A stretch of 64,000 bases of DNA from Sphaerochaetaceae bacterium. GTDB taxonomy: Bacteria > Spirochaetota > Spirochaetia > Sphaerochaetales > Sphaerochaetaceae. The position numbers were made by a program, and so were the translations under genes. This document shows positions 1-64,000 of this stretch, one piece after another (the stretch's first letter is position 1; every line of letters starts with the position of its first letter). Below the pieces are notes generated by a model. That model saw nothing but the letters and a program-made list of their open reading frames with translations, did not search any database and was not told the DNA's origin. Where the stretch lies: positions 2,115,579 to 2,179,578 of the forward strand of contig OZ223470.1 in NCBI GenBank assembly GCA_965140795.1, in the 5' to 3' direction.

Positions 1-330
1 ATTAGCATCGATAAAAGGTACTTCAATAATTCCTTTTTTATAATCTATATTTAATATCTGAACAGTGGTCAAAGCTATGGGATTTGGTCTTTCTGGGGAT
101 CTTGTTGCAAATATACCCATTATTTTTGGTGCATTTTTATAAGGGTGTTTTTCTACTAATATTGAGCGCATTTTTTCGTTATCGCATTCATTAAACCACC
201 AAAGAATATTAATATGGCTAAAGCCTTTTAATCCTTGTAAGGCAGGAATGTATTTTGGATTTAATTCAATATAATTCCCTTTTTTGTTATTATGAATTGT
301 TCCAATTGGATTTAAAATAATTTTATTCAT
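1..330 (-). CDS. TrmO/YaeB-family tRNA methyltransferase-like protein, N-terminal part (3' end runs off the window)
   Basis: It is absent from the ORF track because the window edge cuts it. My translation of the minus strand from the ATG at 330..328 gives MNKIILNPIGTIHNN...GFSHINILWWF...GIFATRSPERPNPIALT. This is the UPF0066/TrmO-type signature. An AGGAGA RBS lies 5 nt upstream. Confidence 0.7.
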   Translation of the reverse strand, partial: MNKIILNPIGTIHNNKKGNYIELNPKYIPALQGLKGFSHINILWWFNECDNEKMRSILVEKHPYKNAPKIMGIFATRSPERPNPIALTTVQILNIDYKKGIIEVPFIDAN

Positions 331-406
331 TAGTTTCTCCTATTTTGATTTATATATAAATCATAAATCCTGACATCGTGTGAGGTTCAAGAAAAAAATA
401 AAAAAA

Positions 407-1219
407 TTATTTATATGCTATAGGAATTTGAAGTTCAATTAAAAATTTATCAATATTTTTTTCATTCCAAGGGCCTCTGTGAATAATTTGACGAGTATTT
501 CCTATAATCTTATATTGAGAATTATTAATAATCCAGTTTTCAAAAGTAAGATATGATTCTGCTATGTTTTTAAAATCACCATATACCATTGTACTCGCAG
601 CAAGTGGTATAGCATTAGTGTTTTTGAATATAATGTTTTGATTTTTATTATTTTTTCCCTGTAGATTTGATATTTCTGTGCATATTTCAACATCAACTCC
701 ACTAGCAGTATTATAGTAAATAGAGAAATAATTATTTAATACTTTTATTTTGTTTTGATCTGTATATAAGGTCAGTTCTTCCCATAGAAGTTCTTCTTCA
801 AAATAATTATCTAACTTTCTTCGAATAGATAAAACTTGATAGCTTGGAATAGATTTTGTAATTATCTGGTTATGAATATCACTTTTTGTATATAAGAGCT
901 CTTTTTGAGCAAGTTGTATTTTTTTTAATTTAATCTGTTCTTTTTGTATCTGGGTTTCTATTTCTGAGTATTTATTTTTAAATTTTTCTATTAGAAAATC
1001 ATTTGATTGATTAAGGATACTTGAAATTTCAGATACTTTAAAACCGCAATCACGTAAAAAAATAATTCTAGTAAGTTTAGGTATTTGTTCAACTGTATAT
1101 AGTCTATGTTCGCTTTGTTTATCTATTTTTGCAGGCTTAAATAAGTCAATATTATCATAATATCTTAACATTCTTATTGATACTTGTGTTAGTTTTGAAA
1201 AATCACCAATTTTAAACAA
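407..1219 (-). CDS. MerR-family transcriptional regulator with C-terminal GyrI-like effector-binding domain (BmrR-like)
   Basis: N-terminal MerR HTH (FKIGDFSKLTQVSIRMLRYYDNIDLFKP...RLYTVEQI) is followed by a coiled-coil linker and an effector-domain-sized C-terminus of about 150 aa. The start is TTG at 1219, preceded by AGAGG. Confidence 0.8.
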   Translation of the reverse strand: MFKIGDFSKLTQVSIRMLRYYDNIDLFKPAKIDKQSEHRLYTVEQIPKLTRIIFLRDCGFKVSEISSILNQSNDFLIEKFKNKYSEIETQIQKEQIKLKKIQLAQKELLYTKSDIHNQIITKSIPSYQVLSIRRKLDNYFEEELLWEELTLYTDQNKIKVLNNYFSIYYNTASGVDVEICTEISNLQGKNNKNQNIIFKNTNAIPLAASTMVYGDFKNIAESYLTFENWIINNSQYKIIGNTRQIIHRGPWNEKNIDKFLIELQIPIAYK

Positions 1220-1884
1220 AATAATACCTCTAATAATATTATAGCAATAGTTTTTTATACTTCAATATAATATTTTATAGAATTATTATTTTAATATTAT
1301 AAAAAATAACATAATATTTTTTTCTTCAATAGAGCTATTCTTTGTATGATATAAATTACAAAAAAGTACATTATGCAATTTTAACAATAATAGATTCAAA
1401 TATAGGTTTTTTTATATTTTGAATAACTAATCATAATCATAATATTTAGAAAATAAGATAGTGAATTTGCATATCTTTTTTCTAGAAATTTAAGAAAATA
1501 TTAATTTTATTAATTTTAAAACAAGTTGCTTTGCCCTTATTAATTGGGCCACATAATTTAATTCAGTTATCAATGATGTAAAAAAAGGTGTTGATTTATC
1601 AACTTACCACGAGTGACTTATTTAGTGGATAATCATTGAACTAAATAAAAAAATAGAGCAAATTATATTTTAGATATTATTCTCATTAAATTTATTTATT
1701 TTAAATATTATTATCTAATTCGAAATATAAAATAAGTTAGTATATGATAAAAAAAATACTAATAAAATTTCTTAAAATTAGCGATATAGCCTATAATAGC
1801 AAAAAGTTTTTTTAATTAGGCTTGACAAGTTAGGTAATGATAACTTATTTTACTTTTAAAGGTCAAAGTTTAGTGAGGTTTATT

Positions 1885-2913
1885 ATGAAAAAATCAATTT
1901 TAATTTTAGCAAGTTTTATCTTCATTACATCTATTGGGGCGCAAGGGATTAATGAAGCTTCAACTAAAGATGTTTATAATGGCAAAGAGGGGAAAATAAC
2001 TGCTTATATTTCTGGTCCTGCCAATATGCTTCAAGCATTAGAGAAAACTTTTGAAGCAGACAAAGGGGATGTCTTAGATATTGTTCAATTAGGTTGTGGA
2101 CCACTCCGACAAAGGGTTTGGACAGAATCAGAATCAGGATGTATTAATGCAGATGTTTTTTGGGGATCAGATCCATTAATTTACGATGTATTAGCTGAAA
2201 AAGGGGCAATTGAAGCTTATACTCCTAAGAATTATGAAAATTTTGCTAATAAATTCAAAGTCAATAAACCATATACTCTTGTAAATGAAAGATATGGGGT
2301 ATTAATTTATAACAAAGACAAAGTAAAATCAAAGTTAACTTCATTTTTTGATTTAGCAAATGTTGAATATAAGAATCAAATTGTTCATGCTGATCCAACA
2401 CAATCTTCGACAGCTTTAGCATTAATTTCAGCACTTTGGGATATTGAAGAACCAGGTGGAACTTATTATAAAAAATTAATTAATAATGGTTTATTTCTTG
2501 CAAAGAAAAATAGTGATGTTCCATCGAAAATTCAAGAAGGTGAATTCATAGCCGGAATTGCCCCTCATGATGCAGTTTGGAGATTACAAAAACAGGCTAA
2601 GAAAAAAGGTTATGAAACTCCATTAGCATTGAGTTGGCCAGAAGAAGGCGCTATTGCTATACAACGACCAATAGCAATTAGTAAGAATAATTCTAGATAT
2701 GAAAAAAATGAAGAATTAGCAAAAGATTTTGTTGACTTTTTAGTTTCTCCTAAAGCTCAAAAAATTACAACAAATTTTGGTTTTATAAGTGTATTAAAAA
2801 ATGCCGAAATGCCAAATGGATTACCTAAAAATATAAAAGTTTTAGACATTGATTGGGATGAATTAGGTTCTAAGCAAAATCAAATAAATGAAGAATTCGA
2901 AAAACTATTTTAG
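1885..2913 (+). CDS. ABC transporter periplasmic substrate-binding protein, Fe3+/thiamine-type (PBP2 family)
   Basis: I trimmed the ORF 1837..2913 to the ATG at 1885 (MKKSILILASFIFITSIGAQG signal peptide without a lipobox Cys). The family call comes from the overall pattern and from the adjacent 12-TM two-domain permease. Confidence 0.75.
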   Translation: MKKSILILASFIFITSIGAQGINEASTKDVYNGKEGKITAYISGPANMLQALEKTFEADKGDVLDIVQLGCGPLRQRVWTESESGCINADVFWGSDPLIYDVLAEKGAIEAYTPKNYENFANKFKVNKPYTLVNERYGVLIYNKDKVKSKLTSFFDLANVEYKNQIVHADPTQSSTALALISALWDIEEPGGTYYKKLINNGLFLAKKNSDVPSKIQEGEFIAGIAPHDAVWRLQKQAKKKGYETPLALSWPEEGAIAIQRPIAISKNNSRYEKNEELAKDFVDFLVSPKAQKITTNFGFISVLKNAEMPNGLPKNIKVLDIDWDELGSKQNQINEEFEKLF

Positions 2914-4555
2914 TAAAGTATTATTGAGAGGAGCTATAACGCTTCTCTCAATAATATTAATAATATTTTATATTTTTCCTACTCTTTTTTTATTTTACAA
3001 AGGTATTATTGGATTTAATTATTCATTTAACACATTTGTAAATCCTTTTCTTAATTCAATAAAAATATCTATTTGGGTATTTATTTGGACAACTATAATT
3101 GGAGGAACATTAGCTTGGTTAGTAATTAAAACTGATTTTCCATTAAAGAGAATGGTAGATAATTTTTGTATAATTGCTTTTGCAATCCCACCATATATAA
3201 TTGCTTTATCCTGGTTACAAATATTCGGAAGAAATGGTTATTTAGAAAGGATTGTTAAACTTGTATTCCATTTAGAAAATTTTAGTTCGTCTCCTTATTC
3301 ATTAAATGCTACAATATTTGTATTAACTTTACATTTATTCCCTTTAATGTATTTTTCAATAAAAAATGCTTTAAACAATATAGATCCAAAGATTGAATAT
3401 GCTGGATATTTATCTGGAGGAAGCACTTTTACAGTTTTACGAAAAATAACAATACAATTGGTTAAACCTAGTATATTAACTACAGCTCTTTTTGTATTTT
3501 CAAGAACGTTAGCAAATTTTTCAGTGCCGGCTTTGTTATGTTTGCCAGCAAGAATAGAAGTGGCTACAACAAAAATTTATTCTTCTCTTACGATGTTAGA
3601 TACTTCAACTGCTGCTTTTTATTCTTTAATTTTAGTAATTTTTGCATCAATACTTTATTTAGCTCAAACGTATATGATGTCAAAAAATAATAAAATATCA
3701 ATGAATGGTAATAATAAAATTAGAGATGTAAGTACTGTTTCTCTAAATAAATATAAAATATTAAGTATTGTATTTGTAATATTATTTTTTATTTTAGTTA
3801 GTATAATTCCAGCTGTTACAATGATAATATCTTCTTTATTAAAAAGATGGGGATTGTCATTAGTAATTGATCATTTCACCTTAGATAATTATAAAGAAAT
3901 ATTTAATATTCATTCTAAATTCCCAAGAGCGTTTTTTAATAGTTTTGTGTATGGGGGAATAGCTGCTATATTTGCTACAATTATTGCTTTATCGTGTGCA
4001 TTATTATCACACTATAAAGGTAAGAAATACAAAATATTTGAAGCAATTGGTTCTTGGCCAATGGCAATACCTAATACAGTATTAGCCGTAGCTACAATAT
4101 TTAGTTTTAATAGATATCCATTAAAATTATATGGTACTTCATGGGGCTTAATTATTACATATATGGTTTTATTTACTCCAATAATTATGAACCAAATAAT
4201 TGGACTAATAAAATCGCAAGATATTAAGCTATTAAATGCAGCTAGATTATCTGGATATAATTGGATTACGTCATTTACAAAAGTTGTTCTGCCCTTTTTA
4301 CTTTCTGGTATCAAATCAGGTATAATTGTTGCTTTAATGATTTCCTTAAGAGAAATTCCAATTTCACTAATGCTTTATGCAACTAATCAAGAAACAGTAG
4401 GAGTACTATTATTTGGAATGCAATCTCAATCCTATGGATTAGAGATGACATCTGCATTGTCTGTAATTGTAGTAACCCTAATAATTATTACCAATTATAT
4501 TAATAATAAATACAGAGGACATAATGAAAAAATTAGAAATAAAAAATTTATATAA
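2888..4555 (+). CDS. ABC transporter permease, duplicated (two-domain) FbpB/ThiP-type
   Basis: The 555-aa polytopic protein has two permease halves. It overlaps the upstream binding-protein gene and the downstream ATPase gene, which suggests translational coupling. Confidence 0.85.
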   Translation: MKNSKNYFSKVLLRGAITLLSIILIIFYIFPTLFLFYKGIIGFNYSFNTFVNPFLNSIKISIWVFIWTTIIGGTLAWLVIKTDFPLKRMVDNFCIIAFAIPPYIIALSWLQIFGRNGYLERIVKLVFHLENFSSSPYSLNATIFVLTLHLFPLMYFSIKNALNNIDPKIEYAGYLSGGSTFTVLRKITIQLVKPSILTTALFVFSRTLANFSVPALLCLPARIEVATTKIYSSLTMLDTSTAAFYSLILVIFASILYLAQTYMMSKNNKISMNGNNKIRDVSTVSLNKYKILSIVFVILFFILVSIIPAVTMIISSLLKRWGLSLVIDHFTLDNYKEIFNIHSKFPRAFFNSFVYGGIAAIFATIIALSCALLSHYKGKKYKIFEAIGSWPMAIPNTVLAVATIFSFNRYPLKLYGTSWGLIITYMVLFTPIIMNQIIGLIKSQDIKLLNAARLSGYNWITSFTKVVLPFLLSGIKSGIIVALMISLREIPISLMLYATNQETVGVLLFGMQSQSYGLEMTSALSVIVVTLIIITNYINNKYRGHNEKIRNKKFI

Positions 4556-5252
4556 ATATTATGATAAAAATTGTGTAGTTAGGGATTGTTCTATAACAGT
4601 AGATGATAAAAAAATATTAACAATATTAGGTCCAAGTGGAAGTGGAAAATCTACTTTAATCTCTTGTATTGCTGGGATTGAACTCCCACAAAGTGGAGTG
4701 ATTACATTAAATGATAATATTTTATTTGATAATAATAGCAAAATCAATTTACCACCCGAAAAAAGAAATATAGGCTTTGTTTTTCAAAATTATGCACTAT
4801 GGCCCCATATGACTATTGAAAAACATCTTAGCTTTCCATTAAAAGCTAAAAAAATGGGAAAAAATTTAATTAAAGAAAAATGCGAAATAATAATCAACAT
4901 GCTAAGATTAGAAGATAAAATCTATAAATATCCTCACCAATTAAGTGGAGGAGAACAACAGAGAGTTGCTTTAGGAAGGGCATTAATAAAAGAGCCTGAT
5001 TTACTATTATTAGATGAACCATTATCTAATTTAGATGCTTTATTAAGAGAAAGAATGCAAGTTGAAATAAGACATATTCAAAAAGAATTAGGAGTTACTA
5101 CAATTTTAGTTACTCATGACCAAGAAGAAGCTAAAAAAATATCTGATCAAGTTGCAGTAATGAATCATGGAATAATTGAACAAATTGGAAGCTTTGATAG
5201 CTTAGTAGATAATCCTCAAACAAATTTTATTGAAGAATTTATAAAAAGATAA
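4524..5252 (+). CDS. ABC transporter ATP-binding protein (short form without C-terminal TOBE-type domain)
   Basis: Walker A GPSGSGKST, signature LSGGEQQRVALGRAL, Walker B LLLLDEPLSNLD and the H-loop TTILVTHD are all present. Confidence 0.9.
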   Translation: MKKLEIKNLYKYYDKNCVVRDCSITVDDKKILTILGPSGSGKSTLISCIAGIELPQSGVITLNDNILFDNNSKINLPPEKRNIGFVFQNYALWPHMTIEKHLSFPLKAKKMGKNLIKEKCEIIINMLRLEDKIYKYPHQLSGGEQQRVALGRALIKEPDLLLLDEPLSNLDALLRERMQVEIRHIQKELGVTTILVTHDQEEAKKISDQVAVMNHGIIEQIGSFDSLVDNPQTNFIEEFIKR

Positions 5253-5625
5253 AATTCTATTATATCTATTAAATTGAGGACAAATTAGCTTGTAATTTGA
5301 GTTACGTTATTATTTAAATTAGAATCTTAGTTATTAAGTTTTTTGCATTAGTAATATTTAGGCTCAATAAATTTATTATAAAAAGGTTATTTAATTAATT
5401 CATACATATAAATAATTCCCCAAAATTTTTCATTTTAATTTAAGGTATATTATATCATGATAATTTATAATTTTTTATATCAAAAAATATTATCTCATTA
5501 ATTTTAAGCATTGTTTTTTCTTATTTATTTGATGTCATTATCAAATATTATGATTTTGCCAATGATTTTTTTCAATTTCTTCATGTGCTAATCTTTCGGA
5601 TACTTGTAGAGGACTAAATCTTTTC

Positions 5626-6606
5626 TTATATAGAAGGGTTTGTAAGATTAATTGTTTCTGTTAAAGAATAAATGCTGGTATCAAGATCCATTCTATATGT
5701 TTCTAAAATAAGTTCATTGTTAGTGTTAATGTCAAATTTTAAAAAAGTACTTTTAGCGCCAGGATCCTGAGTTCCTCTAGCATGACCCGAATCAATCTGC
5801 CAAGTTATATCACTTGGGCGTAAGTTACTGCTGTAATTATGAGTATGTCCGCAAATATAAGCTGTAACTTTATAGTCATTCAATAAAGCCCAAAATGCAT
5901 CTCTATTTTCTTCATGAGTATTAAGACTGTCATCTTCATGTCTAAGTCTTGCTGACTCTTCATCAGGTAATGGGAATGCTGGTTCGTGTCCAAAGACAAC
6001 TATAATATTTTTTTCAGTATTGCTTAAATCTGTCTTTAGCCAATTATATGTAGCCGGTACTATATCACCATTTGAACCAATATCAGAAGTGCCATCAAAA
6101 TATTCATTTAGTATAACAAAATGTACTGGTCCTTTATCAAAAGAATACATAGTTTCTTTAGTTCCTGTCGGGCCTTCGCTAATGATACTTACTCTTGATT
6201 CAATAACCTGGTAAAAATTTCTTATCCACTCCATGTCAGAAGGCGTTTCTGACTCATGATTCCCTACGATAGGGAACCACCTATAATCAGCACTGATATA
6301 TTTCTTAATAGTAGCTAGTACTTGGCCTGGGGGATCTATATCACCCGCTGAAAACATGTAAATTCCATTATCTACTGTAGCTATAGCTTCACCTGCTCCG
6401 CGAAACCAATCTAGATTATTTCCGGTATATTCTCTCATATCTGATGCAACAATAAAAGAAGTGAAATTTTCATCAGTATCATCAGATACCACAGAATCGT
6501 TGATTATACCTTCTTCGCTTATAGGAGAATGTCCAAAGCTGCATGAAACAAATAAAAATAAGAATAAAAAGGAAATCCATATAAATCTATATTTTTTAGT
6601 TTTCAT
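5626..6606 (-). CDS. Metallophosphoesterase (calcineurin-like) lipoprotein
   Basis: Motifs GNHE, GHEPAFP and GHTHNY are present. I trimmed the ORF to MKTKKYRFIWISFLFLFLFVSC, which carries a lipobox Cys. Confidence 0.75.
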   Translation of the reverse strand: MKTKKYRFIWISFLFLFLFVSCSFGHSPISEEGIINDSVVSDDTDENFTSFIVASDMREYTGNNLDWFRGAGEAIATVDNGIYMFSAGDIDPPGQVLATIKKYISADYRWFPIVGNHESETPSDMEWIRNFYQVIESRVSIISEGPTGTKETMYSFDKGPVHFVILNEYFDGTSDIGSNGDIVPATYNWLKTDLSNTEKNIIVVFGHEPAFPLPDEESARLRHEDDSLNTHEENRDAFWALLNDYKVTAYICGHTHNYSSNLRPSDITWQIDSGHARGTQDPGAKSTFLKFDINTNNELILETYRMDLDTSIYSLTETINLTNPSI

Positions 6607-6876
6607 AAGAGCCTTTACCTTTATCTTGTTATCTGAATTTAATATTACCATATTGTCATATAAAAAACAAAGTTATATAAGCTATTTCTGTATTATGTAA
6701 GAAGAATTAGCTATTAAACATTAATTATTTGATAAATCTAATGTGTAGAGATAACAGATATTAATCTGTTGAAATTGAAGAGATTCCCAGACAACATAAA
6801 TACTAGCCATGAAATTATTCATGGTCTTGAAATCTCTTTCCTGTAGGTTAATTTGTATCAATTAACTAAAAATTTT

Positions 6877-7743
6877 TTATAATTGAACTTTTATTGATTG
6901 AAGATTAGAAGCTGTTCCTCCAACCTGTACTTCATCTATTTGATTATTTGATAAATAAAGATCTACAGAGATTAAAGAAGGTTTGTTCATAGCTTCTCCC
7001 TGTTCAAATATAATGTTCTTTGAGTCATTAATCATTTTGTATTTCCATAGATAACAGGCTAAAGCTCCATTGGAAGTTCCAGTAGCAGATTCTTCATCTA
7101 TTTCATATAAAGGTGCAAAATTCCTACAATGTGCAGTAATTGTTTCATCATTATCATTTAAAGCAAATAGATGAAAGCCAACGACGTTATGAGTTTTACT
7201 TATTTCTTTTATTTTTTCAAAATTTGGTTTTATCGAGTTTAAAATTTCTTTATTTCTTATTGGAATAAGAATATCTTTAAGCCCAGTTGAAACAATTTGA
7301 CAAGGGTAATCTGTATTTAAATCTTTGAGTTCAATACCAAGAGATTCAATAATTTCTTTAGGGTCTATAACTTCATCGAAAGTTGGTTTTTGTTGATCCA
7401 TCATTACACAACCATTTTTTTCAATCTTAATCTTAAGTATTCCAGCTTTTGTTTTAAGAGTATAATTTCCTGGTTTTATTTTTCTTAAAAGGAAAAGGGC
7501 ATTAAATAAACCAATGGTTGCATGTCCACATAAGTCTACTTCAGCATTAGGTGTAAAAAAAGCTACTTCAAAATCAGCAACTTGTGAATTTGAAACAAAA
7601 GCTGTTTCACTAAATCCAATATATTTAGCAATGTTTTGCATTTCTTGGTTTGAAAGATTTTCTGCATCAAATACAATCCCAGCAGGATTGCCACCCATTT
7701 CATTTTTTGCAAAAGCGTTAATTGTATAATAATTTAATTTCAT
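6877..7743 (-). CDS. PhzF-family (phenazine biosynthesis-like) isomerase
   Basis: The N-terminus YTINAFAKNEMGGNPAGIV...GFSETAFV and the length of 288 aa are typical of PhzF/YddE proteins. A good RBS (AAAGGAA) precedes the start. Confidence 0.85.
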   Translation of the reverse strand: MKLNYYTINAFAKNEMGGNPAGIVFDAENLSNQEMQNIAKYIGFSETAFVSNSQVADFEVAFFTPNAEVDLCGHATIGLFNALFLLRKIKPGNYTLKTKAGILKIKIEKNGCVMMDQQKPTFDEVIDPKEIIESLGIELKDLNTDYPCQIVSTGLKDILIPIRNKEILNSIKPNFEKIKEISKTHNVVGFHLFALNDNDETITAHCRNFAPLYEIDEESATGTSNGALACYLWKYKMINDSKNIIFEQGEAMNKPSLISVDLYLSNNQIDEVQVGGTASNLQSIKVQL

Positions 7744-7936
7744 AATATTCCTTTTCTATATGTTCTTGAAACATATAGTTTTTAAAACAATAAATCAATT
7801 ATGCCTTATAGAAATAAGATTATTATATTAAATTAATAAATCATAAACAAATTGGATTTTTGTAATAGTATATACTGATGAAGCTATTTCTAAAAAGTAT
7901 TAAAAAGTTTGGATGAGAGGGGGCGATTGTAAAAAT

Positions 7937-8302
7937 GATTTCTTAATAGTTAAAAGCACCATCCGATTTTCTAGAAAGAAAAAAGAGTTAAATGTTATCT
8001 TGAAAAAAAGAGTATTTTGATACTTGATAGTAAAGGAAATTAAAAAATGGTTAAATAAAGTAAATATATTGATTATTGCTGAACTAAATAGTTTTGTAAA
8101 AGGTCTTGAAAGAGATATTGTAGATGTATTTATAGTGATTAATGAAAAATAGAATAATAGATTAGCAGAAGAAACAGTTAATACAATCAAATTTATTAAG
8201 AATATAATGTCCGGGAAATGTAAATTTGATATATTTAGAAATAAGATATTAATCGCTGAAAAATATAATTATTTCTCAATTATTGGAAAGATCCATTATT
8301 AG
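7937..8302 (+). pseudogene. ISL3-family transposase remnant (C-terminal part only, two in-frame stops)
   Basis: My translation of the frame containing position 8045 gives ...ELNVILKKRVF*YLIVKEIKKWLNKVNILIIAELNSFVKGLERDIVDVFIVINEK*NNRLAEETVNTIKFIKNIMSGKCKFDIFRNKILI... This matches the ISL3 DDE transposase C-terminal pattern (W...EL..F...L......N....NG..EG.NNKIK.IKR..YG...F..FR.RIL). In-frame stops lie at 8018-8020 and 8150-8152. Confidence 0.6.
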
Positions 8303-8427
8303 GTTGATGTTTGAAGTAAAAAATGCTTTAAGTTCCATATTAAGCGGGCTTCTATGATAAAATATGGATAAATAAAAATCTATGAATTATTATTTAGAAG
8401 GGTACTATCATAGATACAGCCTTTTTG

Positions 8428-9627
8428 TCACATTTTCTTTTGTTTTACTAAATAAGTTGTATATTTTCTTTTTTGATAGAGAAAAATTATACCTTCAACT
8501 ATTAAAAATAAGATAATTATAAGTACCATATACTTCATTATATTATTATAACCTAATTTATTATAAATCTTGCCCCCAAAAATATTTCCGCCTACTGTTC
8601 CAAGGCTTAAAGATAATTCATGAATTGTCATTCTTCTTGATTTGTGTTTAGTTCCACTCATCCCATGAAATAGACTCGATTCATACATAAAGGCTAATAA
8701 AATACCTATTAAAGAAAAAAAGATTGTAATAGCTGCTATAGATTTAATGTATGAAGCAACTAAACAGAAAATTGCTAAAACTGTTTGACTACCAATAGTA
8801 TATCTAAGTTTAAAATGCCACCAACTATTTTTACCTAATATCCAAAAGAAAAATACAGTAATAAAACCTTTTATTGAAATAATACTTCCACTCCATTCAG
8901 ATCCGAGGTTTAAGACGTCTAGAGCATAAATCGGAAAAATATTGTTAATTACAGTATATATTAAAAATACTAAAAACAACCCAATCCATGAATAATATCG
9001 AACTGGAGTACTTTTATCTTTAGTTGAAGATTCATCGGCGTTTATTTTCTCACTTTTTTCAATTTTTAGACTTGTGTAAATATTAGAAATTACTAATAGG
9101 ATAATTAATAAAATGAAAAATATAAAACCGCTGATAATAAAAGTAAAAGTAAGATTTTTCCCAATTAATATTCCAGCAATAATAGGTCCAAAAGCAGAAC
9201 CGGAACTCCAAGATAAATTAAAAAAGCTATTGGTTTTTCCTAATCTATCTCCTTCTTTGTTTCTATTGAGCCAACCAGAAAGTGGAGGCCAAATAAAACA
9301 AAAAGAAAATCCATAAAAAATCTGTAAAATACAAATAATAGTAAGATTATTTACATTGATTATCAAAAAAGAATATACAAAAAGCGAAAATAAACCAATT
9401 TCTATACAATGTAGAGGTGTTATTTTTTCAGTAATTCTCATTAGAAGAAGACAAAAAATAAAATAACTAATAGTATTGATTGACATAATAATTCCGATTA
9501 ATTTTGCGTCAATTTGAAATTTAATTTTTAAATAATATACAAGGGCTAAAATAATAGCAACATTTGCAAATTGAATAAAAAATGAAGTTGATAAAATTAA
9601 AATATTTTTATTTATTTTTTCTTTCAT
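8428..9627 (-). CDS. MFS transporter
   Basis: The 399-aa protein has about 12 predicted TM segments and an MFS-like loop (GWLNRNKEGDRLGK) between TM2 and TM3. Confidence 0.8.
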   Translation of the reverse strand: MKEKINKNILILSTSFFIQFANVAIILALVYYLKIKFQIDAKLIGIIMSINTISYFIFCLLLMRITEKITPLHCIEIGLFSLFVYSFLIINVNNLTIICILQIFYGFSFCFIWPPLSGWLNRNKEGDRLGKTNSFFNLSWSSGSAFGPIIAGILIGKNLTFTFIISGFIFFILLIILLVISNIYTSLKIEKSEKINADESSTKDKSTPVRYYSWIGLFLVFLIYTVINNIFPIYALDVLNLGSEWSGSIISIKGFITVFFFWILGKNSWWHFKLRYTIGSQTVLAIFCLVASYIKSIAAITIFFSLIGILLAFMYESSLFHGMSGTKHKSRRMTIHELSLSLGTVGGNIFGGKIYNKLGYNNIMKYMVLIIILFLIVEGIIFLYQKRKYTTYLVKQKKM

Positions 9628-10038
9628 AATATTTCTTGCTTTAAAAAATAATTGATAAAATCAATAATTCTATTAATGTTGAAATTTATTATTCCAACTT
9701 GATTGAATTCAAATGAAATAAAACTTAATGAATTTTTAGTTGCCATTTGATTTATTGAACGTCCTTTTAATACTTTATTTTTAATACAAAAAATAAAGAT
9801 GGTACTAATGTAATAATTTATCATATTCACACCAAAATAAGGTAATTCTAGATATTAATAGTATTCTAATATTATCCAAATTACCCAAATGATTAAAATT
9901 GTTATAATAACCCATAACTTTTTATTAAAAATCTATTAGGGGGTATAATTGTAGGCAAATCTTTTTTGTAATATTTTGATATATCTCATCGAAGGAAATT
10001 TATATTAAATATAATTTTTTATTCATTTAAACTGATAA

Positions 10039-11280
10039 TTAACCTCTTTTTTGTTGTTTGTTTTGTTTTTTTATTATTTCTAAAAAAATATTTTTTTCAA
10101 TTAAATGGTCTATTAATAGGTAATACCCGCCTATAAGTTGAGGGTATTCCATATCTGAAGAAATAATTTCAATAGATTCGTACAAATAGCTATAACAAAG
10201 ATTTTTCACTGTTTCTTTTACTTTGTTTATAAAGTATTCATCATGAGGATAAGCTGATCCAATTACACAAATTTCAGGATTTAGTATATAAATCATATTT
10301 GAAATACCATATCCAAGCATATTTGCAAGTTTAGTAAATGCAAGGATTGCAAGTTCATCTTTAGCATAATAGGCATCGAAAATATCTTTTGTGGAACTGC
10401 TATCATTTAGAACACTGTCGGGGAAACGCCAAATTTCATCTTTAACGTAATCTAAGAGGGCATTTATACTTGCATAACATTCAAAAGAGCCTCTATTTGG
10501 ATGATCACCTTTTTTTTCACCATTAAAATTTATTCCCATATGTCCTATTTCACCAGCTACACCTATAGTGCCGTTTAATATTTTGCCATTAATTACATTC
10601 CCAGCACCAACTCCTGAGCTAACAGACCCTATGTAAAGCAATGAATTATATATTTTATTTTTTGTTTTAATAAAGTTTTTCCATTCTCCAAAAGCACATA
10701 CTTTAACATCATGCATGCTACAAATATAAAAATTATATTTTTGTTTTAAAAGTTGTTCAATATTGAGATTAGTCAAACTTTCAAAACCTTCCACTATATC
10801 AATAGAGCTGTTTTTTTTCCTTATATAAGGACCAGGTAGAGATATGCATAATCCCATTACATTATAAGAAGAAAATTTTAGTAAAACTTCGTCTATGTTA
10901 TAAATGACTATAGATTCTAATCTTTTTTCATTAAATTTTGTTGAAATTGGGACTGAGTATTTATAAAGAAGTGTACCATTTATACTATAAACATATAAAG
11001 AAAAGCAAATTCTACTTATAGAGAGGGAGAGTACTATAAAATTATCTAAGACAAGTTTAATTCCTGTAACACTTCTTCCATTTGCTGTTTTAATTGTACC
11101 AGCATTTTCAATTATACCAAGAGAGAAAAATTCATTGACTATATTTGTTATAGTTGCTTTTTCTAAGTTGGATTCTTTTGCAAGTTGTACTCTCGAGCAA
11201 ATTTTTTTTTCTAAAAGAAACTTTAGTATTAAATTTCGATTATTTTTTTGAACTCTTGAGCTATTTATTCCTGTTTTCAT
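10039..11280 (-). CDS. ROK-family transcriptional repressor (NagC/XylR-like)
   Basis: An N-terminal winged HTH (NRNLILKFLLEKKICSRVQLAKESNLEKATITNIVNEF) is followed by a ROK sugar-kinase-like domain (GVGAGNVINGKILNGTIGVAGEIGHM). It is divergent from the operon starting at 11665. Confidence 0.85.
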   Translation of the reverse strand: MKTGINSSRVQKNNRNLILKFLLEKKICSRVQLAKESNLEKATITNIVNEFFSLGIIENAGTIKTANGRSVTGIKLVLDNFIVLSLSISRICFSLYVYSINGTLLYKYSVPISTKFNEKRLESIVIYNIDEVLLKFSSYNVMGLCISLPGPYIRKKNSSIDIVEGFESLTNLNIEQLLKQKYNFYICSMHDVKVCAFGEWKNFIKTKNKIYNSLLYIGSVSSGVGAGNVINGKILNGTIGVAGEIGHMGINFNGEKKGDHPNRGSFECYASINALLDYVKDEIWRFPDSVLNDSSSTKDIFDAYYAKDELAILAFTKLANMLGYGISNMIYILNPEICVIGSAYPHDEYFINKVKETVKNLCYSYLYESIEIISSDMEYPQLIGGYYLLIDHLIEKNIFLEIIKKQNKQQKRG

Positions 11281-11516
11281 ATGGCCTTCTTATTAAATAG
11301 TTTTATAAATAATAATAAAATTATTTAAAGAATAAGTGAGAAACTTTAAAAAATCAAGAGGAAAATTAATTTATTAGTTAAATTAATTAATTTAATTTAA
11401 TTTAAGCTAAAAAATAGGTAAAAACATAGAATAACGCTCATAAAGGCATAAAAATCGGTAAAAACCCATATAATTTATATGTATATAAAATTAAATAAAT
11501 TAACTAAATAAAAAGA

Positions 11517-11545
11517 TTGACTTCTAAAAAAAGTCGATTTATACT
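11517..11545 (+). promoter_or_regulatory. Candidate sigma70-type promoter of the 11665-20769 operon
   Basis: TTGACT (11517-11522), a 17-nt spacer, then TATACT (11540-11545). It lies about 120 nt upstream of the first start codon. Confidence 0.45.
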
Positions 11546-11664
11546 GTTTTAAGAAAAAAAATCTGTCACTAAATTAAATCAATTAACTTTAATGTTTTTA
11601 TATTCTAATGTAAATTGGAATTCAAAATAAATTTTCACTACCATAATAAAAGGAGGAATTTATT

Positions 11665-12993
11665 ATGAGAAAAGGAAAAAGGCTTTCAACAGTATTATTG
11701 ATTGTCATTTGTCTGTTAACAACAGCTGGAAATTTGTTTGCTAAAGGTGAAACTGAAGAATCAAATTTAGAGGAGAAGGTTACATTGACAGTTTGGGCTG
11801 ATTTTACCGGATTGCTAGGTAAATCATTTACAAATGTTTGTGACGAATTTATGAAAGAGAACCCTAATATTATTATTGATTTTGTACCAGTAGGTCAGAA
11901 TGATATACATGCAAAAATAGGTATGGCTATTAGAGGTAATCAATCACCTGATGTATTCGTTAGAAAGGGCTTGCCTGAATATGCATCACAAGGGTTACTT
12001 TTAGATTTAGAAGATTATTTTGCAGAGAAAGGATTTACTGAAGATACTTTTCATCCCGGGTTTTGGAACACTATTACTTGGGATGGAGTACCATACGGAA
12101 TGCCAACACAAGCTGCACTACCTCTTTTATACTATAACAAAGAGATGTACGAAGAAGCTGGTCTAGATCCTGAAGATCCTCCTCAAACTTGGGAAGAACT
12201 TATGGATTATAATAGAGTTTTGACAAAATATGATGACCAAGGTGCAATTATTCAAGCTGGGTTTGATTTTAGAGGACTTTGGTGGAATGATATGTATATG
12301 TTTCATTTTGGAGTTGATTCAATTTATGATGAACAATCTCATAAATGGGGTGCACCTCAAGGCGTCTATGATTATTTAAAAGCTATTGAGGCTTATAGGG
12401 ATGAATATGGTTCAGATAAGTTAAACAATTTCCATGCATCAACTGATACTTGGGAAGGTATATTTGTTCATAACAAAGTTGCAATGCAATTACAAGGTGA
12501 ATGGTTTAATAATGTTTATAAAGAGTTTGAAAGTTCAACTAATTTTGGAACAACTTTATTCCCTTCTATAGCAAGTGTAGTCAAAGAAAATAATGGATCA
12601 ATGATATATATGGAAGATGATATTGCTATGATACCTGTTAATACAAAACATCCTGATGAAGCTTTTGAATTTTTAGCATATTTCTGTGGATATAATGGTC
12701 AAAAAGTTTTTGATGTAGGAGAAGAAGGGTGTGGTAGAAGTAGCGCTTTAGCTGATGCTGATTATTATGGAACAAGTCCTAATCCATTTATTGAAGATCA
12801 TATTGATGCATTAGAGATTGGATTAAATAGAAAATTCCAATTCCCTAAATCACCTGTAATTGAATATTACAGACAACAGATGGCTGCAATGTTTGATGAG
12901 ATTTTTGTAAGTAATGGAGATGCTTGTGCTTTGTATGATAAATATATTCAGAGAGTACAGGATGCCGAAGATAAGTATTGGTTAACCAATTAA
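11665..12993 (+). CDS. Sugar ABC transporter substrate-binding protein (CUT1, family 1 SBP)
   Basis: The 442-aa protein has a signal peptide and a typical CUT1 SBP pattern (VTLTVWADF...). An AGGAGG RBS precedes it. Confidence 0.85.
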   Translation: MRKGKRLSTVLLIVICLLTTAGNLFAKGETEESNLEEKVTLTVWADFTGLLGKSFTNVCDEFMKENPNIIIDFVPVGQNDIHAKIGMAIRGNQSPDVFVRKGLPEYASQGLLLDLEDYFAEKGFTEDTFHPGFWNTITWDGVPYGMPTQAALPLLYYNKEMYEEAGLDPEDPPQTWEELMDYNRVLTKYDDQGAIIQAGFDFRGLWWNDMYMFHFGVDSIYDEQSHKWGAPQGVYDYLKAIEAYRDEYGSDKLNNFHASTDTWEGIFVHNKVAMQLQGEWFNNVYKEFESSTNFGTTLFPSIASVVKENNGSMIYMEDDIAMIPVNTKHPDEAFEFLAYFCGYNGQKVFDVGEEGCGRSSALADADYYGTSPNPFIEDHIDALEIGLNRKFQFPKSPVIEYYRQQMAAMFDEIFVSNGDACALYDKYIQRVQDAEDKYWLTN

Positions 12994-13008
12994 AAATAGG
13001 AGGAAAAG

Positions 13009-13977
13009 TTGGTTTTCTTATTTAGAAAACCAACTAATAAATTTATGTTACCAAAAGAAAGAAATTCTATTAAACACAAAGTTACTGTATTACTTTTTTT
13101 ATCTCCTTGGCTTGTCGGTTTTTGCGCATTTATTTTAGTAGCTTTATTAAATAGTTTTAGATTATCCTTTACAGCTTATAATTTATTTAAGCCACCAAAA
13201 TTTATTGGACTTAGTAATTATAAAGCTCTATTTAAAGATGAAATTTTTATTCAGGTATTAGGCAATACAATTTTTTATACTTTTTTTGCTTTTATATTAA
13301 ATTTTACAGTAGCTTTTTTATTATCTCTCTTTATATTTGATCATAAAAGAAATAAATATCCTGGAGTAATGATTTTTAAAACGTTATATTTCATTCCTTA
13401 TATTATACCTTTTGTTGCTTATGCTATTGTTTGGAAATTTATGTATAATCCACAGTTTGGTATTGTTAATTATTTTATTTCAATATTTGGAGGGACACCA
13501 CAGACATGGTTAACATCAAAATCGTTGGTTAAACCTTCTATTATATTTGCAAATATTTTATTAATGGGCCCACAAATGATAATTTTTTATTCAGGTCTTC
13601 AAGATATACCAGAAAGTCTTTTTGACTCACTCAAGATTGATGGAGCAAATTGGTTTCACAGGTTAAAAGATGTTATAGTTCCAATTTTATCCCCAATTAT
13701 GATTTTTAACGGAATTTTACTATTCATTTATTCTTTTCAAGTATTTGCTTTGCCATTAGTAATGACAGAAGGAAACAGCAGTACTACTACTTCTTGTGGA
13801 GGGCCAGCACATTCTAGCACTTTCTATTTGATGTATCTTTATGATACTGCCTTCACTAGATTAGATTTAGGTTTTGCAAGTGCAATGGCTTGGGTAATGT
13901 TCATTATTTTATTAATTTGCAGTTCAGTATTTTTGTATTTGCAAAAGCATAAAACGTTTTATATGGGGGACTGTTAA
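13009..13977 (+). CDS. Sugar ABC transporter permease (MalF/UgpA-like)
   Basis: It has 6 TM segments and an EAA-type loop (DSLKIDGANWFHRLKDVIVPIL). The start is TTG, 5 nt after AGGAGG. Confidence 0.85.
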   Translation: MVFLFRKPTNKFMLPKERNSIKHKVTVLLFLSPWLVGFCAFILVALLNSFRLSFTAYNLFKPPKFIGLSNYKALFKDEIFIQVLGNTIFYTFFAFILNFTVAFLLSLFIFDHKRNKYPGVMIFKTLYFIPYIIPFVAYAIVWKFMYNPQFGIVNYFISIFGGTPQTWLTSKSLVKPSIIFANILLMGPQMIIFYSGLQDIPESLFDSLKIDGANWFHRLKDVIVPILSPIMIFNGILLFIYSFQVFALPLVMTEGNSSTTTSCGGPAHSSTFYLMYLYDTAFTRLDLGFASAMAWVMFIILLICSSVFLYLQKHKTFYMGDC

Positions 13978-14813
13978 TGAAAATTAAAAAAACTTTTTCA
14001 TTATTATTTGGATTTTTTATAGCGATTATTATGATATTTCCTTTATATTGGATGATTTCATTATCACTAATGAGTAATCTAGAAATATATCAATTACCAG
14101 TTAAATTTTTTCCTAAAAGTTTTTATTTAGAGAATTACAAGTATGTATTTAATACAGAAACCTTTCTTTATTTTAGATTTTTATTGAATACAATATTGGT
14201 AGCAGCTCTTGGTGGATTTGGCACTGCGATAGGTAGTTCTCTACCAGCATATGCTTTTTCAAAATTAGAATGGAAAGGACGTGATTTATTTTTATCAATA
14301 ACAATTGCTACGTTGATGATTCCTGAAATAGCATATATTGTTCCAAGATATTTGATTTTTAATAAATTAAATTTAATTGGTACATATGCTCCGATGTGGC
14401 TTCCTTCAGCTTTAGGGACTGCTTTTAATATATTCCTATTTACCCAATTCTTTAAAGAAATTCCTAAAGGATTATCTGAGGCCGCTATTATTGATGGTTG
14501 TAATCATTTTCAGATTTATTCAAGAATTGTTCTTCCTTTAGGAAAGAATTCTATAATAACAGTAGTTACATTGCATTTTGTATGGGCCTGGAAAGAATTG
14601 ATGACACCTATGGTTTATTTTACAAAAAATAAAATGTTTACCTTATCTTTAGGTTTAAAGAATTTTGTTAGTTCTGGTGCAGGAGCAGGAGAAATTCCTT
14701 TAGGAGCAGGCATGGCTGCAGCTTTTTTAACAGCTTTACCAGTATTAATACTATTTTTGGTATTCCAAAAAAATATATCTGGAGGAATAGCTACAACGGG
14801 TACAAAAGGATAA
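13977..14813 (+). CDS. Sugar ABC transporter permease (MalG/UgpE-like)
   Basis: An EAA loop is present (EAAIIDGCNHFQIYSRIVLPL). The start overlaps the previous stop (TAATGA). Confidence 0.85.
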   Translation: MKIKKTFSLLFGFFIAIIMIFPLYWMISLSLMSNLEIYQLPVKFFPKSFYLENYKYVFNTETFLYFRFLLNTILVAALGGFGTAIGSSLPAYAFSKLEWKGRDLFLSITIATLMIPEIAYIVPRYLIFNKLNLIGTYAPMWLPSALGTAFNIFLFTQFFKEIPKGLSEAAIIDGCNHFQIYSRIVLPLGKNSIITVVTLHFVWAWKELMTPMVYFTKNKMFTLSLGLKNFVSSGAGAGEIPLGAGMAAAFLTALPVLILFLVFQKNISGGIATTGTKG

Positions 14814-14826
14814 AAGGAGTAAATAA

Positions 14827-15654
14827 ATGAAAAATGAAGAAGAACTAAAAAAAATAGCTTTAGACCTTAGAAAAATGACTGTTAGAGAAATAGCCCATTT
14901 TGGTGGAGGTCATATTGGAGGGTCAATGTCTATTATAGAGATATTAACATATCTCTATTACGAAGAAATGAATATTGATCCTAAAAATCCACTCAAAAAA
15001 GATCGTGATCGTTTTGTCTGTAGTAAAGGACATGCTGGGCCAGCAGTTTATGCTACATTAGCAAATAAAGGATTTTTTTCAAAAGAAGAATTGAATACAT
15101 TAAATTTAGGTGGAACTAAGTTGCCATCACATTGTGATATGACTAAAACTCCTGGTATTGATTTTACTGCAGGCTCTTTAGGCCAAGGCATAAGCGCAGC
15201 TGTTGGTATAGCATTAGGTCAAAAAATCAAAGAACAAGGTGCTAATACTTTTGCAATTATTGGAGATGGAGAAAGCCAAGAAGGGGAAGTTTGGGAAGCT
15301 GCTGAAACTGCTGCTCAATGGAAACTTGATAATTTATTCGTTTTTACAGATTTAAATCATAAACAACTTGATGGTTGGACAGACGATATTATTAATATGA
15401 AAAATTTAGATACTAGGTGGGTAGGGTTTAATTGGGATGTTCAAAGAATCAATGGACATAATTTTATTATGATTCAAAGAGCTATTGAAGAAGCTAAAAA
15501 AGTTAAAGATAAACCTCATATGATAATATTAGATACTATAAAATCGTACGGATATATTCCCGCTGAAAATCTTGTTTATAACCATGGCTTTAATGTTTCA
15601 GAAAAAGAAGGTGAAGAGGCAATTTCTTTATTAGAAAAAAGAGAGGGTAAATAA
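14827..15654 (+). CDS. Transketolase, N-terminal (TPP-binding) subunit
   Basis: Motifs GGHIGGSMS, GSLGQGIS and GDGESQEGEVWEA are present. The length of 275 aa is typical of split transketolases. Confidence 0.9.
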   Translation: MKNEEELKKIALDLRKMTVREIAHFGGGHIGGSMSIIEILTYLYYEEMNIDPKNPLKKDRDRFVCSKGHAGPAVYATLANKGFFSKEELNTLNLGGTKLPSHCDMTKTPGIDFTAGSLGQGISAAVGIALGQKIKEQGANTFAIIGDGESQEGEVWEAAETAAQWKLDNLFVFTDLNHKQLDGWTDDIINMKNLDTRWVGFNWDVQRINGHNFIMIQRAIEEAKKVKDKPHMIILDTIKSYGYIPAENLVYNHGFNVSEKEGEEAISLLEKREGK

Positions 15655-16598
15655 TGAAAGATATTAGTAAATTAAAAGATATGCGTGATGCTGAAATGCT
15701 AGCTATTATTGAACTAGCTCAAGAAAATGAAAATATAGTATTCTTAGATGCAGATTTAGCAAACTGTAGTGGGAGTGAAATTTTCAAAGAAAAATTCCCA
15801 AATAGATTTTATAATTGTGGAATTGCTGAAGCAAATATGATGGCTGTAGCTGGAGGTTTATCTTCTATGGGATTTAAACCTTTTGTTCATACTTTTGGAT
15901 GTTTTGCTACAAGAAGGGCATTCGATCAAATATTTATTTCTTTAGGATATACTTTTCAGACTACAAATATAATAGGTACTGATCCTGGAATAACAGCTCA
16001 GTCAAATGGTGGCACACATATGCCTTTTGAAGATATATCGCTTATGAGACAGATTCCAAATTCAGTGATAATTTGTCCAAGTGATGCATATAGTTGTTAT
16101 CAATTGACAAAACAAATATTTGAGATGGATTGTGTAACTTATACTAGGATTCGTAGGAAAGGCATTTCTTTTAGATATGATAAAGATACAGAAATAACAT
16201 TAGGAAAGGGAATAGTTTTAGAAGAAGGTGAAGACATAGCAATTATAGCAAATGGTGAAGTTTTGGTTGATGAAGCTTCTAAAGCCGTAGAAGAGTTAAA
16301 AAAAGGAGGTATTCACCCAACTTTAATTGATTTACATACTATTAGACCTTTAGATACTGAATTGATTGATAAAGTTGCAAAAAAGTGTGGGAAAATTATT
16401 GTCTGTGAGAATGGAAGATATTGTGGTGGGTTAGGTGAAGAAATTTCATATTATTTGGCAAAAACAAATCCTGTAAAAATGGACTTCATTAATGTTGGTG
16501 ATAGATTTGGTGAAGTTGGAAATCTTGAATATTTAAAGAAAACTTTTGGATTTACAAAAGAACAAATAAAAGCAAAAGTTTATAATCTTTTAAAATAG
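15654..16598 (+). CDS. Transketolase, C-terminal (pyrimidine-binding) subunit
   Basis: The motif FYNCGIAEANMMAVAGGL and a 314-aa length are consistent with this subunit. The start overlaps the previous stop by 1 nt. Confidence 0.9.
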   Translation: MKDISKLKDMRDAEMLAIIELAQENENIVFLDADLANCSGSEIFKEKFPNRFYNCGIAEANMMAVAGGLSSMGFKPFVHTFGCFATRRAFDQIFISLGYTFQTTNIIGTDPGITAQSNGGTHMPFEDISLMRQIPNSVIICPSDAYSCYQLTKQIFEMDCVTYTRIRRKGISFRYDKDTEITLGKGIVLEEGEDIAIIANGEVLVDEASKAVEELKKGGIHPTLIDLHTIRPLDTELIDKVAKKCGKIIVCENGRYCGGLGEEISYYLAKTNPVKMDFINVGDRFGEVGNLEYLKKTFGFTKEQIKAKVYNLLK

Positions 16599-16619
16599 AA
16601 AGGACTGGGAAAAAATAAA

Positions 16620-17864
16620 ATGAATAATTCTGAGAAAGGCCTTAAAGAAAAAAAATTTAAAGAATATTTTCTTATGAATGAAGACGATGTTATTGATTAC
16701 TTCAAATATAGATTTAATTTCTTTGAAAGAAATGCTCAATTAAATTGTAAAGAAATAGGTGATGGAAATATTAATTATATTTTTAGAATAGTTAATGAGT
16801 TAGATGGTAAATCTGTAATTGTTAAACAAGCTGGAATGGAATGTAGAACAGGTGGAGCGCTTACAATTGAAAGAGGTAAAATTGAAACCGATGTTATGAA
16901 ATTAGAAGAGAAATATGCTAAAGGGCTAGTTCCAAAAATTTATTATTATGATGATATAATGAAGACAATAATAATGGAAGATATGATTGACCATGAACTA
17001 CTGAGAACAGGTTTGATTAAACACAAGATTTATAATCATTTTAGTGATGATATTACAACATTTCTTGTAAATACATTATTTATGACTAGTGATCTAGTAA
17101 TGGATCATAAAGAGAAAAAAAAGTTAGTTTGCCATTTTATTAATCCTGATCTTTGTGCAATTTCAGAAAAACTTGTATATACAGAACCATTTGAAGAGTT
17201 GAAAGAAAATAATGTCTTTCCTGATACTTTACCTTTTGCAAGAGAAGAATTGTATAACGATGAAAAGCTTAAATTAGAAGTTGCAAAATTAAAATTTGAA
17301 TTTATGAACAACGCACAATCACTTATCCATGGAGATTTACATTCAGGATCAGTTTTTATAAATCAAAACCATACTTTTGTTTTTGATTCTGAATTTGCAT
17401 TTTATGGTCCTATGGGTTATGACATTGGAAATGTAATAGCTAATTTATTTTTTGCTTGGGTAAACGGAGATTCTACAATAGAAAATACAAAAGAGAGAGA
17501 AAGTTTTTGTAATTGGATTTTGCATAGTATTTTTGATATTGTAGATAAATTTATTGATAAGTTTAAGAAAAGTTATGAAATTAATGTAAATGATAAAATG
17601 GCTAAAGTTCCTGGTTTTATGGAATATTATTTAAGCGGGGTTTTATCCGATTCTGCCGGAGTCGCAGGATTAGAATTAATTCGAAGAGTTGGTGGAAAAG
17701 CTAAAGTAAAAGATATCACTTGTATAGGACTTAGAGATAAACGGCTTAGGGCTGAAAAAATTATACTAAATCTTGGAAAACAATTTATTTTTAAACGAAA
17801 AGAATTAAATAATGGTGCGGATTATCGTGAATTAATATTAAAAAATATTAAAAAATTTTCTTAA
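16620..17864 (+). CDS. mtnK: S-methyl-5-thioribose kinase family protein (MtnK/DrdK-like pentose 1-kinase)
   Basis: As I recall the Bacillus MtnK sequence, this protein is colinear with it: EIGDGNINYIFRI, INPDLCAISEKLVYTEPF, LIHGDLHSGSVF, DSEFAFYGPMGYDIGN, AGLELIRR. Confidence 0.85.
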   Translation: MNNSEKGLKEKKFKEYFLMNEDDVIDYFKYRFNFFERNAQLNCKEIGDGNINYIFRIVNELDGKSVIVKQAGMECRTGGALTIERGKIETDVMKLEEKYAKGLVPKIYYYDDIMKTIIMEDMIDHELLRTGLIKHKIYNHFSDDITTFLVNTLFMTSDLVMDHKEKKKLVCHFINPDLCAISEKLVYTEPFEELKENNVFPDTLPFAREELYNDEKLKLEVAKLKFEFMNNAQSLIHGDLHSGSVFINQNHTFVFDSEFAFYGPMGYDIGNVIANLFFAWVNGDSTIENTKERESFCNWILHSIFDIVDKFIDKFKKSYEINVNDKMAKVPGFMEYYLSGVLSDSAGVAGLELIRRVGGKAKVKDITCIGLRDKRLRAEKIILNLGKQFIFKRKELNNGADYRELILKNIKKFS

Positions 17865-17910
17865 AATAAAAAAAGGATCAATTTTTTCAAAATAGTAAGA
17901 GGAATTTGTG

Positions 17911-18945
17911 ATGAAAAGAGAAGATAAAAACTTAGCATATATGCTTCAATATGAACATATTGCTTGGTATGAAAATGGAAAAGTAAGAATATTAGATCGT
18001 AGAGTATATCCTAATAAAGTTGAATATGTTACTTGTAATTCTTACCATGAGGTAGCTCAAGCTATAAAAGATATGGTTACACAGAGTGGTGGACCTTATT
18101 TAGCTGCCGGTATGGGAATGGTTTTAGCTGCAAATAGTTGCAAAAATATGAGTGGCACAAAAAAGATAGCATATTTAAGAGATGCGGCAAAAGTGCTCGC
18201 GACTGCTCGTCCAACAACATCTGAAGGTATGAAGATAATAACTCAAAATTGTTTAACAGTAGCAAAGGATAGTATTTTGGTTGGTAGTGATACAATTGAA
18301 GCTATATTTAATCATACAATTGAAAGGATGAATAAAAACTATCAAAAAAATGATAAAATTGCTGATTACCTTACGGATTTTTTTCCAGATAAAGGAGGTG
18401 TACTAACTCAATGTTTTGGAGAGTCTGTTGTTGGTTTAATGCTTAGGCAGTTAAAAAGAAAAAACAAAGAACTTAAGATTTTCTGTGCAGAAACTCGTCC
18501 ATATTTTCAAGGGGCAAGACTTACAGCAAGTGTTGCAAAAGATCAAGGCGCTGATGTAACAGTTATTACAGATAATATGCCAGCTTTTATAATGTCTCAG
18601 AATAAAATTGATGTTTTTACATCTGCGGCAGATGTTATTACCTGCGATGGACATGTAATTAACAAAATAGGAACATCTCAAATTGCTATTTTATGTAAAT
18701 ATTTTAGTATTCCTTATTATACAACTGGTAATCCTGATTTTGCTCATAAAGATTTATCAAATGTTGAGATAGAGATGCGTGATCCGAATTTCACTCTTCA
18801 AGCTATGGGGGTAAGAACTGCTATGAAAGGTGTTAAAGGTTATTATCCTGCTTTTGATATTACTTCCCCTGATTTAGTAACAAAAATAGTTACATCTAAA
18901 GGGGCTTTTACCCCAGAAAAGGTTAATTCCTTTTTCGATTATTAA
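17911..18945 (+). CDS. MtnA/eIF-2B-related aldose-1-phosphate isomerase family protein (non-canonical active-site motifs)
   Basis: The family core is present: CAETRPYFQGARLTA and INKIGTSQIAILCKYFSIPYY. I moved the start to the ATG at 17911, 7 nt after AAGAGGA. Motif deviations are described in the findings. Confidence 0.75.
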   Translation: MKREDKNLAYMLQYEHIAWYENGKVRILDRRVYPNKVEYVTCNSYHEVAQAIKDMVTQSGGPYLAAGMGMVLAANSCKNMSGTKKIAYLRDAAKVLATARPTTSEGMKIITQNCLTVAKDSILVGSDTIEAIFNHTIERMNKNYQKNDKIADYLTDFFPDKGGVLTQCFGESVVGLMLRQLKRKNKELKIFCAETRPYFQGARLTASVAKDQGADVTVITDNMPAFIMSQNKIDVFTSAADVITCDGHVINKIGTSQIAILCKYFSIPYYTTGNPDFAHKDLSNVEIEMRDPNFTLQAMGVRTAMKGVKGYYPAFDITSPDLVTKIVTSKGAFTPEKVNSFFDY

Positions 18946-18957
18946 TAGGAGTTTTAT

Positions 18958-19602
18958 ATGTTAATGCAAAAAGAAAGAGAAGCTATAGCTTTTTATGGAA
19001 ATAAAATGGTTGAGGATAAATTAACCTTTGGAACAGGTGGAAACATTAGTATTATTGATAGAGCTAAAGGCTTTGTTGCAATAAAACCCTCAGGAATGGA
19101 ATATTCAGAAATAAAAGCAGAAGATGTTGTTGTTGTAGATTTAGATAGAAATATTATTGAAGGTAGTAGAAAACCTTCTAGTGAATTAGCTCTTCATTTA
19201 GCTTTTTATGAAAAGAAAAAATTTGTCAATTCAGTTGTTCACTGTCATTCAATATTTGCTATTACATATGCTGTTTTAAAAAGACCTTTGAAAGCTGTTC
19301 ATTATATAATAGGTGATGCAGAAACTTCAGTTATCCCTTGTGCCCCTTACACTACTTTTGGAACTGATGAATTAGCTAATATAACAATAGATGCTTGTAA
19401 AGATAGTAAAGCTGTTTTAATGGCAAATCACGGACAAACAACTTGCGGAAGAAATATCAAAGAGGCATATGGCCTTGCATTAAATGTTGAGAAAATTGCA
19501 GAAATTTCTTATAGAGCTGAATGCATAGGTAAGCCTAATATTTTAACTGAAAAACAAATGGAAGACGCTTTAATAAGATTTAATACTTATGGGCAAAAAT
19601 AA
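18958..19602 (+). CDS. Class II aldolase/adducin-family protein (L-fuculose-1-P aldolase / Ald2 / DrdA-like)
   Basis: Motifs GTGGNISI, VVHCHS and MANHGQTTCG are present and the length is 214 aa. Confidence 0.85.
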   Translation: MLMQKEREAIAFYGNKMVEDKLTFGTGGNISIIDRAKGFVAIKPSGMEYSEIKAEDVVVVDLDRNIIEGSRKPSSELALHLAFYEKKKFVNSVVHCHSIFAITYAVLKRPLKAVHYIIGDAETSVIPCAPYTTFGTDELANITIDACKDSKAVLMANHGQTTCGRNIKEAYGLALNVEKIAEISYRAECIGKPNILTEKQMEDALIRFNTYGQK

Positions 19603-19611
19603 GAGAAAAGA

Positions 19612-20769
19612 ATGAATAATTTTTATTTTAACATAAACACAAAGATTTATTTTGGAACGGATCAACTTACACATTTAAATGAGCTGAAAAATTTTGGAAG
19701 AAAAGTTCTATTAGTATATGGTGGGGGAAGTATAAAACGTAATGGGCTCTATCAAAAGGTTTGTAATATATTAAGAAATAACGATTTAGAGATTGATGAA
19801 TTAAGTGGTGTAGCTCCAAATCCAAAAATTGACACTGTTCGTAAAGGTGTTAAATTGTGTAAAACTAATAAAATTGATATGGTTTTGGCAGTAGGTGGTG
19901 GAAGTGTTATTGATTGTGCTAAAATAATTGCTGCGGGATCTTGTTATGCAAAAGATCCTTGGGACTTAATTGAAAATGGTAAGAAAATAGAAAGCTCTTT
20001 GCCTATTATTACTATTTTGACAATGTCAGCTACTGGCTCAGAGATGGATCCTTTTGCAGTGATTTCTGATTTATCTAGAAATTTAAAGATGGCCACTGAA
20101 TCACAATATATTAGACCTAAATTGTCTATACTAAATCCTGAATTTACTTTTTCTGTTCCTAAAAAACAAACAGCTGCAGGTATAGCTGATATATTTAGTC
20201 ATACTTGTGAAAATTATTTTAATAATGTGAAAGGGGCTTCTATCCAATCTCATTTTGCAGAAGGGGTTTTTAGAACAGTAATAGAGTTTGGCCCAATTGC
20301 ATATAATGAACCTAATGATTATATAGCTAGAGCTAATTTAATGTGGGCCTCAAGTATGGCTATAAATGGGATAATATCATTGGGTAATGAAGTTGCTTGG
20401 AGTGTCCATCCAATTGAACATGAATTAAGTGCATTTTATGATATAACTCACGGAGTTGGTTTAGCAATTTTAACAACATATTGGATGGAATATATTATAA
20501 ACAAAGACCCTAAGACAATAGATAAATTTGTTCAATTTGGTAAAGAAGTTTGGAAAATAAGTGATAAAAATAAACCTCTTGATATTGCTAAAATATCTAT
20601 TGAAAAAACAAGAGCCTTTTTTGATCAACTTAATCTTCCAAATAAATTGTCTCAAGTAAATATTGACAATACTTACTTCGAAAAAATGGCAAAAAAAGCA
20701 TCTTGTTCTTCTGGATTTTGTCCATTATCTAAAGATGATGTATTAGAAATTTTAAAAATGGCTCTTTGA
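19612..20769 (+). CDS. Iron-containing (group III) alcohol dehydrogenase
   Basis: Motifs VYGGGS, AVGGGSVIDCAK and a His cluster (HPIEHELSAFYDITHGVGLA) are present. The length is 385 aa. Confidence 0.9.
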   Translation: MNNFYFNINTKIYFGTDQLTHLNELKNFGRKVLLVYGGGSIKRNGLYQKVCNILRNNDLEIDELSGVAPNPKIDTVRKGVKLCKTNKIDMVLAVGGGSVIDCAKIIAAGSCYAKDPWDLIENGKKIESSLPIITILTMSATGSEMDPFAVISDLSRNLKMATESQYIRPKLSILNPEFTFSVPKKQTAAGIADIFSHTCENYFNNVKGASIQSHFAEGVFRTVIEFGPIAYNEPNDYIARANLMWASSMAINGIISLGNEVAWSVHPIEHELSAFYDITHGVGLAILTTYWMEYIINKDPKTIDKFVQFGKEVWKISDKNKPLDIAKISIEKTRAFFDQLNLPNKLSQVNIDNTYFEKMAKKASCSSGFCPLSKDDVLEILKMAL

Positions 20770-20836
20770 CGATTATATATAAAAAAGATTTTTTCTATAT
20801 TTAATTAGTTTAAAAATATATGTAAGACTTAAATAT

Positions 20837-20873
20837 AAAAGAGGAATTTTCGATATAACAGAGTTCCTCTTTT
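20837..20873 (+). terminator. Rho-independent terminator of the 11665-20769 operon
   Basis: A 10-bp stem pairs AAAAGAGGAA (20837-20846) with TTCCTCTTTT (20864-20873). Confidence 0.55.
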
Positions 20874-21391
20874 AAGGTATTAGTTGATTCTAATCGATTA
20901 CTTGTTTTCTTATGTGAGCTTTTTTAAGTATATAATAAATACTTATATAATTCAATTTGCTTTTACTGCTTCAATTAAACTATAATATAAAGTTGGAATT
21001 TCTATTCTTTATTGTAATACACTAAATAACTAATTATTTTATAATTTATTTATATAATCTAGATTTGATTTTTTTATATTGTTATTTTATGCTTGGTTTG
21101 TTTATTGTATTGTTATAAATTATAGTCCTTTTTTAAATAATTTTATTACAGATTTTGTTTCAATTTTTGTGGAGTGTTTTATAGTTTTGTAACTAAAAAG
21201 CTAATTTATTAATATTCATTTTTATCAATAAAAATAAGAAAGAAATATTTTATATATCTGTACTGAATCTTTAGCTTCGTATTTTAAAAAAATCTTTCTA
21301 TCTGATAGTATTATAGAATTGATTAATCAAATCGAATTGATTTATAGAATAAATAATAATAGTATGAATTATATTGTTATTGGAGATATTT

Positions 21392-21601
21392 ATGATGAAT
21401 AGATATAAAAGAGGATTTTTATCTGGTTTAGTATTTACTTCTATGTTTTTTATACTTAATTTTTTCTTTACAGAATTAAATCCTTGGTATTTTTATGTAA
21501 TTCTTTTCGTAATATGGTTTGGAATTGCTAGTTCTAAATGGTGGGAAGAGTCTTTAATAGAATATTCTAAAAGAAAAAAGAAAGATCAAGACAAGGAATA
21601 G
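21392..21601 (+). CDS. Small two-TM membrane protein, unknown function
   Basis: I trimmed the ORF to the ATG at 21392, which follows GGAGA. It has two hydrophobic segments and a K/D-rich tail. No family is recognised. Confidence 0.4.
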   Translation: MMNRYKRGFLSGLVFTSMFFILNFFFTELNPWYFYVILFVIWFGIASSKWWEESLIEYSKRKKKDQDKE

Positions 21602-21608
21602 ATTAATT

Positions 21609-22574
21609 ATGAATAAAATAAAAGCATTAGTGCTAATTACTTTGAATGATGATGAGAAGAAGATATTTACTCAATTTGAAGATTCAATAGATTTTACATT
21701 TAAAGACTCTGAAAAAGAGAGAATTGAAAAAGAAGATGTATTTCCTGCAGAAATTATTATTGGACATCCTCCAAGACATTGTTTAAAAGAAGCTTCTAAT
21801 CTTAAGTGGATTCAAACAATTTCTTCTGGTGTTGATTTTTATCTACAAGGTGGAGTATTGCCTAAAAAAGCTATTATTTGTAATGCAAAAGGTTCTTATG
21901 GACAAGCTCAATCAGAGTTTATGTTTGCTATGCTTTTATCATTAATGAAGAAACTACATATTTACAGAGATAATCAAAACAAAGCTTTATGGAGAGATGA
22001 AGGTTCCGTTATTGTTCTTAGAGATTCTACTGCTTTAGTTATTGGCTTAGGTGATATTGGTAGTGAATTTGCTAAAATTTTAAAAGCCTTTGGTGTTTAT
22101 GTTATAGGGGGTAGGCGTGATGCTTCAAAAGAATGTCCTTTTGCTGATGAAGTTCATTCATTTAAAGATTTAGATTCTTTAATTCCAAGAGTTGATATTA
22201 TTGCTATGGTTGTTCCGTCTACTCCAGAAAGTAAAAACCTTATGAGTAAAGAAAGAATTGCTCTAATGAGAGAAAATGCAGTACTTGTTAATACTGGTAG
22301 AGGGATCACTGTTGATAATGAAGCTCTTTGTGATGCTATAGAAAATAAAAAAATAGCAGGTGCTGCTATTGATGTATTTGATCCAGAGCCTATTGATAAA
22401 AATCATAGAGCTTGGAATATAGAAAATTTAATTATTACACCTCATGCTGCAGGGCAAAACTATATGGAACATAATTGGAAGAATACTTTAAAACTAATAG
22501 AAGCTAATCTTAAGTTATATGTAGAAGGAAAAGACTTAATAAATATAGTAGATAGGGATGTATACGAATTTTAA
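21609..22574 (+). CDS. D-isomer-specific 2-hydroxyacid dehydrogenase family protein
   Basis: A Rossmann motif (VIGLGDIGSEFAKIL), NTGRG and the catalytic-region pattern ITPHAAG are present. Confidence 0.85.
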   Translation: MNKIKALVLITLNDDEKKIFTQFEDSIDFTFKDSEKERIEKEDVFPAEIIIGHPPRHCLKEASNLKWIQTISSGVDFYLQGGVLPKKAIICNAKGSYGQAQSEFMFAMLLSLMKKLHIYRDNQNKALWRDEGSVIVLRDSTALVIGLGDIGSEFAKILKAFGVYVIGGRRDASKECPFADEVHSFKDLDSLIPRVDIIAMVVPSTPESKNLMSKERIALMRENAVLVNTGRGITVDNEALCDAIENKKIAGAAIDVFDPEPIDKNHRAWNIENLIITPHAAGQNYMEHNWKNTLKLIEANLKLYVEGKDLINIVDRDVYEF

Positions 22575-22625
22575 ATTATTACATAAAAATATTGGTAAAC
22601 CATAGGTATCCTTAAAAAATAAAGT

Positions 22626-24296
22626 TTATTTATTTGATAATTCTTCAGCTTTGAGTATTTTCTTATGTTTATACATTTCTATATCAACTTGTTTATAGAA
22701 TTCTGTAAAATTTTCATTACCATTATAAATTTTTGTTCCTAAAGCAAGTACAATGTTATATGGCTTGTCGATTGATTTATTTTCAAGTTTTTTGTTTATA
22801 ATTTCTTTATCGTCTTCAAATAATTTATTATCAGGGTCATAAATAATACATGCAAATTCGTCACCACTAATTCTATAGCTTTTTCCTGTATCCTTAATAG
22901 TTTCTTTTATTGTATTATATGATTCTACTATTGCGTAATCACCTTCAATATGGCCATAGGTATCATTTATTTTCTTTAAATGGTTTAAATCAAGTAAAGT
23001 TAATCTAAATACTTTTTTTTGATCAATTAATTTTTCAACATCTCTTTCGAATGCTGTTCTATTCCAACCCTTTGTAAGATAATCTTCATATGCAAGTTGT
23101 TTATAAATTAAAGATTTATTTCTGGCTTCCATTAAATCATGAAGAGATTTAATAGCATCAATCATGATAAGTAAGAAGAAGCCAAAAACACCAAATGCTA
23201 AATACTTGCCTAAATTTTGATAAACTCCTAATAAGAATAATCCCATTATAATTGCAGCAGAAACAAATAATGCTATGAAAATTAATAAGTATTGTTTAGC
23301 TTTACTATTGTCTTTTTTATAGCCTTCATTTATTAACGTATATAAAATTATAAATGCTGAAATAGTAATTATTATTATTGAAAAAATTGTAGTTGCAAGT
23401 AATGAAAGAATTCCTGTAACTTGAAGAATCATTTCACAAATTAATAAAACTATTATTGAAGTTGCAAGAGCAGTAGTTAATTTTTTAAAACCTTTTAATA
23501 CTATATCTCTGAAAAATAATATTATTATTAGAGGTAATACTAAGTTTAGAATATAGCTGGTACTAGATATTAAAAATCTATTAGGAATTAGTATTTGTAG
23601 TAGTGTGGATTCTGAAATTATCCAAAATCCTGCAGCAATTCCAAAAGATGAAAGATAAATAATATGTTTTTTTATTCCTAGCTTTTTTGTCCAAAATAAT
23701 GTTATTAAGGCGAAAATACTAAATAGAATTATAAAAAGGGAAATCATAACATTAATAAAACTTTCATGAATTAGGTTTAATATTATTGCTTCACCTTCAC
23801 CTATCATTATTGTATTTAACAGTCCAGAGAATTGAGTAGTAGGAGTGGAGAAAGTAATTTTTAAAGTTTTTCCTATTGAATCAGCTATAGGTATGTTAAT
23901 TAATTGCCAGGATGAAGGATAGAATCCATTTAATTTATTAATATTTTTTGTCATATCAAATGAATATATCTGCTGATTATCTATATATGCATTAACATCC
24001 ATCATAGAAGATCTTATTCTTAGAATAGGATAAATAAAGTCATCTCTATTGATTGTTCTTTCAATAGAATAAACTGTTTCTGGTTTTAAATGGTAATTTT
24101 GAGGTAATTTTGTTGTAGTTTCTACTACATTATTATAGGAAATCGTCCAGCCTTCATTAAAAGGAGCTATTTTTTCTCTATTAACTCCCATTCCTGTTGG
24201 ATCATCACTAAAGGTGAAGAATAAGATAAAAAAACTATACAAAACTAATAATGAAATATTTATGATAGAAAATGTATTAGTTTTTTTCGTGTGCAT
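22626..24296 (-). CDS. Membrane sensor diguanylate cyclase (extracytoplasmic N-domain + ~7 TM + GGDEF domain with SGDEF motif)
   Basis: The C-terminal GGDEF domain reads DYLTKGWNRTAF...LLDLNHLKKINDTYGHIEGD...YRISGDEF. The N-terminal ~170 aa lie after a signal anchor and are followed by multiple TM segments. Confidence 0.8.
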   Translation of the reverse strand: MHTKKTNTFSIINISLLVLYSFFILFFTFSDDPTGMGVNREKIAPFNEGWTISYNNVVETTTKLPQNYHLKPETVYSIERTINRDDFIYPILRIRSSMMDVNAYIDNQQIYSFDMTKNINKLNGFYPSSWQLINIPIADSIGKTLKITFSTPTTQFSGLLNTIMIGEGEAIILNLIHESFINVMISLFIILFSIFALITLFWTKKLGIKKHIIYLSSFGIAAGFWIISESTLLQILIPNRFLISSTSYILNLVLPLIIILFFRDIVLKGFKKLTTALATSIIVLLICEMILQVTGILSLLATTIFSIIIITISAFIILYTLINEGYKKDNSKAKQYLLIFIALFVSAAIIMGLFLLGVYQNLGKYLAFGVFGFFLLIMIDAIKSLHDLMEARNKSLIYKQLAYEDYLTKGWNRTAFERDVEKLIDQKKVFRLTLLDLNHLKKINDTYGHIEGDYAIVESYNTIKETIKDTGKSYRISGDEFACIIYDPDNKLFEDDKEIINKKLENKSIDKPYNIVLALGTKIYNGNENFTEFYKQVDIEMYKHKKILKAEELSNK

Positions 24297-24608
24297 ATTC
24301 TCTCCTTAATTTAAAATTATAAACAAAAAATTGAAATAAAAAAAGTTTTTAATTAATTAATGCTATTAAAATTTTTAAATTTTAGAGCGAATTATTATTT
24401 ATTTATCATTCTTCTGTTTTGTTTTTTTATATGTTGAAAACAATTTTATAATACATTATTGAATAATACCTATTCAATATGTATTAGCTTATTTTATAAA
24501 AATAAAGAGAATCTTAGGTTACCTTTTTTTAGAGAGAGATAAGGAGAAAAATCAAAATTAATTTTTAAATTTAATTTAGTTATAAATTATAAATTATAAA
24601 TTAAAATA

Positions 24609-25373
24609 TTAGATACAATCTTCTCTTATTTTCTCTAAAAAGTTTTCTTCTTTTGAAGAAATAATTCTAATATTTGAAGGAACTTTTGTATCTTTTGTGC
24701 TTTCAATATTAAAAAGTTCAGGATATCTTGAAATAAGTATAACTAACTCAGTTGATATTTTTTCAAGGTGATGTTGCGTAATTTTTATTGCTCTTTCCAA
24801 ATTTCTGTTTTCAATTGCTAAAATTAAGTCTTTATGATTTTGGATAACATTTTCATATGGACTAATACCTGTTGTTATTGCTAATAATCTAACTCTAAAT
24901 TCATTTGGAGTAAAATCGTTTATCAAATTCCAACATTTTTCTTTTTTAATAGATTTGAATATATTGTTATGGAATTCGTTGTCTTTTTTTGTAAATAAAA
25001 GACTATTTTTTGCTTTTGCATATTTTTCTTGTTCTATTAAACATTCTTTCATTAATTTTAAACTTTTACTATTGTCTATTGTTAACATTTCATTTAGTGC
25101 TTCAATTTCAAGTGCACGTCTAACGAATCTTTCTTCTTCAGTGTTTTTGATATCAATTAAAGATATTCTAGAGCCACTTTGTGGAAAAATTTCAATTAAA
25201 TTTTCTCTATTTAATCTTAGGATTGCTTCTCTTACAGGAGATCTACTTATGTTTAATTTATTTGCAACTGAGGCAACACTTATGCTTTTCCCAGGTTTAT
25301 ATTCTAAATCAAGAATTTTATTTCTTAGTGTGCTATAAACTTCATCTGCCAAATTATTATTACTGTTAGACAT
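24609..25373 (-). CDS. GntR-family transcriptional regulator (FadR/FCD subfamily)
   Basis: A GntR winged HTH (VYSTLRNKILDLEYKPGKSISVASVANKLNISRSPVREAILRL) is followed by a helical C-terminal domain. It is divergent from the operon at 25901. Confidence 0.85.
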   Translation of the reverse strand: MSNSNNNLADEVYSTLRNKILDLEYKPGKSISVASVANKLNISRSPVREAILRLNRENLIEIFPQSGSRISLIDIKNTEEERFVRRALEIEALNEMLTIDNSKSLKLMKECLIEQEKYAKAKNSLLFTKKDNEFHNNIFKSIKKEKCWNLINDFTPNEFRVRLLAITTGISPYENVIQNHKDLILAIENRNLERAIKITQHHLEKISTELVILISRYPELFNIESTKDTKVPSNIRIISSKEENFLEKIREDCI

Positions 25374-25900
25374 TTTAGTTCCTTTTCTATGGGTTCCCCC
25401 TAAAATGATATATACAGTTAATTATTATCTTATATATTTTAGGTACTTACATTTTAGTATGATTATTAAGAATAATCAATAATTATATTTATTAATATGT
25501 TAGTAGTTTATTTATTAAGTTTATATATTATACTAATATATGTGTATTATATATAATATTTTATTAAAACTAAAATACTTTTTATCATTGAATTAATAAA
25601 ATAATAATATATAATTAATTGTATAATAAGTAATTATACATGATATATAATATCGCAATAAAAAATAATTATAAAAGTAATTGACATATTAATTTTTCAT
25701 GTTACACTTTTTACATAAAGCTATTAACATGTTAATAAGACTTATATTACTGATAAAAGCGTTTTAGTAATAGATATTTGAAATTGTTTTACTGGTGTTT
25801 TTGTTAGAAAATGATATATTTAATAATAAAAGGTGTTTGATTAGAAGTTTTAGTATTAATAGTTTTAAAAAAATCTTTATTTTTTTCAAAAGGAGTAATT

Positions 25901-26926
25901 ATGAAAAAGAAAATTTTATTTGTTTTTATGGTTGTCTTATCTGTTGGACTAATTTTTGCAAATGGTCAGAGTGAAAATGATTCTAGTAAATCTGGTGGAT
26001 ATGTTATTGGATTTAGTAATTCCTATAATGGTAATACTTATAGACAAGCTATGGAAAATTTTATGAGAGAAGCAGCTGCTGATTTAAAATCAACCGGAGA
26101 ATTGAAAGAATTAATATTTGCAGAATCAAATCAAAATAATAGTACACAAGTTCAACAAATTGAAAATTTTATTCTTCAAAAAGTTGATGCAATTATTATC
26201 GATCCAGGTTCAGGTACTGCTTTAAATGGTGCAATTCAAGAAGCTTCTGATGCAGGTATTCCTTGTATTATTATTAATGATGGACCTATTTCTTCCAAAG
26301 CTGAGCTATGTTATCAAATTAATTTTGATAATGTTGCAATGATGAGTTATTTAACAGATTATGTTTGTAATGCAATCGGAGGCAAAGGTAATTTAATAGA
26401 ATTAAGAGGTACTGCTGGTTCAAGTTTTGATGGAATTGCACATAGTGGTGTAGTAGAAGGTCTTAAAAATTATCCAAATGTTAATGTAGTTTCAGAAATC
26501 TATACAGATTGGACAGGATCAAAAGCTCAATCTGAATTAGCTTCAGTTTTACCAACACTAACAAGTATTGACGGTATCGTAACTCAAGGTGGAGATTCAT
26601 ATGCTGCAGTTCAAGCTTTCTTATCAGCAGGGTTGGAATTACCAGTAATTGGTGGTGATAATAGAGGTTATTTCTTAAAATGGTGGGCAAATGAAGCTCC
26701 AGAGAATTATGATACAGTTTCAGTTTCTTCAAATCCTTGGGATGGAGCAACTGGATTATATGTTGCTGTAGATATTCTTGATGGATTGGATGTTCCCAAA
26801 GAAATGATTCATCCATTTGCAATTATTACAAAAGATACAGTACAAGAATATAAAGATGTAGCTGATGAGGCTATTTGTTGTCCGACCTATGACCGTGATT
26901 GGGTAAGAACTAATCTTTATAACTAA
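25901..26926 (+). CDS. Sugar ABC transporter substrate-binding protein (CUT2, PBP type I, RbsB-like)
   Basis: A signal peptide is followed by VIGFSNSYNGNTYRQAM and DAIIIDPGS, the pattern of periplasmic-binding-protein type I. Confidence 0.85.
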   Translation: MKKKILFVFMVVLSVGLIFANGQSENDSSKSGGYVIGFSNSYNGNTYRQAMENFMREAAADLKSTGELKELIFAESNQNNSTQVQQIENFILQKVDAIIIDPGSGTALNGAIQEASDAGIPCIIINDGPISSKAELCYQINFDNVAMMSYLTDYVCNAIGGKGNLIELRGTAGSSFDGIAHSGVVEGLKNYPNVNVVSEIYTDWTGSKAQSELASVLPTLTSIDGIVTQGGDSYAAVQAFLSAGLELPVIGGDNRGYFLKWWANEAPENYDTVSVSSNPWDGATGLYVAVDILDGLDVPKEMIHPFAIITKDTVQEYKDVADEAICCPTYDRDWVRTNLYN

Positions 26927-26936
26927 TATTAATAGT

Positions 26937-26958
26937 TGCATATCTTTTATGATATGCA
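26937..26958 (+). promoter_or_regulatory. Intra-operon hairpin directly after the binding-protein gene
   Basis: A perfect 8-bp stem TGCATATC/GATATGCA has a 6-nt loop. No clear U-tract follows. Confidence 0.3.
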
Positions 26959-26990
26959 GCTAAAATATATTTAATTAGGGGGATTTTATT

Positions 26991-27695
26991 TTGAAATTGT
27001 CACAAATAAATGAATTATCGAAATTAATTAATAATTTAGAATTCATTGATTTATCTTATACATTAGAAGAGGGTATGCCTACTTGGCCAACACAAGCTAG
27101 GTATTCTTCAACAATATATGAATCATATGATTATGGAGATGAATCACTTCATTCAAGAATTACATTATCTGAGCACACGGGAACCCATATAGATGCTCCA
27201 AAGCATTTTTATAAAGAAGGATGTTCTATTGATGAGTTAAACGTAAATACTATTTTTTCAAGAGGTGTTAAAATCTCTGCAAAATTCATTGAACCTAAAT
27301 CTTTATTTACATTAAAGGATTTAGATAGATTTGAACAAGAAAATGGTGAAATATCTGAATCAGATATTGTAATGTTTCAATTTGGTTGGGATTCAAAATA
27401 TGGGACATATTTAAATAGTAAAGAGTATATGAAAGATTGGCCAGGAATTAGTGAGGAAGTAGCTGTTGCATTAAAAGAAAAGAAGATTGCTGCTGTTGGT
27501 TGCGATACATTATGTATTGATGTTTATAATTCACCTACTAATCCAGCTCATAAGGTCTTATTAGGAAATAAAATACCGATTATTGAAAATATAAAAAATT
27601 TGGATTTAATCTCTGTTTATTCTTATGTAATAGGGTTACCTAATAAGTTTAAAAATGGATCAGGTTCTCCAATAAGATTAATCTCTTTAAATTAA
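26991..27695 (+). CDS. Cyclase-family metal hydrolase (kynurenine formamidase/isatin hydrolase fold)
   Basis: The motif HTGTHIDAPKHF, with DxxxD/H-type metal ligands, is characteristic of the putative-cyclase family. The start is TTG, after GGGGGA. Confidence 0.75.
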   Translation: MKLSQINELSKLINNLEFIDLSYTLEEGMPTWPTQARYSSTIYESYDYGDESLHSRITLSEHTGTHIDAPKHFYKEGCSIDELNVNTIFSRGVKISAKFIEPKSLFTLKDLDRFEQENGEISESDIVMFQFGWDSKYGTYLNSKEYMKDWPGISEEVAVALKEKKIAAVGCDTLCIDVYNSPTNPAHKVLLGNKIPIIENIKNLDLISVYSYVIGLPNKFKNGSGSPIRLISLN

Positions 27696-27705
27696 AGGAT
27701 GATAA

Positions 27706-30147
27706 ATGAAAAATAATGAACATAATACACCATATTTGCAACTGTCTCAAATTGATAAGTCGTTTGGTATAACACATGCATTGGATCATGTAGACTTAGA
27801 TGTTTATGAGGGCGAAGTTATTGGGTTAATAGGCCCTAATGGTGCTGGTAAATCAACCTTAATGAAAACTTTAACTGGTGTTTTGAGTGCTGATAGTGGA
27901 GAAATAAAAATAAAAGGAAAAACTTTTGATAATTATTCACAAAAAGAATCAAAAGCAAGTGGAATTGTTTGTGCATATCAAGATCTATCATTATGTACAA
28001 ATTTAAAAGTTTATGAAAATTTCGTAATCTTAAATATTGATCACAATCTAATCTCAAAGAAAGGTTGGCGAAAACAATATCAAGATGAGGCAAAAAGGAT
28101 ATTAGATTTCTATTTTCCTAATAATAATATTGATGTAAATAAACCTGTGATGAATTTATCATTAGCAGAACGACAATTAGTCGAAATTTGTAAAGCTCTA
28201 ACTTTTGAAAATTTAAAAGTTCTGGTTTTAGATGAACCTACATCGGCACTCTCATCAGACAAAGTAGCACAATTACATGATGTTATAAAAAATTTAAGAA
28301 AAAGAGGAATTTCAATTATATATATTTCTCATAAACTAGATGAAATTAATAATATTGCTAATCGTGTTGCTCTTTTGAAAAATGGAAAAAATGAAGGTTA
28401 TTTTGATCCAAAAGTTACTTCAAAAGATGAATTAATTCATGTCATGGGGGGACAAGTTGAACATACGACTACTTTGAAAGTTGATAAAAATAATACCAAT
28501 ATAAATATGATTGAAATAAAAAATTTTGAAACCAGTAACTTACATAATATTTCTATGACTGTAAACAAGGGCGAAATTGTTGGTATTTCAGGGCTTGTTG
28601 GTTCTGGGCAAACTCAATTATTAAATGAAATATTTTTAGCAAGTAAAAAAGGTAAATCTAAAGATTATATAAAAGTAAATTCTTCAATCTCTTATGTTAG
28701 TGGGGATAGAGAACAAGAAGGGATTTTCCCTTTATGGGATATCTCTAAAAACACAGTTATTTCTAATTTAAATCAAGGTAAATCAAATTTTTTCTTAAAT
28801 AAGGAAAGGGTTAAAGATTTATCAGAAACTTGGTATAAAAAACTGAAATTTAAAGCTGAAGGTATCAATAGTCCAATTTTATCATTAAGTGGTGGAAATC
28901 AACAAAAAGCATTGATTGCAAGAGGCATTGCTTCTGGTGCGGATATAATTATTTTAAATGATCCTACAGCCGGTGTAGATATTGAAACTAAACAAGAAAT
29001 TTATTCTTTATTACATGAAGCAAAAAGAAATGGGAAATCAATAATTTTATATAGCACTGAAGATTCTGAAATAGAAATATGTGATAGAGCTTATATAATG
29101 CATGAAGGTGAAATAACAAAAGAATTAATCGGAGATGAGATTTCAGTTTCAAATATTGTAAAGGCTTCCTTTATTGAAGTTGATGATAATAAAAAATTAA
29201 CTAAAGTTACGAATAAAAAGTTTAAAGATTCAAGATTAGTTATTCCATCAATTGCTTTAATACTTATGGTGGTTACTAATGTAATTTTGAATCCTAATTT
29301 ATTATCCTATTTTGGAGTTAGAACAATAATAAATTCTGCTATCCCATTAGTATTTGCGGCTTTAGGACAAATGTTTATTGTTGTTGGTGGTGATATTGAT
29401 ATGGGTAATGGATACTCGATTGGACTAGTGAATGTCCTTGTTGCAGTAGTATTAACGGCAAATCCTTTAGTAGGGATTATAAGTTTGATTTTATTTATTG
29501 TGGCATATATGCTCATGGGACTATTAATCCATATGCGACATTTACCCGCAATTGTAGTTACATTAGGTGCTCAATTTGTTTGGTTAGGAATTGCTTTAGT
29601 TATTAGCCCCAGTGCTGGAGGTTCTTGTCCTGAAGGTTTATATAATTTCTTTAAATTAAAAACACCAATAATTCCAATGCCTGTTCTAATAATGATTGTT
29701 GCTGCAATAGCTACTTGGTATATTTTATTTCGTTCTAAATATGGAATGATATTAAGAGGCATAGGAAATAATGTTAAGGCGATTGAAAGAGCTGGATGGT
29801 CATTCGTTATTGCAAAAGTTACAAATTATGCTTTAGCCGCTATTATGGTTATTTGTTCAGGACTTTCTTTTACTGTTATGTGTTTAGGGGCAGATCCAAA
29901 TAGTTCTTCAGCTTTTTGTATGCAAAGTATTGCAATTGTTATTCTTGGTGGTTGTGATTTTGCAGGTGGCTTTGTAGAACCTATAGGAGTTGTTTTTGGT
30001 GCGATTGCGATGTCCTTAATTACAACATTATTAATATCATTAAAGATTGACTCAAACTTTCAAACGGCTGTAACTGGGTTGATTCTTATTGCAGTTTTGG
30101 CAATAAAATTACTTCGAAGTAAAAAAGGAGGTCAAGTTTATGCTTAA
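27706..30147 (+). CDS. Fused sugar ABC transporter: tandem ATPase (RbsA-like) + C-terminal permease (RbsC-like)
   Basis: NBD1 has GPNGAGKST / LSLAERQLVEICKAL / VLVLDEPTSAL. NBD2 has GLVGSGQTQ / LSGGNQQKALIARGI / IILNDPTAGVDI. From about residue 505 there is a polytopic BPD_transp_2-type domain (ALGQMFIVVGGDIDMGNG...). The reading frame is continuous. Confidence 0.85.
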   Translation: MKNNEHNTPYLQLSQIDKSFGITHALDHVDLDVYEGEVIGLIGPNGAGKSTLMKTLTGVLSADSGEIKIKGKTFDNYSQKESKASGIVCAYQDLSLCTNLKVYENFVILNIDHNLISKKGWRKQYQDEAKRILDFYFPNNNIDVNKPVMNLSLAERQLVEICKALTFENLKVLVLDEPTSALSSDKVAQLHDVIKNLRKRGISIIYISHKLDEINNIANRVALLKNGKNEGYFDPKVTSKDELIHVMGGQVEHTTTLKVDKNNTNINMIEIKNFETSNLHNISMTVNKGEIVGISGLVGSGQTQLLNEIFLASKKGKSKDYIKVNSSISYVSGDREQEGIFPLWDISKNTVISNLNQGKSNFFLNKERVKDLSETWYKKLKFKAEGINSPILSLSGGNQQKALIARGIASGADIIILNDPTAGVDIETKQEIYSLLHEAKRNGKSIILYSTEDSEIEICDRAYIMHEGEITKELIGDEISVSNIVKASFIEVDDNKKLTKVTNKKFKDSRLVIPSIALILMVVTNVILNPNLLSYFGVRTIINSAIPLVFAALGQMFIVVGGDIDMGNGYSIGLVNVLVAVVLTANPLVGIISLILFIVAYMLMGLLIHMRHLPAIVVTLGAQFVWLGIALVISPSAGGSCPEGLYNFFKLKTPIIPMPVLIMIVAAIATWYILFRSKYGMILRGIGNNVKAIERAGWSFVIAKVTNYALAAIMVICSGLSFTVMCLGADPNSSSAFCMQSIAIVILGGCDFAGGFVEPIGVVFGAIAMSLITTLLISLKIDSNFQTAVTGLILIAVLAIKLLRSKKGGQVYA

Positions 30148-31081
30148 ATTTATAAACAAACACGTTTTTATATGGCCACTTTTAGGAACTCTTTTATTAT
30201 GGATTTTAGTTGGTATCTATTCTGGAAGTATGACAATTACCCAATTATTATCATGTTCAAAATTGGCAACTTTTGCACTTCTTTTAGCCTTAGCTCAAAT
30301 GATTGTTGTAACTAGTGGTAATGGTGCAATTGATTTATCACAAATATATATTTTAACTTTAGGTGCATATGTTTCTTGTAATGTAATGGGGTATAGTATT
30401 TTATTAAGTATTATTGTTGCAATATTAGTTGGTGCAGCTTGCGGATTTGTTAATGGTTGTATTAATGTTTTCCTAAAAGTTCCAGCAATGGTAACAACTC
30501 TTGCTAGTGGATATATAATTTTTACTATCATTTTAGTAATTGCTCCTAATATGACTACTTTACCTGCCGCAAAAATGGTTGCTTTTATAAACTATAATTT
30601 TTTAGGAATATCTATGTTAACTTTCATAAGCATTTTTATTTCTTTAATAATTGCAGTAATATTATATAAAACTAATTATGGTAATAATTTACATGCAGTA
30701 GGTCAAAATAGAGTAGCTAGTTATTATTCTGGTATTCCAGTAAATCGCACTGTTATTACTGCTTTTGTTATTGGTGGTATTTTATGCGGAATATCTGGTT
30801 TCTTATGTAGTATTTTTATTGGTGGAGCATTTCAAGATATGGGAAGCACTTATTTTTTACCTTCCATTGCAGCAGCTTTTGTAGGCGGAACACTTGCTTC
30901 AGGCGGTCGATCAAATGTTATTGGGGTATTTTTTGGAGCTTTAATGATGTCTTTTTTAACAACATTCTTAAATACAACAAATCTACCACCTGGATATCAA
31001 AGACTAATCCAAGGGCTTTTCCTAATTTTCCTATTAGTTGCTTCAGTATCTAATACTAAAGTAAAAAAGAAAAAAGCCTAG
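30140..31081 (+). CDS. Sugar ABC transporter permease (RbsC-like)
   Basis: The 313-aa polytopic protein carries QMIVVTSGNGAIDLS. It overlaps the preceding gene by 8 nt. Confidence 0.85.
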   Translation: MLKFINKHVFIWPLLGTLLLWILVGIYSGSMTITQLLSCSKLATFALLLALAQMIVVTSGNGAIDLSQIYILTLGAYVSCNVMGYSILLSIIVAILVGAACGFVNGCINVFLKVPAMVTTLASGYIIFTIILVIAPNMTTLPAAKMVAFINYNFLGISMLTFISIFISLIIAVILYKTNYGNNLHAVGQNRVASYYSGIPVNRTVITAFVIGGILCGISGFLCSIFIGGAFQDMGSTYFLPSIAAAFVGGTLASGGRSNVIGVFFGALMMSFLTTFLNTTNLPPGYQRLIQGLFLIFLLVASVSNTKVKKKKA

Positions 31082-31266
31082 GTGTAATCAAAAAATAATT
31101 TTTAAGATTCAAAAACAAATTTTTAATTTGTTTTAGGTTTTTATTGTCAAAAAATAAATCAAATCTAGTTTTTAATCATAATTTAAAAATTTGGATTAAA
31201 AGTTTAAGTCGAATTTTAACTAAAAATTTTTATAAATTATGTAGTTGAGAATATAAGGAATAAAAT

Positions 31267-32283
31267 ATGAAAGCAATAATAGTTAACAAGCCAAAAGATA
31301 TTCAAATTATTGATGTAGAAAAGCCTATTATAACAAATGAAGACGAAGTAATTATTAAGATTATGGCAACAGGGGTTTGTGGAAGTGATGTAGGAATCTT
31401 GTTCGGGCATAATCCTGTTGCTGTTTATCCACGAATTATAGGCCATGAAATGACCGGAATTATTGTGAAAAAAGGCAAAAATGTAAAAAATTTTGAGCTT
31501 GATGATCATGTAATTGTAAAACAAACCGAAAGTTGTGGAAAATGTTACGCTTGTACACATAACCAAGAAAATGTTTGTTCAACTCTAAAAGTAAGAGGAG
31601 TTACAATTGATGGAGGTTATCAGCAATATTATAAAGTTAATTATAAATCAATATATAAAATTGATAAAAAAGTTGATTTGATGACAGCTGTATTAATTGA
31701 GCCTTACACGATTGGTTTTCAAGCTTGTAGTAGAGGTAATTTGCAATCAGATGATACTTTACTAGTTAATGGGGTTGGTGCATTAGGTGCTATAGTAGTT
31801 GATGTTGCAAAAAGCTTTGGATGTAAGATAATTGCAATTGATATCGATAAGGATAAATTAAATGCAGCAAAAGAGTTAGGGGCAACATATACTCTATTAG
31901 GAAATGATCAACATTTGAAAGAAAAGATTTTAGAATTAACAGATAATTATGGACCAACCATATCAATAGATTGTGTTTGTAATCCTAAATCTGTTGAGTT
32001 TGTTGTTGATATTACTGGAAATGGTGGGCGAGTTGTTACTATGGGATTTGATAAAAGACCTTCAAGTATTCCACAGTATGAAATCACAGTAAAACAGCTT
32101 TCTATAATAGGTTCAAGATTACAGCATAATCAATTTGAAAAAGTTATTAAGCTGTTTGAAGAAAATAAAGTTAACCCATCACGAATGGTTTCTCATGTAT
32201 TTAAATATACTGATATTGATAAGGTGTATGAATTAATAAAATCAAAGAATTATAAAAAAATTCTTTTGGATTTTTCAGACTAA
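31267..32283 (+). CDS. Zn-dependent medium-chain dehydrogenase (sorbitol/threonine dehydrogenase-like)
   Basis: GVCGSDVG, GHEMTG, the structural-Zn Cys cluster CGKCYACTHNQENVC and GVGALG are present. Confidence 0.85.
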   Translation: MKAIIVNKPKDIQIIDVEKPIITNEDEVIIKIMATGVCGSDVGILFGHNPVAVYPRIIGHEMTGIIVKKGKNVKNFELDDHVIVKQTESCGKCYACTHNQENVCSTLKVRGVTIDGGYQQYYKVNYKSIYKIDKKVDLMTAVLIEPYTIGFQACSRGNLQSDDTLLVNGVGALGAIVVDVAKSFGCKIIAIDIDKDKLNAAKELGATYTLLGNDQHLKEKILELTDNYGPTISIDCVCNPKSVEFVVDITGNGGRVVTMGFDKRPSSIPQYEITVKQLSIIGSRLQHNQFEKVIKLFEENKVNPSRMVSHVFKYTDIDKVYELIKSKNYKKILLDFSD

Positions 32284-32301
32284 TAGTAACTAGAGGAAAT
32301 T

Positions 32302-33324
32302 ATGAAAACAATAAAAATAGATAGCCCGTTTGATTTGAAATTTGGAGATATGGATATCCCTACTACTTGCAATGATGACGAAGTGATTATAAAAGTAACT
32401 GCAGGCGGAATTTGTGGTTCAGATATTGGTATATATAATGGGACTAATTCATTAGCAACTTATCCTAGAATAATTGGTCATGAATTTGGAGGATACATTA
32501 AAGTATTGGGTAATAATGTAAAAAATTTAAAAGTAGGTCAATTAGTTGCTATAGATCCTGTTGTAAGCTGCGGACATTGCTATGCATGTAATACGGGACA
32601 TCATAATGTATGTTCAACATTGGAGGTTATAGGTGTTCATCGTGATGGTGGATTTAGACAATACATTTCTGTCCCTGCAAAAAATGTACATACATTTAAA
32701 TCTGAATTTGATCCATATTTGGTGAGCATGGTGGAACCTTTTTCTATCGGAATGGAAATTAATAATAGAGCAAATATTAAAGAAGGTGACAAAGTATTAA
32801 TTTTTGGAAGTGGTCCAATTGGCTTATGTGCTATGCAAATTGCAATATCAAGAAAAGCAAAAGTTATGATTGCCGATATTGATGAAATACGATTAAAGAG
32901 GGCAAAAGAAATGGGTGCTTCTGAAACTGTTTTTTCAAATAAAGATAATTTAGAAGAGAGAGTGTTAAAATTTACCTCAAATGAAGGAATGCCAGTGGTT
33001 GTTGATACTGCTTGCAAAACTTATACTTTTGAGCAAGGGGTTAAATTAGCTTCTCCAGCTGGTAGATTAGTAATTTTAGGGTTATTAAATAAACCTTCAG
33101 AAATAGTTATGGCTGATATTACAAAAAAAGAACTTACAATTTTAGGTTCTAGATTAAATAATAATTGTTTTGATGAGGTAATTGAAGGGTTTGAAAATGG
33201 GTCACTTCATCCTGAATTAATAAAAACTGATGAATATTTATTTACAGATGCAAAAAAGGCTTTCGATAAAGTAATTAATTGCCCTTCTGAGGTATTAAAA
33301 GTAGTTTTAAAATTTGATGCTTAA
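32302..33324 (+). CDS. Zn-dependent medium-chain dehydrogenase, tandem paralogue
   Basis: GICGSDIG, GHEFGG, CGHCYACNTGHHNVC and GSGPIG are present. Confidence 0.85.
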   Translation: MKTIKIDSPFDLKFGDMDIPTTCNDDEVIIKVTAGGICGSDIGIYNGTNSLATYPRIIGHEFGGYIKVLGNNVKNLKVGQLVAIDPVVSCGHCYACNTGHHNVCSTLEVIGVHRDGGFRQYISVPAKNVHTFKSEFDPYLVSMVEPFSIGMEINNRANIKEGDKVLIFGSGPIGLCAMQIAISRKAKVMIADIDEIRLKRAKEMGASETVFSNKDNLEERVLKFTSNEGMPVVVDTACKTYTFEQGVKLASPAGRLVILGLLNKPSEIVMADITKKELTILGSRLNNNCFDEVIEGFENGSLHPELIKTDEYLFTDAKKAFDKVINCPSEVLKVVLKFDA

Positions 33325-33370
33325 AAAATAGATTACTATCTTATTACTATTAGTAAAGATAAATAATTAT

Positions 33371-33415
33371 GCCACAAATATTTCTATTAAAATATTTTGT
33401 GGCTTTTTTGTTTTT
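33371..33415 (+). terminator. Rho-independent terminator of the 25901-33324 operon
   Basis: A GCCACAAA.../...TTTGTGGC stem is followed by TTTTTTGTTTTT. Confidence 0.65.
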
Positions 33416-33605
33416 GTATTTTTAATTAATTAAACTAAATCCTTTAATTTAAAAGTAAAATATAATAATGCAATAGAATTTTATTATTAATTTGTTTTAT
33501 ATTTAAATTGAACTTGTTAAGAAAAAGAGATTATATTTATTATACATGTTATAATTTTATTAATAAAAAAAAGATTTATTTGTTAACAGCTTATGGAGGC
33601 TTATA

Positions 33606-34718
33606 GTGAAATTAAAGTTTGAAGAGACCCGTATGGATTTATTTACGCGTAAATATTCTGTTAAAGAGAGAATTTTTCTCTATTATATGGGCTTTTTTGC
33701 TATATTTTCATTTTTAACTATCATAACAAATATAATTTATGGCTTAAATTTTTCTTTTAATTATAAATGGATGTTTATATGTGTGTTTTGTTCTTTTATG
33801 GGGATTTTAGCAATTAAAAAAACAAAAACATATTTAATTCATAGAATTGGTATTTATGTTATAACGCTAATTATTTTACCTATATCTTGGTTATCTAGTT
33901 CAGGGTTAATATCCCCTTCGATAATATATTCAATTGTTGTAATGTTACTTATTAACTTTATTTTAGTTGGTAAAGAGAGAATAATATTAAATTTAATTTT
34001 AACATTAGTTAATTTAGGCTTGATTGCACTTTTCTATAATTATCCTCAAGTTTTTAAACAGATGAATGCTCAAGAGCAGTTTATTGATTGGATGGTTAAT
34101 ATTCCTGTAGTTTTTGCTTTTATAGCTATTTTATTAATTGTTTTTGAAAGAGCTTATGAACGAGAAAGATTTATTAGTTTTAAAAAGACAAAAGAATTAG
34201 AAATCCTCTCAACAACTGATGCTCTTACAGGTTTAAAAAATAGAGTTAATTTAAATAATGATATTAATCTTTTAATAAATCGTTATAAAGAAGTGGGGAC
34301 TATTTTTTCTGTTATAATTCTTGATATAGATCATTTTAAAACATTTAATGATACCTATGGGCATCTTAAAGGGGATGAATGTTTAAAAACTATTAGTGGA
34401 ATACTAAAAGATGCTACAAAGCAAAAAATGTATAAAGCCTATCGTTTTGGTGGAGAAGAGTTTTTAATACTTTTATCTGATACTGATCAAAATGAAGCTG
34501 TAAAGTTTTCACAAGAATTGAAAGAAACAATTAATATTTATGCAATACCTAATATCAACTCAGATGTTAAATCTATTATTACTGTTAGTATGGGTATCTC
34601 TACAACCTCAGAAAATTATAATGCAGATATTGATACTTTATTAAAATATGCAGATAAAGCTCTTTATAAAGCTAAGACTACAGGTCGTGATAAGATTGTA
34701 TGTTTTGATAAGCAATAA
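33606..34718 (+). CDS. Membrane diguanylate cyclase (multi-TM N-domain + canonical GGEEF domain)
   Basis: TDALTGLKNR, ILDIDHFKTFNDTYGHLKGD, YRFGGEEF and KALYKAKTTGRD are present. Confidence 0.85.
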   Translation: MKLKFEETRMDLFTRKYSVKERIFLYYMGFFAIFSFLTIITNIIYGLNFSFNYKWMFICVFCSFMGILAIKKTKTYLIHRIGIYVITLIILPISWLSSSGLISPSIIYSIVVMLLINFILVGKERIILNLILTLVNLGLIALFYNYPQVFKQMNAQEQFIDWMVNIPVVFAFIAILLIVFERAYERERFISFKKTKELEILSTTDALTGLKNRVNLNNDINLLINRYKEVGTIFSVIILDIDHFKTFNDTYGHLKGDECLKTISGILKDATKQKMYKAYRFGGEEFLILLSDTDQNEAVKFSQELKETINIYAIPNINSDVKSIITVSMGISTTSENYNADIDTLLKYADKALYKAKTTGRDKIVCFDKQ

Positions 34719-34751
34719 TGATTTAACAAAATAGTTAATATTTTTATAAAA

Positions 34752-35384
34752 TTATTGAAACATTTTGATAGTAATTTTTTTTGATTTAAACATTTTTTTT
34801 ATTGAGAATATTCCTATTAGAATAAATAAAAGTTGTAATAGTAAAGTTAAAATAATCATTCCAAATGATGCAGAAAAATATGCAAGAGTTAAGGAAAATA
34901 TTATAGGCATATACATAGATAAAAAAATTGATTTTTTATTGAAGAAGTAAGTGGCTATAAGATATGTATATAAAATAGCATTTATTGCATAAGTTATAAG
35001 AATTGACATTGATAAAATAGAAATTTCAAATTTTAAGAATAAACTAAAAATCATTAGCAAAAGAAAAAAGGGTATGCAAATTATAATTTTTGCAACAAAT
35101 AAATATAATCTTGGAATATTTAAGTTTGAAAAAAATATATTAATATTACAATTAATATCGTTATAAGTGGAATCTAAAAAGAATTGCCCATAGCATGCTG
35201 CAATACTAAAGAGCATTAATAAATTTACTATAAATTCCCATTCTACATCTGGTGAAGCATAACCTGGAATATAAATCATTAAAGGAAGTGTTACACTCAT
35301 TGTAGTTAAGAATAATGATTTTTTAGCACTAAGAAGCCATTTTAGTTCTGTTTTTATAGCTAATTTTAAATAGTTAATATTCAT
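34752..35384 (-). CDS. Polytopic membrane protein, ABC-2-permease-like, no partner ATPase nearby
   Basis: The 210-aa protein has about 6 hydrophobic segments. There is no recognisable RBS and no family motif I can name. Confidence 0.45.
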   Translation of the reverse strand: MNINYLKLAIKTELKWLLSAKKSLFLTTMSVTLPLMIYIPGYASPDVEWEFIVNLLMLFSIAACYGQFFLDSTYNDINCNINIFFSNLNIPRLYLFVAKIIICIPFFLLLMIFSLFLKFEISILSMSILITYAINAILYTYLIATYFFNKKSIFLSMYMPIIFSLTLAYFSASFGMIILTLLLQLLFILIGIFSIKKMFKSKKITIKMFQ

Positions 35385-35542
35385 TAATAATTAGAAAATC
35401 TGATATAGAATTTTCATTAACCTACCTTTTAATTTTTATTGTTTTATTTAAATTAGTAATATAACAATATATTTAAAAATTATTAAGATTAATAGTGAAA
35501 GTCAAATTTAAAATTAGAAAACTTTTATTTTATAAATATATA

Positions 35543-35586
35543 AAACAAAGGGGCCTTTATTGCATGTTAGACCCGTTTGTTTTTTA
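35543..35586 (-). terminator. Candidate terminator downstream of lipoprotein gene 35630-36088
   Basis: An AAACAAAGGGG ... CCCGTTTGTTT stem (one mismatch) is flanked by A and T runs. Confidence 0.45.
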
Positions 35587-35629
35587 GAAATAATTTATTG
35601 GATTATTGAAACTTAAAAAAAACTATATA

Positions 35630-36088
35630 TTAAGTAAGATCCTCGGTAACAAAAAATTCAAAATGAGGATCATCTCCAGACCAGGCTATAACATAAATAT
35701 CAATTGTGATATTTCCTTTTGTATAAGTGTTATTGTCTGTACCTTGAACATATCCATTTGCTAGAGCTGCATCTCTAAAAGGTTGTATATCTGTACTTTC
35801 AATTAAAGCCCCACCATTTTTAGTAGTAAAAGTAGACATGAATGTTTTTGTATCACTATCTTCTGAATAATAAAAATTATCGTCAGGATAATTAGTAAGA
35901 TTGCTACCAATAGTATTACCAAAACAATTAAAAGCATCTTGTGCTGATTTTAAATTTGCTAATGCTTCACCAGAGTAATCATTGAACCAATTAGGATATG
36001 TAATTGATGGGGATAATTCACAACTAGTAAAGATAAAAAAGATTGAAAAAATAATGACAACTAAAGAATAAGGATAAATTTTTTTCAT
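35630..36088 (-). CDS. Small lipoprotein, unknown function
   Basis: I trimmed the ORF to MKKIYPYSLVVIIFSIFFIFTSC, which has a lipobox Cys. GGAGG precedes the start. Confidence 0.6.
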   Translation of the reverse strand: MKKIYPYSLVVIIFSIFFIFTSCELSPSITYPNWFNDYSGEALANLKSAQDAFNCFGNTIGSNLTNYPDDNFYYSEDSDTKTFMSTFTTKNGGALIESTDIQPFRDAALANGYVQGTDNNTYTKGNITIDIYVIAWSGDDPHFEFFVTEDLT

Positions 36089-36520
36089 AGTAATACCTCC
36101 ATGATAAAATTTAAAAACATAAAATAATAACAATAAGCCAACTAAGTAATTCTAACATTGAATTAGAAAAATATAAAGAATTTATTATATAATTAATTAT
36201 TATACAGTTGTATATAATTATATATATGGTAAGTAATTATATAAATTTTTCTTATACATAGATAAAAACTGTGATATTATCATTTATACAAATATTAAAA
36301 TATAGTAAAAAATAATTATAAAAATTTTGATTTGTTGTTTTGAATTTTTTTTGTAAAAAATGTGTTGATTTTTTTATTTGACAAATTGTTTTTTTTTGTA
36401 ACAATAAAGTTTTTTATATGTTGTCTAATATGTGATTATATAGAATAAAAACTCTATATAATCTCAAATTTTTACTCTATTAATTTAGGGTATGATTAAT
36501 TTATTTTTTTGGAGGATTAT

Positions 36521-37510
36521 ATGAAAAGAATATTAAAACTAGTATCTAGTTTTATTTGCATGGGAATAAGCATTTCTTTTCTCTTAAGCTGTTCTCTTTT
36601 TCCAGAGAAAGGAACAGTTTCGTTATCATTGACTGATGCACCAATCGCTGATAGCGCTGCCGTTGAAGGTGTCTATGTTACTATTACAGGCATTGAATAT
36701 TATTTAAATGGTGATTGGATTACTGATGAGAGTTTTGGGGAACCTAAAAAATTTAATTTGTTAGAATTAACGAATGGTGAAGTTGCTCCATTATCTACAG
36801 TATCAATTGAATCAGGCCATGTTTCTCAAATTCGCTTTTTATTAGATGCAGAATTAGATGAAACCGAAGCTCCTAAATCAAGAGGAGGAACTCCAGGTTG
36901 TTATATAGTTATTGATTCTGATGGTGTTGCTGATGGAATTGAGGATGAAACAGATACTTCTTATTCATTAAAAGTTCCAAGTACTGAGTATAAAGCTACT
37001 GGTGCTTTTGATGTTCCTCTAAATGGAACTGTAGAAATGACTGCTGACTTTGATGTTCGTAAATCCGTAACAAAACGAGGAAGCAAGGATGAATATATAT
37101 TAAAGCCTACTATTAGATTAATTGTTAATAATCAATCGGGAACTATTTCAGGTAATTTTGAAGATTCAGCTAATAGTTATGATTCTTATACTATTTTTGC
37201 TTATGAGGATGGAGATTATGATGTAGCAACTGAATATGATGATGTTAAAGCAGCACTTGAAACAAGTCCTAATTCAACTGATGAAATATTCTTCTCTAAT
37301 GCAATTAGTAGTGCTCAGGTTAAAGATGATGGTGATGGTTCATTTAGTTATGTTTTACCTTTCTTAGCAAGTGGTACATATGATTTAGTTGTAGTTGGAA
37401 TTGATACTGATGGTCCTTATACTATTGTAGATGATGATTCTTATGTAAATCTTTCAGTCCAAGCTGAAGAAACAAATACAGAAAATATTTATTTAGGATC
37501 AGATTCTTAA
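36521..37510 (+). CDS. DUF4382-like lipoprotein
   Basis: I trimmed the ORF to the ATG at 36521, after GGAGG. A lipobox (FLLSC) is followed by GTVSLSLTDAPI...V.ITGIEY...FNLLELTNG, as I recall for DUF4382 proteins. Confidence 0.65.
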   Translation: MKRILKLVSSFICMGISISFLLSCSLFPEKGTVSLSLTDAPIADSAAVEGVYVTITGIEYYLNGDWITDESFGEPKKFNLLELTNGEVAPLSTVSIESGHVSQIRFLLDAELDETEAPKSRGGTPGCYIVIDSDGVADGIEDETDTSYSLKVPSTEYKATGAFDVPLNGTVEMTADFDVRKSVTKRGSKDEYILKPTIRLIVNNQSGTISGNFEDSANSYDSYTIFAYEDGDYDVATEYDDVKAALETSPNSTDEIFFSNAISSAQVKDDGDGSFSYVLPFLASGTYDLVVVGIDTDGPYTIVDDDSYVNLSVQAEETNTENIYLGSDS

Positions 37511-37545
37511 AATTAAAACTATTTAAATAGTAATGTAATAAAAAT

Positions 37546-37574
37546 TGGGAAGTTAATTGCTTCCCAGTTTTTTA
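37546..37574. terminator. Terminator between convergent genes
   Basis: The stem TGGGAAG/CTTCCCA has a 7-nt loop, followed by GTTTTTT. Confidence 0.55.
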
Positions 37575-37589
37575 TAATTATTTAATTTA

Positions 37590-38528
37590 TTAAAATGTAA
37601 ACTTTGAACCCACACAAGATAAATTACAATTATCTTTGAATTCTTGTATGAATCTTGATATTGCATAAATACCAGTACAATGCATTGGTACAATTATTTC
37701 TGGATTCATTTCTTTTAGTGCAGTTATAGTTTTTTCTGTAATATCAGATTCTATTTTTGGTGGCAAATGAAATCCTCCAATTACTCCATATAATTTTTCA
37801 ATTCCAGTTATTTTCTTTGTATAATTTATTGTATTAATTATTCCAGCGTGAGCGCAACCAGATATTACGAGTAGTCCTTTATCTTTTATATTTATTGCGA
37901 TAGCTTGGTCATCTAAAATATTATCAAATTCTTTAATACCGTCTCTCATTACGTAGGATTCATAATTTAGTATTTCAAAATCATTAGTTCTTGGAATTTG
38001 CCCTGTGACTAAAAATAATTCATCATTAGAAATATATGGATTGAGTGATTCAATAATAGGATTACCATGAGAAATAATATTATCTTTATTAGGGCAATCA
38101 TTGATTATTGTTTCACCATTATCAACAAAACTTCTTCCACTTAGAAATACATCCGGATGTGCTATAACATTTGCATTGTTATTTAGCTGAGAGATAACCC
38201 AAGAAAGTCCATGAGTATGATCGCTATGGGCATGACTAATTACTAAATCTTCAATTGTTTTTAAATCTAATTCTAATATATCAATATTGTTTTTTAGTGA
38301 TATTCCATTTTCAGCAGTATCGAGAAGAATATTATGTTTTTTATTTCCATCATGTATGCTTATAAAAAGGCATAAACTATGTTCTGCCATTAGGGGCACT
38401 TTTAATTCTTTTCCATTTTTAGAATCCATAGCTCTATTAACATATTTAGTATTTTCTAAAATCCAATCAGCATAATTATCCATTATTACTGTTATTTCAA
38501 CTTTATCAACAGCATTTAAACTTTTCAT
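37590..38528 (-). CDS. MBL-fold metallo-hydrolase (COG1237-type)
   Basis: HAHSDHTHG and the downstream His/Asp ligands are present. The N-terminal MAEHSLCLFI pattern also fits. Length is 312 aa. Confidence 0.8.
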   Translation of the reverse strand: MKSLNAVDKVEITVIMDNYADWILENTKYVNRAMDSKNGKELKVPLMAEHSLCLFISIHDGNKKHNILLDTAENGISLKNNIDILELDLKTIEDLVISHAHSDHTHGLSWVISQLNNNANVIAHPDVFLSGRSFVDNGETIINDCPNKDNIISHGNPIIESLNPYISNDELFLVTGQIPRTNDFEILNYESYVMRDGIKEFDNILDDQAIAINIKDKGLLVISGCAHAGIINTINYTKKITGIEKLYGVIGGFHLPPKIESDITEKTITALKEMNPEIIVPMHCTGIYAISRFIQEFKDNCNLSCVGSKFTF

Positions 38529-38763
38529 ATTTTCCTCTTTCTTTTTATTAATGCATAATATTTAATTTTTATCGAGTATATATAGTTTTGGATTAGAAAT
38601 AATTGTTAAATTAAGTCTTTTCAATGTGTTTTATCAAAAATGTTTTAGAAATGTTGTTATAACAAATTTTTTACATATGTGTGAAATAGTATTCCATTTA
38701 GTACTCATTAATATAATGATGTGATACAGTTGTTATGTTTGTGCTTATTGAGGGGGTACTTTT

Positions 38764-40824
38764 ATGAAAAAAATAATAAAAAAATTATTTATATTTTTAT
38801 TATTCAGTTCAGTTTTGATAAGTTGTTCAGTTGATCCTGAAGTTTATCAAATATCTTATGAGTTAGACGGTGGTACTAATAAAGCTTCAAATCCTAGTAC
38901 CTATATTAATGAGAATTTACCAATTATTCTTGAAGAACCTACGAAGGAAGATTATGAATTTGGCGGATGGTATACAGATAGTCATTTTCTAAACGAAATA
39001 ACTCAAATATCTAATGAAAATATTGGAAATAAAACTCTTTATGCAAAGTGGACTATTAATGAAAATTCATATGAACTTACAAAAAAGAGTGAGAATCTTA
39101 TTACTAATACAGATGATTTTAGTTTATATGATTCGTCTGATAATAAAATAGCTGATGCAAAAATTAATTCAAAAACTGGAATTTTAACTTTAAATCCAGT
39201 TGATGCAGATAATCAAATTACAGATAACTATTATTTTGCACAAGTTGGTTCAACTGTAGAAGCTAAGATTATCTTAAGAAATGATAGAGCAAAAATAGTT
39301 GATAAAGATGCTGTTACTCCGATGTCTAAGGCTGATTTATCAACATTAATAAATTCAAGTAGTGCTGCAGAATTAAATAATATAGAAGTTTTTGGTGTAA
39401 ACTCTATGTCTAATTTATTTAAAGATCAATCTGGATTTAATGCTGATATTTCAAAATGGGATGTAAGTAATGTTATTGATATGTCTTATTTGTTTAGAGG
39501 TCAATCGGAATTTAATGCTGATATTTCAAAATGGGATGTAAGTAGTGTTACAAATATGAGTTGTATGTTTTCTGATGCTTCTGCATTTAATCAAGATATA
39601 TCAAGTTGGGATGTTAGCAGTGTTACAAATATGAGTTCTATGTTCGCGTATGATAAAAATTTTAATGGAGATCTATCAAAATGGGATGTAAGTAGTGTTA
39701 CAAATATGAGTTTTATGTTCGCGTTTGATAAAAATTTTAATGGAGATTTATCAAAATGGGATGTAAGTAGTGTTACAAATATGGATAGGATGTTTTATTC
39801 AAACTTGTCATTTAATTGCGATTTATCATCTTGGGATGTTGGTAACGTAACTAATATGTATTCTATGTTTTATAGAAATGAAATATTTAATTCAGATCTA
39901 TCAAGTTGGGATGTAAGTAGTGTAACCGATATGAGTTATATGTTTAATACTAATAAAGTTTTCAGTTCTGATTTATCAAAATGGGATGTAAGTAATGTAA
40001 CTAATATGAGTTCTATGTTCGCTTATGCTGAAAAGTTTAATGCAAATCTATCTAGTTGGGATGTCAGTAATGTAACAGATATGAGCTCTATGTTCTCAAC
40101 TATTAAAAATTTTGATTGTGATTTATCAAGTTGGAATGTTGGCAGCGTAGTGAATATGAGCGAAATCTTTTTTCATGATGAATCTTTTAGTGCAGATTTA
40201 TCAAGTTGGGACGTAAGCAGTGTAACTGATATGAGTGATATGTTCGCTTATGCTACTAAATTTAATTCAGATTTATCAAGTTGGGACGTAAGCAGTGTAA
40301 CTGATATGAGTGGTATGTTTAAATATGCTAATAGCTTTAATCAAGATTTATCAAGTTGGGACGTAAGCAGTGTAACTGATATGAGTGTTATGTTTTATAG
40401 CAATGAAGCTTTTAATTCAGATTTATCAAGTTGGGACGTAAGCAGTGTAACTGATATGAGTAATATGTTTTATAGCAATGAAGCTTTTAATTCAGATTTA
40501 TCAAGTTGGGATGTAAGTAGTGTAACTGATATGCGTTATATGTTTTATAGTAATGAAGCTTTTAATTCAGATTTATCAAGTTGGGATGTAAGTAGTGTAA
40601 CTGATATGCGTTTTATGTTTTATATGACTTCTGAATTTGATCAAGATCTTTCAAGATGGAATGTTGAAAAAGTTACCAATATGGATTGTATGTTTTCTTA
40701 TAATACTAAGTTTAAGGCTAATTTATCCAATTGGAATGTTGAAAAAGTAACCACTTGGAATAACATTTTTACAAGTACACCAATGACAAATGAATTAATG
40801 CCGGCAAAGTTTAGAAATGATTAA
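38764..40824 (+). CDS. BspA-family / DUF285 leucine-rich-repeat surface lipoprotein with N-terminal Listeria-Bacteroides (Flg_new) repeat
   Basis: A lipobox (VLISC) is followed by YELDGGTN...YEFGGWYTD...LYAKW. After that come 18 copies of a 25-aa unit, FN.DLS.WDVS.VT.MS.MF. Confidence 0.85.
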   Translation: MKKIIKKLFIFLLFSSVLISCSVDPEVYQISYELDGGTNKASNPSTYINENLPIILEEPTKEDYEFGGWYTDSHFLNEITQISNENIGNKTLYAKWTINENSYELTKKSENLITNTDDFSLYDSSDNKIADAKINSKTGILTLNPVDADNQITDNYYFAQVGSTVEAKIILRNDRAKIVDKDAVTPMSKADLSTLINSSSAAELNNIEVFGVNSMSNLFKDQSGFNADISKWDVSNVIDMSYLFRGQSEFNADISKWDVSSVTNMSCMFSDASAFNQDISSWDVSSVTNMSSMFAYDKNFNGDLSKWDVSSVTNMSFMFAFDKNFNGDLSKWDVSSVTNMDRMFYSNLSFNCDLSSWDVGNVTNMYSMFYRNEIFNSDLSSWDVSSVTDMSYMFNTNKVFSSDLSKWDVSNVTNMSSMFAYAEKFNANLSSWDVSNVTDMSSMFSTIKNFDCDLSSWNVGSVVNMSEIFFHDESFSADLSSWDVSSVTDMSDMFAYATKFNSDLSSWDVSSVTDMSGMFKYANSFNQDLSSWDVSSVTDMSVMFYSNEAFNSDLSSWDVSSVTDMSNMFYSNEAFNSDLSSWDVSSVTDMRYMFYSNEAFNSDLSSWDVSSVTDMRFMFYMTSEFDQDLSRWNVEKVTNMDCMFSYNTKFKANLSNWNVEKVTTWNNIFTSTPMTNELMPAKFRND
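39442..40790 (+). repeat. Tandem 75-bp coding repeat array (about 18 units) inside the BspA-like gene
   Basis: The period is 75 bp; for example, GATTTATCAAGTTGGGA starts at 40195, 40270, 40345, 40420, 40495 and 40570. The units between 40195 and 40645 are near-identical at the DNA level. Confidence 0.85.
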
Positions 40825-40842
40825 ATTCTAAATATATAAAGG

Positions 40843-40890
40843 AACTAAGAGAGTATTAATTATTATATTAGAGTCTCTCTTAGTTTTTAT
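40843..40890 (+). terminator. Rho-independent terminator of the BspA-like gene
   Basis: An 11-bp stem AACTAAGAGAG/CTCTCTTAGTT is followed by TTTTAT. Confidence 0.6.
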
Positions 40891-40953
40891 TTTATTAAAT
40901 ATATTTTAGGAACATGATATTTCATAATAATAAGAAAACATCATATTTTCTTT

Positions 40954-41280
40954 TCAAGAAAGGTTGTTATTATAGGTCTCTGATAGCATGGGCATATATA
41001 AACCAGTTTGATATTTTTGTAAGAAAATTAAAAATTTATTAAAGTTCATAGGTTGTACAAAGTAATTTCCTTGTACATTTTGTATTTTAAGATTTTTTGC
41101 ATATACTAGTTGGTGTTTATTTTGAATATTTTTTGCTAATAATTTAATTTTTAAATATTCAGTTAAATTGACAAGTAAATCATATAAATGTAATTTATTT
41201 TTTGTGCTATCACTTTCTTTATCTAATAAAGAAAAATCTATTTTGATTGTATTATAATGCTGTAATAATAAAGCCTTCAT
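40954..41280 (-). pseudogene. Truncated, degenerate EAL-domain fragment (C-terminal half only)
   Basis: The 108-aa ORF begins at the ...IKIDFSLL motif (EAL LKIDRSF box) and ends with ...VQGNYFVQPM..F (the QGY.F.KP box). The AEGVE box reads AKNIQ. I could find no N-terminal EAL half in the 470 bp upstream. Confidence 0.4.
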
Positions 41281-41751
41281 ATCAAAATTTTCTTATAAAA
41301 AATTGCTTAAAATGAACATGATTTCATATGAAGTTATTATCATATTAAAGCTGATAAAGAATATTTAATAAGCTAACTAATAATAATAAAATTTATCAGA
41401 TTTTTACTATTTATTTTATTATATTATTTTACTTACAAAATATATTAAAAAAAATAAATTTTTGACAAAAAATCATATTTTTTTCTGATTATTTTATCGA
41501 AAAAAAGATGTTTTTTAACAGAAAAAAAATTAAAAATTAATTATTTTTGTTAATTTTATATATAATTTTAATGAAAAAAATTTAAATTAACATAATTTAA
41601 TTTTTTCAAGTTTTGGGACAAATTTTGTAAAAATTGTCTAAAAAAATGTAAAAAGAGGAATTTAGAGTAGAACTACTTATTAATAAATAATAAGTAGTTT
41701 TATGAAAAAATAGAAAATTATTATGATTATTTTTAATTAAAATAATAGAAA

Positions 41752-42102
41752 TTAATCATCTTCATATAATTCATTAACAGTATCCCAAGCTTCAGCCTTT
41801 CCTTCTCTAAGTTCACAAAGTAAATTATATTGATTTAGAAGGGTTCTTAAATGCTTATCTTTAATTTGAATTGAATCGTTAATGCCAATTACTGTTTTTA
41901 ATTCTTTACTTTCTTCTGGTAGATTAATGACTCTATTATATTCATCTAGCATCTTTTCTTTTGTTATGTGAAAGAAATCTTTTACCTCTAGAAGAAAAGG
42001 TGGCATATATTGCCGTCTCTCTAAATCTTGAGCAGTTTTTTCTATCTTAGCTTTACTTGAATCTGGTGCTAAATTATCATATTTTTCTTTTAAATCATTC
42101 AT
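41752..42102 (-). CDS. Small acidic cytoplasmic protein, unknown function
   Basis: I trimmed the ORF to the ATG at 42102 (MNDLKEKYDN...), 10 nt after AGGAGG. The longer start would translate through two hairpins. Confidence 0.5.
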   Translation of the reverse strand: MNDLKEKYDNLAPDSSKAKIEKTAQDLERRQYMPPFLLEVKDFFHITKEKMLDEYNRVINLPEESKELKTVIGINDSIQIKDKHLRTLLNQYNLLCELREGKAEAWDTVNELYEDD

Positions 42103-42110
42103 ATTTATAA

Positions 42111-42141
42111 ATCCTCCTAAGCTAAGGATACTTAGGAGGAT
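42111..42141 (-). promoter_or_regulatory. Perfect 11-bp hairpin sequestering the Shine-Dalgarno of the 41752-42102 gene
   Basis: The minus-strand RNA reads AUCCUCCUAAG-UAUCCUUAG-CUUAGGAGGAU, followed by UUAUAAAUAUG. The 3' arm contains the AGGAGG. Confidence 0.4.
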
Positions 42142-42142
42142 A

Positions 42143-42170
42143 CTAAAAAGCAAGGAAAATGCTTCCTTGC
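42143..42170 (-). terminator. Rho-independent terminator after the LacI-family gene
   Basis: On the minus strand, GCAAGGAA-GCAUU-UUCCUUGC is followed by UUUUU. Confidence 0.6.
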
Positions 42171-42202
42171 TAAAGAATCAGATTATATTTAAAATTGTTA
42201 TA

Positions 42203-43213
42203 TTACTTAAGACAGCGTTTAGTTGTATATCCTTGGATTAATTTTGTATCGATTTTTATTGATTTGGGTTCTTCTGGCGGATTTGTGATTAAATCAAATA
42301 AAAGATTTGCCATTTTTTTTAAATCCTGTTTGACTGTTGTGATTGTAGGGTAATGAATTAGATCTATTACATTATCAAAGCCTACAATAGAAATATCATC
42401 AGGAATTAATAAATTTTGTACTCTTGCCTCATTAATAATTCCTAAAGCAATAATGTCATTAGCACAAATTATTGCTGTTGGCGGATCACTTAGTGTTAGA
42501 AAATATTTAAGTGCATTTGTCCCATTTTCTAAATCTAACTTTCCATCTTTCTCATAAATATATTCAGCCTTAAAAGGAATATTTTTATCTTTCAAACCTT
42601 TTAAATAACCTTCTTTTCTGCTAATAACACTCATATAATCATTAGAACAACCAACAAATGCAATTTTTCTATGATTTAAATTATATAGATATTCAACAAC
42701 ATTCTTAGCTGCTTCAACATTTTCTGAGGAAACAACAGAAAAATGATTATTTATTTTTCTATCTAATGTTACAATAGGCAAATTAAGCTCATGTGTTTCA
42801 AAAATTGAATAATCTATACCTTCTGTTACTATAATTCCAGAAAATCTATTTGCTAAACAATATTCCAAATACTCATTTTCACGATTTTTTTCATTTTCTG
42901 TATCACATATTAATAATGTATATTTATTTTTTAAACAAATTTTATTTAATTCTTTTATTAATCTAGTGAAAAAAGGATTGTCAATATCATAAATAAATAT
43001 TGCAATAGAATTGTAACTTTTTGAAAAAATATTTCTAATGTTCTGATTTGGAATATAATTATATTCTTCTATAATTTTTTCAACTTTTTCTCTAACCTTT
43101 TGTGATGTGGAAGGAGATTTGTTTATAACCCTAGATACTGTTGCAGTTGATACTCCTGCTAATTTTGCAATTTCTCTAATTCCAATAGATTTGTTATTTT
43201 TGTTTTCTTCCAT
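42203..43213 (-). CDS. LacI-family transcriptional regulator
   Basis: An HTH (IREIAKLAGVSTATVSRVINKS) is followed by a PBP type I effector domain. Length is 336 aa. Confidence 0.9.
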   Translation of the reverse strand: MEENKNNKSIGIREIAKLAGVSTATVSRVINKSPSTSQKVREKVEKIIEEYNYIPNQNIRNIFSKSYNSIAIFIYDIDNPFFTRLIKELNKICLKNKYTLLICDTENEKNRENEYLEYCLANRFSGIIVTEGIDYSIFETHELNLPIVTLDRKINNHFSVVSSENVEAAKNVVEYLYNLNHRKIAFVGCSNDYMSVISRKEGYLKGLKDKNIPFKAEYIYEKDGKLDLENGTNALKYFLTLSDPPTAIICANDIIALGIINEARVQNLLIPDDISIVGFDNVIDLIHYPTITTVKQDLKKMANLLFDLITNPPEEPKSIKIDTKLIQGYTTKRCLK

Positions 43214-43226
43214 AAATCCTCTAATA

Positions 43227-43240
43227 TGTTACATGTTACA
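43227..43240. promoter_or_regulatory. Operator-like box 1 (in the 5' leader of the LacI gene)
   Basis: The sequence is TGTTACATGTTACA, related to boxes 2 and 3. Confidence 0.35.
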
Positions 43241-43332
43241 TTTAATTAAATGTTAATATATAATGTTCATTTAGTATAGTAATATAGATGAAAGAAAAAT
43301 ACAATAAAAAAATGTGAATTGCTTTATAAATA

Positions 43333-43346
43333 TGTAACATGATACA
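43333..43346. promoter_or_regulatory. Operator-like box 2
   Basis: TGTAACATGATACA is an imperfect palindrome with half-sites TGTAACA and TGTATCA. Confidence 0.35.
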
Positions 43347-43542
43347 TATTTAGGCAATTAGTTTAATAATTTGCTTTTAAAAGAGGTAATCAATTTGTTC
43401 TTTATTAAAATTAATTATATAAATCATATAATTGGTAATAAATAAGTTTTTTATTAAAAAAATATAAAAAACCTAAAAATATTAGTTATAAACTATTAAA
43501 AATATCAAAATTATTAGTAAAAATAATTAAATTATTTTTTTA

Positions 43543-43571
43543 TTGACAGATGAATTTTTATAACTTACTAT
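43543..43571 (+). promoter_or_regulatory. Candidate promoter of the glycyl-radical-enzyme operon
   Basis: TTGACA (43543-43548), a 17-nt spacer, then TACTAT (43566-43571). Confidence 0.5.
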
Positions 43572-43574
43572 AAA

Positions 43575-43588
43575 TGTAACAAGATACA
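43575..43588. promoter_or_regulatory. Operator-like box 3, immediately downstream of the -10
   Basis: TGTAACAAGATACA sits at about the transcription start, the position expected for a LacI-type repressor. Confidence 0.45.
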
Positions 43589-43613
43589 TTTTAACATAGT
43601 TTGGGAGAAGCAA

Positions 43614-46031
43614 ATGAATAATAGAACTAGTAAATTGAGACAAAACCTATTTGATGTAGAGCCAAGAGTTTGTTCTCAAAGATGTGTAATTTTTACAGAA
43701 TCAATGAAAAAAACTGAGGGTTTATTTAATTCAGAAAGAAGAGCAAAAGCTTTCTATGAAGTTTTAGATAAAATGAGCTTATATATTAATGATGGGGAAC
43801 TTATAATTGGAAATATGGCTAAATGGCCAAAGGCTTCTCCCATTTATCCTGAATATTCTGTTGATTGGCTAAAAAACGAGTTATCTGGAACGCCTTATTT
43901 TTTGGATAAAAGACCTGGTGATACGTTTATTTGTGAAGAAAAAGAAAAAACAGAAATATTGGAATGCATTAAATATTGGGAAGGAAAATCTTTTTATGAA
44001 ACATTTAGAAAAACTCTTCCAAAAAAAATTAATGAAGCTTGGGATGCAAATGTTATAGATGATACTTGGGTTTCAGCGGCAGGTCTTGGTAATGTTGTTG
44101 TTGATTATGAATTAGTTGTAAAAAAAGGGCTAAGAGATGTTATAGAAAGGACAAAAAATGCTATTGATGCTTTAGATAAAAATGAAATAGATTATGAGAG
44201 AAAATTAGCTTTTTTAAATTCTATATTAATAAGCAATAATGCTGTTGTAAACTTTTCTAATAGATTATCAAATCAGTGTTTACTAATGGCAGAGAAATGT
44301 TCTGATACTCAAAGAAAACAAGAATTGTTTGAATTATCTGATATTTGTAAAAACGTACCTCTTAATCCCGCAAAATCATTTCATGAAGCAGTACAAGCTA
44401 TTTTTATCATTTTGCTTTCAATTCACTTAGAATCTAATGGTCATGCATATTCTTTAGGTCGTTTTGATCAATATGTATATCCTTTATATAAAGCTGATTT
44501 AGAAAAAGGAATAATTTCTAGAGAGAAAGCTTTAGAATTAATTGAATGTTTTTATATTAAATGTAATGAGTTGAATAAATTAAGAAGCTGGCCTGATACT
44601 GAATTCTTTTTAGGTTATCAAATGTTCATCAATATAGCTGTAGCTGGTCAAGATAATGATGGTAATGATGCTACAAATACTATTTCTGAATTATGTGTTG
44701 AAGCATGTGAAAATTTAAAATTATTTACTCCTTCTGTTTCAGTAAAGTGGTTTGATAAAACAAGTGATAAATTTATGTTGAAAGCTTTAGATGCAATGGT
44801 TGCTCATCAAGGGGGTCAACCAGCGTTCTATAATGATTTAGCTTTCATGAGAACTTTAGATAATATGGGAATAAAAAAAGAAGACCAACATAACTGGGTT
44901 CCTACTGGTTGTATAGAAGCTTCTATTCCTGGTAAATGGGATTTTGCTGCAAAAGGTCCATGGTTAAATGTAGAAAAAATACTAGATATTTTATTGAATA
45001 ATGGTACAGATCCAAAAACAGGATTTCATTTTTATGATATGAAGAAAGATATTAAAGATTTTGAAAGTTCTGAAGAAATTTTAGAAGAATATAAAAAATT
45101 AATTAAATATTTTATCGATTTACAAGTCCAAACAGAATATATCAATGATGAATTACACGTAGATATGGATATAAATGCTTTTAGATCCTCATTGATGGAA
45201 GATTGTATTGCTAGAGCTAAAGATTTAGTAGAAGGTGGTGCAATATATTCTGCTGATGGAGGTCCTACTGCAGGAACTATTAGTTCTGGAGATTCTTTGG
45301 CTGCAATTGATTATGCAGTATTTAATAAGAAATTATTTAATATGGATCAATTATTATATGCTTTAAAAACAAATTTTGAAGATAATTCAACAACACCTAG
45401 TGGTGCTGAAATACAATTAATATTAAAAAATAAGGTTCCAAAGTTTGGTAATGATGATGATCAAGCAGATAAATGGGTTGTTGCTATTGAGGACTTTATT
45501 GGAAAAACATATAGATATGATTGTAAAGGTTATAAATATGGAAAAGGTCCTATACCTTGCTGTTTTTCCTATAGCCAAAGTCCAGTTTCAGGTAATATCG
45601 CTTTTGGTAAAAGTATTGGAGCAACACCAGATGGTAGAAAGGCTGGAGATCCTGTTAATAATGGTATCTCTCCTGCAAATGGTTCTGAAAAAGAAGGGAT
45701 TACTGCTGCTTGTAATTCTATAATAAAATTACCTAGCATTTGGTTTCAGAAAGGGGCAATCTTTAATATGAGACTAGCTCAATCAATTGTAAGTTCCAAA
45801 GAGAATAAAGAAAAATTAATTGCTGTTATAAAAGTTTTATTCAAAAACTATGGTCAACAAATTCAATTTAATATTGTCGATAATGAAGTTTTCAAAAAAG
45901 CAATGAAAAATCCAAATGATTATAGAGATTTGATGGTTAGAGTTTCTGGATATAGTGCATTATTTACTTCTTTATCAAAAGATTGTCAGCTAGATATCAT
46001 TAACAGAACAGAATTGAATTGGAAAAATTAA
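43614..46031 (+). CDS. Glycyl radical enzyme, PFL2/dehydratase-type (single-Cys G-C-I-E loop)
   Basis: The 805-aa protein has a C-terminal glycyl motif MVRVSGYSALF (Gly779 by my codon count) and a thiyl loop VPTGCIEASIPGK (Cys433, Glu435). The N-terminus has the typical PFL2 pattern (R..L....P.V..QR....TES...TEG). Confidence 0.9.
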   Translation: MNNRTSKLRQNLFDVEPRVCSQRCVIFTESMKKTEGLFNSERRAKAFYEVLDKMSLYINDGELIIGNMAKWPKASPIYPEYSVDWLKNELSGTPYFLDKRPGDTFICEEKEKTEILECIKYWEGKSFYETFRKTLPKKINEAWDANVIDDTWVSAAGLGNVVVDYELVVKKGLRDVIERTKNAIDALDKNEIDYERKLAFLNSILISNNAVVNFSNRLSNQCLLMAEKCSDTQRKQELFELSDICKNVPLNPAKSFHEAVQAIFIILLSIHLESNGHAYSLGRFDQYVYPLYKADLEKGIISREKALELIECFYIKCNELNKLRSWPDTEFFLGYQMFINIAVAGQDNDGNDATNTISELCVEACENLKLFTPSVSVKWFDKTSDKFMLKALDAMVAHQGGQPAFYNDLAFMRTLDNMGIKKEDQHNWVPTGCIEASIPGKWDFAAKGPWLNVEKILDILLNNGTDPKTGFHFYDMKKDIKDFESSEEILEEYKKLIKYFIDLQVQTEYINDELHVDMDINAFRSSLMEDCIARAKDLVEGGAIYSADGGPTAGTISSGDSLAAIDYAVFNKKLFNMDQLLYALKTNFEDNSTTPSGAEIQLILKNKVPKFGNDDDQADKWVVAIEDFIGKTYRYDCKGYKYGKGPIPCCFSYSQSPVSGNIAFGKSIGATPDGRKAGDPVNNGISPANGSEKEGITAACNSIIKLPSIWFQKGAIFNMRLAQSIVSSKENKEKLIAVIKVLFKNYGQQIQFNIVDNEVFKKAMKNPNDYRDLMVRVSGYSALFTSLSKDCQLDIINRTELNWKN

Positions 46032-46037
46032 GATATT

Positions 46038-46949
46038 ATGGAAAACCAATTAAAAGTCTTTAATATTGAAAGATTTGGTATTGCTGATGGGCCAGGAATT
46101 AGAACTGTTATTTTCTTAAAAGGCTGTTATTTAAACTGTAAATGGTGTGCAAACCCAGAATCTCAAAGTTTTAAATCAGAGGTTTTAGTTAAAAATAATA
46201 TTTGTATTTCTTGTGAGAACTGTCTTAAATCTTGTCCTGTTTCAGCAATCGAATTTAAATCTGGTTTTGGATATATAACTGATAATAATAAATGTATTCA
46301 ATGTGAAAAATGTGTAGAAATTTGTCCCGTTGGAGCAAGAGAGTTAGTTGGTAAATATTATTCTGAAAGCGAATTGATTGAACAAATATTAAAAGATAAG
46401 CAATATTATTTAAATTCAAAAGGTGGTGTTACTTTTACTGGAGGGGAACCTCTAGTAAATTCAAAGGCAATAAAAAATATAGCTCAAATTCTAAAAAAGG
46501 AAAATATAAATACTTTAGTTGAAACCTGTGGATATGTAGCAACAAAAAATATTATTGAAGTAAGTGGGGCAATTGACTATATCTTTTTTGATATCAAGCA
46601 AATGGATAAAGAAAAACATAAAGCATTAACTGGACATTCAAATGATTTAATTTTAAAGAATCTTGATTGGTTGTCAGAAAATTTTAAAGGAGAGCTGTCT
46701 GTTAGATATCCTTATATTCCAGGATGTAATGATTCAATAGAAGATATAAATAAATTTTTTAAATATATAAAGACTAAAAAAAATATTAAAGAAATTGTTT
46801 TTTTACCCTATCATCGGTTGGGATTACCCAAATATTTAGGGTTAGGAAGGCTTTATGAAATGGGAGATTTAGAATCTTTAAAAGTTGCACAACTTTCATA
46901 TTTAAAAGATGTAGCTAAAAACTTTGATCTAAAAATAAAGATACAATAA
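46038..46949 (+). CDS. Glycyl-radical enzyme activating protein (radical SAM, with two extra ferredoxin-type clusters)
   Basis: GCYLNCKWCANPE provides CX3CX2C. CISCENCLKSCP and CIQCEKCVEICP are also present, as is the GGVTFTGGEP SAM motif. Confidence 0.9.
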   Translation: MENQLKVFNIERFGIADGPGIRTVIFLKGCYLNCKWCANPESQSFKSEVLVKNNICISCENCLKSCPVSAIEFKSGFGYITDNNKCIQCEKCVEICPVGARELVGKYYSESELIEQILKDKQYYLNSKGGVTFTGGEPLVNSKAIKNIAQILKKENINTLVETCGYVATKNIIEVSGAIDYIFFDIKQMDKEKHKALTGHSNDLILKNLDWLSENFKGELSVRYPYIPGCNDSIEDINKFFKYIKTKKNIKEIVFLPYHRLGLPKYLGLGRLYEMGDLESLKVAQLSYLKDVAKNFDLKIKIQ

Positions 46950-46960
46950 AAGGAAAAATA

Positions 46961-48460
46961 ATGAGTGACAAAAGGAGTATTGTGGCTTTCGATTGTGGAA
47001 ATTCTTCATGCAGAGTAATTCTTGGTAATTATGAAAATGGGAAAATAATTACTAGAATTATTAAGCAAATCGAAAACAGAATGGTAAAATTTAATGAATA
47101 TTATCATTGGGATATTTTATATCTTTATAATGAACTTTTAGATGGTTTGAAAACTATCGTAAAAGAAGATATAAAAATTGATTCTATAGGAATTTGTACT
47201 TGGGGTGTAGATTTTGCATTCTTTAATGAAGAAGAATCTATGATAAGTAATCCTTGTTCATATAGAAATGAGCATGGAAATGAGATTTTAAATGCATTAT
47301 CTGATGAAACAAGAGAAAATCTTTTTTATTTAACAGGTATTTTATCAGATAGAATTAATTCGGCTTATTTAATGAAATCTTTATTAAATAATTCATCGTT
47401 GATTAAAAATAATTCTAAAAAAGTTTTAATGGTTCCAGATATATTGAATTTCTTTTTTACAGGAGTGCAATTAAATGAACCAAGTGAACTTTCTACAACT
47501 CAGTTATTTGATGTTAGTAGTAAAGCTATAAGTAAAGAGGCTTGTGAGGTTTTAGGTATTAATCCCTCTCTTTTTTGTAACATACCAAAACATGGTGAAA
47601 GAATATCAAATTTAAAAGATATTGTTAAAGAACAATTAGAAATTGATTATGATATTCCAGTAATTTGTGTCCCATCTCATGATACAGCAGCAGCAATATT
47701 AGCAATTCCTTCTAACACTGCTAATTTTTCATTTATTAGTGCTGGAACGTGGGCATTGATTGGATCTGAAATAGAAAAACCAATAATAACTGAGGATGTA
47801 ATATCCAATGGTTTTACTAATGAACTTGGTGCGTTTGGAAAGATTACGTTGTTAAAAAATAGCCCAGGAATGTTTATTGTTCAAAAACTAAAAAGTGAAT
47901 ATGAAGCAGAAATTAATAAGAAAATAAGTTGGAAAGACATAGACAAAATGATTATGGAATCAGAGGGAAAAGATATTCCATTGTTTATTGTAACTGACTC
48001 AAGATATTTTAATCCTATTAATATGTCTAATGAAATTTGGAATTATTTTATTCAAACAAACCAAGTTAAAACAGGAAAAAAATGGGAATTAATTTTTTCT
48101 AGTTTTAATTATTCAATGGCTTGTAATTTTGCTATTAATTTAGAAAAAATCGATAAAATAAATAATAAAAAATTTGAATCTGTTTATATGGTTGGTGGTG
48201 GAACTCAAAATAAAATTTTATGCCAGTTAACAGCCAATATAGCTAAGAAAAAAGTGATTACTTGTGGAAAAGAGAGTACTTCATTAGGGAATATTTTGTC
48301 TCAAATTAAATATTTTGAAAATGAAAAAACAATTGAAGATCTAAGAAATATCATATCTAGAAGTATTGATACTACTTCTTATTATATAGATTCAAATAAT
48401 AATTCAATTTTGAATTCTTATTATGATTTGTTAAATAAAAAGGAATTTTCAAATGGCTAA
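46961..48460 (+). CDS. FGGY-family carbohydrate kinase (rhamnulokinase-like)
   Basis: The N-terminal AFDCGNSSCRVILG is the RhaB-type DLGASSGR equivalent. HDTAAA and GGGTQNKILCQLTAN are also present. Length is 499 aa. Confidence 0.8.
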   Translation: MSDKRSIVAFDCGNSSCRVILGNYENGKIITRIIKQIENRMVKFNEYYHWDILYLYNELLDGLKTIVKEDIKIDSIGICTWGVDFAFFNEEESMISNPCSYRNEHGNEILNALSDETRENLFYLTGILSDRINSAYLMKSLLNNSSLIKNNSKKVLMVPDILNFFFTGVQLNEPSELSTTQLFDVSSKAISKEACEVLGINPSLFCNIPKHGERISNLKDIVKEQLEIDYDIPVICVPSHDTAAAILAIPSNTANFSFISAGTWALIGSEIEKPIITEDVISNGFTNELGAFGKITLLKNSPGMFIVQKLKSEYEAEINKKISWKDIDKMIMESEGKDIPLFIVTDSRYFNPINMSNEIWNYFIQTNQVKTGKKWELIFSSFNYSMACNFAINLEKIDKINNKKFESVYMVGGGTQNKILCQLTANIAKKKVITCGKESTSLGNILSQIKYFENEKTIEDLRNIISRSIDTTSYYIDSNNNSILNSYYDLLNKKEFSNG

Positions 48461-49931
48461 TAATATTTTAGAAATGAAAAATATAACTAAAGAGTTTTTT
48501 GGGAATGTAGTTTTGAAAGGTGTAAATCTAGAAATACAAAAAGGTGAAGTTCATATTTTAGCTGGAGAAAATGGTGCAGGGAAAAGTACATTAATGAAAA
48601 TTCTTTCTGGTGCTTACAAATTAGATAGTGGTGAAATAATTTTAAACAATGAAAAATTGGAGCATCTTACACCTATTTCTGCTTTAAAAAAAGGGATTAG
48701 TGTTATTTACCAAGAATTTAATTTAATCCCTTACTTATCAATTTTCGAGAATATTTTTCTCGGGAAAGAATATAAAAAAGGCCTAAAAATAGATACAAAA
48801 AGAGAAATTCAAGAAGCTCAAATTTTAATGAAAAAAGTTGGACTTGAAGTAAAAGCTACAACTCTTGTTCATGAATTGAGTGTTGCTCAGAAACAGTTAG
48901 TAGAAATTGTAAAAGCTATTTCAAATGAAGTGAAAATTCTTGTATTAGATGAACCTACTGCATCAATTACTGATAAAGAAACAAAACTTTTATTTTCCAT
49001 TATTAAGGATTTGAAAAAAGAAAATATAGGTATTATTTATATTTCTCATAGAATGGATGAATTTTTTGAAATTGGTGATAGATGTACCGTAATGAGAGAT
49101 GGTTCCTATATAGGAACAGTAAATATTTGTGATACAAATGAAGCAGAAATAACAAAAATGCTTGTTGGTCGTGATGTAGAATTTCAAAGACTTCATAATG
49201 AAGTAGTAGATTATTCAAAAAAAGTATTAACTGTTAAAAATTTATTTTATAAAAAATTATTAAAAGATATTAATTTTGATTTATATAAAGGTGAGATACT
49301 AGGTTTTGCGGGGTTAGTTGGTTCTGGAAGAACTGAAATTGCTAAATGTATTATCAGTGATTATAAAAAAACAAGTGGTGAAATATTTTTTAATGATGAA
49401 GAAATGTCTTCTCGATTAGATAAAAATATTGAAAATGGGATTGTATATCTAAGTGAAGATAGAAAAGATGAAGGTTTAATATTAATGCATAATATTGTAG
49501 AAAATATTAATTTGCCAAATCTTAAACAAGTCGCAAATCCATTTATCAATACAATAATGATGTCTAAAAAATCAAAACAATACGTTAAAGATCTAAATAT
49601 TAAAGGTGGTTCAATTAATCAAAATGTAGTTAACCTCTCTGGAGGTAATCAACAAAAAGTTGTAATTGCAAAATGGTTATATTCTAATGCTTCAATTTAT
49701 ATTTTTGATGAACCCACTAGAGGTATTGATGTGGGGGCAAGAGAAGAAATTTATAACATCATGTACAACTTAATAACGGAAGGTGCCTCTATAATATTAA
49801 TTTCATCTGACTTAGTCGAAATCCAAAAAATGAGTGACCGTATATTAGTAATGAAAGAAGGTCAAATTAGTTCAATTATAAAAAATTCAGATTCCTTAAC
49901 TCAAGAACAAATCATGGAATCAGCATTATAA
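48453..49931 (+). CDS. Sugar ABC transporter ATP-binding protein, tandem NBD (RbsA-like)
   Basis: GENGAGKST, LSVAQKQLVEIVKAI, LVLDEPTAS, GLVGSGRTE, LSGGNQQKVVIAKWL and IFDEPTRGIDVGA are present. Confidence 0.9.
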   Translation: MANNILEMKNITKEFFGNVVLKGVNLEIQKGEVHILAGENGAGKSTLMKILSGAYKLDSGEIILNNEKLEHLTPISALKKGISVIYQEFNLIPYLSIFENIFLGKEYKKGLKIDTKREIQEAQILMKKVGLEVKATTLVHELSVAQKQLVEIVKAISNEVKILVLDEPTASITDKETKLLFSIIKDLKKENIGIIYISHRMDEFFEIGDRCTVMRDGSYIGTVNICDTNEAEITKMLVGRDVEFQRLHNEVVDYSKKVLTVKNLFYKKLLKDINFDLYKGEILGFAGLVGSGRTEIAKCIISDYKKTSGEIFFNDEEMSSRLDKNIENGIVYLSEDRKDEGLILMHNIVENINLPNLKQVANPFINTIMMSKKSKQYVKDLNIKGGSINQNVVNLSGGNQQKVVIAKWLYSNASIYIFDEPTRGIDVGAREEIYNIMYNLITEGASIILISSDLVEIQKMSDRILVMKEGQISSIIKNSDSLTQEQIMESAL

Positions 49932-49943
49932 AAGGAGAGATAA

Positions 49944-50906
49944 ATGAAGCTTAATTCAAATAAAAATATAAATATTTCATCAATTACTCTATATTTAGGT
50001 ATATTAGTAGTCTTTGTTGTTTTTCAAATTGTTTGTCAATTCTTTGGCAAGAACTTTATTACCTTGGTTAATATTTTTAATATTATTACTCAATCAAGTA
50101 TAATTTCTATAATTGCCATTGGGGCCTCTTTAGTTATATTAACTGGAGGAATTGACCTAAGTGTTGGCTCAATAGTTGGTTTTGTTGGAATTTTTGGTGG
50201 CTTATTAATAAAAGCCGGAACTCCTTTATTCTTTGCTTGCCTATTATGTATTGTAGCTGGTGGAATATTTGGATTAGTTAATGGCGTTTTTGTAAGTTAT
50301 GGTAAAGTTCCTTCCTTTATTGTTACTTTAGGATCAATGCAAATTGCAAGAGGTCTTGCTTTATTGATAAATGGTGGGCAACCAATTTCAAGTTTTCCTA
50401 AGGGCTTAGGAGCTTTGATGTGCACCAAAGTCTTTGGAACAATTCCCATTTCAGTTTTTTATGTAATTTTCTTTTATTTATTAATGATATTTATTATGCA
50501 AAAAACAATTTTTGGTCGTCATATTTATTCAATTGGAGGAAATATTCAAGCAGCAAGATTATCTGGAGTTAGAGTCTATAGAACAGAAATGTTGGTATAC
50601 GTATTATCTGGAATTTTTGCGGCCATTGGTGGGGTTATGCTTTTAGCCAGATTAACTTATGCCGATCCAAATGCAGGTTCAGGGTATGAAATGAATGCAA
50701 TTGCTGCAACCGTAATCGGAGGAATTTCTTTATCTGGAGGTAAAGGAAAGATTGGAAATACATTAATTGGAGCTATTTTATTAAGTACTCTAACATGTGG
50801 TTTACAAATATTAAATGTTGCAACTTATTATCAATCTATTGTTATTGGAATGGTAATTGTTGGAGCTGTTTTCGCAGATAAACAAAAGGAAAGAAAAAGT
50901 GAATAA
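49944..50906 (+). CDS. Sugar ABC transporter permease (RbsC-like)
   Basis: The 320-aa polytopic protein carries LVILTGGIDLSVGS and GGNIQAARLSG. Confidence 0.9.
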   Translation: MKLNSNKNINISSITLYLGILVVFVVFQIVCQFFGKNFITLVNIFNIITQSSIISIIAIGASLVILTGGIDLSVGSIVGFVGIFGGLLIKAGTPLFFACLLCIVAGGIFGLVNGVFVSYGKVPSFIVTLGSMQIARGLALLINGGQPISSFPKGLGALMCTKVFGTIPISVFYVIFFYLLMIFIMQKTIFGRHIYSIGGNIQAARLSGVRVYRTEMLVYVLSGIFAAIGGVMLLARLTYADPNAGSGYEMNAIAATVIGGISLSGGKGKIGNTLIGAILLSTLTCGLQILNVATYYQSIVIGMVIVGAVFADKQKERKSE

Positions 50907-50933
50907 AATTAATTTCTTCAAAGGAGGATTATT

Positions 50934-51902
50934 ATGAAGAAAGTTTTTATATTGGTTATGTTGATATTATCAATATCATTAGGTTCTGTTTTTGCATCAG
51001 GTACTCAGGAAACTGATAATGATGAAAAGACAATTGGTTTTGTTGGAATGACAATGAATAATGAATATCACATTACATTAGCAAATGGGGCTATTGTTGA
51101 AGGTAAAAAGCTTGGAGTAAAGGTTGAAGCTCAAGCTGGTGATCAACATTCTAGTGCTGCTCAACAATTGACAATTATAGAAAATATGATTGCAAATGGT
51201 GTTGATGGTATTTTATTAGTTCCAAGTTCTTCTGATGGATTAGAATCTGCTTTAAAGCAATGTAAAGAAGCTAATATTCCAATTATTAACTTAGATACAA
51301 AATTAACACAAAAAGTAATTGATGATGTTGGAATTGATGTTCCATTTTATGGTACTAACAATTATGAAGGTGCAAAAATGGCTGGTGAATATGTTGCTGC
51401 ACATTTCCCTAAAGGAACAAAAACTGCAATTTTAAAAGGTATTGAAGGTCAAACAAATGCTGCAGATAGATACAATGGTTTTGTTGATGGAGCAAAAGAT
51501 ACAATTAAAATTGTAGCAGAGCAAACAGCAAACTGGGAAGTAGACCAAGGTTATACAGTAACTCAAAATATCATTAGTTCAAATCCTGATGTAGAACTAT
51601 TCTTCTGTTCTAACGACAATATGGGTATTGGTGCATTAAGAGCTATTAATGAAGCAGGTTTGAAAGATCAAATACAAATTATTGGATTTGACGCAGTTAG
51701 TGAAGCTTTAAATTTAGTTGAAAGTGGAGAATTTCTAGCAACCGTAGCTCAATTCCCAGCAGAAATGGGTAGATTGGGTGTAGATAATATGGTCAAGATT
51801 TTTGAAGGTGGAGAAGCTGAAAAAAGTATTGATACTGGTGTAAAAGTAATTTTAAAGAATGATGTTAGTAGTTTTAAAGATTATTTAGCAGAATTTAATT
51901 AA
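50934..51902 (+). CDS. Sugar ABC transporter substrate-binding protein (RbsB-like, PBP type I)
   Basis: A signal peptide ending VFASG is followed by IGFVGMTMNNEYH, DGILLVP and IGFDA. Confidence 0.9.
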   Translation: MKKVFILVMLILSISLGSVFASGTQETDNDEKTIGFVGMTMNNEYHITLANGAIVEGKKLGVKVEAQAGDQHSSAAQQLTIIENMIANGVDGILLVPSSSDGLESALKQCKEANIPIINLDTKLTQKVIDDVGIDVPFYGTNNYEGAKMAGEYVAAHFPKGTKTAILKGIEGQTNAADRYNGFVDGAKDTIKIVAEQTANWEVDQGYTVTQNIISSNPDVELFFCSNDNMGIGALRAINEAGLKDQIQIIGFDAVSEALNLVESGEFLATVAQFPAEMGRLGVDNMVKIFEGGEAEKSIDTGVKVILKNDVSSFKDYLAEFN

Positions 51903-51918
51903 TAAGTAAGGAAAAATT

Positions 51919-52566
51919 ATGAACTTTAAAAAAGAATTAATCGCAGCTGGATTAAAAATGTATAATTCAGGGTTAACAATTGAAACTTGGGGAAATATTA
52001 GCTTAAGAGACCCAAAAACAAATTATGTATATATGACTCCAAGTGCAATGTCATATGATTCAATTAATGAAGATGATATTATAGTTTGTAAATTAGATGG
52101 TGAAATTGTAGAGGGAAAAAGAAAACCTACAATAGAAAAAGATTTACATTTGGCTATTTTTAATAATAGGCCAGAAGTTAATGCTATAATTCATACTCAT
52201 CCAATGTATTCAATGATTTATGCATGTCAAGGGAAAGATATTCGATTAATTACAGATGAAGCGGCTCAAGCATTAGGTGATGTTTGTAAATGTGCTGATT
52301 ATGCACTTCCTGGTACTAAAGAACTTTCAGAAAATTGTTCGAAAGCTTTAGGTAAAATAGCTAATTCTTGTTTGCTTCAGTCTCATGGAGCAGTAGGTGT
52401 CGGTTGTGATTTAGAAACTGCATTTAGAGTTTGTAAAGTTCTTGAAGTTACTGCTGAAATAAATTATATGATTGAAGCTTCTAATGGAAGTCCCATATAT
52501 ATATCAAATGAAAATATTGAAGCCATGAAAAATTTTGTAAAAAATTGTTATGGTCAAGATAAATAG
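51919..52566 (+). CDS. Class II aldolase/adducin-family protein (L-fuculose/rhamnulose-1-P aldolase-like)
   Basis: WGNISLRD, IIHTHP and LQSHGAVGVG are present. Length is 215 aa. Confidence 0.85.
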   Translation: MNFKKELIAAGLKMYNSGLTIETWGNISLRDPKTNYVYMTPSAMSYDSINEDDIIVCKLDGEIVEGKRKPTIEKDLHLAIFNNRPEVNAIIHTHPMYSMIYACQGKDIRLITDEAAQALGDVCKCADYALPGTKELSENCSKALGKIANSCLLQSHGAVGVGCDLETAFRVCKVLEVTAEINYMIEASNGSPIYISNENIEAMKNFVKNCYGQDK

Positions 52567-52602
52567 TATTTATTAAAATTATTTATAAAATAACTTAAAA
52601 AA

Positions 52603-52648
52603 AAGTATTGTTCAATTAAATATTAATAGGACAATACTTTTTTCTTTT
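52603..52648. terminator. Terminator between convergent operons
   Basis: The stem AAGTATTGT/ACAATACTT is followed by TTTTCTTTT on the plus strand and preceded by an A-run. Confidence 0.6.
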
Positions 52649-52686
52649 ATAGTAGAACAAAATATAAAGCTAAATATTTTATATAA

Positions 52687-53115
52687 TTATTGGTTTAAAG
52701 TATTTTCAATCATCTTATTTAATACATTATTAAATGTTTGTAGATCTTCTTCACTGATACCTGATATAGTATGGTTTTTGAAATTTTCGACAATTGGTAA
52801 AAGTTTTAAAAATTCTTTAGTTCCTTTATCTGTTAATTTAAGACATTTGATACGTTTATCATTATTATTGCCACTTCTATATAGAAATCCATCAAATTCC
52901 ATTTTTTGGAGCATTCTAGCCACTGTTGGTTCTCTAATAGCCATTTTATCAGCAAGTCCTTTTTGAGTAATGTCGTCACTGATGTGTATATAGTACATAG
53001 CTATCCATTGTGTTCTTGGGATACCATGAGAAGAGAGTTGTTCATCTAATGTTTTTGCAAAAACTTTTCCACTTCGACTTGTAATTAAAGCAAAACAATC
53101 ATCAAGATTAAACAT
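52687..53115 (-). CDS. MarR-family transcriptional regulator
   Basis: The 142-aa protein has a winged HTH (ITQKGLADKMAIREPTVARMLQKMEFDGFLYR...DKR). Confidence 0.85.
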   Translation of the reverse strand: MFNLDDCFALITSRSGKVFAKTLDEQLSSHGIPRTQWIAMYYIHISDDITQKGLADKMAIREPTVARMLQKMEFDGFLYRSGNNNDKRIKCLKLTDKGTKEFLKLLPIVENFKNHTISGISEEDLQTFNNVLNKMIENTLNQ

Positions 53116-53179
53116 AATTTTACCAACCTATTTTAATATTAAACTAATTATATAATATTTATATCTTTTTTTCTATGAT

Positions 53180-54112
53180 TTATTTTATATAGCTATTTTT
53201 TGAAAAATTATCAATATAATTAAATACTTTTTCCTCTTCAAATACTGAATCAATTAGTTGTTTTTCACATTGAGAGAAATCAAATAGGCTAAGGCTATCT
53301 GTTTGGATTTTTATTTGTTTTATTTTTCCATCAATAACATTAGTCGATACTGAAACGTTGCCAAAGGATAGTTTTTTCTCTACTGTTATATTGAATTCTG
53401 GAGCTTCACCATATATCCAATTATTTTTATTTATTTTATCAAAAAGTGGAGCGGTAAAACTATATCTATCAATATTAATTATAGGTTCAAAGTTCCCAAA
53501 TTCAGCTTTGAAGGACTTTATTGTTGCTTCTATGATATTTTTTGTATTTATAGAGCTATTAACTTGTGATAAGTTAATAACTCTACTTCTTACAGAATCA
53601 ATTCCTTTAGAATTTAGTTTTAGAAAAGAAGGGTTTAAAACTCTTGATAACATATCTAAATTTACACTAACCATGAGAGTTCCATGGTAGAGATAATTGT
53701 CATCGTTTGTATAATAGGCATGTCCAGAGAATTTTTTCCCTTCAACTAGTAAATCATTTCTTCCACTAAATTCGCAATTTATATCAAAAGAGGCTACAGC
53801 ATTTTTTATTACTGATAAATATTTTTGAGTGTCTGCATTTTTTTCTTTTGTTATAAAAGTGAAATTTACATTTCCTAAATCTTGAAAAACAGCTCCGCCG
53901 CCGGAAAATCTTCTTACAGGGGAGATTTTATTTTCATTTAAATATTCAGTATCAGTTTCAGCAAAAATGTTTTGATTTCTACCAAAAATTACAGCTGCTT
54001 TATTTTGCCATAAGAACAAACTTGTATTTTCATCTGCTTCTAATAATAGCTGATGTTCAGCTGCAACATTATAATAAGGATTATTTTCTTTTGATAAATA
54101 AATTTTATTCAT
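53180..54112 (-). CDS. lplA: Lipoate-protein ligase A
   Basis: RRFSGGGAVFQDLGNVNFTF and KFSGHAY are present. The start overlaps the upstream stop as TAATG. Confidence 0.85.
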   Translation of the reverse strand: MNKIYLSKENNPYYNVAAEHQLLLEADENTSLFLWQNKAAVIFGRNQNIFAETDTEYLNENKISPVRRFSGGGAVFQDLGNVNFTFITKEKNADTQKYLSVIKNAVASFDINCEFSGRNDLLVEGKKFSGHAYYTNDDNYLYHGTLMVSVNLDMLSRVLNPSFLKLNSKGIDSVRSRVINLSQVNSSINTKNIIEATIKSFKAEFGNFEPIINIDRYSFTAPLFDKINKNNWIYGEAPEFNITVEKKLSFGNVSVSTNVIDGKIKQIKIQTDSLSLFDFSQCEKQLIDSVFEEEKVFNYIDNFSKNSYIK

Positions 54113-55794
54113 TATTCGTGTAAGGTTCCTATTCCTAATCCAAATGCTGCTTCATGAATTACTTCTGAAGTAGTTGGATGGGCAAATATTGTTTCTCTGA
54201 TTTCTTCATCAGTTAACCCCTTATTAATAGCTAGTGTAATAGTACTAATAAGCGATGAAGCTTCAACACCGATAATAGATCCACCTAAAATCTTATTTGT
54301 TTTATTATCTTTAATTAGTTTAATAAAGCCTTTGGTTTCGTTCATGGTAATTGCTTTACCATTGTTCATAAAGTTGAACTTTCCAACTTTATAATCAATA
54401 TTTTTAGCTTTGCAATCATCTTCACTTAATCCAACACTTGCGATTTCTGGATTTGTAAAAATTACATTTGGAACAGCCGTATAATCCATTTCTTTAGGTT
54501 CATTAATTATTGAAGAAACTGCTGTTATTCCTTGATGAGAGGCTACATGAGCTAATTGTATAATGTTGGTTACGTCCCCGATTGCATAAATGTGATCAAT
54601 GTTTGTTTTCAAGTAATTATCAACAGCTATACCTTTCTTTTTTTCATTTAGTTTAATTCCGGCATTTTCAATTTGTAATCCATCTAAATTAGGTTCTCTT
54701 CCTATAGCACAGAGAACTTTTTCGCTAACAACTAGTTGCTCTCCATTTTCTCCATCAAAAGTTATAATAGCTTGGTTATCTGTTGAACTTTGTATTTTTT
54801 TCACTTTAGAACTTGTGAAAATATTTATTCCTTCAGCTTCTGCAATAGTTTTTATTTCTTGAGAAACTTCTTTATCTATCATGGTAAGCAGTCTATCCAT
54901 AAATTCTACTACATTAACTTCAACCCCTAAATTTCGATAAATGAAAGCAAATTCCATTCCAATAACACCACCACCAATAATAGTTATTGATTTAGGTAAT
55001 TTAGTAGAGGATAGGGCAGAAGTGCTGTTCATACAGAAAGGAAGCTCCATCCCAGGAATATTAATTTTAGATATTTTAGATCCTGTTGCAATTATAATAT
55101 CTTTAGCTGTTATTTCATAATTTATTTTACCTTTGAGGGATACTTTGTTTGCAGAAATAAAACTAGCTGAACCTTTAATTACTGAGATTTTATTTTTTTG
55201 CATTAAGTAATCAATTCCTGAAACAAGCTTATCAACAACTTGTTTTTTTTGTTCAATAACTTTTGGCATATCAATGTTTATTTGATTGTTTATATTGATT
55301 CCAAAAATAGCAGAATTTTTAACACAATGGCAAACTTCAGAAGATTTTACGAGAGCTTTTGTTGGTATGCACCCAACATTTAAACAAGTTCCTCCCATAT
55401 ATTCTTTTTCAACTATTGTTACTTTTAAGCCTTTTTTTGCAGCATAAATTGCAGCCACGTATCCACCAGGACCTGCTCCAATTATAAGTAATTCAGTTTC
55501 TAAAAGTTTAATCTCATTATCAAATTCTTCTTCATTAGCTTTAATAGCTAAATCAGATTGATTTTCAATAGGAGTAAATTCAAACATTGGTTGTTTTGAT
55601 TTTACTTCTTGACCTTCTTCACATAAGATTTTAGTAATAATCCCGCTTTCTAAGGCTTTAACAGGTTTATTTCCTTTTCCTGTTTCTACTTGTGCTAGTA
55701 TATCTCCCACTTTAACTTGATTGTTAAGTTTTGCGTTAATTTTACCAACTTTTCCAGGTTTCCCCCCAGGAATTATTGTCATATTTATAGTCAT
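54112..55794 (-). CDS. lpdA: Dihydrolipoyl dehydrogenase with fused N-terminal lipoyl-attachment domain
   Basis: The N-terminal ~75 aa form a lipoyl/biotinyl-type domain (VKVGDILAQVETGKGNKPVKA..GIITKI). This is followed by GAGPGGY, the redox disulfide GGTCLNVGCIPTK and the C-terminal HAHPT-like FAHPTTSE. Confidence 0.9.
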   Translation of the reverse strand: MTINMTIIPGGKPGKVGKINAKLNNQVKVGDILAQVETGKGNKPVKALESGIITKILCEEGQEVKSKQPMFEFTPIENQSDLAIKANEEEFDNEIKLLETELLIIGAGPGGYVAAIYAAKKGLKVTIVEKEYMGGTCLNVGCIPTKALVKSSEVCHCVKNSAIFGININNQINIDMPKVIEQKKQVVDKLVSGIDYLMQKNKISVIKGSASFISANKVSLKGKINYEITAKDIIIATGSKISKINIPGMELPFCMNSTSALSSTKLPKSITIIGGGVIGMEFAFIYRNLGVEVNVVEFMDRLLTMIDKEVSQEIKTIAEAEGINIFTSSKVKKIQSSTDNQAIITFDGENGEQLVVSEKVLCAIGREPNLDGLQIENAGIKLNEKKKGIAVDNYLKTNIDHIYAIGDVTNIIQLAHVASHQGITAVSSIINEPKEMDYTAVPNVIFTNPEIASVGLSEDDCKAKNIDYKVGKFNFMNNGKAITMNETKGFIKLIKDNKTNKILGGSIIGVEASSLISTITLAINKGLTDEEIRETIFAHPTTSEVIHEAAFGLGIGTLHE

Positions 55795-55856
55795 ATCTTT
55801 TCTCCAAATATGTAATGGGATTGCAATTAAAGCAATCCCATTATCTTTAGTATTAA

Positions 55857-56297
55857 TTAGTCTTTTATAACCCCTGATGAAACGAGTTTAACACCATTCA
55901 TTAAACAATCTCCTACTGGACATCTAGATTCAATGAATTTTGCAAAAGCTTCTGATTTTTCTTGGCTTTCACTTGTCTTGAAATGCATTTTGTAACGAAT
56001 TTCTTGGAACCCATTTCTTGCATCTGAAAGTCCCATAAACCCATCAGGATCTAAATCACCTTCAAGCTCAACATGGAAATCTTCAAAAGTAAAATCTTGA
56101 GATTCTGCAAATGCTGCAGCAACAATTGTTTGACATGCACCTAAAGCACAAAGTAAAGCTTCTACTGGATTCATTCCAGCATTTGTTCCACCTAGTTCTT
56201 CTGGTTCATCTAGTAAAATTTTGAAACCTCTTGTGCTTGTTTCAACCTGTAAGCCCTCTGCTAATTTTTTTGCTGTAGCTTTAAAAGTAGTTAACAT
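55857..56297 (-). CDS. OsmC/Ohr-family hydroperoxide reductase
   Basis: GTNAGMNPVEALLCALGACQ and the second Cys in SRCPV are present. Length is 146 aa, with a strong RBS (AGGAG). Confidence 0.85.
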   Translation of the reverse strand: MLTTFKATAKKLAEGLQVETSTRGFKILLDEPEELGGTNAGMNPVEALLCALGACQTIVAAAFAESQDFTFEDFHVELEGDLDPDGFMGLSDARNGFQEIRYKMHFKTSESQEKSEAFAKFIESRCPVGDCLMNGVKLVSSGVIKD

Positions 56298-56328
56298 AAA
56301 ATATATACTCCTATTTTAATTTTTTTTA

Positions 56329-56371
56329 AAATTACCATACACTATAGAACAAGTCAATACTTAGCTAAGTA
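56329..56371 (-). promoter_or_regulatory. Candidate promoter of the osmC operon with abutting 14-bp perfect palindrome
   Basis: On the minus strand the order is palindrome TACTTAGCTAAGTA (56371-56358), TTGACT (56357-56352), a 17-nt spacer, then TAATTT (56334-56329). Confidence 0.4.
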
Positions 56372-56659
56372 AGTATATGATTAATGTTATAGAAATTATT
56401 TATTATATGATTTTTAAAATATTATTGGTGCCAATAATAAAGAAATGGTAATATAAAGTTATAAAAAATAAAAAAATGACAATTTTTATTTAAATTGTTA
56501 TTTTAATAATGAGTGATTTGCCATCATGAAAATTATACTTTTCTAGAGTAAGAAATTTAGTATTGTTTTTAATATAAAGATGATAATGTTTCTGGTTTAA
56601 ATTTTTGATAATTTATCCTATTATTTTTATTAATTAGATTTAATAATAAAAGGGCTAAT

Positions 56660-57775
56660 ATGAAAAAATCACTTTCTAGAGATCAACAAATAATAAAAAC
56701 AAGTTTAGTTGGTATTTTTACAAATATATTTTTATCAGCATTTAAGTTGGTAATAGGGTTATTGTCCTCTTCAATTGCAATAATGATGGATGCAATTAAT
56801 AATTTAAGTGATGCATTATCTTCTGTTATAACAATAATCGGTATGAAGTTAGCTTTAAAACCAGCAGATAATAAACATCCTTTAGGACATGGTAGAATTG
56901 AATATCTAAGTGCTTTAATCGTATCTTCTATAGTATTTTTTGCAGGGGCTACATCACTAGTAGAATCTATTAAGAAAATTATTAATCCTGTAACTACAAA
57001 ATATACAACAATAATGTTGACTTTTATTTTTGTTGCTATAATTACTAAATTGATTTTAGGTCGATATACAAAAAATGTTGGTAAAAAAGTTAATTCAACA
57101 GCGCTTGTAGCTTCTGGATCCGATGCTTCTTTTGATGCAATAGTATCAGCTTCAACTATAATTTCTGCATTAATTACTATTTTCTGGCATATAAATATTG
57201 ATGGGTATATAGGAGCTGTAATCTCATTAGTTATTATCAAAGCTGGTTGGGATATGCTAAGTGAAACATTAGATAGAATTTTAGGGTCCAGAATTGATAG
57301 CAAACTTTCCAAAGAGATTAAAGCAAAAATTAAAGAAGAAGATATAATTATAGGAGTATATGATTTAATACTTCATAATTATGGACCTGAGACGATGATT
57401 GGTTCTGTTCATATCGAATTAGAAGAAAATGTTACGACTAAACAAATATATGAACTTACTAGAAAACTCAGAATGAAAATGTATGAAGAATATGGGATTC
57501 TTTTAACATTTGGAGTTTATGCCACAAATAAAAATGATCCTAGAGTTATTGAAATTATGGAATCAATTAATAAATATATTTTAAATATTCCTGGAATAAT
57601 TCAAATGCATGCTTTTTATATTAATTTTGAAGAAAAACAGCTTTCATTTGATATTGTTGTAGACTTTAATGTTGATGATAAATTTGCACTTAGAGATTCA
57701 ATAGCAAAACATTTAAAAGAAAAATATCCAGATTATTCAATTTTTATTGCTATTGATACCTTTATAACTGATTAA
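56660..57775 (+). CDS. Cation diffusion facilitator family transporter
   Basis: It has 6 TM segments carrying HPLGHGRIEY and DAxNNxSD-type motifs, plus a C-terminal cytoplasmic domain. Confidence 0.85.
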   Translation: MKKSLSRDQQIIKTSLVGIFTNIFLSAFKLVIGLLSSSIAIMMDAINNLSDALSSVITIIGMKLALKPADNKHPLGHGRIEYLSALIVSSIVFFAGATSLVESIKKIINPVTTKYTTIMLTFIFVAIITKLILGRYTKNVGKKVNSTALVASGSDASFDAIVSASTIISALITIFWHINIDGYIGAVISLVIIKAGWDMLSETLDRILGSRIDSKLSKEIKAKIKEEDIIIGVYDLILHNYGPETMIGSVHIELEENVTTKQIYELTRKLRMKMYEEYGILLTFGVYATNKNDPRVIEIMESINKYILNIPGIIQMHAFYINFEEKQLSFDIVVDFNVDDKFALRDSIAKHLKEKYPDYSIFIAIDTFITD

Positions 57776-57783
57776 AATAATAA

Positions 57784-58473
57784 TTAATAGTCTTTAATAA
57801 CTATTCCTATAACAGTAGCTAAAGCTGCTGCTTGATAGGTATCAACAATTATACCTTTTAATTCAATCATATTTTTAGAGAATTTAATATTATCAATTGT
57901 AGATGTAGTAAAATCTATATCTTTAAGTAACGTATTAAAGAATTCTGTTTTAGAAAAATTAACTGTTTTTATATTAAAGTTTTGTAATTTACATGCATCA
58001 AAAAAGGATTCAAGATATGTTGTGTTTTCTATTTTTAAATCATTGATATTACATTCAAAATGAGAGGCTAAATTAAAGTTTGATTCGTTTATTTTCATAT
58101 TGGATAATTTAGCAGAGGTAAATGCACAGCCACTAAATTTACACATGTTTATATCAATTTTATCAAAGTAAGCTTTATTAAAGGTGCTGCCTGAAAAATC
58201 ACAACCAATAAATTTACAATTTATGAATGTAGAATTTTCAAAATCACAAGAATTAAAAATACAATTTTCAAATATGCATAATTCAAAGTTCTTATATGAA
58301 AAAAAATTATTAAAATTTTTGCATTCAATTATGTTTAACAATTCAAGATAGTTTTCTTCGTTTTCCTCTATATAGAGTTTTAAATCATCTATTTTTGTTA
58401 ATGAATTAGTATCAATATCAATTGATCCTGTTATATCTTTAATAGTTTTTTGTTTCTTTCTTTTCTTTTGCAT
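57784..58473 (-). CDS. Pentapeptide-repeat protein
   Basis: There are consecutive A(D/N)LXX-type pentapeptides (CIFENCIFNSCDFENSTFINCKFIGCDFSGSTFNKAYF...). The N-terminus is polybasic. Confidence 0.8.
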   Translation of the reverse strand: MQKKRKKQKTIKDITGSIDIDTNSLTKIDDLKLYIEENEENYLELLNIIECKNFNNFFSYKNFELCIFENCIFNSCDFENSTFINCKFIGCDFSGSTFNKAYFDKIDINMCKFSGCAFTSAKLSNMKINESNFNLASHFECNINDLKIENTTYLESFFDACKLQNFNIKTVNFSKTEFFNTLLKDIDFTTSTIDNIKFSKNMIELKGIIVDTYQAAALATVIGIVIKDY

Positions 58474-58558
58474 ATTAATTAATCCTTATATTCATTTTAC
58501 ATAATTGTTTAAATTTTGAATATGAAAGAGATAAAGTTTAAGGATAAATTTTGATAAT

Positions 58559-58587
58559 AAAAAAATGTCGTACTATTTGTACGACAT
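58559..58587 (-). terminator. Rho-independent terminator of cstA
   Basis: The 9-bp stem ATGTCGTAC/GTACGACAT is followed, on the minus strand, by a run of 7 U. Confidence 0.65.
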
Positions 58588-58624
58588 TTAATATTTTTAT
58601 TATATTTAATTTCTTAAAACAGGA

Positions 58625-60295
58625 TTAAGCTGTTTCTTTTTTTGTAAAGAACAAAGTTTTAATTGAGTTATATGAAATCAATAAACCAGTAATAAAGATA
58701 AAGATACCGAAGATTAATTGTAAACCTTGTTTTGCAAATACAAAACTATCTGTACCAATTGCTCTAATATTGCTGATATTAAGCATTGTTAATGCAGTAA
58801 ATGTTACAGCCATCATGATTAACATTGGGATCCAAACATTTTTACTTGTTTTACCAGATTTCTTTAAGTAAACAGCTACTGCACTTAAAGCTAATGCTGA
58901 TAACATTTGGTTAGAACTACCAAATAATGCCCAAATATTTAAATATCCACCCTTAGATAATGCATAACCTAGAACTAATGTTATTAAAGTTGCAAAAATT
59001 GAGTTTTGGAATAATTTTTGAATTGGGCTAATAGTTGCAGGATCTTGATCTTCATTTGTAAATAATTCTTGGAAAGAAAGTCTTGCAATACGAGCAACTG
59101 AGTCAAGTGATGTTAGAGCGAAAGCACTAATTGCTAAGTTGATTAATGTTAAGCTTAAGTTGTGATCCATATGAACTATATCTAAGAAGTTTGCAATAGC
59201 CATAGCAAAAGTTTGTTGTGCTGAAGCACCTTTTGGCATTCCACCTAAAGATCCTACACATACTAATGCAATAACGGCTAATAAAGATTCAACTAACATT
59301 GCACCATAACTAACTTTAATCATATCTTTTTCATTTTTGATTTGTTTACTTGAAGTATTAGAACTTACTAAAGCATGGAAACCAGAAACAGCCCCACAAG
59401 CAATTGTAACAAATAAATAAGGGAACATTGTTTGTCCATTTACTGAGAAAGAAGTAACTGCTGGTAATGAGATTGTTGGTCTAGCAATTAAGATACCAAA
59501 AACAGCAGCAGCAATCATGAAGATAAGTAAGAAACTATTTAAATAGTCACGAGGTTGTAATAAAGACCAAACAGGAACAACTGAAGCAACAAATATATAG
59601 ATGAATACAATGTATGACCAACCATGAACATCTAAAGAAGTGATAGGAGCTTTTAACCCAATAAACATAGCAATAACTAATAATGCAATTGCAATTACAG
59701 TTTGCAATACTTTATTAGGACGTACTTTACGGCAGAAGAAACCAAAACCAACAGCAAAGAATATAAATAAACTTGATGTTGTAGCTGTGCTACCATTACT
59801 TAATGTAAGAGCTGGGTTATCAGCAACTGCACCAAATGAAACAGCTACAATGTTTGCAAATGCAGCAATTACAACGATACAGAATAACCAACAGAAAAGT
59901 AAGAATAAAGCTTTACCTGTAGAACCAAGGTACTTTTTAATAATATAACCTAAAGAGTGACCTTCATTTTTTACAGAAGCAACCATAGAACCAAAGTCTT
60001 GAACACCCCCGAAGAAAATACCACCCATAAGGCACCATAAAAGTACAGGAACCCAGCCATAACTTGAAGCTACAATTGGTCCGATGATTGGAGCAGCACC
60101 TGCAATAGATGCAAATTGATGCCCAAATAATACGTTTGAATCAGTTGGAACATAGTCTACTCCGTCTTCAAATTCATATGCGGGTGTTTTTTTTGATTCG
60201 TCAACACCCCATTTTTTAGCTAGTCGCTTACCGTAGAAAACATAACCGGCAATTAAAGCAACTATGCCTATTAATAAAATTATTACACCATTCAT
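58625..60295 (-). CDS. cstA: Carbon starvation protein A (CstA-family peptide/pyruvate transporter)
   Basis: I trimmed the ORF to MNGVIILLIGIVALIAGYVFYGKRLAKKWGVD, after AAGGAG. The motif HQFASIAGAAPIIGPI is diagnostic. Confidence 0.9.
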   Translation of the reverse strand: MNGVIILLIGIVALIAGYVFYGKRLAKKWGVDESKKTPAYEFEDGVDYVPTDSNVLFGHQFASIAGAAPIIGPIVASSYGWVPVLLWCLMGGIFFGGVQDFGSMVASVKNEGHSLGYIIKKYLGSTGKALFLLFCWLFCIVVIAAFANIVAVSFGAVADNPALTLSNGSTATTSSLFIFFAVGFGFFCRKVRPNKVLQTVIAIALLVIAMFIGLKAPITSLDVHGWSYIVFIYIFVASVVPVWSLLQPRDYLNSFLLIFMIAAAVFGILIARPTISLPAVTSFSVNGQTMFPYLFVTIACGAVSGFHALVSSNTSSKQIKNEKDMIKVSYGAMLVESLLAVIALVCVGSLGGMPKGASAQQTFAMAIANFLDIVHMDHNLSLTLINLAISAFALTSLDSVARIARLSFQELFTNEDQDPATISPIQKLFQNSIFATLITLVLGYALSKGGYLNIWALFGSSNQMLSALALSAVAVYLKKSGKTSKNVWIPMLIMMAVTFTALTMLNISNIRAIGTDSFVFAKQGLQLIFGIFIFITGLLISYNSIKTLFFTKKETA

Positions 60296-61001
60296 TTTAT
60301 TATCTCCTTGATATGATAATCGAACAATATAATAGTGTAATTTAATATGCATTACTAGTATATATATGCAAAATTAATGCAAAAAATATTCATTTTATAT
60401 AGATAATTTATTATTGTATAGAGAAATAATGATATAAAAGAAATAAAAAAAATTTTTAAAAAACTTTAATTTTTTTTTACTTTATTAAAAACTATTGGAT
60501 AATATAATAAACTTGGTATTAAAACTCTAATAAAAAAAAAGGTTTTTAATAAAAAATATACTAGCTTTTATTTTTAATTGTATATTCTTACAAAATTAAA
60601 GATGACTTAATATAGGACTTATTAATAATAAGTTCAATAGCAAATATTGAGTTTTGAATTTTTTAAAATATTAATATAAATTATTTGTTTTAATGTTTTT
60701 CCAAATCTCTTATAATTAGATTACAAGATCAGTTTGATGCTTGAATTATTTTTGTTTTTAATATTTTAATCCACTTAAAAATACTAAAATATATTTCTAT
60801 AAGAAAAGAGAAAGATAGGATAATATTAATAAATAAAGTATAAGATTTTGAATTATTCATTAATGAAAAAATAGTTTAAATAGGGGTATAAAAAGTCGCT
60901 ATATTACAAATATTATCATTATTTTCTATTTATTTCACTAATTGCCTAATTTATAATACTACCGTTAAATGAAGTGGATTTCACTTTAAAAGGAGAAAAT
61001 T

Positions 61002-62222
61002 ATGAAAAAGGTTATATTATTGTTATTATCTTCAATAATTGTTATCTCATCAATTTTTGCATCTGGGGCTCCAGAAGAAAAAAGTGGTGATGTTACTTTA
61101 AAATTTTGGTATACCTATGGAGAAGGTGAAGAAGAAATTTTACTTAATGAAGTAATTCCAATGTGGGAAGCAGAGAATCCTAATATTAAAATTGATTGTA
61201 TCAGACAAGATGGTAGTCAGTATCATCAAATGATAGTTACTTCTTTTGGAACTGGTAATGGACCTGATGTTGCTCGTATAGAAATCACAAAAACTGCAGC
61301 TTATGCAAATCAAGGTGGTTTAACTGCTGTAAGTGATTATCCTGAATTTTCAGCTTTAAAAGATAATTTTTTAGAAGGTCCTTTATCAACAAATTTATTT
61401 AAAGGGTCTTACTATGGATTACCATTAGATACAAACTGTAAGGCTGCTGTAGTAAATACTAATATATTAAAAAATGAATTAAATTTAGACAAAGTTCCAA
61501 CAACTATGGAAGAATTTTTAGGTAAGGCAAAAAACAGAGACACATATTCTTTAAATGTTTCTGGCTTTGGTGATTGGGATTTATATACCTATTTCTGGTT
61601 ATTTGGTGGAGTTTTAACAGATGATGGCTTTACAAAGGCTAGTGGTTATATCAATAGTGCAGCAAGTGTTAATGCTATTAATACTATGATAAAACTTCAT
61701 GATGAAGGTATTTTTACAATTAGAGATTTAGATGGTAGTGTTGATGCTTGGGATGGTATTGAAAGTGAATATGCTATGTTCTTTGAAGGTCCTTGGTATA
61801 ATTTTAATGCTAAAGCTGATATTGGTATTGTTCCTTCCTTAATTCCAACATATGAAGGTAAAAGTGCTTCTATTGTTGGTGGTGAAAATATTGCTGTTTT
61901 CTCGACTTCAAAATATCAAGATGCTGCTTGGAAATTTGCACAATTTATGACTAGTGATAAAGTACAAAAGGCAATGTTAAAATCAGGACAACTCCCTGTT
62001 TTAAAAGATATGGTTGAATCCCCTGCAGTTTTGGAAAATCCTGTTTGGTCTGTATATATGGAACAACTTAAATCAGCAAAGGCTAGAATTCCATCTCCAT
62101 ATACAGGGGACATAGAAACTGCTTGGAAAAATGCTATGACTTCAATTTTTGTTGATGGCGAGGCTGTCCAAGCTCAAATGGATAAATTAGCTTCAGAATT
62201 AGATACAATCCTATCTAAATAA
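61002..62222 (+). CDS. Sugar ABC transporter substrate-binding protein (CUT1)
   Basis: A signal peptide ending IFASG is followed by VTLKFWYTYGEGEEE, a typical family-1 SBP pattern. Confidence 0.85.
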   Translation: MKKVILLLLSSIIVISSIFASGAPEEKSGDVTLKFWYTYGEGEEEILLNEVIPMWEAENPNIKIDCIRQDGSQYHQMIVTSFGTGNGPDVARIEITKTAAYANQGGLTAVSDYPEFSALKDNFLEGPLSTNLFKGSYYGLPLDTNCKAAVVNTNILKNELNLDKVPTTMEEFLGKAKNRDTYSLNVSGFGDWDLYTYFWLFGGVLTDDGFTKASGYINSAASVNAINTMIKLHDEGIFTIRDLDGSVDAWDGIESEYAMFFEGPWYNFNAKADIGIVPSLIPTYEGKSASIVGGENIAVFSTSKYQDAAWKFAQFMTSDKVQKAMLKSGQLPVLKDMVESPAVLENPVWSVYMEQLKSAKARIPSPYTGDIETAWKNAMTSIFVDGEAVQAQMDKLASELDTILSK

Positions 62223-62233
62223 ATATAAATAAG

Positions 62234-63154
62234 ATGGTATATAGAATGAAAAACTATAGCAGAAGAGATTTAAATGGATGGAGATATGCTTATCCATTTG
62301 TATTACCAGGGTTAATACTGATAAGTGTTTTTGTTATTTTCCCTATGATATTTACACTTAGAATAGCTTTTTCAAATTATCAAATCGTACAAGGTAAAAT
62401 TAGTTTTGTTGGACTTGAAAATTTTAAGACAATTTTTACTGAATCAAATAAAGAATTTTGGTATGCATATAGGAATAACTTTCTATATGCCATCGTAACA
62501 GTTCCTTTCATAGTTTTTGGAGGAATGATTTTTAGCTATCTTATAAATAATTTAAAGAAAGGTGGAAGTATATTTAAGGTGGGTTTCTATCTACCAGTTA
62601 TAACTTCTTGGGTTATCGTTTCTTTAGTCTTTCAATATATGTTTAATAATTCTAGTAGAGGCCTAATTAATTATTTTTTAGTAGATGTAACACATATATT
62701 AGATGATTATGTTCCTTGGTTACTTAGAGAATGGTCTGGTAATGCAGCCATTTGGATAATGGGTATTTGGAAAAATACAGGTTGGGCTATGTTAATTTAT
62801 TTAGCTGCACTTCAATCAATTCCTAATATGCTTTATGAAGCTTCAGAATTAGATGGTGCAACTAGTTGGCAGAAATTCAGGTTCATTACTATGCCTAGTT
62901 TAAAACCAACTACATTTTTTGTACTAGTTAATATGATTATTGGATCTTTTAATGTTTTCTTGCAAGTAATGCTATTAACCAGTGGTGGCCCTAATGGAAG
63001 AACAAGTGTTTTACAATACATGCTTTATGATAGAGCTTTTGGGAAATTCCAATTTGGACAAGCTTCTGCGGTTGGCCTTATCAGTTCTATCACTATTGTA
63101 ATTTTAACGCTTGTTTTAAATAAAACTTTGAAATTAGATCAGGAGGAAAATTAA
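62234..63154 (+). CDS. Sugar ABC transporter permease (MalF-like)
   Basis: An EAA loop is present (EASELDGATSWQKFRFITMPSL). The start could instead be the ATG at 62246. Confidence 0.85.
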   Translation: MVYRMKNYSRRDLNGWRYAYPFVLPGLILISVFVIFPMIFTLRIAFSNYQIVQGKISFVGLENFKTIFTESNKEFWYAYRNNFLYAIVTVPFIVFGGMIFSYLINNLKKGGSIFKVGFYLPVITSWVIVSLVFQYMFNNSSRGLINYFLVDVTHILDDYVPWLLREWSGNAAIWIMGIWKNTGWAMLIYLAALQSIPNMLYEASELDGATSWQKFRFITMPSLKPTTFFVLVNMIIGSFNVFLQVMLLTSGGPNGRTSVLQYMLYDRAFGKFQFGQASAVGLISSITIVILTLVLNKTLKLDQEEN

Positions 63155-63996
63155 TGAAAAAAGCTATTAATTGGATTATTTTAATTTTTTTCCTACTAAT
63201 ATTTTCAATCCCATTTTTATTTATGATTTCAAATTCATTTGAAACTTTTAGTTATGTTTTACCATATCCCCCTAGGATTTTTCCTTCAAGTTTTAATTTG
63301 GATGGATATAAACATGTACTAGCAATGCCCTTATTTACAACAGCACTTGTTAATAGCATTGTTAATACTTTCATCACTATGGTTATTGCAATATTTATTT
63401 CTACTTTATCAGCTTATGGTTTTGCAAGAATAAAATTCAAAGGTAGAGATTTAATATTTGCAGTTTATATATTTACTTTAATGCTTCCTGGCTTTTTAAA
63501 TATAATACCTCAATTTATTATTTTAAAATGGCTTAGAATTCCTTTTACAGATATAAATCTTATTGGAAAAAGATCTGGATTAATTTTAATTTATGTCTCT
63601 ACTTGTATATGTGGTAATACTTTTTTCTTAAGAAACTTTTTTAGAAGTATACCTAAAGATTTATCGGAATCTGTAATAATTGATGGTGGTGGGCATGGAA
63701 CAATTTTCTTTAAAATTTTATTACCATTATCTACTCCTTCAATTGGAACTATGAGTGTTTTTGCATTCCAAGGATTTTGGGAAGAATATTTTAGTGCAAA
63801 AGTTTTAGTTGGAGCTAATGAAAAAATGATTACTCTTCCTTTGTTGCTACAAAGGTTGAATGGGGAACATTCAACTCGTTGGGAATGGGTTTTCTCAGCA
63901 TCTATTTTAGCGTTAATTCCGGTTGTTGTTCTTTTCTTATTTGCTCAGAAAAAAATGGTTGTTGGTGGCCTATCTCAAGGCGCAGTTAAAGGTTAA
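63154..63996 (+). CDS. Sugar ABC transporter permease (MalG-like)
   Basis: An EAA loop is present (ESVIIDGGGHGTIFFKILLPL). The start overlaps the previous stop, and AGGAGG precedes it. Confidence 0.85.
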   Translation: MKKAINWIILIFFLLIFSIPFLFMISNSFETFSYVLPYPPRIFPSSFNLDGYKHVLAMPLFTTALVNSIVNTFITMVIAIFISTLSAYGFARIKFKGRDLIFAVYIFTLMLPGFLNIIPQFIILKWLRIPFTDINLIGKRSGLILIYVSTCICGNTFFLRNFFRSIPKDLSESVIIDGGGHGTIFFKILLPLSTPSIGTMSVFAFQGFWEEYFSAKVLVGANEKMITLPLLLQRLNGEHSTRWEWVFSASILALIPVVVLFLFAQKKMVVGGLSQGAVKG

Positions 63997-64000
63997 TTTA

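Follow-up and report, generated by a model that had tools for sequence, protein, structure and literature searches.

A putative mosaic DHAP-shunt operon with a CUT1-type importer and a split transketolase in a Sphaerochaetaceae bacterium

Which sugar would be used by an operon that combines DHAP-shunt (5-deoxyribose salvage) enzyme families with a sugar ABC importer and both subunits of a split transketolase, and would the transketolase be a working step in its use? Such an operon was found in the window, i.e., the whole 64,000-nt stretch of DNA that was analyzed. The biochemistry of the shunt is established (PMC6079011), growth on exogenous substrates has been shown (PMC12632272), and shunt clusters carrying their own transporters have already been described (PMC6079011, PMC12632272). 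A shunt module with a transporter and an aldehyde-handling enzyme is known and recurs in Clostridia loci with either an alcohol dehydrogenase or an acylating aldehyde dehydrogenase. What is unusual here is the mosaic of lineages, the near-orphan importer and a permease-transketolase-kinase junction that is kept in a second organism. The operon may be one catabolic transcription unit encoding a DHAP shunt of mosaic make-up, for which a 7-deoxysedoheptulose-type ketose would be imported and trimmed by transketolase to 5-deoxyribose; the probability of this reading as a whole, with transketolase as a step in it, is about 0.4.

Layout and control region of the operon

Nine tightly packed open reading frames, all on the + strand, spanned positions 11665–20769, and their families were named via Pfam and NCBIfam. 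The initial annotation had described nine co-directional, closely spaced genes without an ABC ATPase gene among them; all open reading frames were found in place, their families matched and no ATPase gene was found within the operon. The successive intergenic gaps were 15, −1, 13, −1, 21, 43, 12, and 9 nt. A Shine-Dalgarno-like motif was present ahead of all nine genes, whose GC3 was even, ranging from 0.13 to 0.19. The host organism has a G+C content of 27%, and the shunt genes were closest to their Clostridia counterparts. By the relationships given below, the operon is an unusual mosaic of different enzyme lineages.

A ROK-family regulator of 413 amino acid residues (10039–11280, − strand; Pfam ROK, 108 bits) is divergent from the operon. 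The initial annotation was right about its presence and its divergent orientation, but the gene lies just beyond the range of 11281–20873 given there. The NagC and Mlc models aligned over residues 11–402 of this protein with scores far below their cut-offs, and its length fits the repressor type with an N-terminal DNA-binding part. From its position, the ROK protein probably controls the operon, and a repressor role is plausible given the size and position of the gene. The best sigma-70-like site in the 384-nt divergent intergenic control region (11281–11664, + strand) was TTGACT-17-TATACT at 11517–11545. Thus, a promoter-like site does exist where a good promoter had been claimed, but it counts for little, as the DNA is AT-rich and the promoter scan overall yielded less than expected from shuffled sequence. 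The search for an operator as inverted repeats in 11281–11664 returned AT-rich low-complexity repeats only, none of which defined an operator. The terminator noted previously was recovered by RNA folding as a hairpin followed by a U-run (around 20836–20880, + strand; stem of roughly 15 bp, z = −2.1), but a consensus terminator scan made no call there because the stem is poor in G+C.

Kinase, isomerase, aldolase and alcohol dehydrogenase

The predicted MtnK/DrdK-family 5-substituted-ribose 1-kinase (414 residues; 16620–17864, + strand) scored 397 bits against TIGR01767, the methylthioribose (MTR)-kinase equivalog model with a cut-off of 275, and 268 bits against MtnK of B. subtilis (2OLC). Its nearest homologs were just 59% identical, and its closest relatives reside in clusters that encode MtnK and MtnA together with a CUT2 ABC importer, an acylating aldehyde dehydrogenase and an aldolase. 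The predicted MtnA-family isomerase (17908–18945, + strand), which would convert an aldose-1-phosphate to a ketose-1-phosphate, passed the IF-2B/MtnA subfamily model NF004326 (330 bits vs. 271) but remained below the cut-off of TIGR00512 (196 vs. 279). It was 52–62% identical to the isomerases of Hungatella-type shunt clusters and only 28–33% identical to true MtnA and DrdI of B. cereus, and it belongs to a separate and uncharacterized clade, here called clade A. Its closest relatives, with identities of 60–65%, were all found in clusters that encode a kinase, a transporter, a class II aldolase, an Fe-dependent alcohol dehydrogenase (Fe-ADH) and the isomerase; some of these clusters also had mutarotase or nucleoside hydrolase genes, and two out of three had a DeoR regulator.

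The class II aldolase (Aldolase_II; 214 residues; 18958–19602, + strand) resembled DrdA. Its best solved relative was DrdA of B. thuringiensis (6BTD, 211 bits), compared with 115 bits for FucA of E. coli; it was 49% identical to DrdA of the B. cereus group and scored 169 bits against the NCBIfam ribulose-1-phosphate aldolase model, far below its cut-off of 300. The last gene encodes an Fe-ADH of the YqhD/BdhA type (Pfam Fe-ADH and ADH_Fe_C; 385 residues; 19612–20769, + strand) with 7W9X, 1VLJ, and YqhD as solved relatives. It was only 25% identical to the alcohol dehydrogenase of the Hungatella-type clusters, and therefore an equal role would be filled by a different lineage.

Given family membership and recurrent gene context, it is probable that these four enzymes carry out the core chemistry of the shunt. 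The kinase would phosphorylate C1 of 5-deoxy (or 5-methylthio) ribose, the isomerase would yield the ribulose-1-phosphate form, the aldolase would cleave it to DHAP and acetaldehyde (or methylthioacetaldehyde), and the Fe-ADH would reduce the aldehyde, which suits a fermenter. The closeness of the aldolase to DrdA supports the earlier assignment of the trio to a Drd-type module, and the Fe-ADH fits the aldehyde reduction step proposed with it.

Similar to DrdK/DrdI/DrdA of B. thuringiensis and to MtnK/MtnA/Ald2 with a permease in R. rubrum and extraintestinal pathogenic E. coli, one operon encodes the three enzyme families, there is a dedicated transporter, which several of the published clusters also have, and DHAP and an aldehyde are the predicted products; with B. 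thuringiensis the window also shares the DrdA-like aldolase. Different from these systems, however, identity was only 33% between the isomerase and DrdI and 52% between the kinase and DrdK, the importer is of the CUT1 ABC type instead of a permease, the regulator is ROK instead of DeoR/MtnR, and an Fe-ADH and a split transketolase are added. Clusters of Hungatella and relatives (type A; L082, L084, and L085) share the isomerase clade, the Fe-ADH step and a transporter with the window, but use DcuC/NhaC-type carriers and the other alcohol dehydrogenase lineage, and L082 and L085 have a DeoR regulator. Those of Lacrimispora and relatives (type B; L007, L002–L012) share the kinase lineage (56% identity) and an ABC importer, which is a CUT2 system; they differ from the window in their true MtnA, their long class II aldolase and the presence of a DeoR regulator and an acylating aldehyde dehydrogenase. 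As in the window, an aldehyde-handling enzyme accompanies the shunt in both types, and the unit of transporter, shunt and aldehyde handling recurs in anaerobes, in Clostridia loci. Neither type, however, contains a transketolase or the CUT1 importer of the window.

Importer and split transketolase

The importer consists of a CUT1-type extracellular solute-binding protein (SBP_bac_1; 442 residues; 11665–12993), permease 1 (BPD_transp_1, UgpA/MalF-like; 322 residues, TTG start; 13009–13977) and permease 2 (BPD_transp_1, UgpE/MalG-like; 278 residues; 13977–14813), all on the + strand. They would import the substrate with an ATPase supplied from elsewhere in the genome. The presence of a dedicated importer argues for the use of an exogenous sugar, as had been proposed in the initial annotation. 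Among 1.84 billion representatives searched, the binding protein had a single cluster at 60% identity, with no other above 34%, so that the importer appears to be very rare, almost an orphan. The AF2 model of the binding protein (pLDDT 92) was closest in fold to oligosaccharide-binding CUT1 proteins, such as 4R9G/4R9F (23–24% identity), and a relative with 33% identity adjoins a nucleoside hydrolase gene.

The sole orthologous importer found (L097) was 60, 61, and 64% identical in binding protein, permease 1 and permease 2, respectively, although 60% identity between the binding proteins is no guarantee of the same ligand. Its genes adjoin those for an FSA/TalC (FSA/transaldolase-family) enzyme, a class II ketose-bisphosphate aldolase and a PfkB kinase, and no 5-deoxyribose enzymes were found beside it. 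Transketolase acts at a 3S,4R (D-threo) ketose, and so do typical members of the transaldolase/FSA and class II aldolase families.

The transketolase is encoded by two genes on the + strand, one for the N-terminal ThDP/PP-domain subunit (14827–15654; Transketolase_N, 164 bits) and one for the C-terminal subunit with Pyr and C domains (15654–16598; Transket_pyr and Transketolase_C). The start of the second gene overlaps the stop of the first, and the transketolase is translationally coupled inside a presumably regulated operon. The best solved relative of the N-terminal subunit was the split transketolase 6YAK (222 bits); two-subunit architecture and catalytic and cofactor residues were as in the split-chain enzyme of Carboxydothermus hydrogenoformans (6YAK/6YAJ) and the housekeeping enzymes of Sphaerochaeta. 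The catalytic histidine, the cofactor residues and both phosphate-binding arginines of the C-terminal subunit were kept and identical to those of Sphaerochaeta; of 134 columns conserved in a set of 118 homologs, this subunit retained 126, and six departures, all conservative, were common to P0241. The key residues all matched those of housekeeping relatives and revealed no signature of specialization, so by sequence this is an ordinary-type transketolase.

A metagenomic contig of 3.5 kb from another organism (L086) encodes a permease, both transketolase subunits and an MtnK-type kinase in the same order as in the window. The identities were 85% for permease 2 and 80 and 79% for the N- and C-terminal subunits, respectively, but 49% for the kinase, which is of another lineage and 62% identical to that of Hungatella. 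This gene order shows that the arrangement exceeds chance, and the importer-transketolase junction appears to have survived a change of kinase lineage; the transketolase arrangement is known from these two organisms only, one of them as the 3.5-kb fragment. The gene-neighborhood check that had been suggested, carried out on 80 species-level loci with an MtnK relative, found the importer of the window in none (0/80) and a transketolase within 10 kb in just three (3/80), all of other types. Beyond L086, the nearest transketolase relatives were the housekeeping enzymes of Sphaerochaeta (overall identities 62–69%; N-terminal subunit 68–69%), and the gene therefore looks laterally acquired. The Sphaerochaeta genes, however, sit among tRNA synthetase and other housekeeping genes rather than inside a sugar operon, and a transketolase serving as the only housekeeping enzyme would hardly be expected in an operon regulated by substrate. 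The protein itself thus shows no specialization for the extra C2 transfer proposed previously, but its coupling in the operon and the junction kept in a second organism argue that it belongs to the unit; that transketolase would be a working step of the route is a tentative assignment.

Candidate substrates and proposed roles of transketolase

In the favored route, the imported sugar would be a free D-threo ketose of the 7-deoxysedoheptulose type. A ketose is suggested because the importer is unlike those of ordinary shunt clusters, nearly unique and has an ortholog beside FSA, PfkB and class II aldolase genes. Transketolase would transfer C1–C2 of the ketose to glyceraldehyde-3-phosphate (GAP), yielding xylulose-5-phosphate and 5-deoxyribose, and the DHAP from the aldolase would regenerate the acceptor. 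The net reaction would be ketose + ATP → xylulose-5-phosphate + acetaldehyde + ADP, and the gene order parallels the order of the proposed steps. The substrates of binding protein and transketolase in this route are putative. The D-apiose route, as reportedly described by Carter et al. in 2018, has a pathway-specific split transketolase for apulose-4-phosphate beside a sugar ABC importer. It is reported to use a phosphorylated donor and to depend on an apulose kinase and either an isomerase or a reductase for apiose, all absent from the operon, and it is not known to involve an MtnK/MtnA/aldolase trio.

The sulfoquinovose transketolase pathway of Clostridium sp. MSTE9 (SqwGH and SqwF) is the better precedent (PMC9594981). 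Similar to the window, it has a two-gene transketolase that is a close homolog of the pentose-phosphate enzyme in the catabolic cluster of an anaerobe. SqwGH cleaves unphosphorylated 6-deoxy-6-sulfofructose, whose far end cannot be phosphorylated, with GAP as acceptor, which matches the step proposed here, and the closing aldehyde is likewise reduced by an Fe-ADH (PMC9594981). Different from that pathway, the window lacks the FucI-like isomerase SqvD, the DUF4867 protein SqvB, the RpiB-like SqwI and the sulfoquinovosidase YihQ, its alcohol dehydrogenase scored 94 bits against the sulfoacetaldehyde reductase model (cut-off 700), and its transketolase would act once, followed by the kinase/isomerase/aldolase trio. 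Transketolase interconverts 5-deoxyribose and 7-deoxysedoheptulose in vitro (PMC8102628). However, 7-deoxysedoheptulose is rare as a metabolite, the literature searched describes no pathway for its catabolism, and the L097 enzyme set gives no obviously complete one. The closest folds of the binding protein bind di- or oligosaccharides, for which a nucleoside or glycoside is at least as suitable as a heptulose, and the nucleoside hydrolase beside its distant relative also speaks against the ketose.

The same observations favor direct entry of 5-deoxyribose, 5-methylthioribose or a 5′-deoxynucleoside cut by a nucleosidase encoded elsewhere, a possibility of about one in three, given that folds like that of the binding protein take ligands of disaccharide size, which suits nucleosides, that nucleoside hydrolases also occur in the related cluster L084 and that growth on 5-deoxy sugars and nucleosides from outside the cell has been proven for transporter-bearing shunt operons (PMC12632272, PMC6079011). 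Transketolase would then be a helper that boosts exchange between triose/hexose phosphates and pentose/erythrose phosphates on a substrate giving only DHAP, or a hitch-hiker co-inherited with the importer genes; its normality in every sequence test, both phosphate-binding arginines included, and its housekeeping relatives agree with either role. The shunt, however, gives DHAP and an aldehyde but no pentose phosphate. Transketolase genes within operons normally belong to routes in which ketose phosphates are made or cleaved, which argues against direct entry, as do the counts of 0/80 and 3/80, the junction that outlasted the change of kinase and the ketose-type enzymes beside the L097 importer.

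A main role in the disposal of sulfur or by-products instead of carbon catabolism, in which 5-methylthioribose or methylthioadenosine would be taken up and converted to DHAP and 2-(methylthio)ethanol along the lines of the anaerobic DHAP-ethylene shunt, with transketolase incidental, would agree with the kinase passing its equivalog model and having its nearest relatives in clusters with true MtnA, with the use of methylthioribose by Drd enzymes (PMC6079011), and with the alcohol dehydrogenase step, which matches methylthioacetaldehyde reduction. It is improbable, however, given the low identity of the isomerase to both true MtnA and DrdI, the DrdA-like aldolase, the absence of methylthioethanol-use and later methionine-salvage genes from the 64-kb window, and the transketolase and unusual importer that it leaves unexplained. 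An equally slim chance belongs to a shift in specificity to an ordinary hydroxylated sugar, for example ribose or, as a free heptulose, sedoheptulose, in which the aldolase would give DHAP and glycolaldehyde, the alcohol dehydrogenase ethylene glycol, and transketolase would act on normal pentose and heptose phosphates. YqhD-type alcohol dehydrogenases reduce glycolaldehyde, the isomerase clade is uncharacterized, and the L097 set with its ribokinase-like PfkB, FSA/TalC and class II aldolase suits sedoheptulose or a similar ketose; the ribulose-1-phosphate aldolase model does match the aldolase, but at 169 bits vs. 300. Ordinary pentoses, however, have cheaper 5-kinase routes, the kinase is well above the methylthioribose-kinase cut-off, and the closest match of the aldolase is DrdA, which has a documented preference for the 5-deoxy substrate (PMC6079011).

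Gene order and shunt core of the operon

The nine ORFs on the + strand at 11665-20769 were separated by gaps of 15, -1, 13, -1, 21, 43, 12, and 9 nt, and a Shine-Dalgarno-like motif was found at all of them (9/9). Their GC3 was uniform, ranging from 0.13 to 0.19, in a window whose G+C content was approximately 27%. According to Pfam and NCBIfam matches, the ORFs encoded, from first to last, an SBP_bac_1 binding protein, two BPD_transp_1 permeases, a Transketolase_N protein, a Transket_pyr and Transketolase_C protein, a methylthioribose-kinase equivalog (TIGR01767), an MtnA-subfamily isomerase, a class II aldolase, and an Fe-alcohol dehydrogenase (ADH). The initial annotation was thus right to describe a co-directional, tightly spaced operon of nine genes. 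The genes for the kinase, isomerase, and aldolase were adjacent and co-oriented, with gaps of 43 and 12 nt, which is the clustering expected for a DHAP shunt.

A 413-residue ROK protein, which is of regulator length, was encoded on the - strand at 10039-11280, divergent from the operon and 384 nt away from it. Its ROK domain comprised residues 95-374 and the NagC and Mlc models aligned from residue 11, but every equivalog score was far below its cut-off. The divergent ROK gene had been reported before; its position is just outside the interval to which the whole module had been assigned. Within the 384-nt gap, TTGACT-17-TATACT at 11517-11545 was the sequence of the region that best resembled a promoter. 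The promoter scan as a whole, however, gave fewer sites than expected from shuffling of this AT-rich DNA, so that this site, which had been claimed as a good promoter, carries little weight. A hairpin of approximately 15 bp followed by a U-run was found after the ADH stop codon at approximately 20836-20880, as had been claimed for a terminator, but it was missed by the consensus terminator scan. A search of the intergenic region 11281-11664 for an operator palindrome of the ROK protein yielded only AT-rich low-complexity repeats.

The kinase scored 397 bits with TIGR01767 (cut-off 275) and 268 bits with MtnK of B. subtilis (2OLC), which places it in this family. The isomerase scored 330 bits with NF004326 (cut-off 271) and 196 bits with TIGR00512, under the cut-off of 279. 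It was 28-33% identical to true MtnA and to DrdI and belonged to a separate clade that, in the loci examined, was always found in shunt-type clusters. The best solved relative of the aldolase was DrdA of B. thuringiensis (6BTD, 211 bits, compared with 115 bits for FucA of E. coli). The aldolase was also 49% identical to DrdA of the B. cereus group, and its score with NF005302 was 249 bits, slightly under the cut-off of 264. The ADH was of the YqhD/BdhA type. The earlier assignment of the kinase, isomerase, and class II aldolase to the shunt was therefore borne out by the family membership of all three. On its tested sequence features, the operon belongs to the DHAP-shunt/Drd family, although its isomerase comes from an uncharacterized clade.

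The families and their recurrent context suggest, with a probability of about 0.8, that the core converts 5-deoxy- (or 5-methylthio-) ribose to DHAP and an aldehyde that is then reduced. The kinase would phosphorylate the sugar at C1, the isomerase would convert the resulting ribose-1-phosphate derivative to the ribulose-1-phosphate derivative, the aldolase would cleave the latter to DHAP and the aldehyde, and the ADH would reduce the aldehyde. The published route proceeds likewise from kinase to isomerase to aldolase and yields DHAP and acetaldehyde, and sugar transporters are part of several published shunt clusters (PMC6079011). A single E. coli operon combines the shunt genes with a transporter and is induced for growth on exogenous 5-deoxy sugars and nucleosides (PMC12632272). 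Thus, a shunt with its own importer is not in itself new.

Other known systems were also considered. The later steps of methionine salvage, which are MtnB, enolase-phosphatase or MtnW/X, MtnD, and the transaminase, were absent from the operon and from the larger scanned ORFs of the window, and MtnB models gave only 65 bits with the aldolase, far under the cut-off of 137. A canonical methionine salvage cluster was rejected because these later genes were missing from the 64-kb window. Similarly, none of the sulfo-transketolase markers SqvD, SqvB (DUF4867), SqwI (RpiB-like), and YihQ (PMC9594981) was found in the operon or its flanks, and the ADH scored 94 bits with the SarD model (cut-off 700). 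The sulfo-transketolase type of sulfoquinovose cluster and the apiose pathway cluster were both ruled out by their missing marker genes.

Shunt clusters in other bacteria

A scan of the genome collection with the kinase alignment, taking one genome per species, identified 80 loci, among which the species of the window was not represented. When all ten window proteins were compared with these loci, a DrdA-like aldolase of 43-49% identity was found in 11, including those of the B. cereus group. A transketolase of any sort was found within 10 kb in only 3, and this importer and the layout of the window operon were each found in none.

The nearest relatives of the kinase, at 56-59% identity, were in clusters of Lacrimispora and related bacteria (type B), which contained a CUT2 ABC importer, MtnK, a true MtnA, a DeoR regulator, a long class II aldolase, and an acylating aldehyde dehydrogenase. 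The nearest relatives of the isomerase, at 60-65% identity, were in clusters of Hungatella and related bacteria (type A). These clusters contained a kinase, DcuC-type carriers, a class II aldolase, an Fe-ADH, and the isomerase, along with a mutarotase or nucleoside hydrolases in some and a DeoR regulator in two of the three. In pairwise comparisons, the isomerases formed two sharp clades, with identities of 52-80% within and 28-34% between them. One clade (clade A) included the window isomerase and the other included DrdI of B. cereus and the true MtnA. The window kinase was closer to the type B and Bacillus kinases, the window aldolase was closest to DrdA, and the window ADH was only 25% identical to the type A ADH. 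Thus, enzymes of different lineages have been combined in the window for the same chemistry. In these anaerobes, the shunt is consistently accompanied by an enzyme that handles the aldehyde.

Two different shunt clusters were side by side in Clostridium bovifaecis (CP046522.1; 1-12303 of the locus). The first contained genes for an ADH, an aldolase, a clade A isomerase, a kinase, and an NhaC-type carrier, and the second contained a CUT2 ABC system, a second MtnK, and a true MtnA. This pairing suggests different substrates for the two types. In Spirochaetia bacterium MS502-30 (2545-14248 of its locus) and a deltaproteobacterial MAG (2267-11233), mtnK and mtnA were accompanied by genes for a CUT2 ABC system and for a transketolase-like enzyme, a divergent one that matched Transketolase_N at only 61-64 bits; a class II aldolase was not seen. 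The Spirochaetia cluster also contained a RuBisCO-like protein, a PLP enzyme, and a PfkB kinase. These transketolase-like genes were rejected as relatives of the window system, as they were only 29-34% identical and their clusters were aldolase-free. The two clusters seem to represent a distinct branch of the metabolism of methylthioribose or 5-deoxyribose, one that lacks the aldolase, and no description of a cluster of this type was found in the literature searched.

The importer and the split transketolase

The SBP_bac_1 binding protein and the two MalF/MalG-type permeases identified the importer as a CUT1 system. As had been noted, the operon lacks an ABC ATPase gene; for such importers, an MsiK/MsmK/MalK-type ATPase is commonly shared between systems and encoded at another locus. 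The ABC ATPases of the window at 4524-5252, 27706-30147, and 48453-49931 are parts of other systems. When 1.84 billion representatives were searched with the binding protein without a profile, a single cluster at 60% identity was found. All other matches were at or below 34% identity, and only 26 proteins had E < 1e-30. A metagenome scan with the binding protein added one remote relative (24%) and no further operon relatives.

The 60% homolog (P0361) was encoded on a 254-kb metagenomic contig of 47% G+C (L097; JGI metagenome 3300035548). Around it were an FSA/TalC enzyme (TIGR00875, 289 bits with a cut-off of 246), permeases 61% and 64% identical to those of the window, a ribokinase-like PfkB kinase, a class II ketose-bisphosphate aldolase, and a ROK protein 23% identical to that of the window. 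The upstream flank of this locus (7343-17922) contained a GntR regulator and an N-acetylneuraminate-lyase-like gene, and a 543-residue protein without any family match was encoded downstream of the ROK gene. The importer partners thus differ, being a transketolase and the shunt in the window and an FSA/transaldolase-family enzyme, a kinase, and a class II aldolase on the metagenomic contig. For transketolase, for transaldolase/FSA, and for class II fructose-bisphosphate-type aldolases, the typical site of action is a 3S,4R (D-threo) ketose. This shared action offers a lead that the imported sugar may be a ketose, although 60% identity is no proof of the same ligand.

An AF2 model of the binding protein built from 60 homologs had a pLDDT of 92, compared with 37 for the single-sequence model, and matched CUT1 binding-protein folds at TM 0.73-0.76. 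Its fold neighbors were generic CUT1 binders of di- and oligosaccharides at no more than 24% identity, from which no ligand could be read.

The two transketolase genes (14827-15654 and 15654-16598) encoded a PP-domain subunit and a Pyr plus C-domain subunit with the catalytic and cofactor residues of a split enzyme. Among solved structures, the split enzyme of C. hydrogenoformans was the best match (222 and 203 bits), followed by human transketolase. H26, H66, H100, H261, H473, the GDG motif, N185, E411, R358, and R520 (E. coli numbering) were conserved in the alignment with TktA. The enzyme has thus kept both phosphate-binding arginines along with all catalytic histidines and the cofactor residues, and all inspected positions were the same as in the Sphaerochaeta relatives. 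The C-terminal subunit kept 126 of the 134 columns that were conserved in at least 90% of 118 homologs. Six changes that it shared with its closest relative were conservative and away from known sites. No signature of specialization was found among these key residues and lineage-specific changes; judged from its residues, the transketolase is an ordinary split enzyme. In the homolog search, this subunit was not returned as a 100% match to itself, as the kinase and isomerase were, which is probably a database quirk.

The genes of the Sphaerochaeta transketolases, which were 62-69% identical, were flanked on both sides by tRNA synthetase genes in a syntenic housekeeping context. The closest relative of all (P0241, 79%) was on a 3.5-kb metagenomic contig of another organism, in the order permease (85%), N-terminal subunit (80%), C-terminal subunit (79%), and MtnK-type kinase. 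The kinase fragment was 49% identical to the window kinase and 57-62% identical to type A kinases. The importer-transketolase block has therefore stayed joined, with a shunt kinase after it, while the kinase lineage changed. This arrangement is represented by only two organisms, in one of them as a fragment. In the literature searched, no description was found of a transketolase clustered with 5-deoxyribose, DHAP-shunt, methylthioribose-kinase, or RuBisCO-like protein genes. What is new is that a near-unique CUT1 importer is combined with a ROK regulator and with a transketolase that is co-translated, a combination conserved in at least one other organism. The operon shows a shunt module rebuilt from different enzyme lineages and attached to this importer and transketolase.

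Candidate route and competing readings

The DHAP shunt is now viewed as a widespread route for the disposal of, or growth on, 5-deoxy sugars, which are released everywhere by radical-SAM and polyamine chemistry. A role of the transketolase as a working step of such a route is possible, at odds somewhat short of even. The importer would take up a free D-threo ketoheptose without a terminal hydroxyl, and the transketolase would transfer C1-C2 of this ketose to GAP, forming xylulose-5-phosphate and 5-deoxyribose. The shunt core would then act on the 5-deoxyribose, with the DHAP from the aldolase regenerating the GAP acceptor and the acetaldehyde being reduced to ethanol. The net reaction would be ketose + ATP to xylulose-5-phosphate + acetaldehyde + ADP. 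Such ketose trimming uses all genes, follows the gene order, and explains the coexistence of aldolase and transketolase. That the imported sugar is specifically 7-deoxysedoheptulose is possible but rather unlikely, as is the operon being the first catabolic (or detoxifying) route for this sugar or a closely related terminally deoxy ketoheptose. 7-Deoxysedoheptulose is an antimetabolite of cyanobacteria and streptomycetes.

Transketolase forms 7-deoxysedoheptulose from 5-deoxyribose in vitro (PMC8102628). Moreover, SqwGH, which is closely homologous to the pentose-phosphate transketolase, cleaves unphosphorylated sulfofructose with GAP, after which an Fe-ADH acts (PMC9594981). Given this precedent, the missing specialization signature is no argument against a pathway role. 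On this reading, the importer locus on the 254-kb contig, with its FSA/TalC enzyme, PfkB kinase, and class II aldolase, would offer another way of using this ketose or one related to it. The two loci would then resemble the transketolase, transaldolase, and EMP-like alternatives known for sulfoquinovose.

As the main alternative, 5-deoxyribose, methylthioribose, or their nucleosides might be imported directly, with the transketolase as a pentose-phosphate helper or a passenger; this is a real possibility, if a doubtful one. From its modeled fold, the binding protein may possibly accept a ligand of nucleoside or glycoside size, and a 33% identical relative adjoins a nucleoside hydrolase; the relatives at 30-33% identity were on short contigs with few neighbors. 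The overlap of stop and start codons and the spirochaetal nearest relatives of the transketolase argue against a chance neighbor or a sole housekeeping gene, as does its location under what looks like a substrate-specific regulator. These relatives also suggest that the gene may have been laterally acquired. A sulfur-salvage role through methylthioethanol, for which 5-methylthioribose would be the substrate of the core, is improbable. A shift of specificity to an ordinary hydroxylated sugar, in enzymes that include an isomerase of uncharacterized clade, is likewise very unlikely. Action of the transketolase on the aldehyde product was rejected, as the ADH already fits this role and each related cluster has its own aldehyde enzyme.

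If the transketolase is a true step, the sugars feeding the shunt would extend to free deoxy-ketoses. Only sulfoquinovose degradation would then precede the operon as a natural case in which a transketolase of the pentose-phosphate type acts on an unphosphorylated sugar whose far end is non-phosphorylatable. The operon would also be a candidate for a route that degrades 7-deoxysedoheptulose, a natural antimetabolite with herbicidal action, or confers resistance to it. Should the transketolase be a helper only, the operon is an ordinary though rare variant.

A second deoxy-sugar-like operon was found at 42203-52566, with a LacI regulator gene on the - strand (42203-43213). It encoded a glycyl-radical enzyme of the dehydratase clade (43614-46031; TIGR01774, 617 bits, under every equivalog cut-off), its radical-SAM activase (46038-46949), a rhamnulokinase-like FGGY kinase (46961-48460), a CUT2 ABC system (48453-51902), and a FucA-like class II aldolase (51919-52566) that shared 34% identity with the shunt aldolase. 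A sugar isomerase was not seen in this operon. The locus at 24609-33324 contained a GntR regulator gene on the - strand (24609-25373) upstream of + strand genes for a Peripla_BP_4 binding protein, a cyclase/arylformamidase-like protein, an 813-residue fused ABC ATPase-permease, a second permease, and two Zn-dependent dehydrogenases. Finally, a 686-residue protein at 38764-40824 contained six DUF285 repeats and a Listeria-Bacteroides repeat, a type of surface protein that is common in Mollicutes and some Firmicutes.

Follow-up and report, generated by a model that had tools for sequence, protein, structure and literature searches.

The osmC gene of a Sphaerochaetaceae bacterium raises the question of whether a thiol peroxidase of the Ohr/OsmC superfamily can be encoded together with an entire lipoyl-based reducing system of its own. 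In the window, the whole 64-kb stretch of DNA analysed, the minus strand carries four co-directional ORFs, osmC, a lipoyl-fused lpd, lplA and marR (Table 1), as a preliminary description of this DNA had reported. That description proposed a lipoyl-driven peroxidase independent of any dehydrogenase complex, a candidate reading that comparative genomics supports well. We consider it probable that osmC, lpd, lplA and marR are transcribed as a single autoregulated unit for a complete NADH-dependent hydroperoxide reductase.

Table 1. Features of the osmC-lpd-lplA-marR locus (positions in the window).
Feature	Position	Strand	Details
Candidate MarR operator	56358-56371		perfect 14-bp palindrome TACTTAGCTAAGTA; directly abuts -35 hexamer
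Putative sigma-70 promoter	56329-56357	minus	TTGACT (56357-56352), 17-nt spacer, extended -10 TGgTAATTT (56337-56329)
osmC	56297-55857	minus	146 aa; Ohr/OsmC-superfamily thiol peroxidase candidate; PF02566
Stem-loop in osmC-lpd spacer	55812-55844	minus	12-bp stem; ends 17 nt before lpd ATG
lpd (dihydrolipoyl dehydrogenase, lipoyl-domain-fused)	55794-54112	minus	560 aa; PF00364 Biotin_lipoyl + TIGR01350
N-terminal lipoyl-attachment domain of Lpd	55570-55794	minus	residues 1-75; acceptor Lys40 in motif E-T-G-K-G-N
Flexible linker, lipoyl domain to flavoprotein	55495-55569	minus	about residues 76-100
Dihydrolipoyl dehydrogenase core	54112-55494	minus	C137-L-N-V-G-C142 redox disulfide, E297, H539-P-T-T-x-E544 dyad
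lplA (lipoate-protein ligase, with C-terminal domain)	54112-53180	minus	310 aa; TIGR00545
marR (MarR-family regulator, last operon gene)	53115-52687	minus	142 aa; PF01047
Terminator-like hairpin and U-run 3' of marR	52595-52645	minus	common to convergent aldolase gene

Operon layout and a candidate MarR operator

Re-reading the sequence upheld two further details of the preliminary description, the overlap of the lplA start with the lpd stop as TAATG and the perfect palindrome adjoining TTGACT. The overlap, retained as -1 or -4 nt in almost all related loci, points to translational coupling of LplA with Lpd, and the position of marR as last gene makes autoregulation probable. A consensus scanner did not report the promoter because its second hexamer agrees with TATAAT at 3/6 positions, below the scanner's minimum of 4; the arrangement TTGAxx-N17-TGnTAxxxT is also found in other Sphaerochaetaceae loci. 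At up to one mismatch, TACTTAGCTAAGTA occurs once in the 3.09-Mb genome (0.04 expected from base composition), and the consensus TACTTAGCTAA[GC]TA lies beside TTGAxx in 40 of 47 related loci with marR versus 1 of 18 without it. This co-variation with marR across phyla supports the palindrome as a candidate MarR operator. Counted from the inferred start, its centre lies near -42.5, which would be suitable for an activator too.

Two hairpins punctuate the unit. The one in the osmC-lpd spacer is strong (-20.4 kcal/mol, z -6.2). Nearly all related loci likewise have a strong hairpin in this spacer, its sequence differing between lineages and in Firmicutes often accompanied by a U-run; the element is probably a partial terminator or mRNA-stabilizing element setting an OsmC:Lpd ratio above 1. 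The second follows marR (-14.7 kcal/mol, z -5.6) and was missed as a terminator by the consensus scanner because its stem is AT-rich.

The regulator itself matches PF01047 at 49.2 bits, and its closest relatives in a profile search against the PDB are PA3341 and SlyA, with OhrR 1z91 at E 7e-15; membership of the OhrR family was rejected (36 bits against an equivalog cut-off of 200). The preliminary description had seen a single, N-terminal cysteine in MarR. The N-terminal residue stands, being conserved in 42 of 42 orthologues within the invariant motif F-N-L-D-D-C7, but a second cysteine, the non-conserved C91, exists. We infer that C7 may sense redox state, and the direction of regulation proposed below is likewise presumptive.

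The module is conserved across phyla

This OsmC subfamily is carried by 223 species genomes, in which 64 loci had enough downstream DNA to be read. The lipoyl-Lpd gene lies directly 3' of osmC at 47 of these, among them the orders osmC-lipoylLpd-lplA-marR (31, the full four-gene set), osmC-lipoylLpd-marR (9), osmC-lipoylLpd-lplA (4) and osmC-lipoylLpd (2), whereas OsmC stands without a nearby Lpd at 14 of 64; the pairing is therefore not obligatory. The reverse, Lpd-anchored test found osmC directly upstream in 6 of 6 cases (Clostridium, Paenibacillus, Pleomorphochaeta, Granulicatella and two metagenomic contigs). Both tests place the association well beyond this strain and in several phyla, as the preliminary description required of it. 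The four-gene module is thus real and conserved in Sphaerochaetaceae, Clostridia, Lachnospiraceae, Oscillospiraceae, Bacilli and Erysipelotrichaceae, with cross-phylum operon Lpd orthologues at 57-77% identity.

Conserved residues along a proposed electron chain

Residues for each step of the proposed chain are conserved: the lipoyl lysine, the Lpd cysteine pair and His-Glu, OsmC Cys55/Cys126 and MarR Cys7. The N-terminal lipoyl-attachment domain ascribed to Lpd was recovered as a Biotin_lipoyl match at residues 16-72 (PF00364, 33.9 bits, cut-off 22.1), with K40 and E37 each present in 51/51 orthologues, G41 in 50/51 and N42 in 47/51. The motif here reads GKG, unlike the canonical DKA carried by P64k-type lipoyl domains; the operon clade has E-T-x-K-G-N. 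AF2 models the domain as entirely beta (pLDDT 84-91) and places K40 in the turn that links strands 32-38 and 41-46; after the domain comes a linker of unconserved sequence (pLDDT 28 at residues 78-92). The flavoprotein core scores 539.9 bits against TIGR01350 (cut-off 408.8), its PDB relatives are Lpd/E3 enzymes (E 1e-100), and CLNxGC, HPTTxE and the NAD-type acidic E297 are all invariant among 48 orthologues. LplA matches TIGR00545 (306.5 bits, cut-off 280) and keeps the KFSG motif among orthologues, but is only 38% identical to the glycine-cleavage (GCV)-linked LplA of the same genome.

OsmC scores 76.5 bits against PF02566 (cut-off 27.5), and its AF2 model (pLDDT 87) reaches a TM of 0.80 to 1lql in Foldseek, the matches including Ohr-dihydrolipoamide complexes. 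Both cysteines claimed for the catalytic pair are present, with Cys55 the putative peroxidatic and Cys126 the putative resolving residue, accompanied by Glu46 and Arg23; the protein holds two more, C50 and C131, which are subfamily-specific and invariant in the subfamily. We assessed conservation in 77 orthologues and 86 distant family representatives; the latter keep C55/C126 in 81/86, E46 in 75/86 and R23 in 68/86.

We infer every electron-transfer step and the nature of the oxidant. LplA would attach scavenged lipoate to Lys40 of Lpd, and no LipA was found in this genome. Electrons from NADH would pass through FAD and the Cys137/Cys142 disulfide of the Lpd core to the enzyme's own lipoyl arm, hung on a predicted disordered linker of ~20 residues, and the dihydrolipoyl arm would then swing to reduce the Cys55-Cys126 disulfide of OsmC, which may turn an organic hydroperoxide (or H2O2 or peroxynitrite) into an alcohol. 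MarR bound to the palindrome abutting the -35 most likely represses the operon, which Cys7 oxidation would induce, and the osmC-lpd hairpin probably holds OsmC in excess over its reductase. The module would most likely give oxygen-avoiding bacteria NADH-powered removal of organic peroxides through a lipoic-acid arm borne by the reductase.

The end point of this chain admits another reading, which we judge unlikely yet deserving of weight, in which the same NADH-Lpd-lipoyl arm-OsmC-like chain acts on a substrate other than a hydroperoxide (a disulfide or persulfide, hypohalous-acid damage, a quinone or a metalloid adduct, the second cysteine pair being noted in this regard) or relays to a protein encoded elsewhere. 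OsmC lies outside the characterized Ohr and OsmC subfamilies: neither equivalog model matched, so canonical membership was rejected, and the best NCBIfam match, 'OsmC-related (seleno)protein', falls below its cut-off (61.6 bits against 95). By sequence, this OsmC is accordingly a candidate peroxidase outside the biochemically characterized subfamilies. Outside this clade C131 is absent, and C50 occurs in only 21/86 distant relatives; in the model, R23 maps to the turn between beta2 and beta3, outside the particular loops that carry the catalytic arginine of Ohr/OsmC (PMC5384416). The activity of TvOsmC, of a third 'Ohr-like' group, is disputed, one laboratory having detected none with free dithiols (PMC5384416). 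One locus (L117) lies near ArsR, ArsP, thioredoxin and LMWPc and another (L013) near TusA and YeeE, but arsenic and sulfur genes are not recurrent in the flanks, where a recurrent fifth gene was sought and none found (commonest family 7 of 57 loci). The Cp/Cr pair and Glu46 are kept as in peroxidases, the fold is that of Ohr/OsmC, a Cys-bearing MarR is the customary partner of organic-peroxide genes, and one Clostridium locus adjoins oxygen-defence genes (flavodiiron protein, rubredoxin-containing protein, FMN reductases), all of which favour a hydroperoxide as the substrate.

Dehydrogenase complexes and known lipoyl-dependent systems

The preliminary description had noted that no E1, E2 or GCV gene adjoins the operon, and this held at the locus. 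It also named a conventional complex encoded elsewhere, with this Lpd as its E3, as the finding that would count against the proposed chain. No lipoyl-E2 was found in this genome, in which PF00198 gave only a weak partial match, to a protein of 306 aa that has no lipoyl domain, nor in five other operon-bearing genomes examined. A glycine-cleavage operon ~160 kb away has its own lplA and Lpd-like flavoprotein gene, and the three Lpd paralogues of the genome share only 35% mutual identity. These observations support independence from a dehydrogenase complex and make it very unlikely that the lipoyl-Lpd serves metabolism, as an E3 whose swinging arm is built in, working for an orphan fused E1 or for glycine cleavage and adjacent to osmC only through shared use of reduced lipoate. 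The genome does encode one fused E1 alpha/beta protein of 660 aa, which scores 267 bits for E1_dh, also has transketolase-type domains and lacks a neighbouring E2 or E3. Lipoyl-fused E3s of conventional complexes exist: Neisseria P64k (PDB 1ojt, 1bhy, 5u25) has the same order of N-terminal lipoyl domain, flexible linker and Lpd core. However, P64k-type E3s serve PDH/OGDH complexes, whereas in 47 loci the operon Lpd shares synteny with osmC and marR, and in no case with E1 or E2. The fused E1 lies 1.37 Mb from the operon, was found only in the two Sphaerochaetaceae genomes tested, and is missing from operon-bearing Clostridium, Lacrimispora and Oscillospiraceae genomes; without an acyltransferase E2 core, moreover, its cycle cannot close.

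Least probable of all is that the lipoyl domain is mainly a sacrificial antioxidant or lipoate store, recycled by Lpd while OsmC acts separately: a dedicated ligase and lipoyl carrier in an oxidative-stress operon do parallel GcvH-L/LplA2/SirTM (PMC12440151), but the operon has no SirTM or macrodomain genes, tight osmC-lpd linkage and co-inheritance favour direct coupling, and the only other lipoyl acceptor in the genome, GcvH, is served by its own ligase.

Our literature search found no paper on this four-gene module, and its new element, judged from the encoded proteins, is a predicted lipoyl carrier fused to a dedicated Lpd and co-encoded with its own ligase, OsmC and MarR. As summarized in PMC5384416, protein-bound lipoyl groups are biological reductants of Ohr/OsmC (Cussiol 2010). 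The Xylella fastidiosa Ohr described there (Cussiol et al. 2010) is likewise a two-Cys Ohr/OsmC-fold peroxidase recycled by protein-bound dihydrolipoyl, kept reduced by NADH and Lpd and associated with a MarR-type regulator. Its donors, in that account, are a housekeeping E2 and Lpd encoded elsewhere, whereas the operon fuses the carrier to a dedicated Lpd, probably co-transcribed with its own ligase, the six host genomes examined lack any 2-oxoacid dehydrogenase E2 and its OsmC belongs to neither canonical subfamily.

The hydrogenosomal OsmC of Trichomonas vaginalis, another anaerobe, acts with L and H proteins (Nyvltova et al. 2016, as cited in PMC5384416 and bioRxiv 10.64898/2026.10.01.755906); Lpd, a lipoylated carrier and a non-canonical OsmC again form an NADH peroxidase, with no dehydrogenase function involved according to these citing sources. 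Its partners come from an incomplete glycine decarboxylase complex, its carrier is a free H protein rather than an Lpd-fused domain, and its eukaryotic genes are described as dispersed, without the dedicated ligase and regulator of the operon; work with free dithiols did not reproduce the activity (PMC5384416). In Hyphomicrobium denitrificans, an aerobe with complete dehydrogenase complexes, a lipoyl carrier gene also adjoins osmC and is proposed, but only proposed, as electron donor (bioRxiv 10.64898/2026.10.01.755906); that carrier is free-standing and GcvH-like, with no fused Lpd or co-encoded LplA or MarR.

The GcvH-L/LplA2/SirTM operon of S. aureus and Streptococcus (Rack 2015, PMC4518038; Acosta 2025, PMC12440151) similarly pairs a private lipoyl carrier with its own LplA paralogue in a setting of oxidative-stress genes, but it is without Lpd or OsmC and regulated by ADP-ribosylation, and its carrier, for which a sacrificial antioxidant or lipoate-store role with LplA2 was proposed in S. 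aureus (PMC12440151), is GcvH-like and not reductase-fused. The Lpd-DlaT-AhpD-AhpC relay of Mycobacterium tuberculosis (Bryk et al. 2002, as cited in PMC12440151) is a defence chain from NADH through Lpd and a lipoyl protein to a peroxidase, as proposed here. As cited there, it comprises four proteins, two of them metabolic, with a pyruvate dehydrogenase E2, the AhpD adaptor and a peroxiredoxin, whereas the operon would use two dedicated proteins and a peroxidase of the OsmC fold.

The operon and its proteins

We propose that the osmC operon of this Sphaerochaetaceae genome (a single 3.09-Mb contig of ~28% G+C) probably specifies an electron relay running from NADH to Lpd, on to the fused lipoyl arm of Lpd, then to OsmC and finally to a hydroperoxide, under the control of a Cys-sensing MarR protein. 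As far as comparative genomics reaches, the interpretation as a peroxidase operon is supported. The four co-directional genes of the preliminary description are all present as minus-strand ORFs, head to tail, each matching its family profile above the cut-off, and the closest relatives of their products carry the names Pleomorphochaeta or Sphaerochaetaceae. Two details described with them were also found in the sequence: the lplA start overlaps the lpd stop (TAATG, one base being common to both), and the 14-bp palindrome adjoins the candidate -35 element, the order 5' of osmC being TACTTAGCTAAGTA, directly followed by TTGACT, then 17 nt, TGgTAATTT, GGAG and the ATG. The osmC-lpd spacer is filled by a hairpin with a 12-bp stem (-20.4 kcal/mol, z -6.2) that ends 17 nt 5' of the lpd ATG and thus leaves no space there for a separate lpd promoter; 3' of marR, a second hairpin (-14.7 kcal/mol, z -5.6) is followed by a U-run. 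A strong spacer hairpin, lineage-specific in sequence, occurs in nearly all related loci, which points to a conserved means of making OsmC in excess.

Features of the operon and of other loci discussed. Plain coordinates are window positions (the window being G000:C1:2115579-2179578), G000:C1 coordinates are positions on the window's contig, and L numbers denote retrieved loci
Feature	Coordinates	Strand	Size	Profile match
osmC	56297-55857	minus	146 aa	PF02566, 76.5 bits (cut-off 27.5)
lpd	55794-54112	minus	560 aa	Biotin_lipoyl (PF00364), residues 16-72, 33.9 bits (cut-off 22.1); TIGR01350, 539.9 bits (cut-off 408.8)
lplA	54112-53180	minus	310 aa	TIGR00545, 306.5 bits (cut-off 280); C-terminal domain present
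marR	53115-52687	minus	142 aa	PF01047, 49.2 bits (cut-off 24.6)
Candidate operator	56371-56358		14 bp	
Second inverted repeat	56421-56438			
Cation-efflux (CDF) gene	56660-57775			
gcvT-gcvH-gcvPA-gcvPB, with the lplA and Lpd-like gene that follow	G000:C1:2336586-2342997 (L007 7587-13998)			
Third Lpd	G000:C1:2368875-2370275 (L034 7875-9275)		466 aa	438 bits
Fused E1 alpha/beta	G000:C1:799153-801136 (L033 6154-8136)	minus	660 aa	
PF00198 protein	G000:C1:178905-179825 (L008 4906-5826)		306 aa	PF00198, 30.7 bits
Granulicatella balaenopterae module	L117 958-8346			

OsmC matches PF02566 over residues 37-138, and its AF2 model (pLDDT 87.2) aligns with 1lql at a Foldseek TM of 0.80; of the 61 PDB matches of this model at E<=0.001, which include the dihydrolipoamide-bound Ohr structures 6ebg and 6ebd, the best 50 are OsmC/Ohr-type entries. 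The protein had been credited with both Cys of the family, and the predicted catalytic pair is indeed there, as peroxidatic C55 and resolving C126, 71 residues apart and invariant among 77 orthologues; the total, however, is four Cys, with C50 and C131 in addition. In a set of 86 distant family representatives (32-58% identity), C55 and C126 are each retained in 81, E46, nine residues before the peroxidatic Cys, in 75, R23 in 68 and C50 in 21, and C131 is confined to the operon-linked clade, being absent from all 85 more distant representatives. That clade shows a CX4C...CX4C pattern in which C50 precedes the peroxidatic Cys by five residues and C131 follows the resolving Cys by five; the two could bind a metal or act as an additional redox pair. 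Ohr/OsmC enzymes are characterized by a catalytic Cys pair ~60 residues apart, plus a Glu and an Arg (PMC5384416), and OsmC has the Cys pair and the Glu, with the Arg at an unusual place: the conserved Arg, R23, lies in the beta2-beta3 turn of the AF2 model, and the beta1-beta2 and beta3-alpha1 loops hold none.

An NCBIfam search with OsmC gave no match to TIGR03562 (OsmC) or TIGR03561 (Ohr) at E<=0.001, and its only two matches, NF041052 (61.6 bits, cut-off 95) and TIGR03563 (32.7 bits, cut-off 166), fell short of their thresholds. By these profiles it is placed in a poorly characterized third group, in neither the Ohr nor the OsmC subfamily. The main rival to our interpretation retains the same relay and assigns it a terminal substrate other than a peroxide; we consider this unlikely. 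The recycling of Ohr/OsmC proteins by protein-bound dihydrolipoyl groups, which Lpd keeps reduced, is established (PMC5384416 and references therein). TvOsmC, a third-group member, is reported to have shown activity in one laboratory, where L and H proteins were the donors, and none in another, where free dithiols were used.

Lpd exceeds the equivalog cut-off of TIGR01350, and C137, H539 and E544 do not vary among 48 orthologues, with C142 nearly invariant (90% or more); E297, at the end of an NAD-fold strand, and HPTTxE are also invariant, and the CLNxGC motif is conserved. An acidic residue at the position of E297 is typical of NADH-using enzymes of this flavoprotein family. That Lpd carries an N-terminal lipoyl domain of its own, as the preliminary description held, is borne out by the PF00364 match and by retention of the predicted acceptor K40 in 51/51 sequences, alongside E37 (51/51), G41 (50/51) and N42 (47/51). 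All of the clade shares the motif E-T-[G/A/S]-K-G-N-[R/K], irrespective of whether lplA is co-encoded, and the canonical (E/V)-(S/T)-D-K-A context of a lipoyl-lysine is matched neither by this domain nor by the clade; we infer lipoyl rather than biotinyl modification because lplA is linked. In the AF2 model of Lpd (pLDDT 85), the lipoyl domain is all-beta (pLDDT 84-91), K40 occupies the turn that joins strands 32-38 and 41-46, and linker residues 78-92 are disordered. LplA has its catalytic and its C-terminal accessory domain, with matches to PF21948 (184 bits) and PF10437 (49 bits), and its KFSG motif is retained in orthologues.

Lipoate supply and dehydrogenase complexes in the host genome

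We searched the genome with profiles for E2, E1, GcvH, LipA, LplA, Lpd and lipoyl domains, asking what else the operon Lpd might serve. No lipoyl-E2 was found genome-wide, and there are only four biotinyl/lipoyl-type domains, of which a 701-aa ORF has two, a 163-aa BCCP-like ORF has one and the operon Lpd has one. The sole PF00198 match, a weak one in a protein adjoining a HAD hydrolase, was rejected as an E2 partner, as it covers only the last 90 model positions, at the C-terminal end of the catalytic domain, in a protein without a lipoyl domain; five other genomes carrying the operon lack PF00198 except for a similarly weak, partial match in the two Sphaerochaetaceae among them. An orphan protein in which E1 alpha and beta are fused (its domains being E1_dh, Transket_pyr and Transketolase_C), with pheST and a phosphoglucomutase as neighbours, is unsupported as a general partner of Lpd because it is absent from three of those five genomes, all Firmicute, and was seen only in the two Sphaerochaetaceae (98% and 75% identity). 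A complete glycine-cleavage operon lies ~160 kb from the osmC operon and is followed directly, in the same direction, by an lplA of its own (321 aa) and a 429-aa Lpd-like flavoprotein (392 bits, just under the TIGR01350 cut-off). Given that a lipoyl-E2 is found neither here nor in the five other carriers, and that glycine cleavage is self-supplied, we reject the operon Lpd as the E3 of a conventional complex, which agrees with the earlier suggestion of a chain independent of any dehydrogenase complex.

LipA was likewise not found by the profile search of this genome, which has only two LplA/LipB-type catalytic domains (the two LplA paralogues, 38% identical), pointing to salvage of lipoate and to a separate ligase for each acceptor. 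Identity among the three Lpd paralogues is 35%. The third is flanked by a BcrAD/BadFG-type ATPase, which itself follows an HgdD-like dehydratase component, and by a radical-SAM protein whose N-terminus holds a zinc ribbon; for an Lpd, this setting is unusual.

Lipid hydroperoxides are reduced very efficiently by Ohr/OsmC peroxidases, whose physiological reductant has to our knowledge been traced only to housekeeping lipoylated dehydrogenase subunits. If the peroxidase reading is true, an OsmC-type enzyme gains its own genetically linked electron donor, and the keeping of Lpd, LplA and lipoate salvage by strict anaerobes without any 2-oxoacid dehydrogenase is explained; the pair, as a compact system of two proteins, would also lend itself to studies of lipoyl-arm docking on OsmC. 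A more ambitious joint reading, possible if somewhat doubtful, is that lipoate would be a purely antioxidant cofactor in bacteria without 2-oxoacid dehydrogenase, a private ligase would load a reductase with its own swinging arm, and this arm would be the obligate, specific donor of a new OsmC subfamily in which C50/C131 form a second relay tuned to protein-bound lipoyl; the whole would constitute a new two-protein NADH peroxidase, spread from phylum to phylum in a four-gene cassette that includes a Cys-sensing MarR and its operator. Related ideas are the use of L and H proteins by the OsmC of Trichomonas, the Lpd-DlaT-AhpD-AhpC system of M. tuberculosis, GcvH-L/LplA2 of S. aureus and the GcvH-like/OsmC pair of Hyphomicrobium. 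The novelty lies in five features occurring together: the carrier forms one protein with a dedicated Lpd, the ligase is private and coupled to it in translation, the OsmC clade is distinct and has an additional Cys pair, MarR and its operator are a distinct pair too, and the genomes have no E2. We found no description of an operon of this kind in full-text searches, which leave out most subscription journals, so that absence is no proof.

MarR and its candidate operator

MarR had been likened to one-Cys OhrR proteins, with a single Cys visible; two Cys are in fact present, C7 and C91. The OhrR equivalog NF052638 scores the protein at 36.3 bits, below its cut-off of 200, and among solved structures PA3341 and SlyA come closest. 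In the PDB search with the MarR family profile, the redox-sensing OhrR, SarZ, AbfR and MosR come further down, OhrR 1z91 ranking 19th (E 7e-15). The N-terminus F-N-L-D-D-C is invariant, with Cys7 in 42/42 sequences, and profile alignment offsets Cys7 by 1-4 residues from the sensing Cys of these four regulators, so that its position is analogous, not demonstrably homologous, to theirs. From sequence comparison, MarR is probably a new subfamily working like a one-Cys peroxide sensor.

The candidate operator, TACTTAGCTAA[G/C]TA, always adjoins a TTGAxx hexamer; among 47 loci with marR, 40 have it upstream of osmC, as does one of 18 loci without marR, and 817 kb of locus DNA holds five further matches. 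In the window's genome, the palindrome is a single copy at up to one mismatch (0.04 expected), which suggests that the MarR regulon is the operon itself; with no second copy in this genome, other regulon members were rejected. The MarR subfamily, with its N-terminal FNLDDC, and the operator next to the -35 would form a directly testable regulatory pair. As the palindrome centre lies near -42.5 of the inferred promoter, MarR might also act as an activator.

Firmicute copies of the operon have a second palindrome over the -10 region, ~33 nt 3' of the MarR box; its Clostridia form is TGTTAxxxxxxTAACA and its Bacilli form TGTTAxxxxxTTCACA. Counted from the osmC ATG, it lies at -56 (locus L102), -58 (L101), -62 to -64 (L072, L075 and L089) and, in Bacilli, -39 to -40 (L082 and L084). 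We take it to resemble lineage-specific operators of Rex, an NADH/NAD+ sensor; it is absent from the window's own promoter. In the window, the intergenic region between osmC and the divergent CDF gene holds another perfect inverted repeat, ATTATTGG-CA-CCAATAAT, which the palindrome screen did not find at the closest relative's locus (L037) and which may belong to the CDF gene.

Conservation and spread of the cassette

A prokaryote-wide scan in which each species was represented by one genome identified 223 genomes with this OsmC subfamily, and we retrieved the best 80 loci, counting gene arrangements in the 64 that had 3.8 kb or more of downstream DNA. The placing of osmC next to a lipoyl-Lpd, noted in the preliminary description, recurs across genomes: 31 of the 64 loci have osmC-lipoylLpd-lplA-marR, nine (Bacilli) lack lplA, four have osmC-lipoylLpd-lplA, two osmC-lipoylLpd and one osmC-Lpd-marR with the lipoyl part undetected. 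Two others have osmC-marR, 14 have osmC alone (Christensenella, Dichelobacter and some Paenibacillus) and one falls outside these categories; an ordinary Lpd is encoded elsewhere in all five osmC-alone genomes checked. Conversely, a look-up anchored on Lpd found osmC immediately upstream in 6/6 homologues from a protein search (57-77% identity), and lpd overlaps lplA (-1 or -4 nt) almost everywhere. When all flanking ORFs of 57 loci were clustered, no fifth gene family occurred in more than seven, which rules against a fixed arsenic or sulfur context and indicates a self-contained four-gene cassette in changing surroundings.

Operon hosts include gut Lachnospiraceae and Oscillospiraceae, Paenibacillus and Sphaerochaetaceae. 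OsmC is present in nine of 15 other genomes of the window's own genus and was not found in 21 other genera sampled of the family, and a phylum sample of 300 genomes gave only distant matches (38-44% identity); Firmicute orthologues are 75-82% identical. Given this patchiness and these identities, the cassette is accessory in the Sphaerochaetaceae lineage and was probably acquired laterally. A variant module in Granulicatella balaenopterae (locus L117) carries osmC twice in tandem, and its Lpd has two lipoyl domains; directly upstream are genes for ArsR, an ArsP permease, thioredoxin and a low-molecular-weight phosphatase of the arsenate-reductase type; Lpd variants of 640-670 aa in the protein search likewise have two lipoyl domains.
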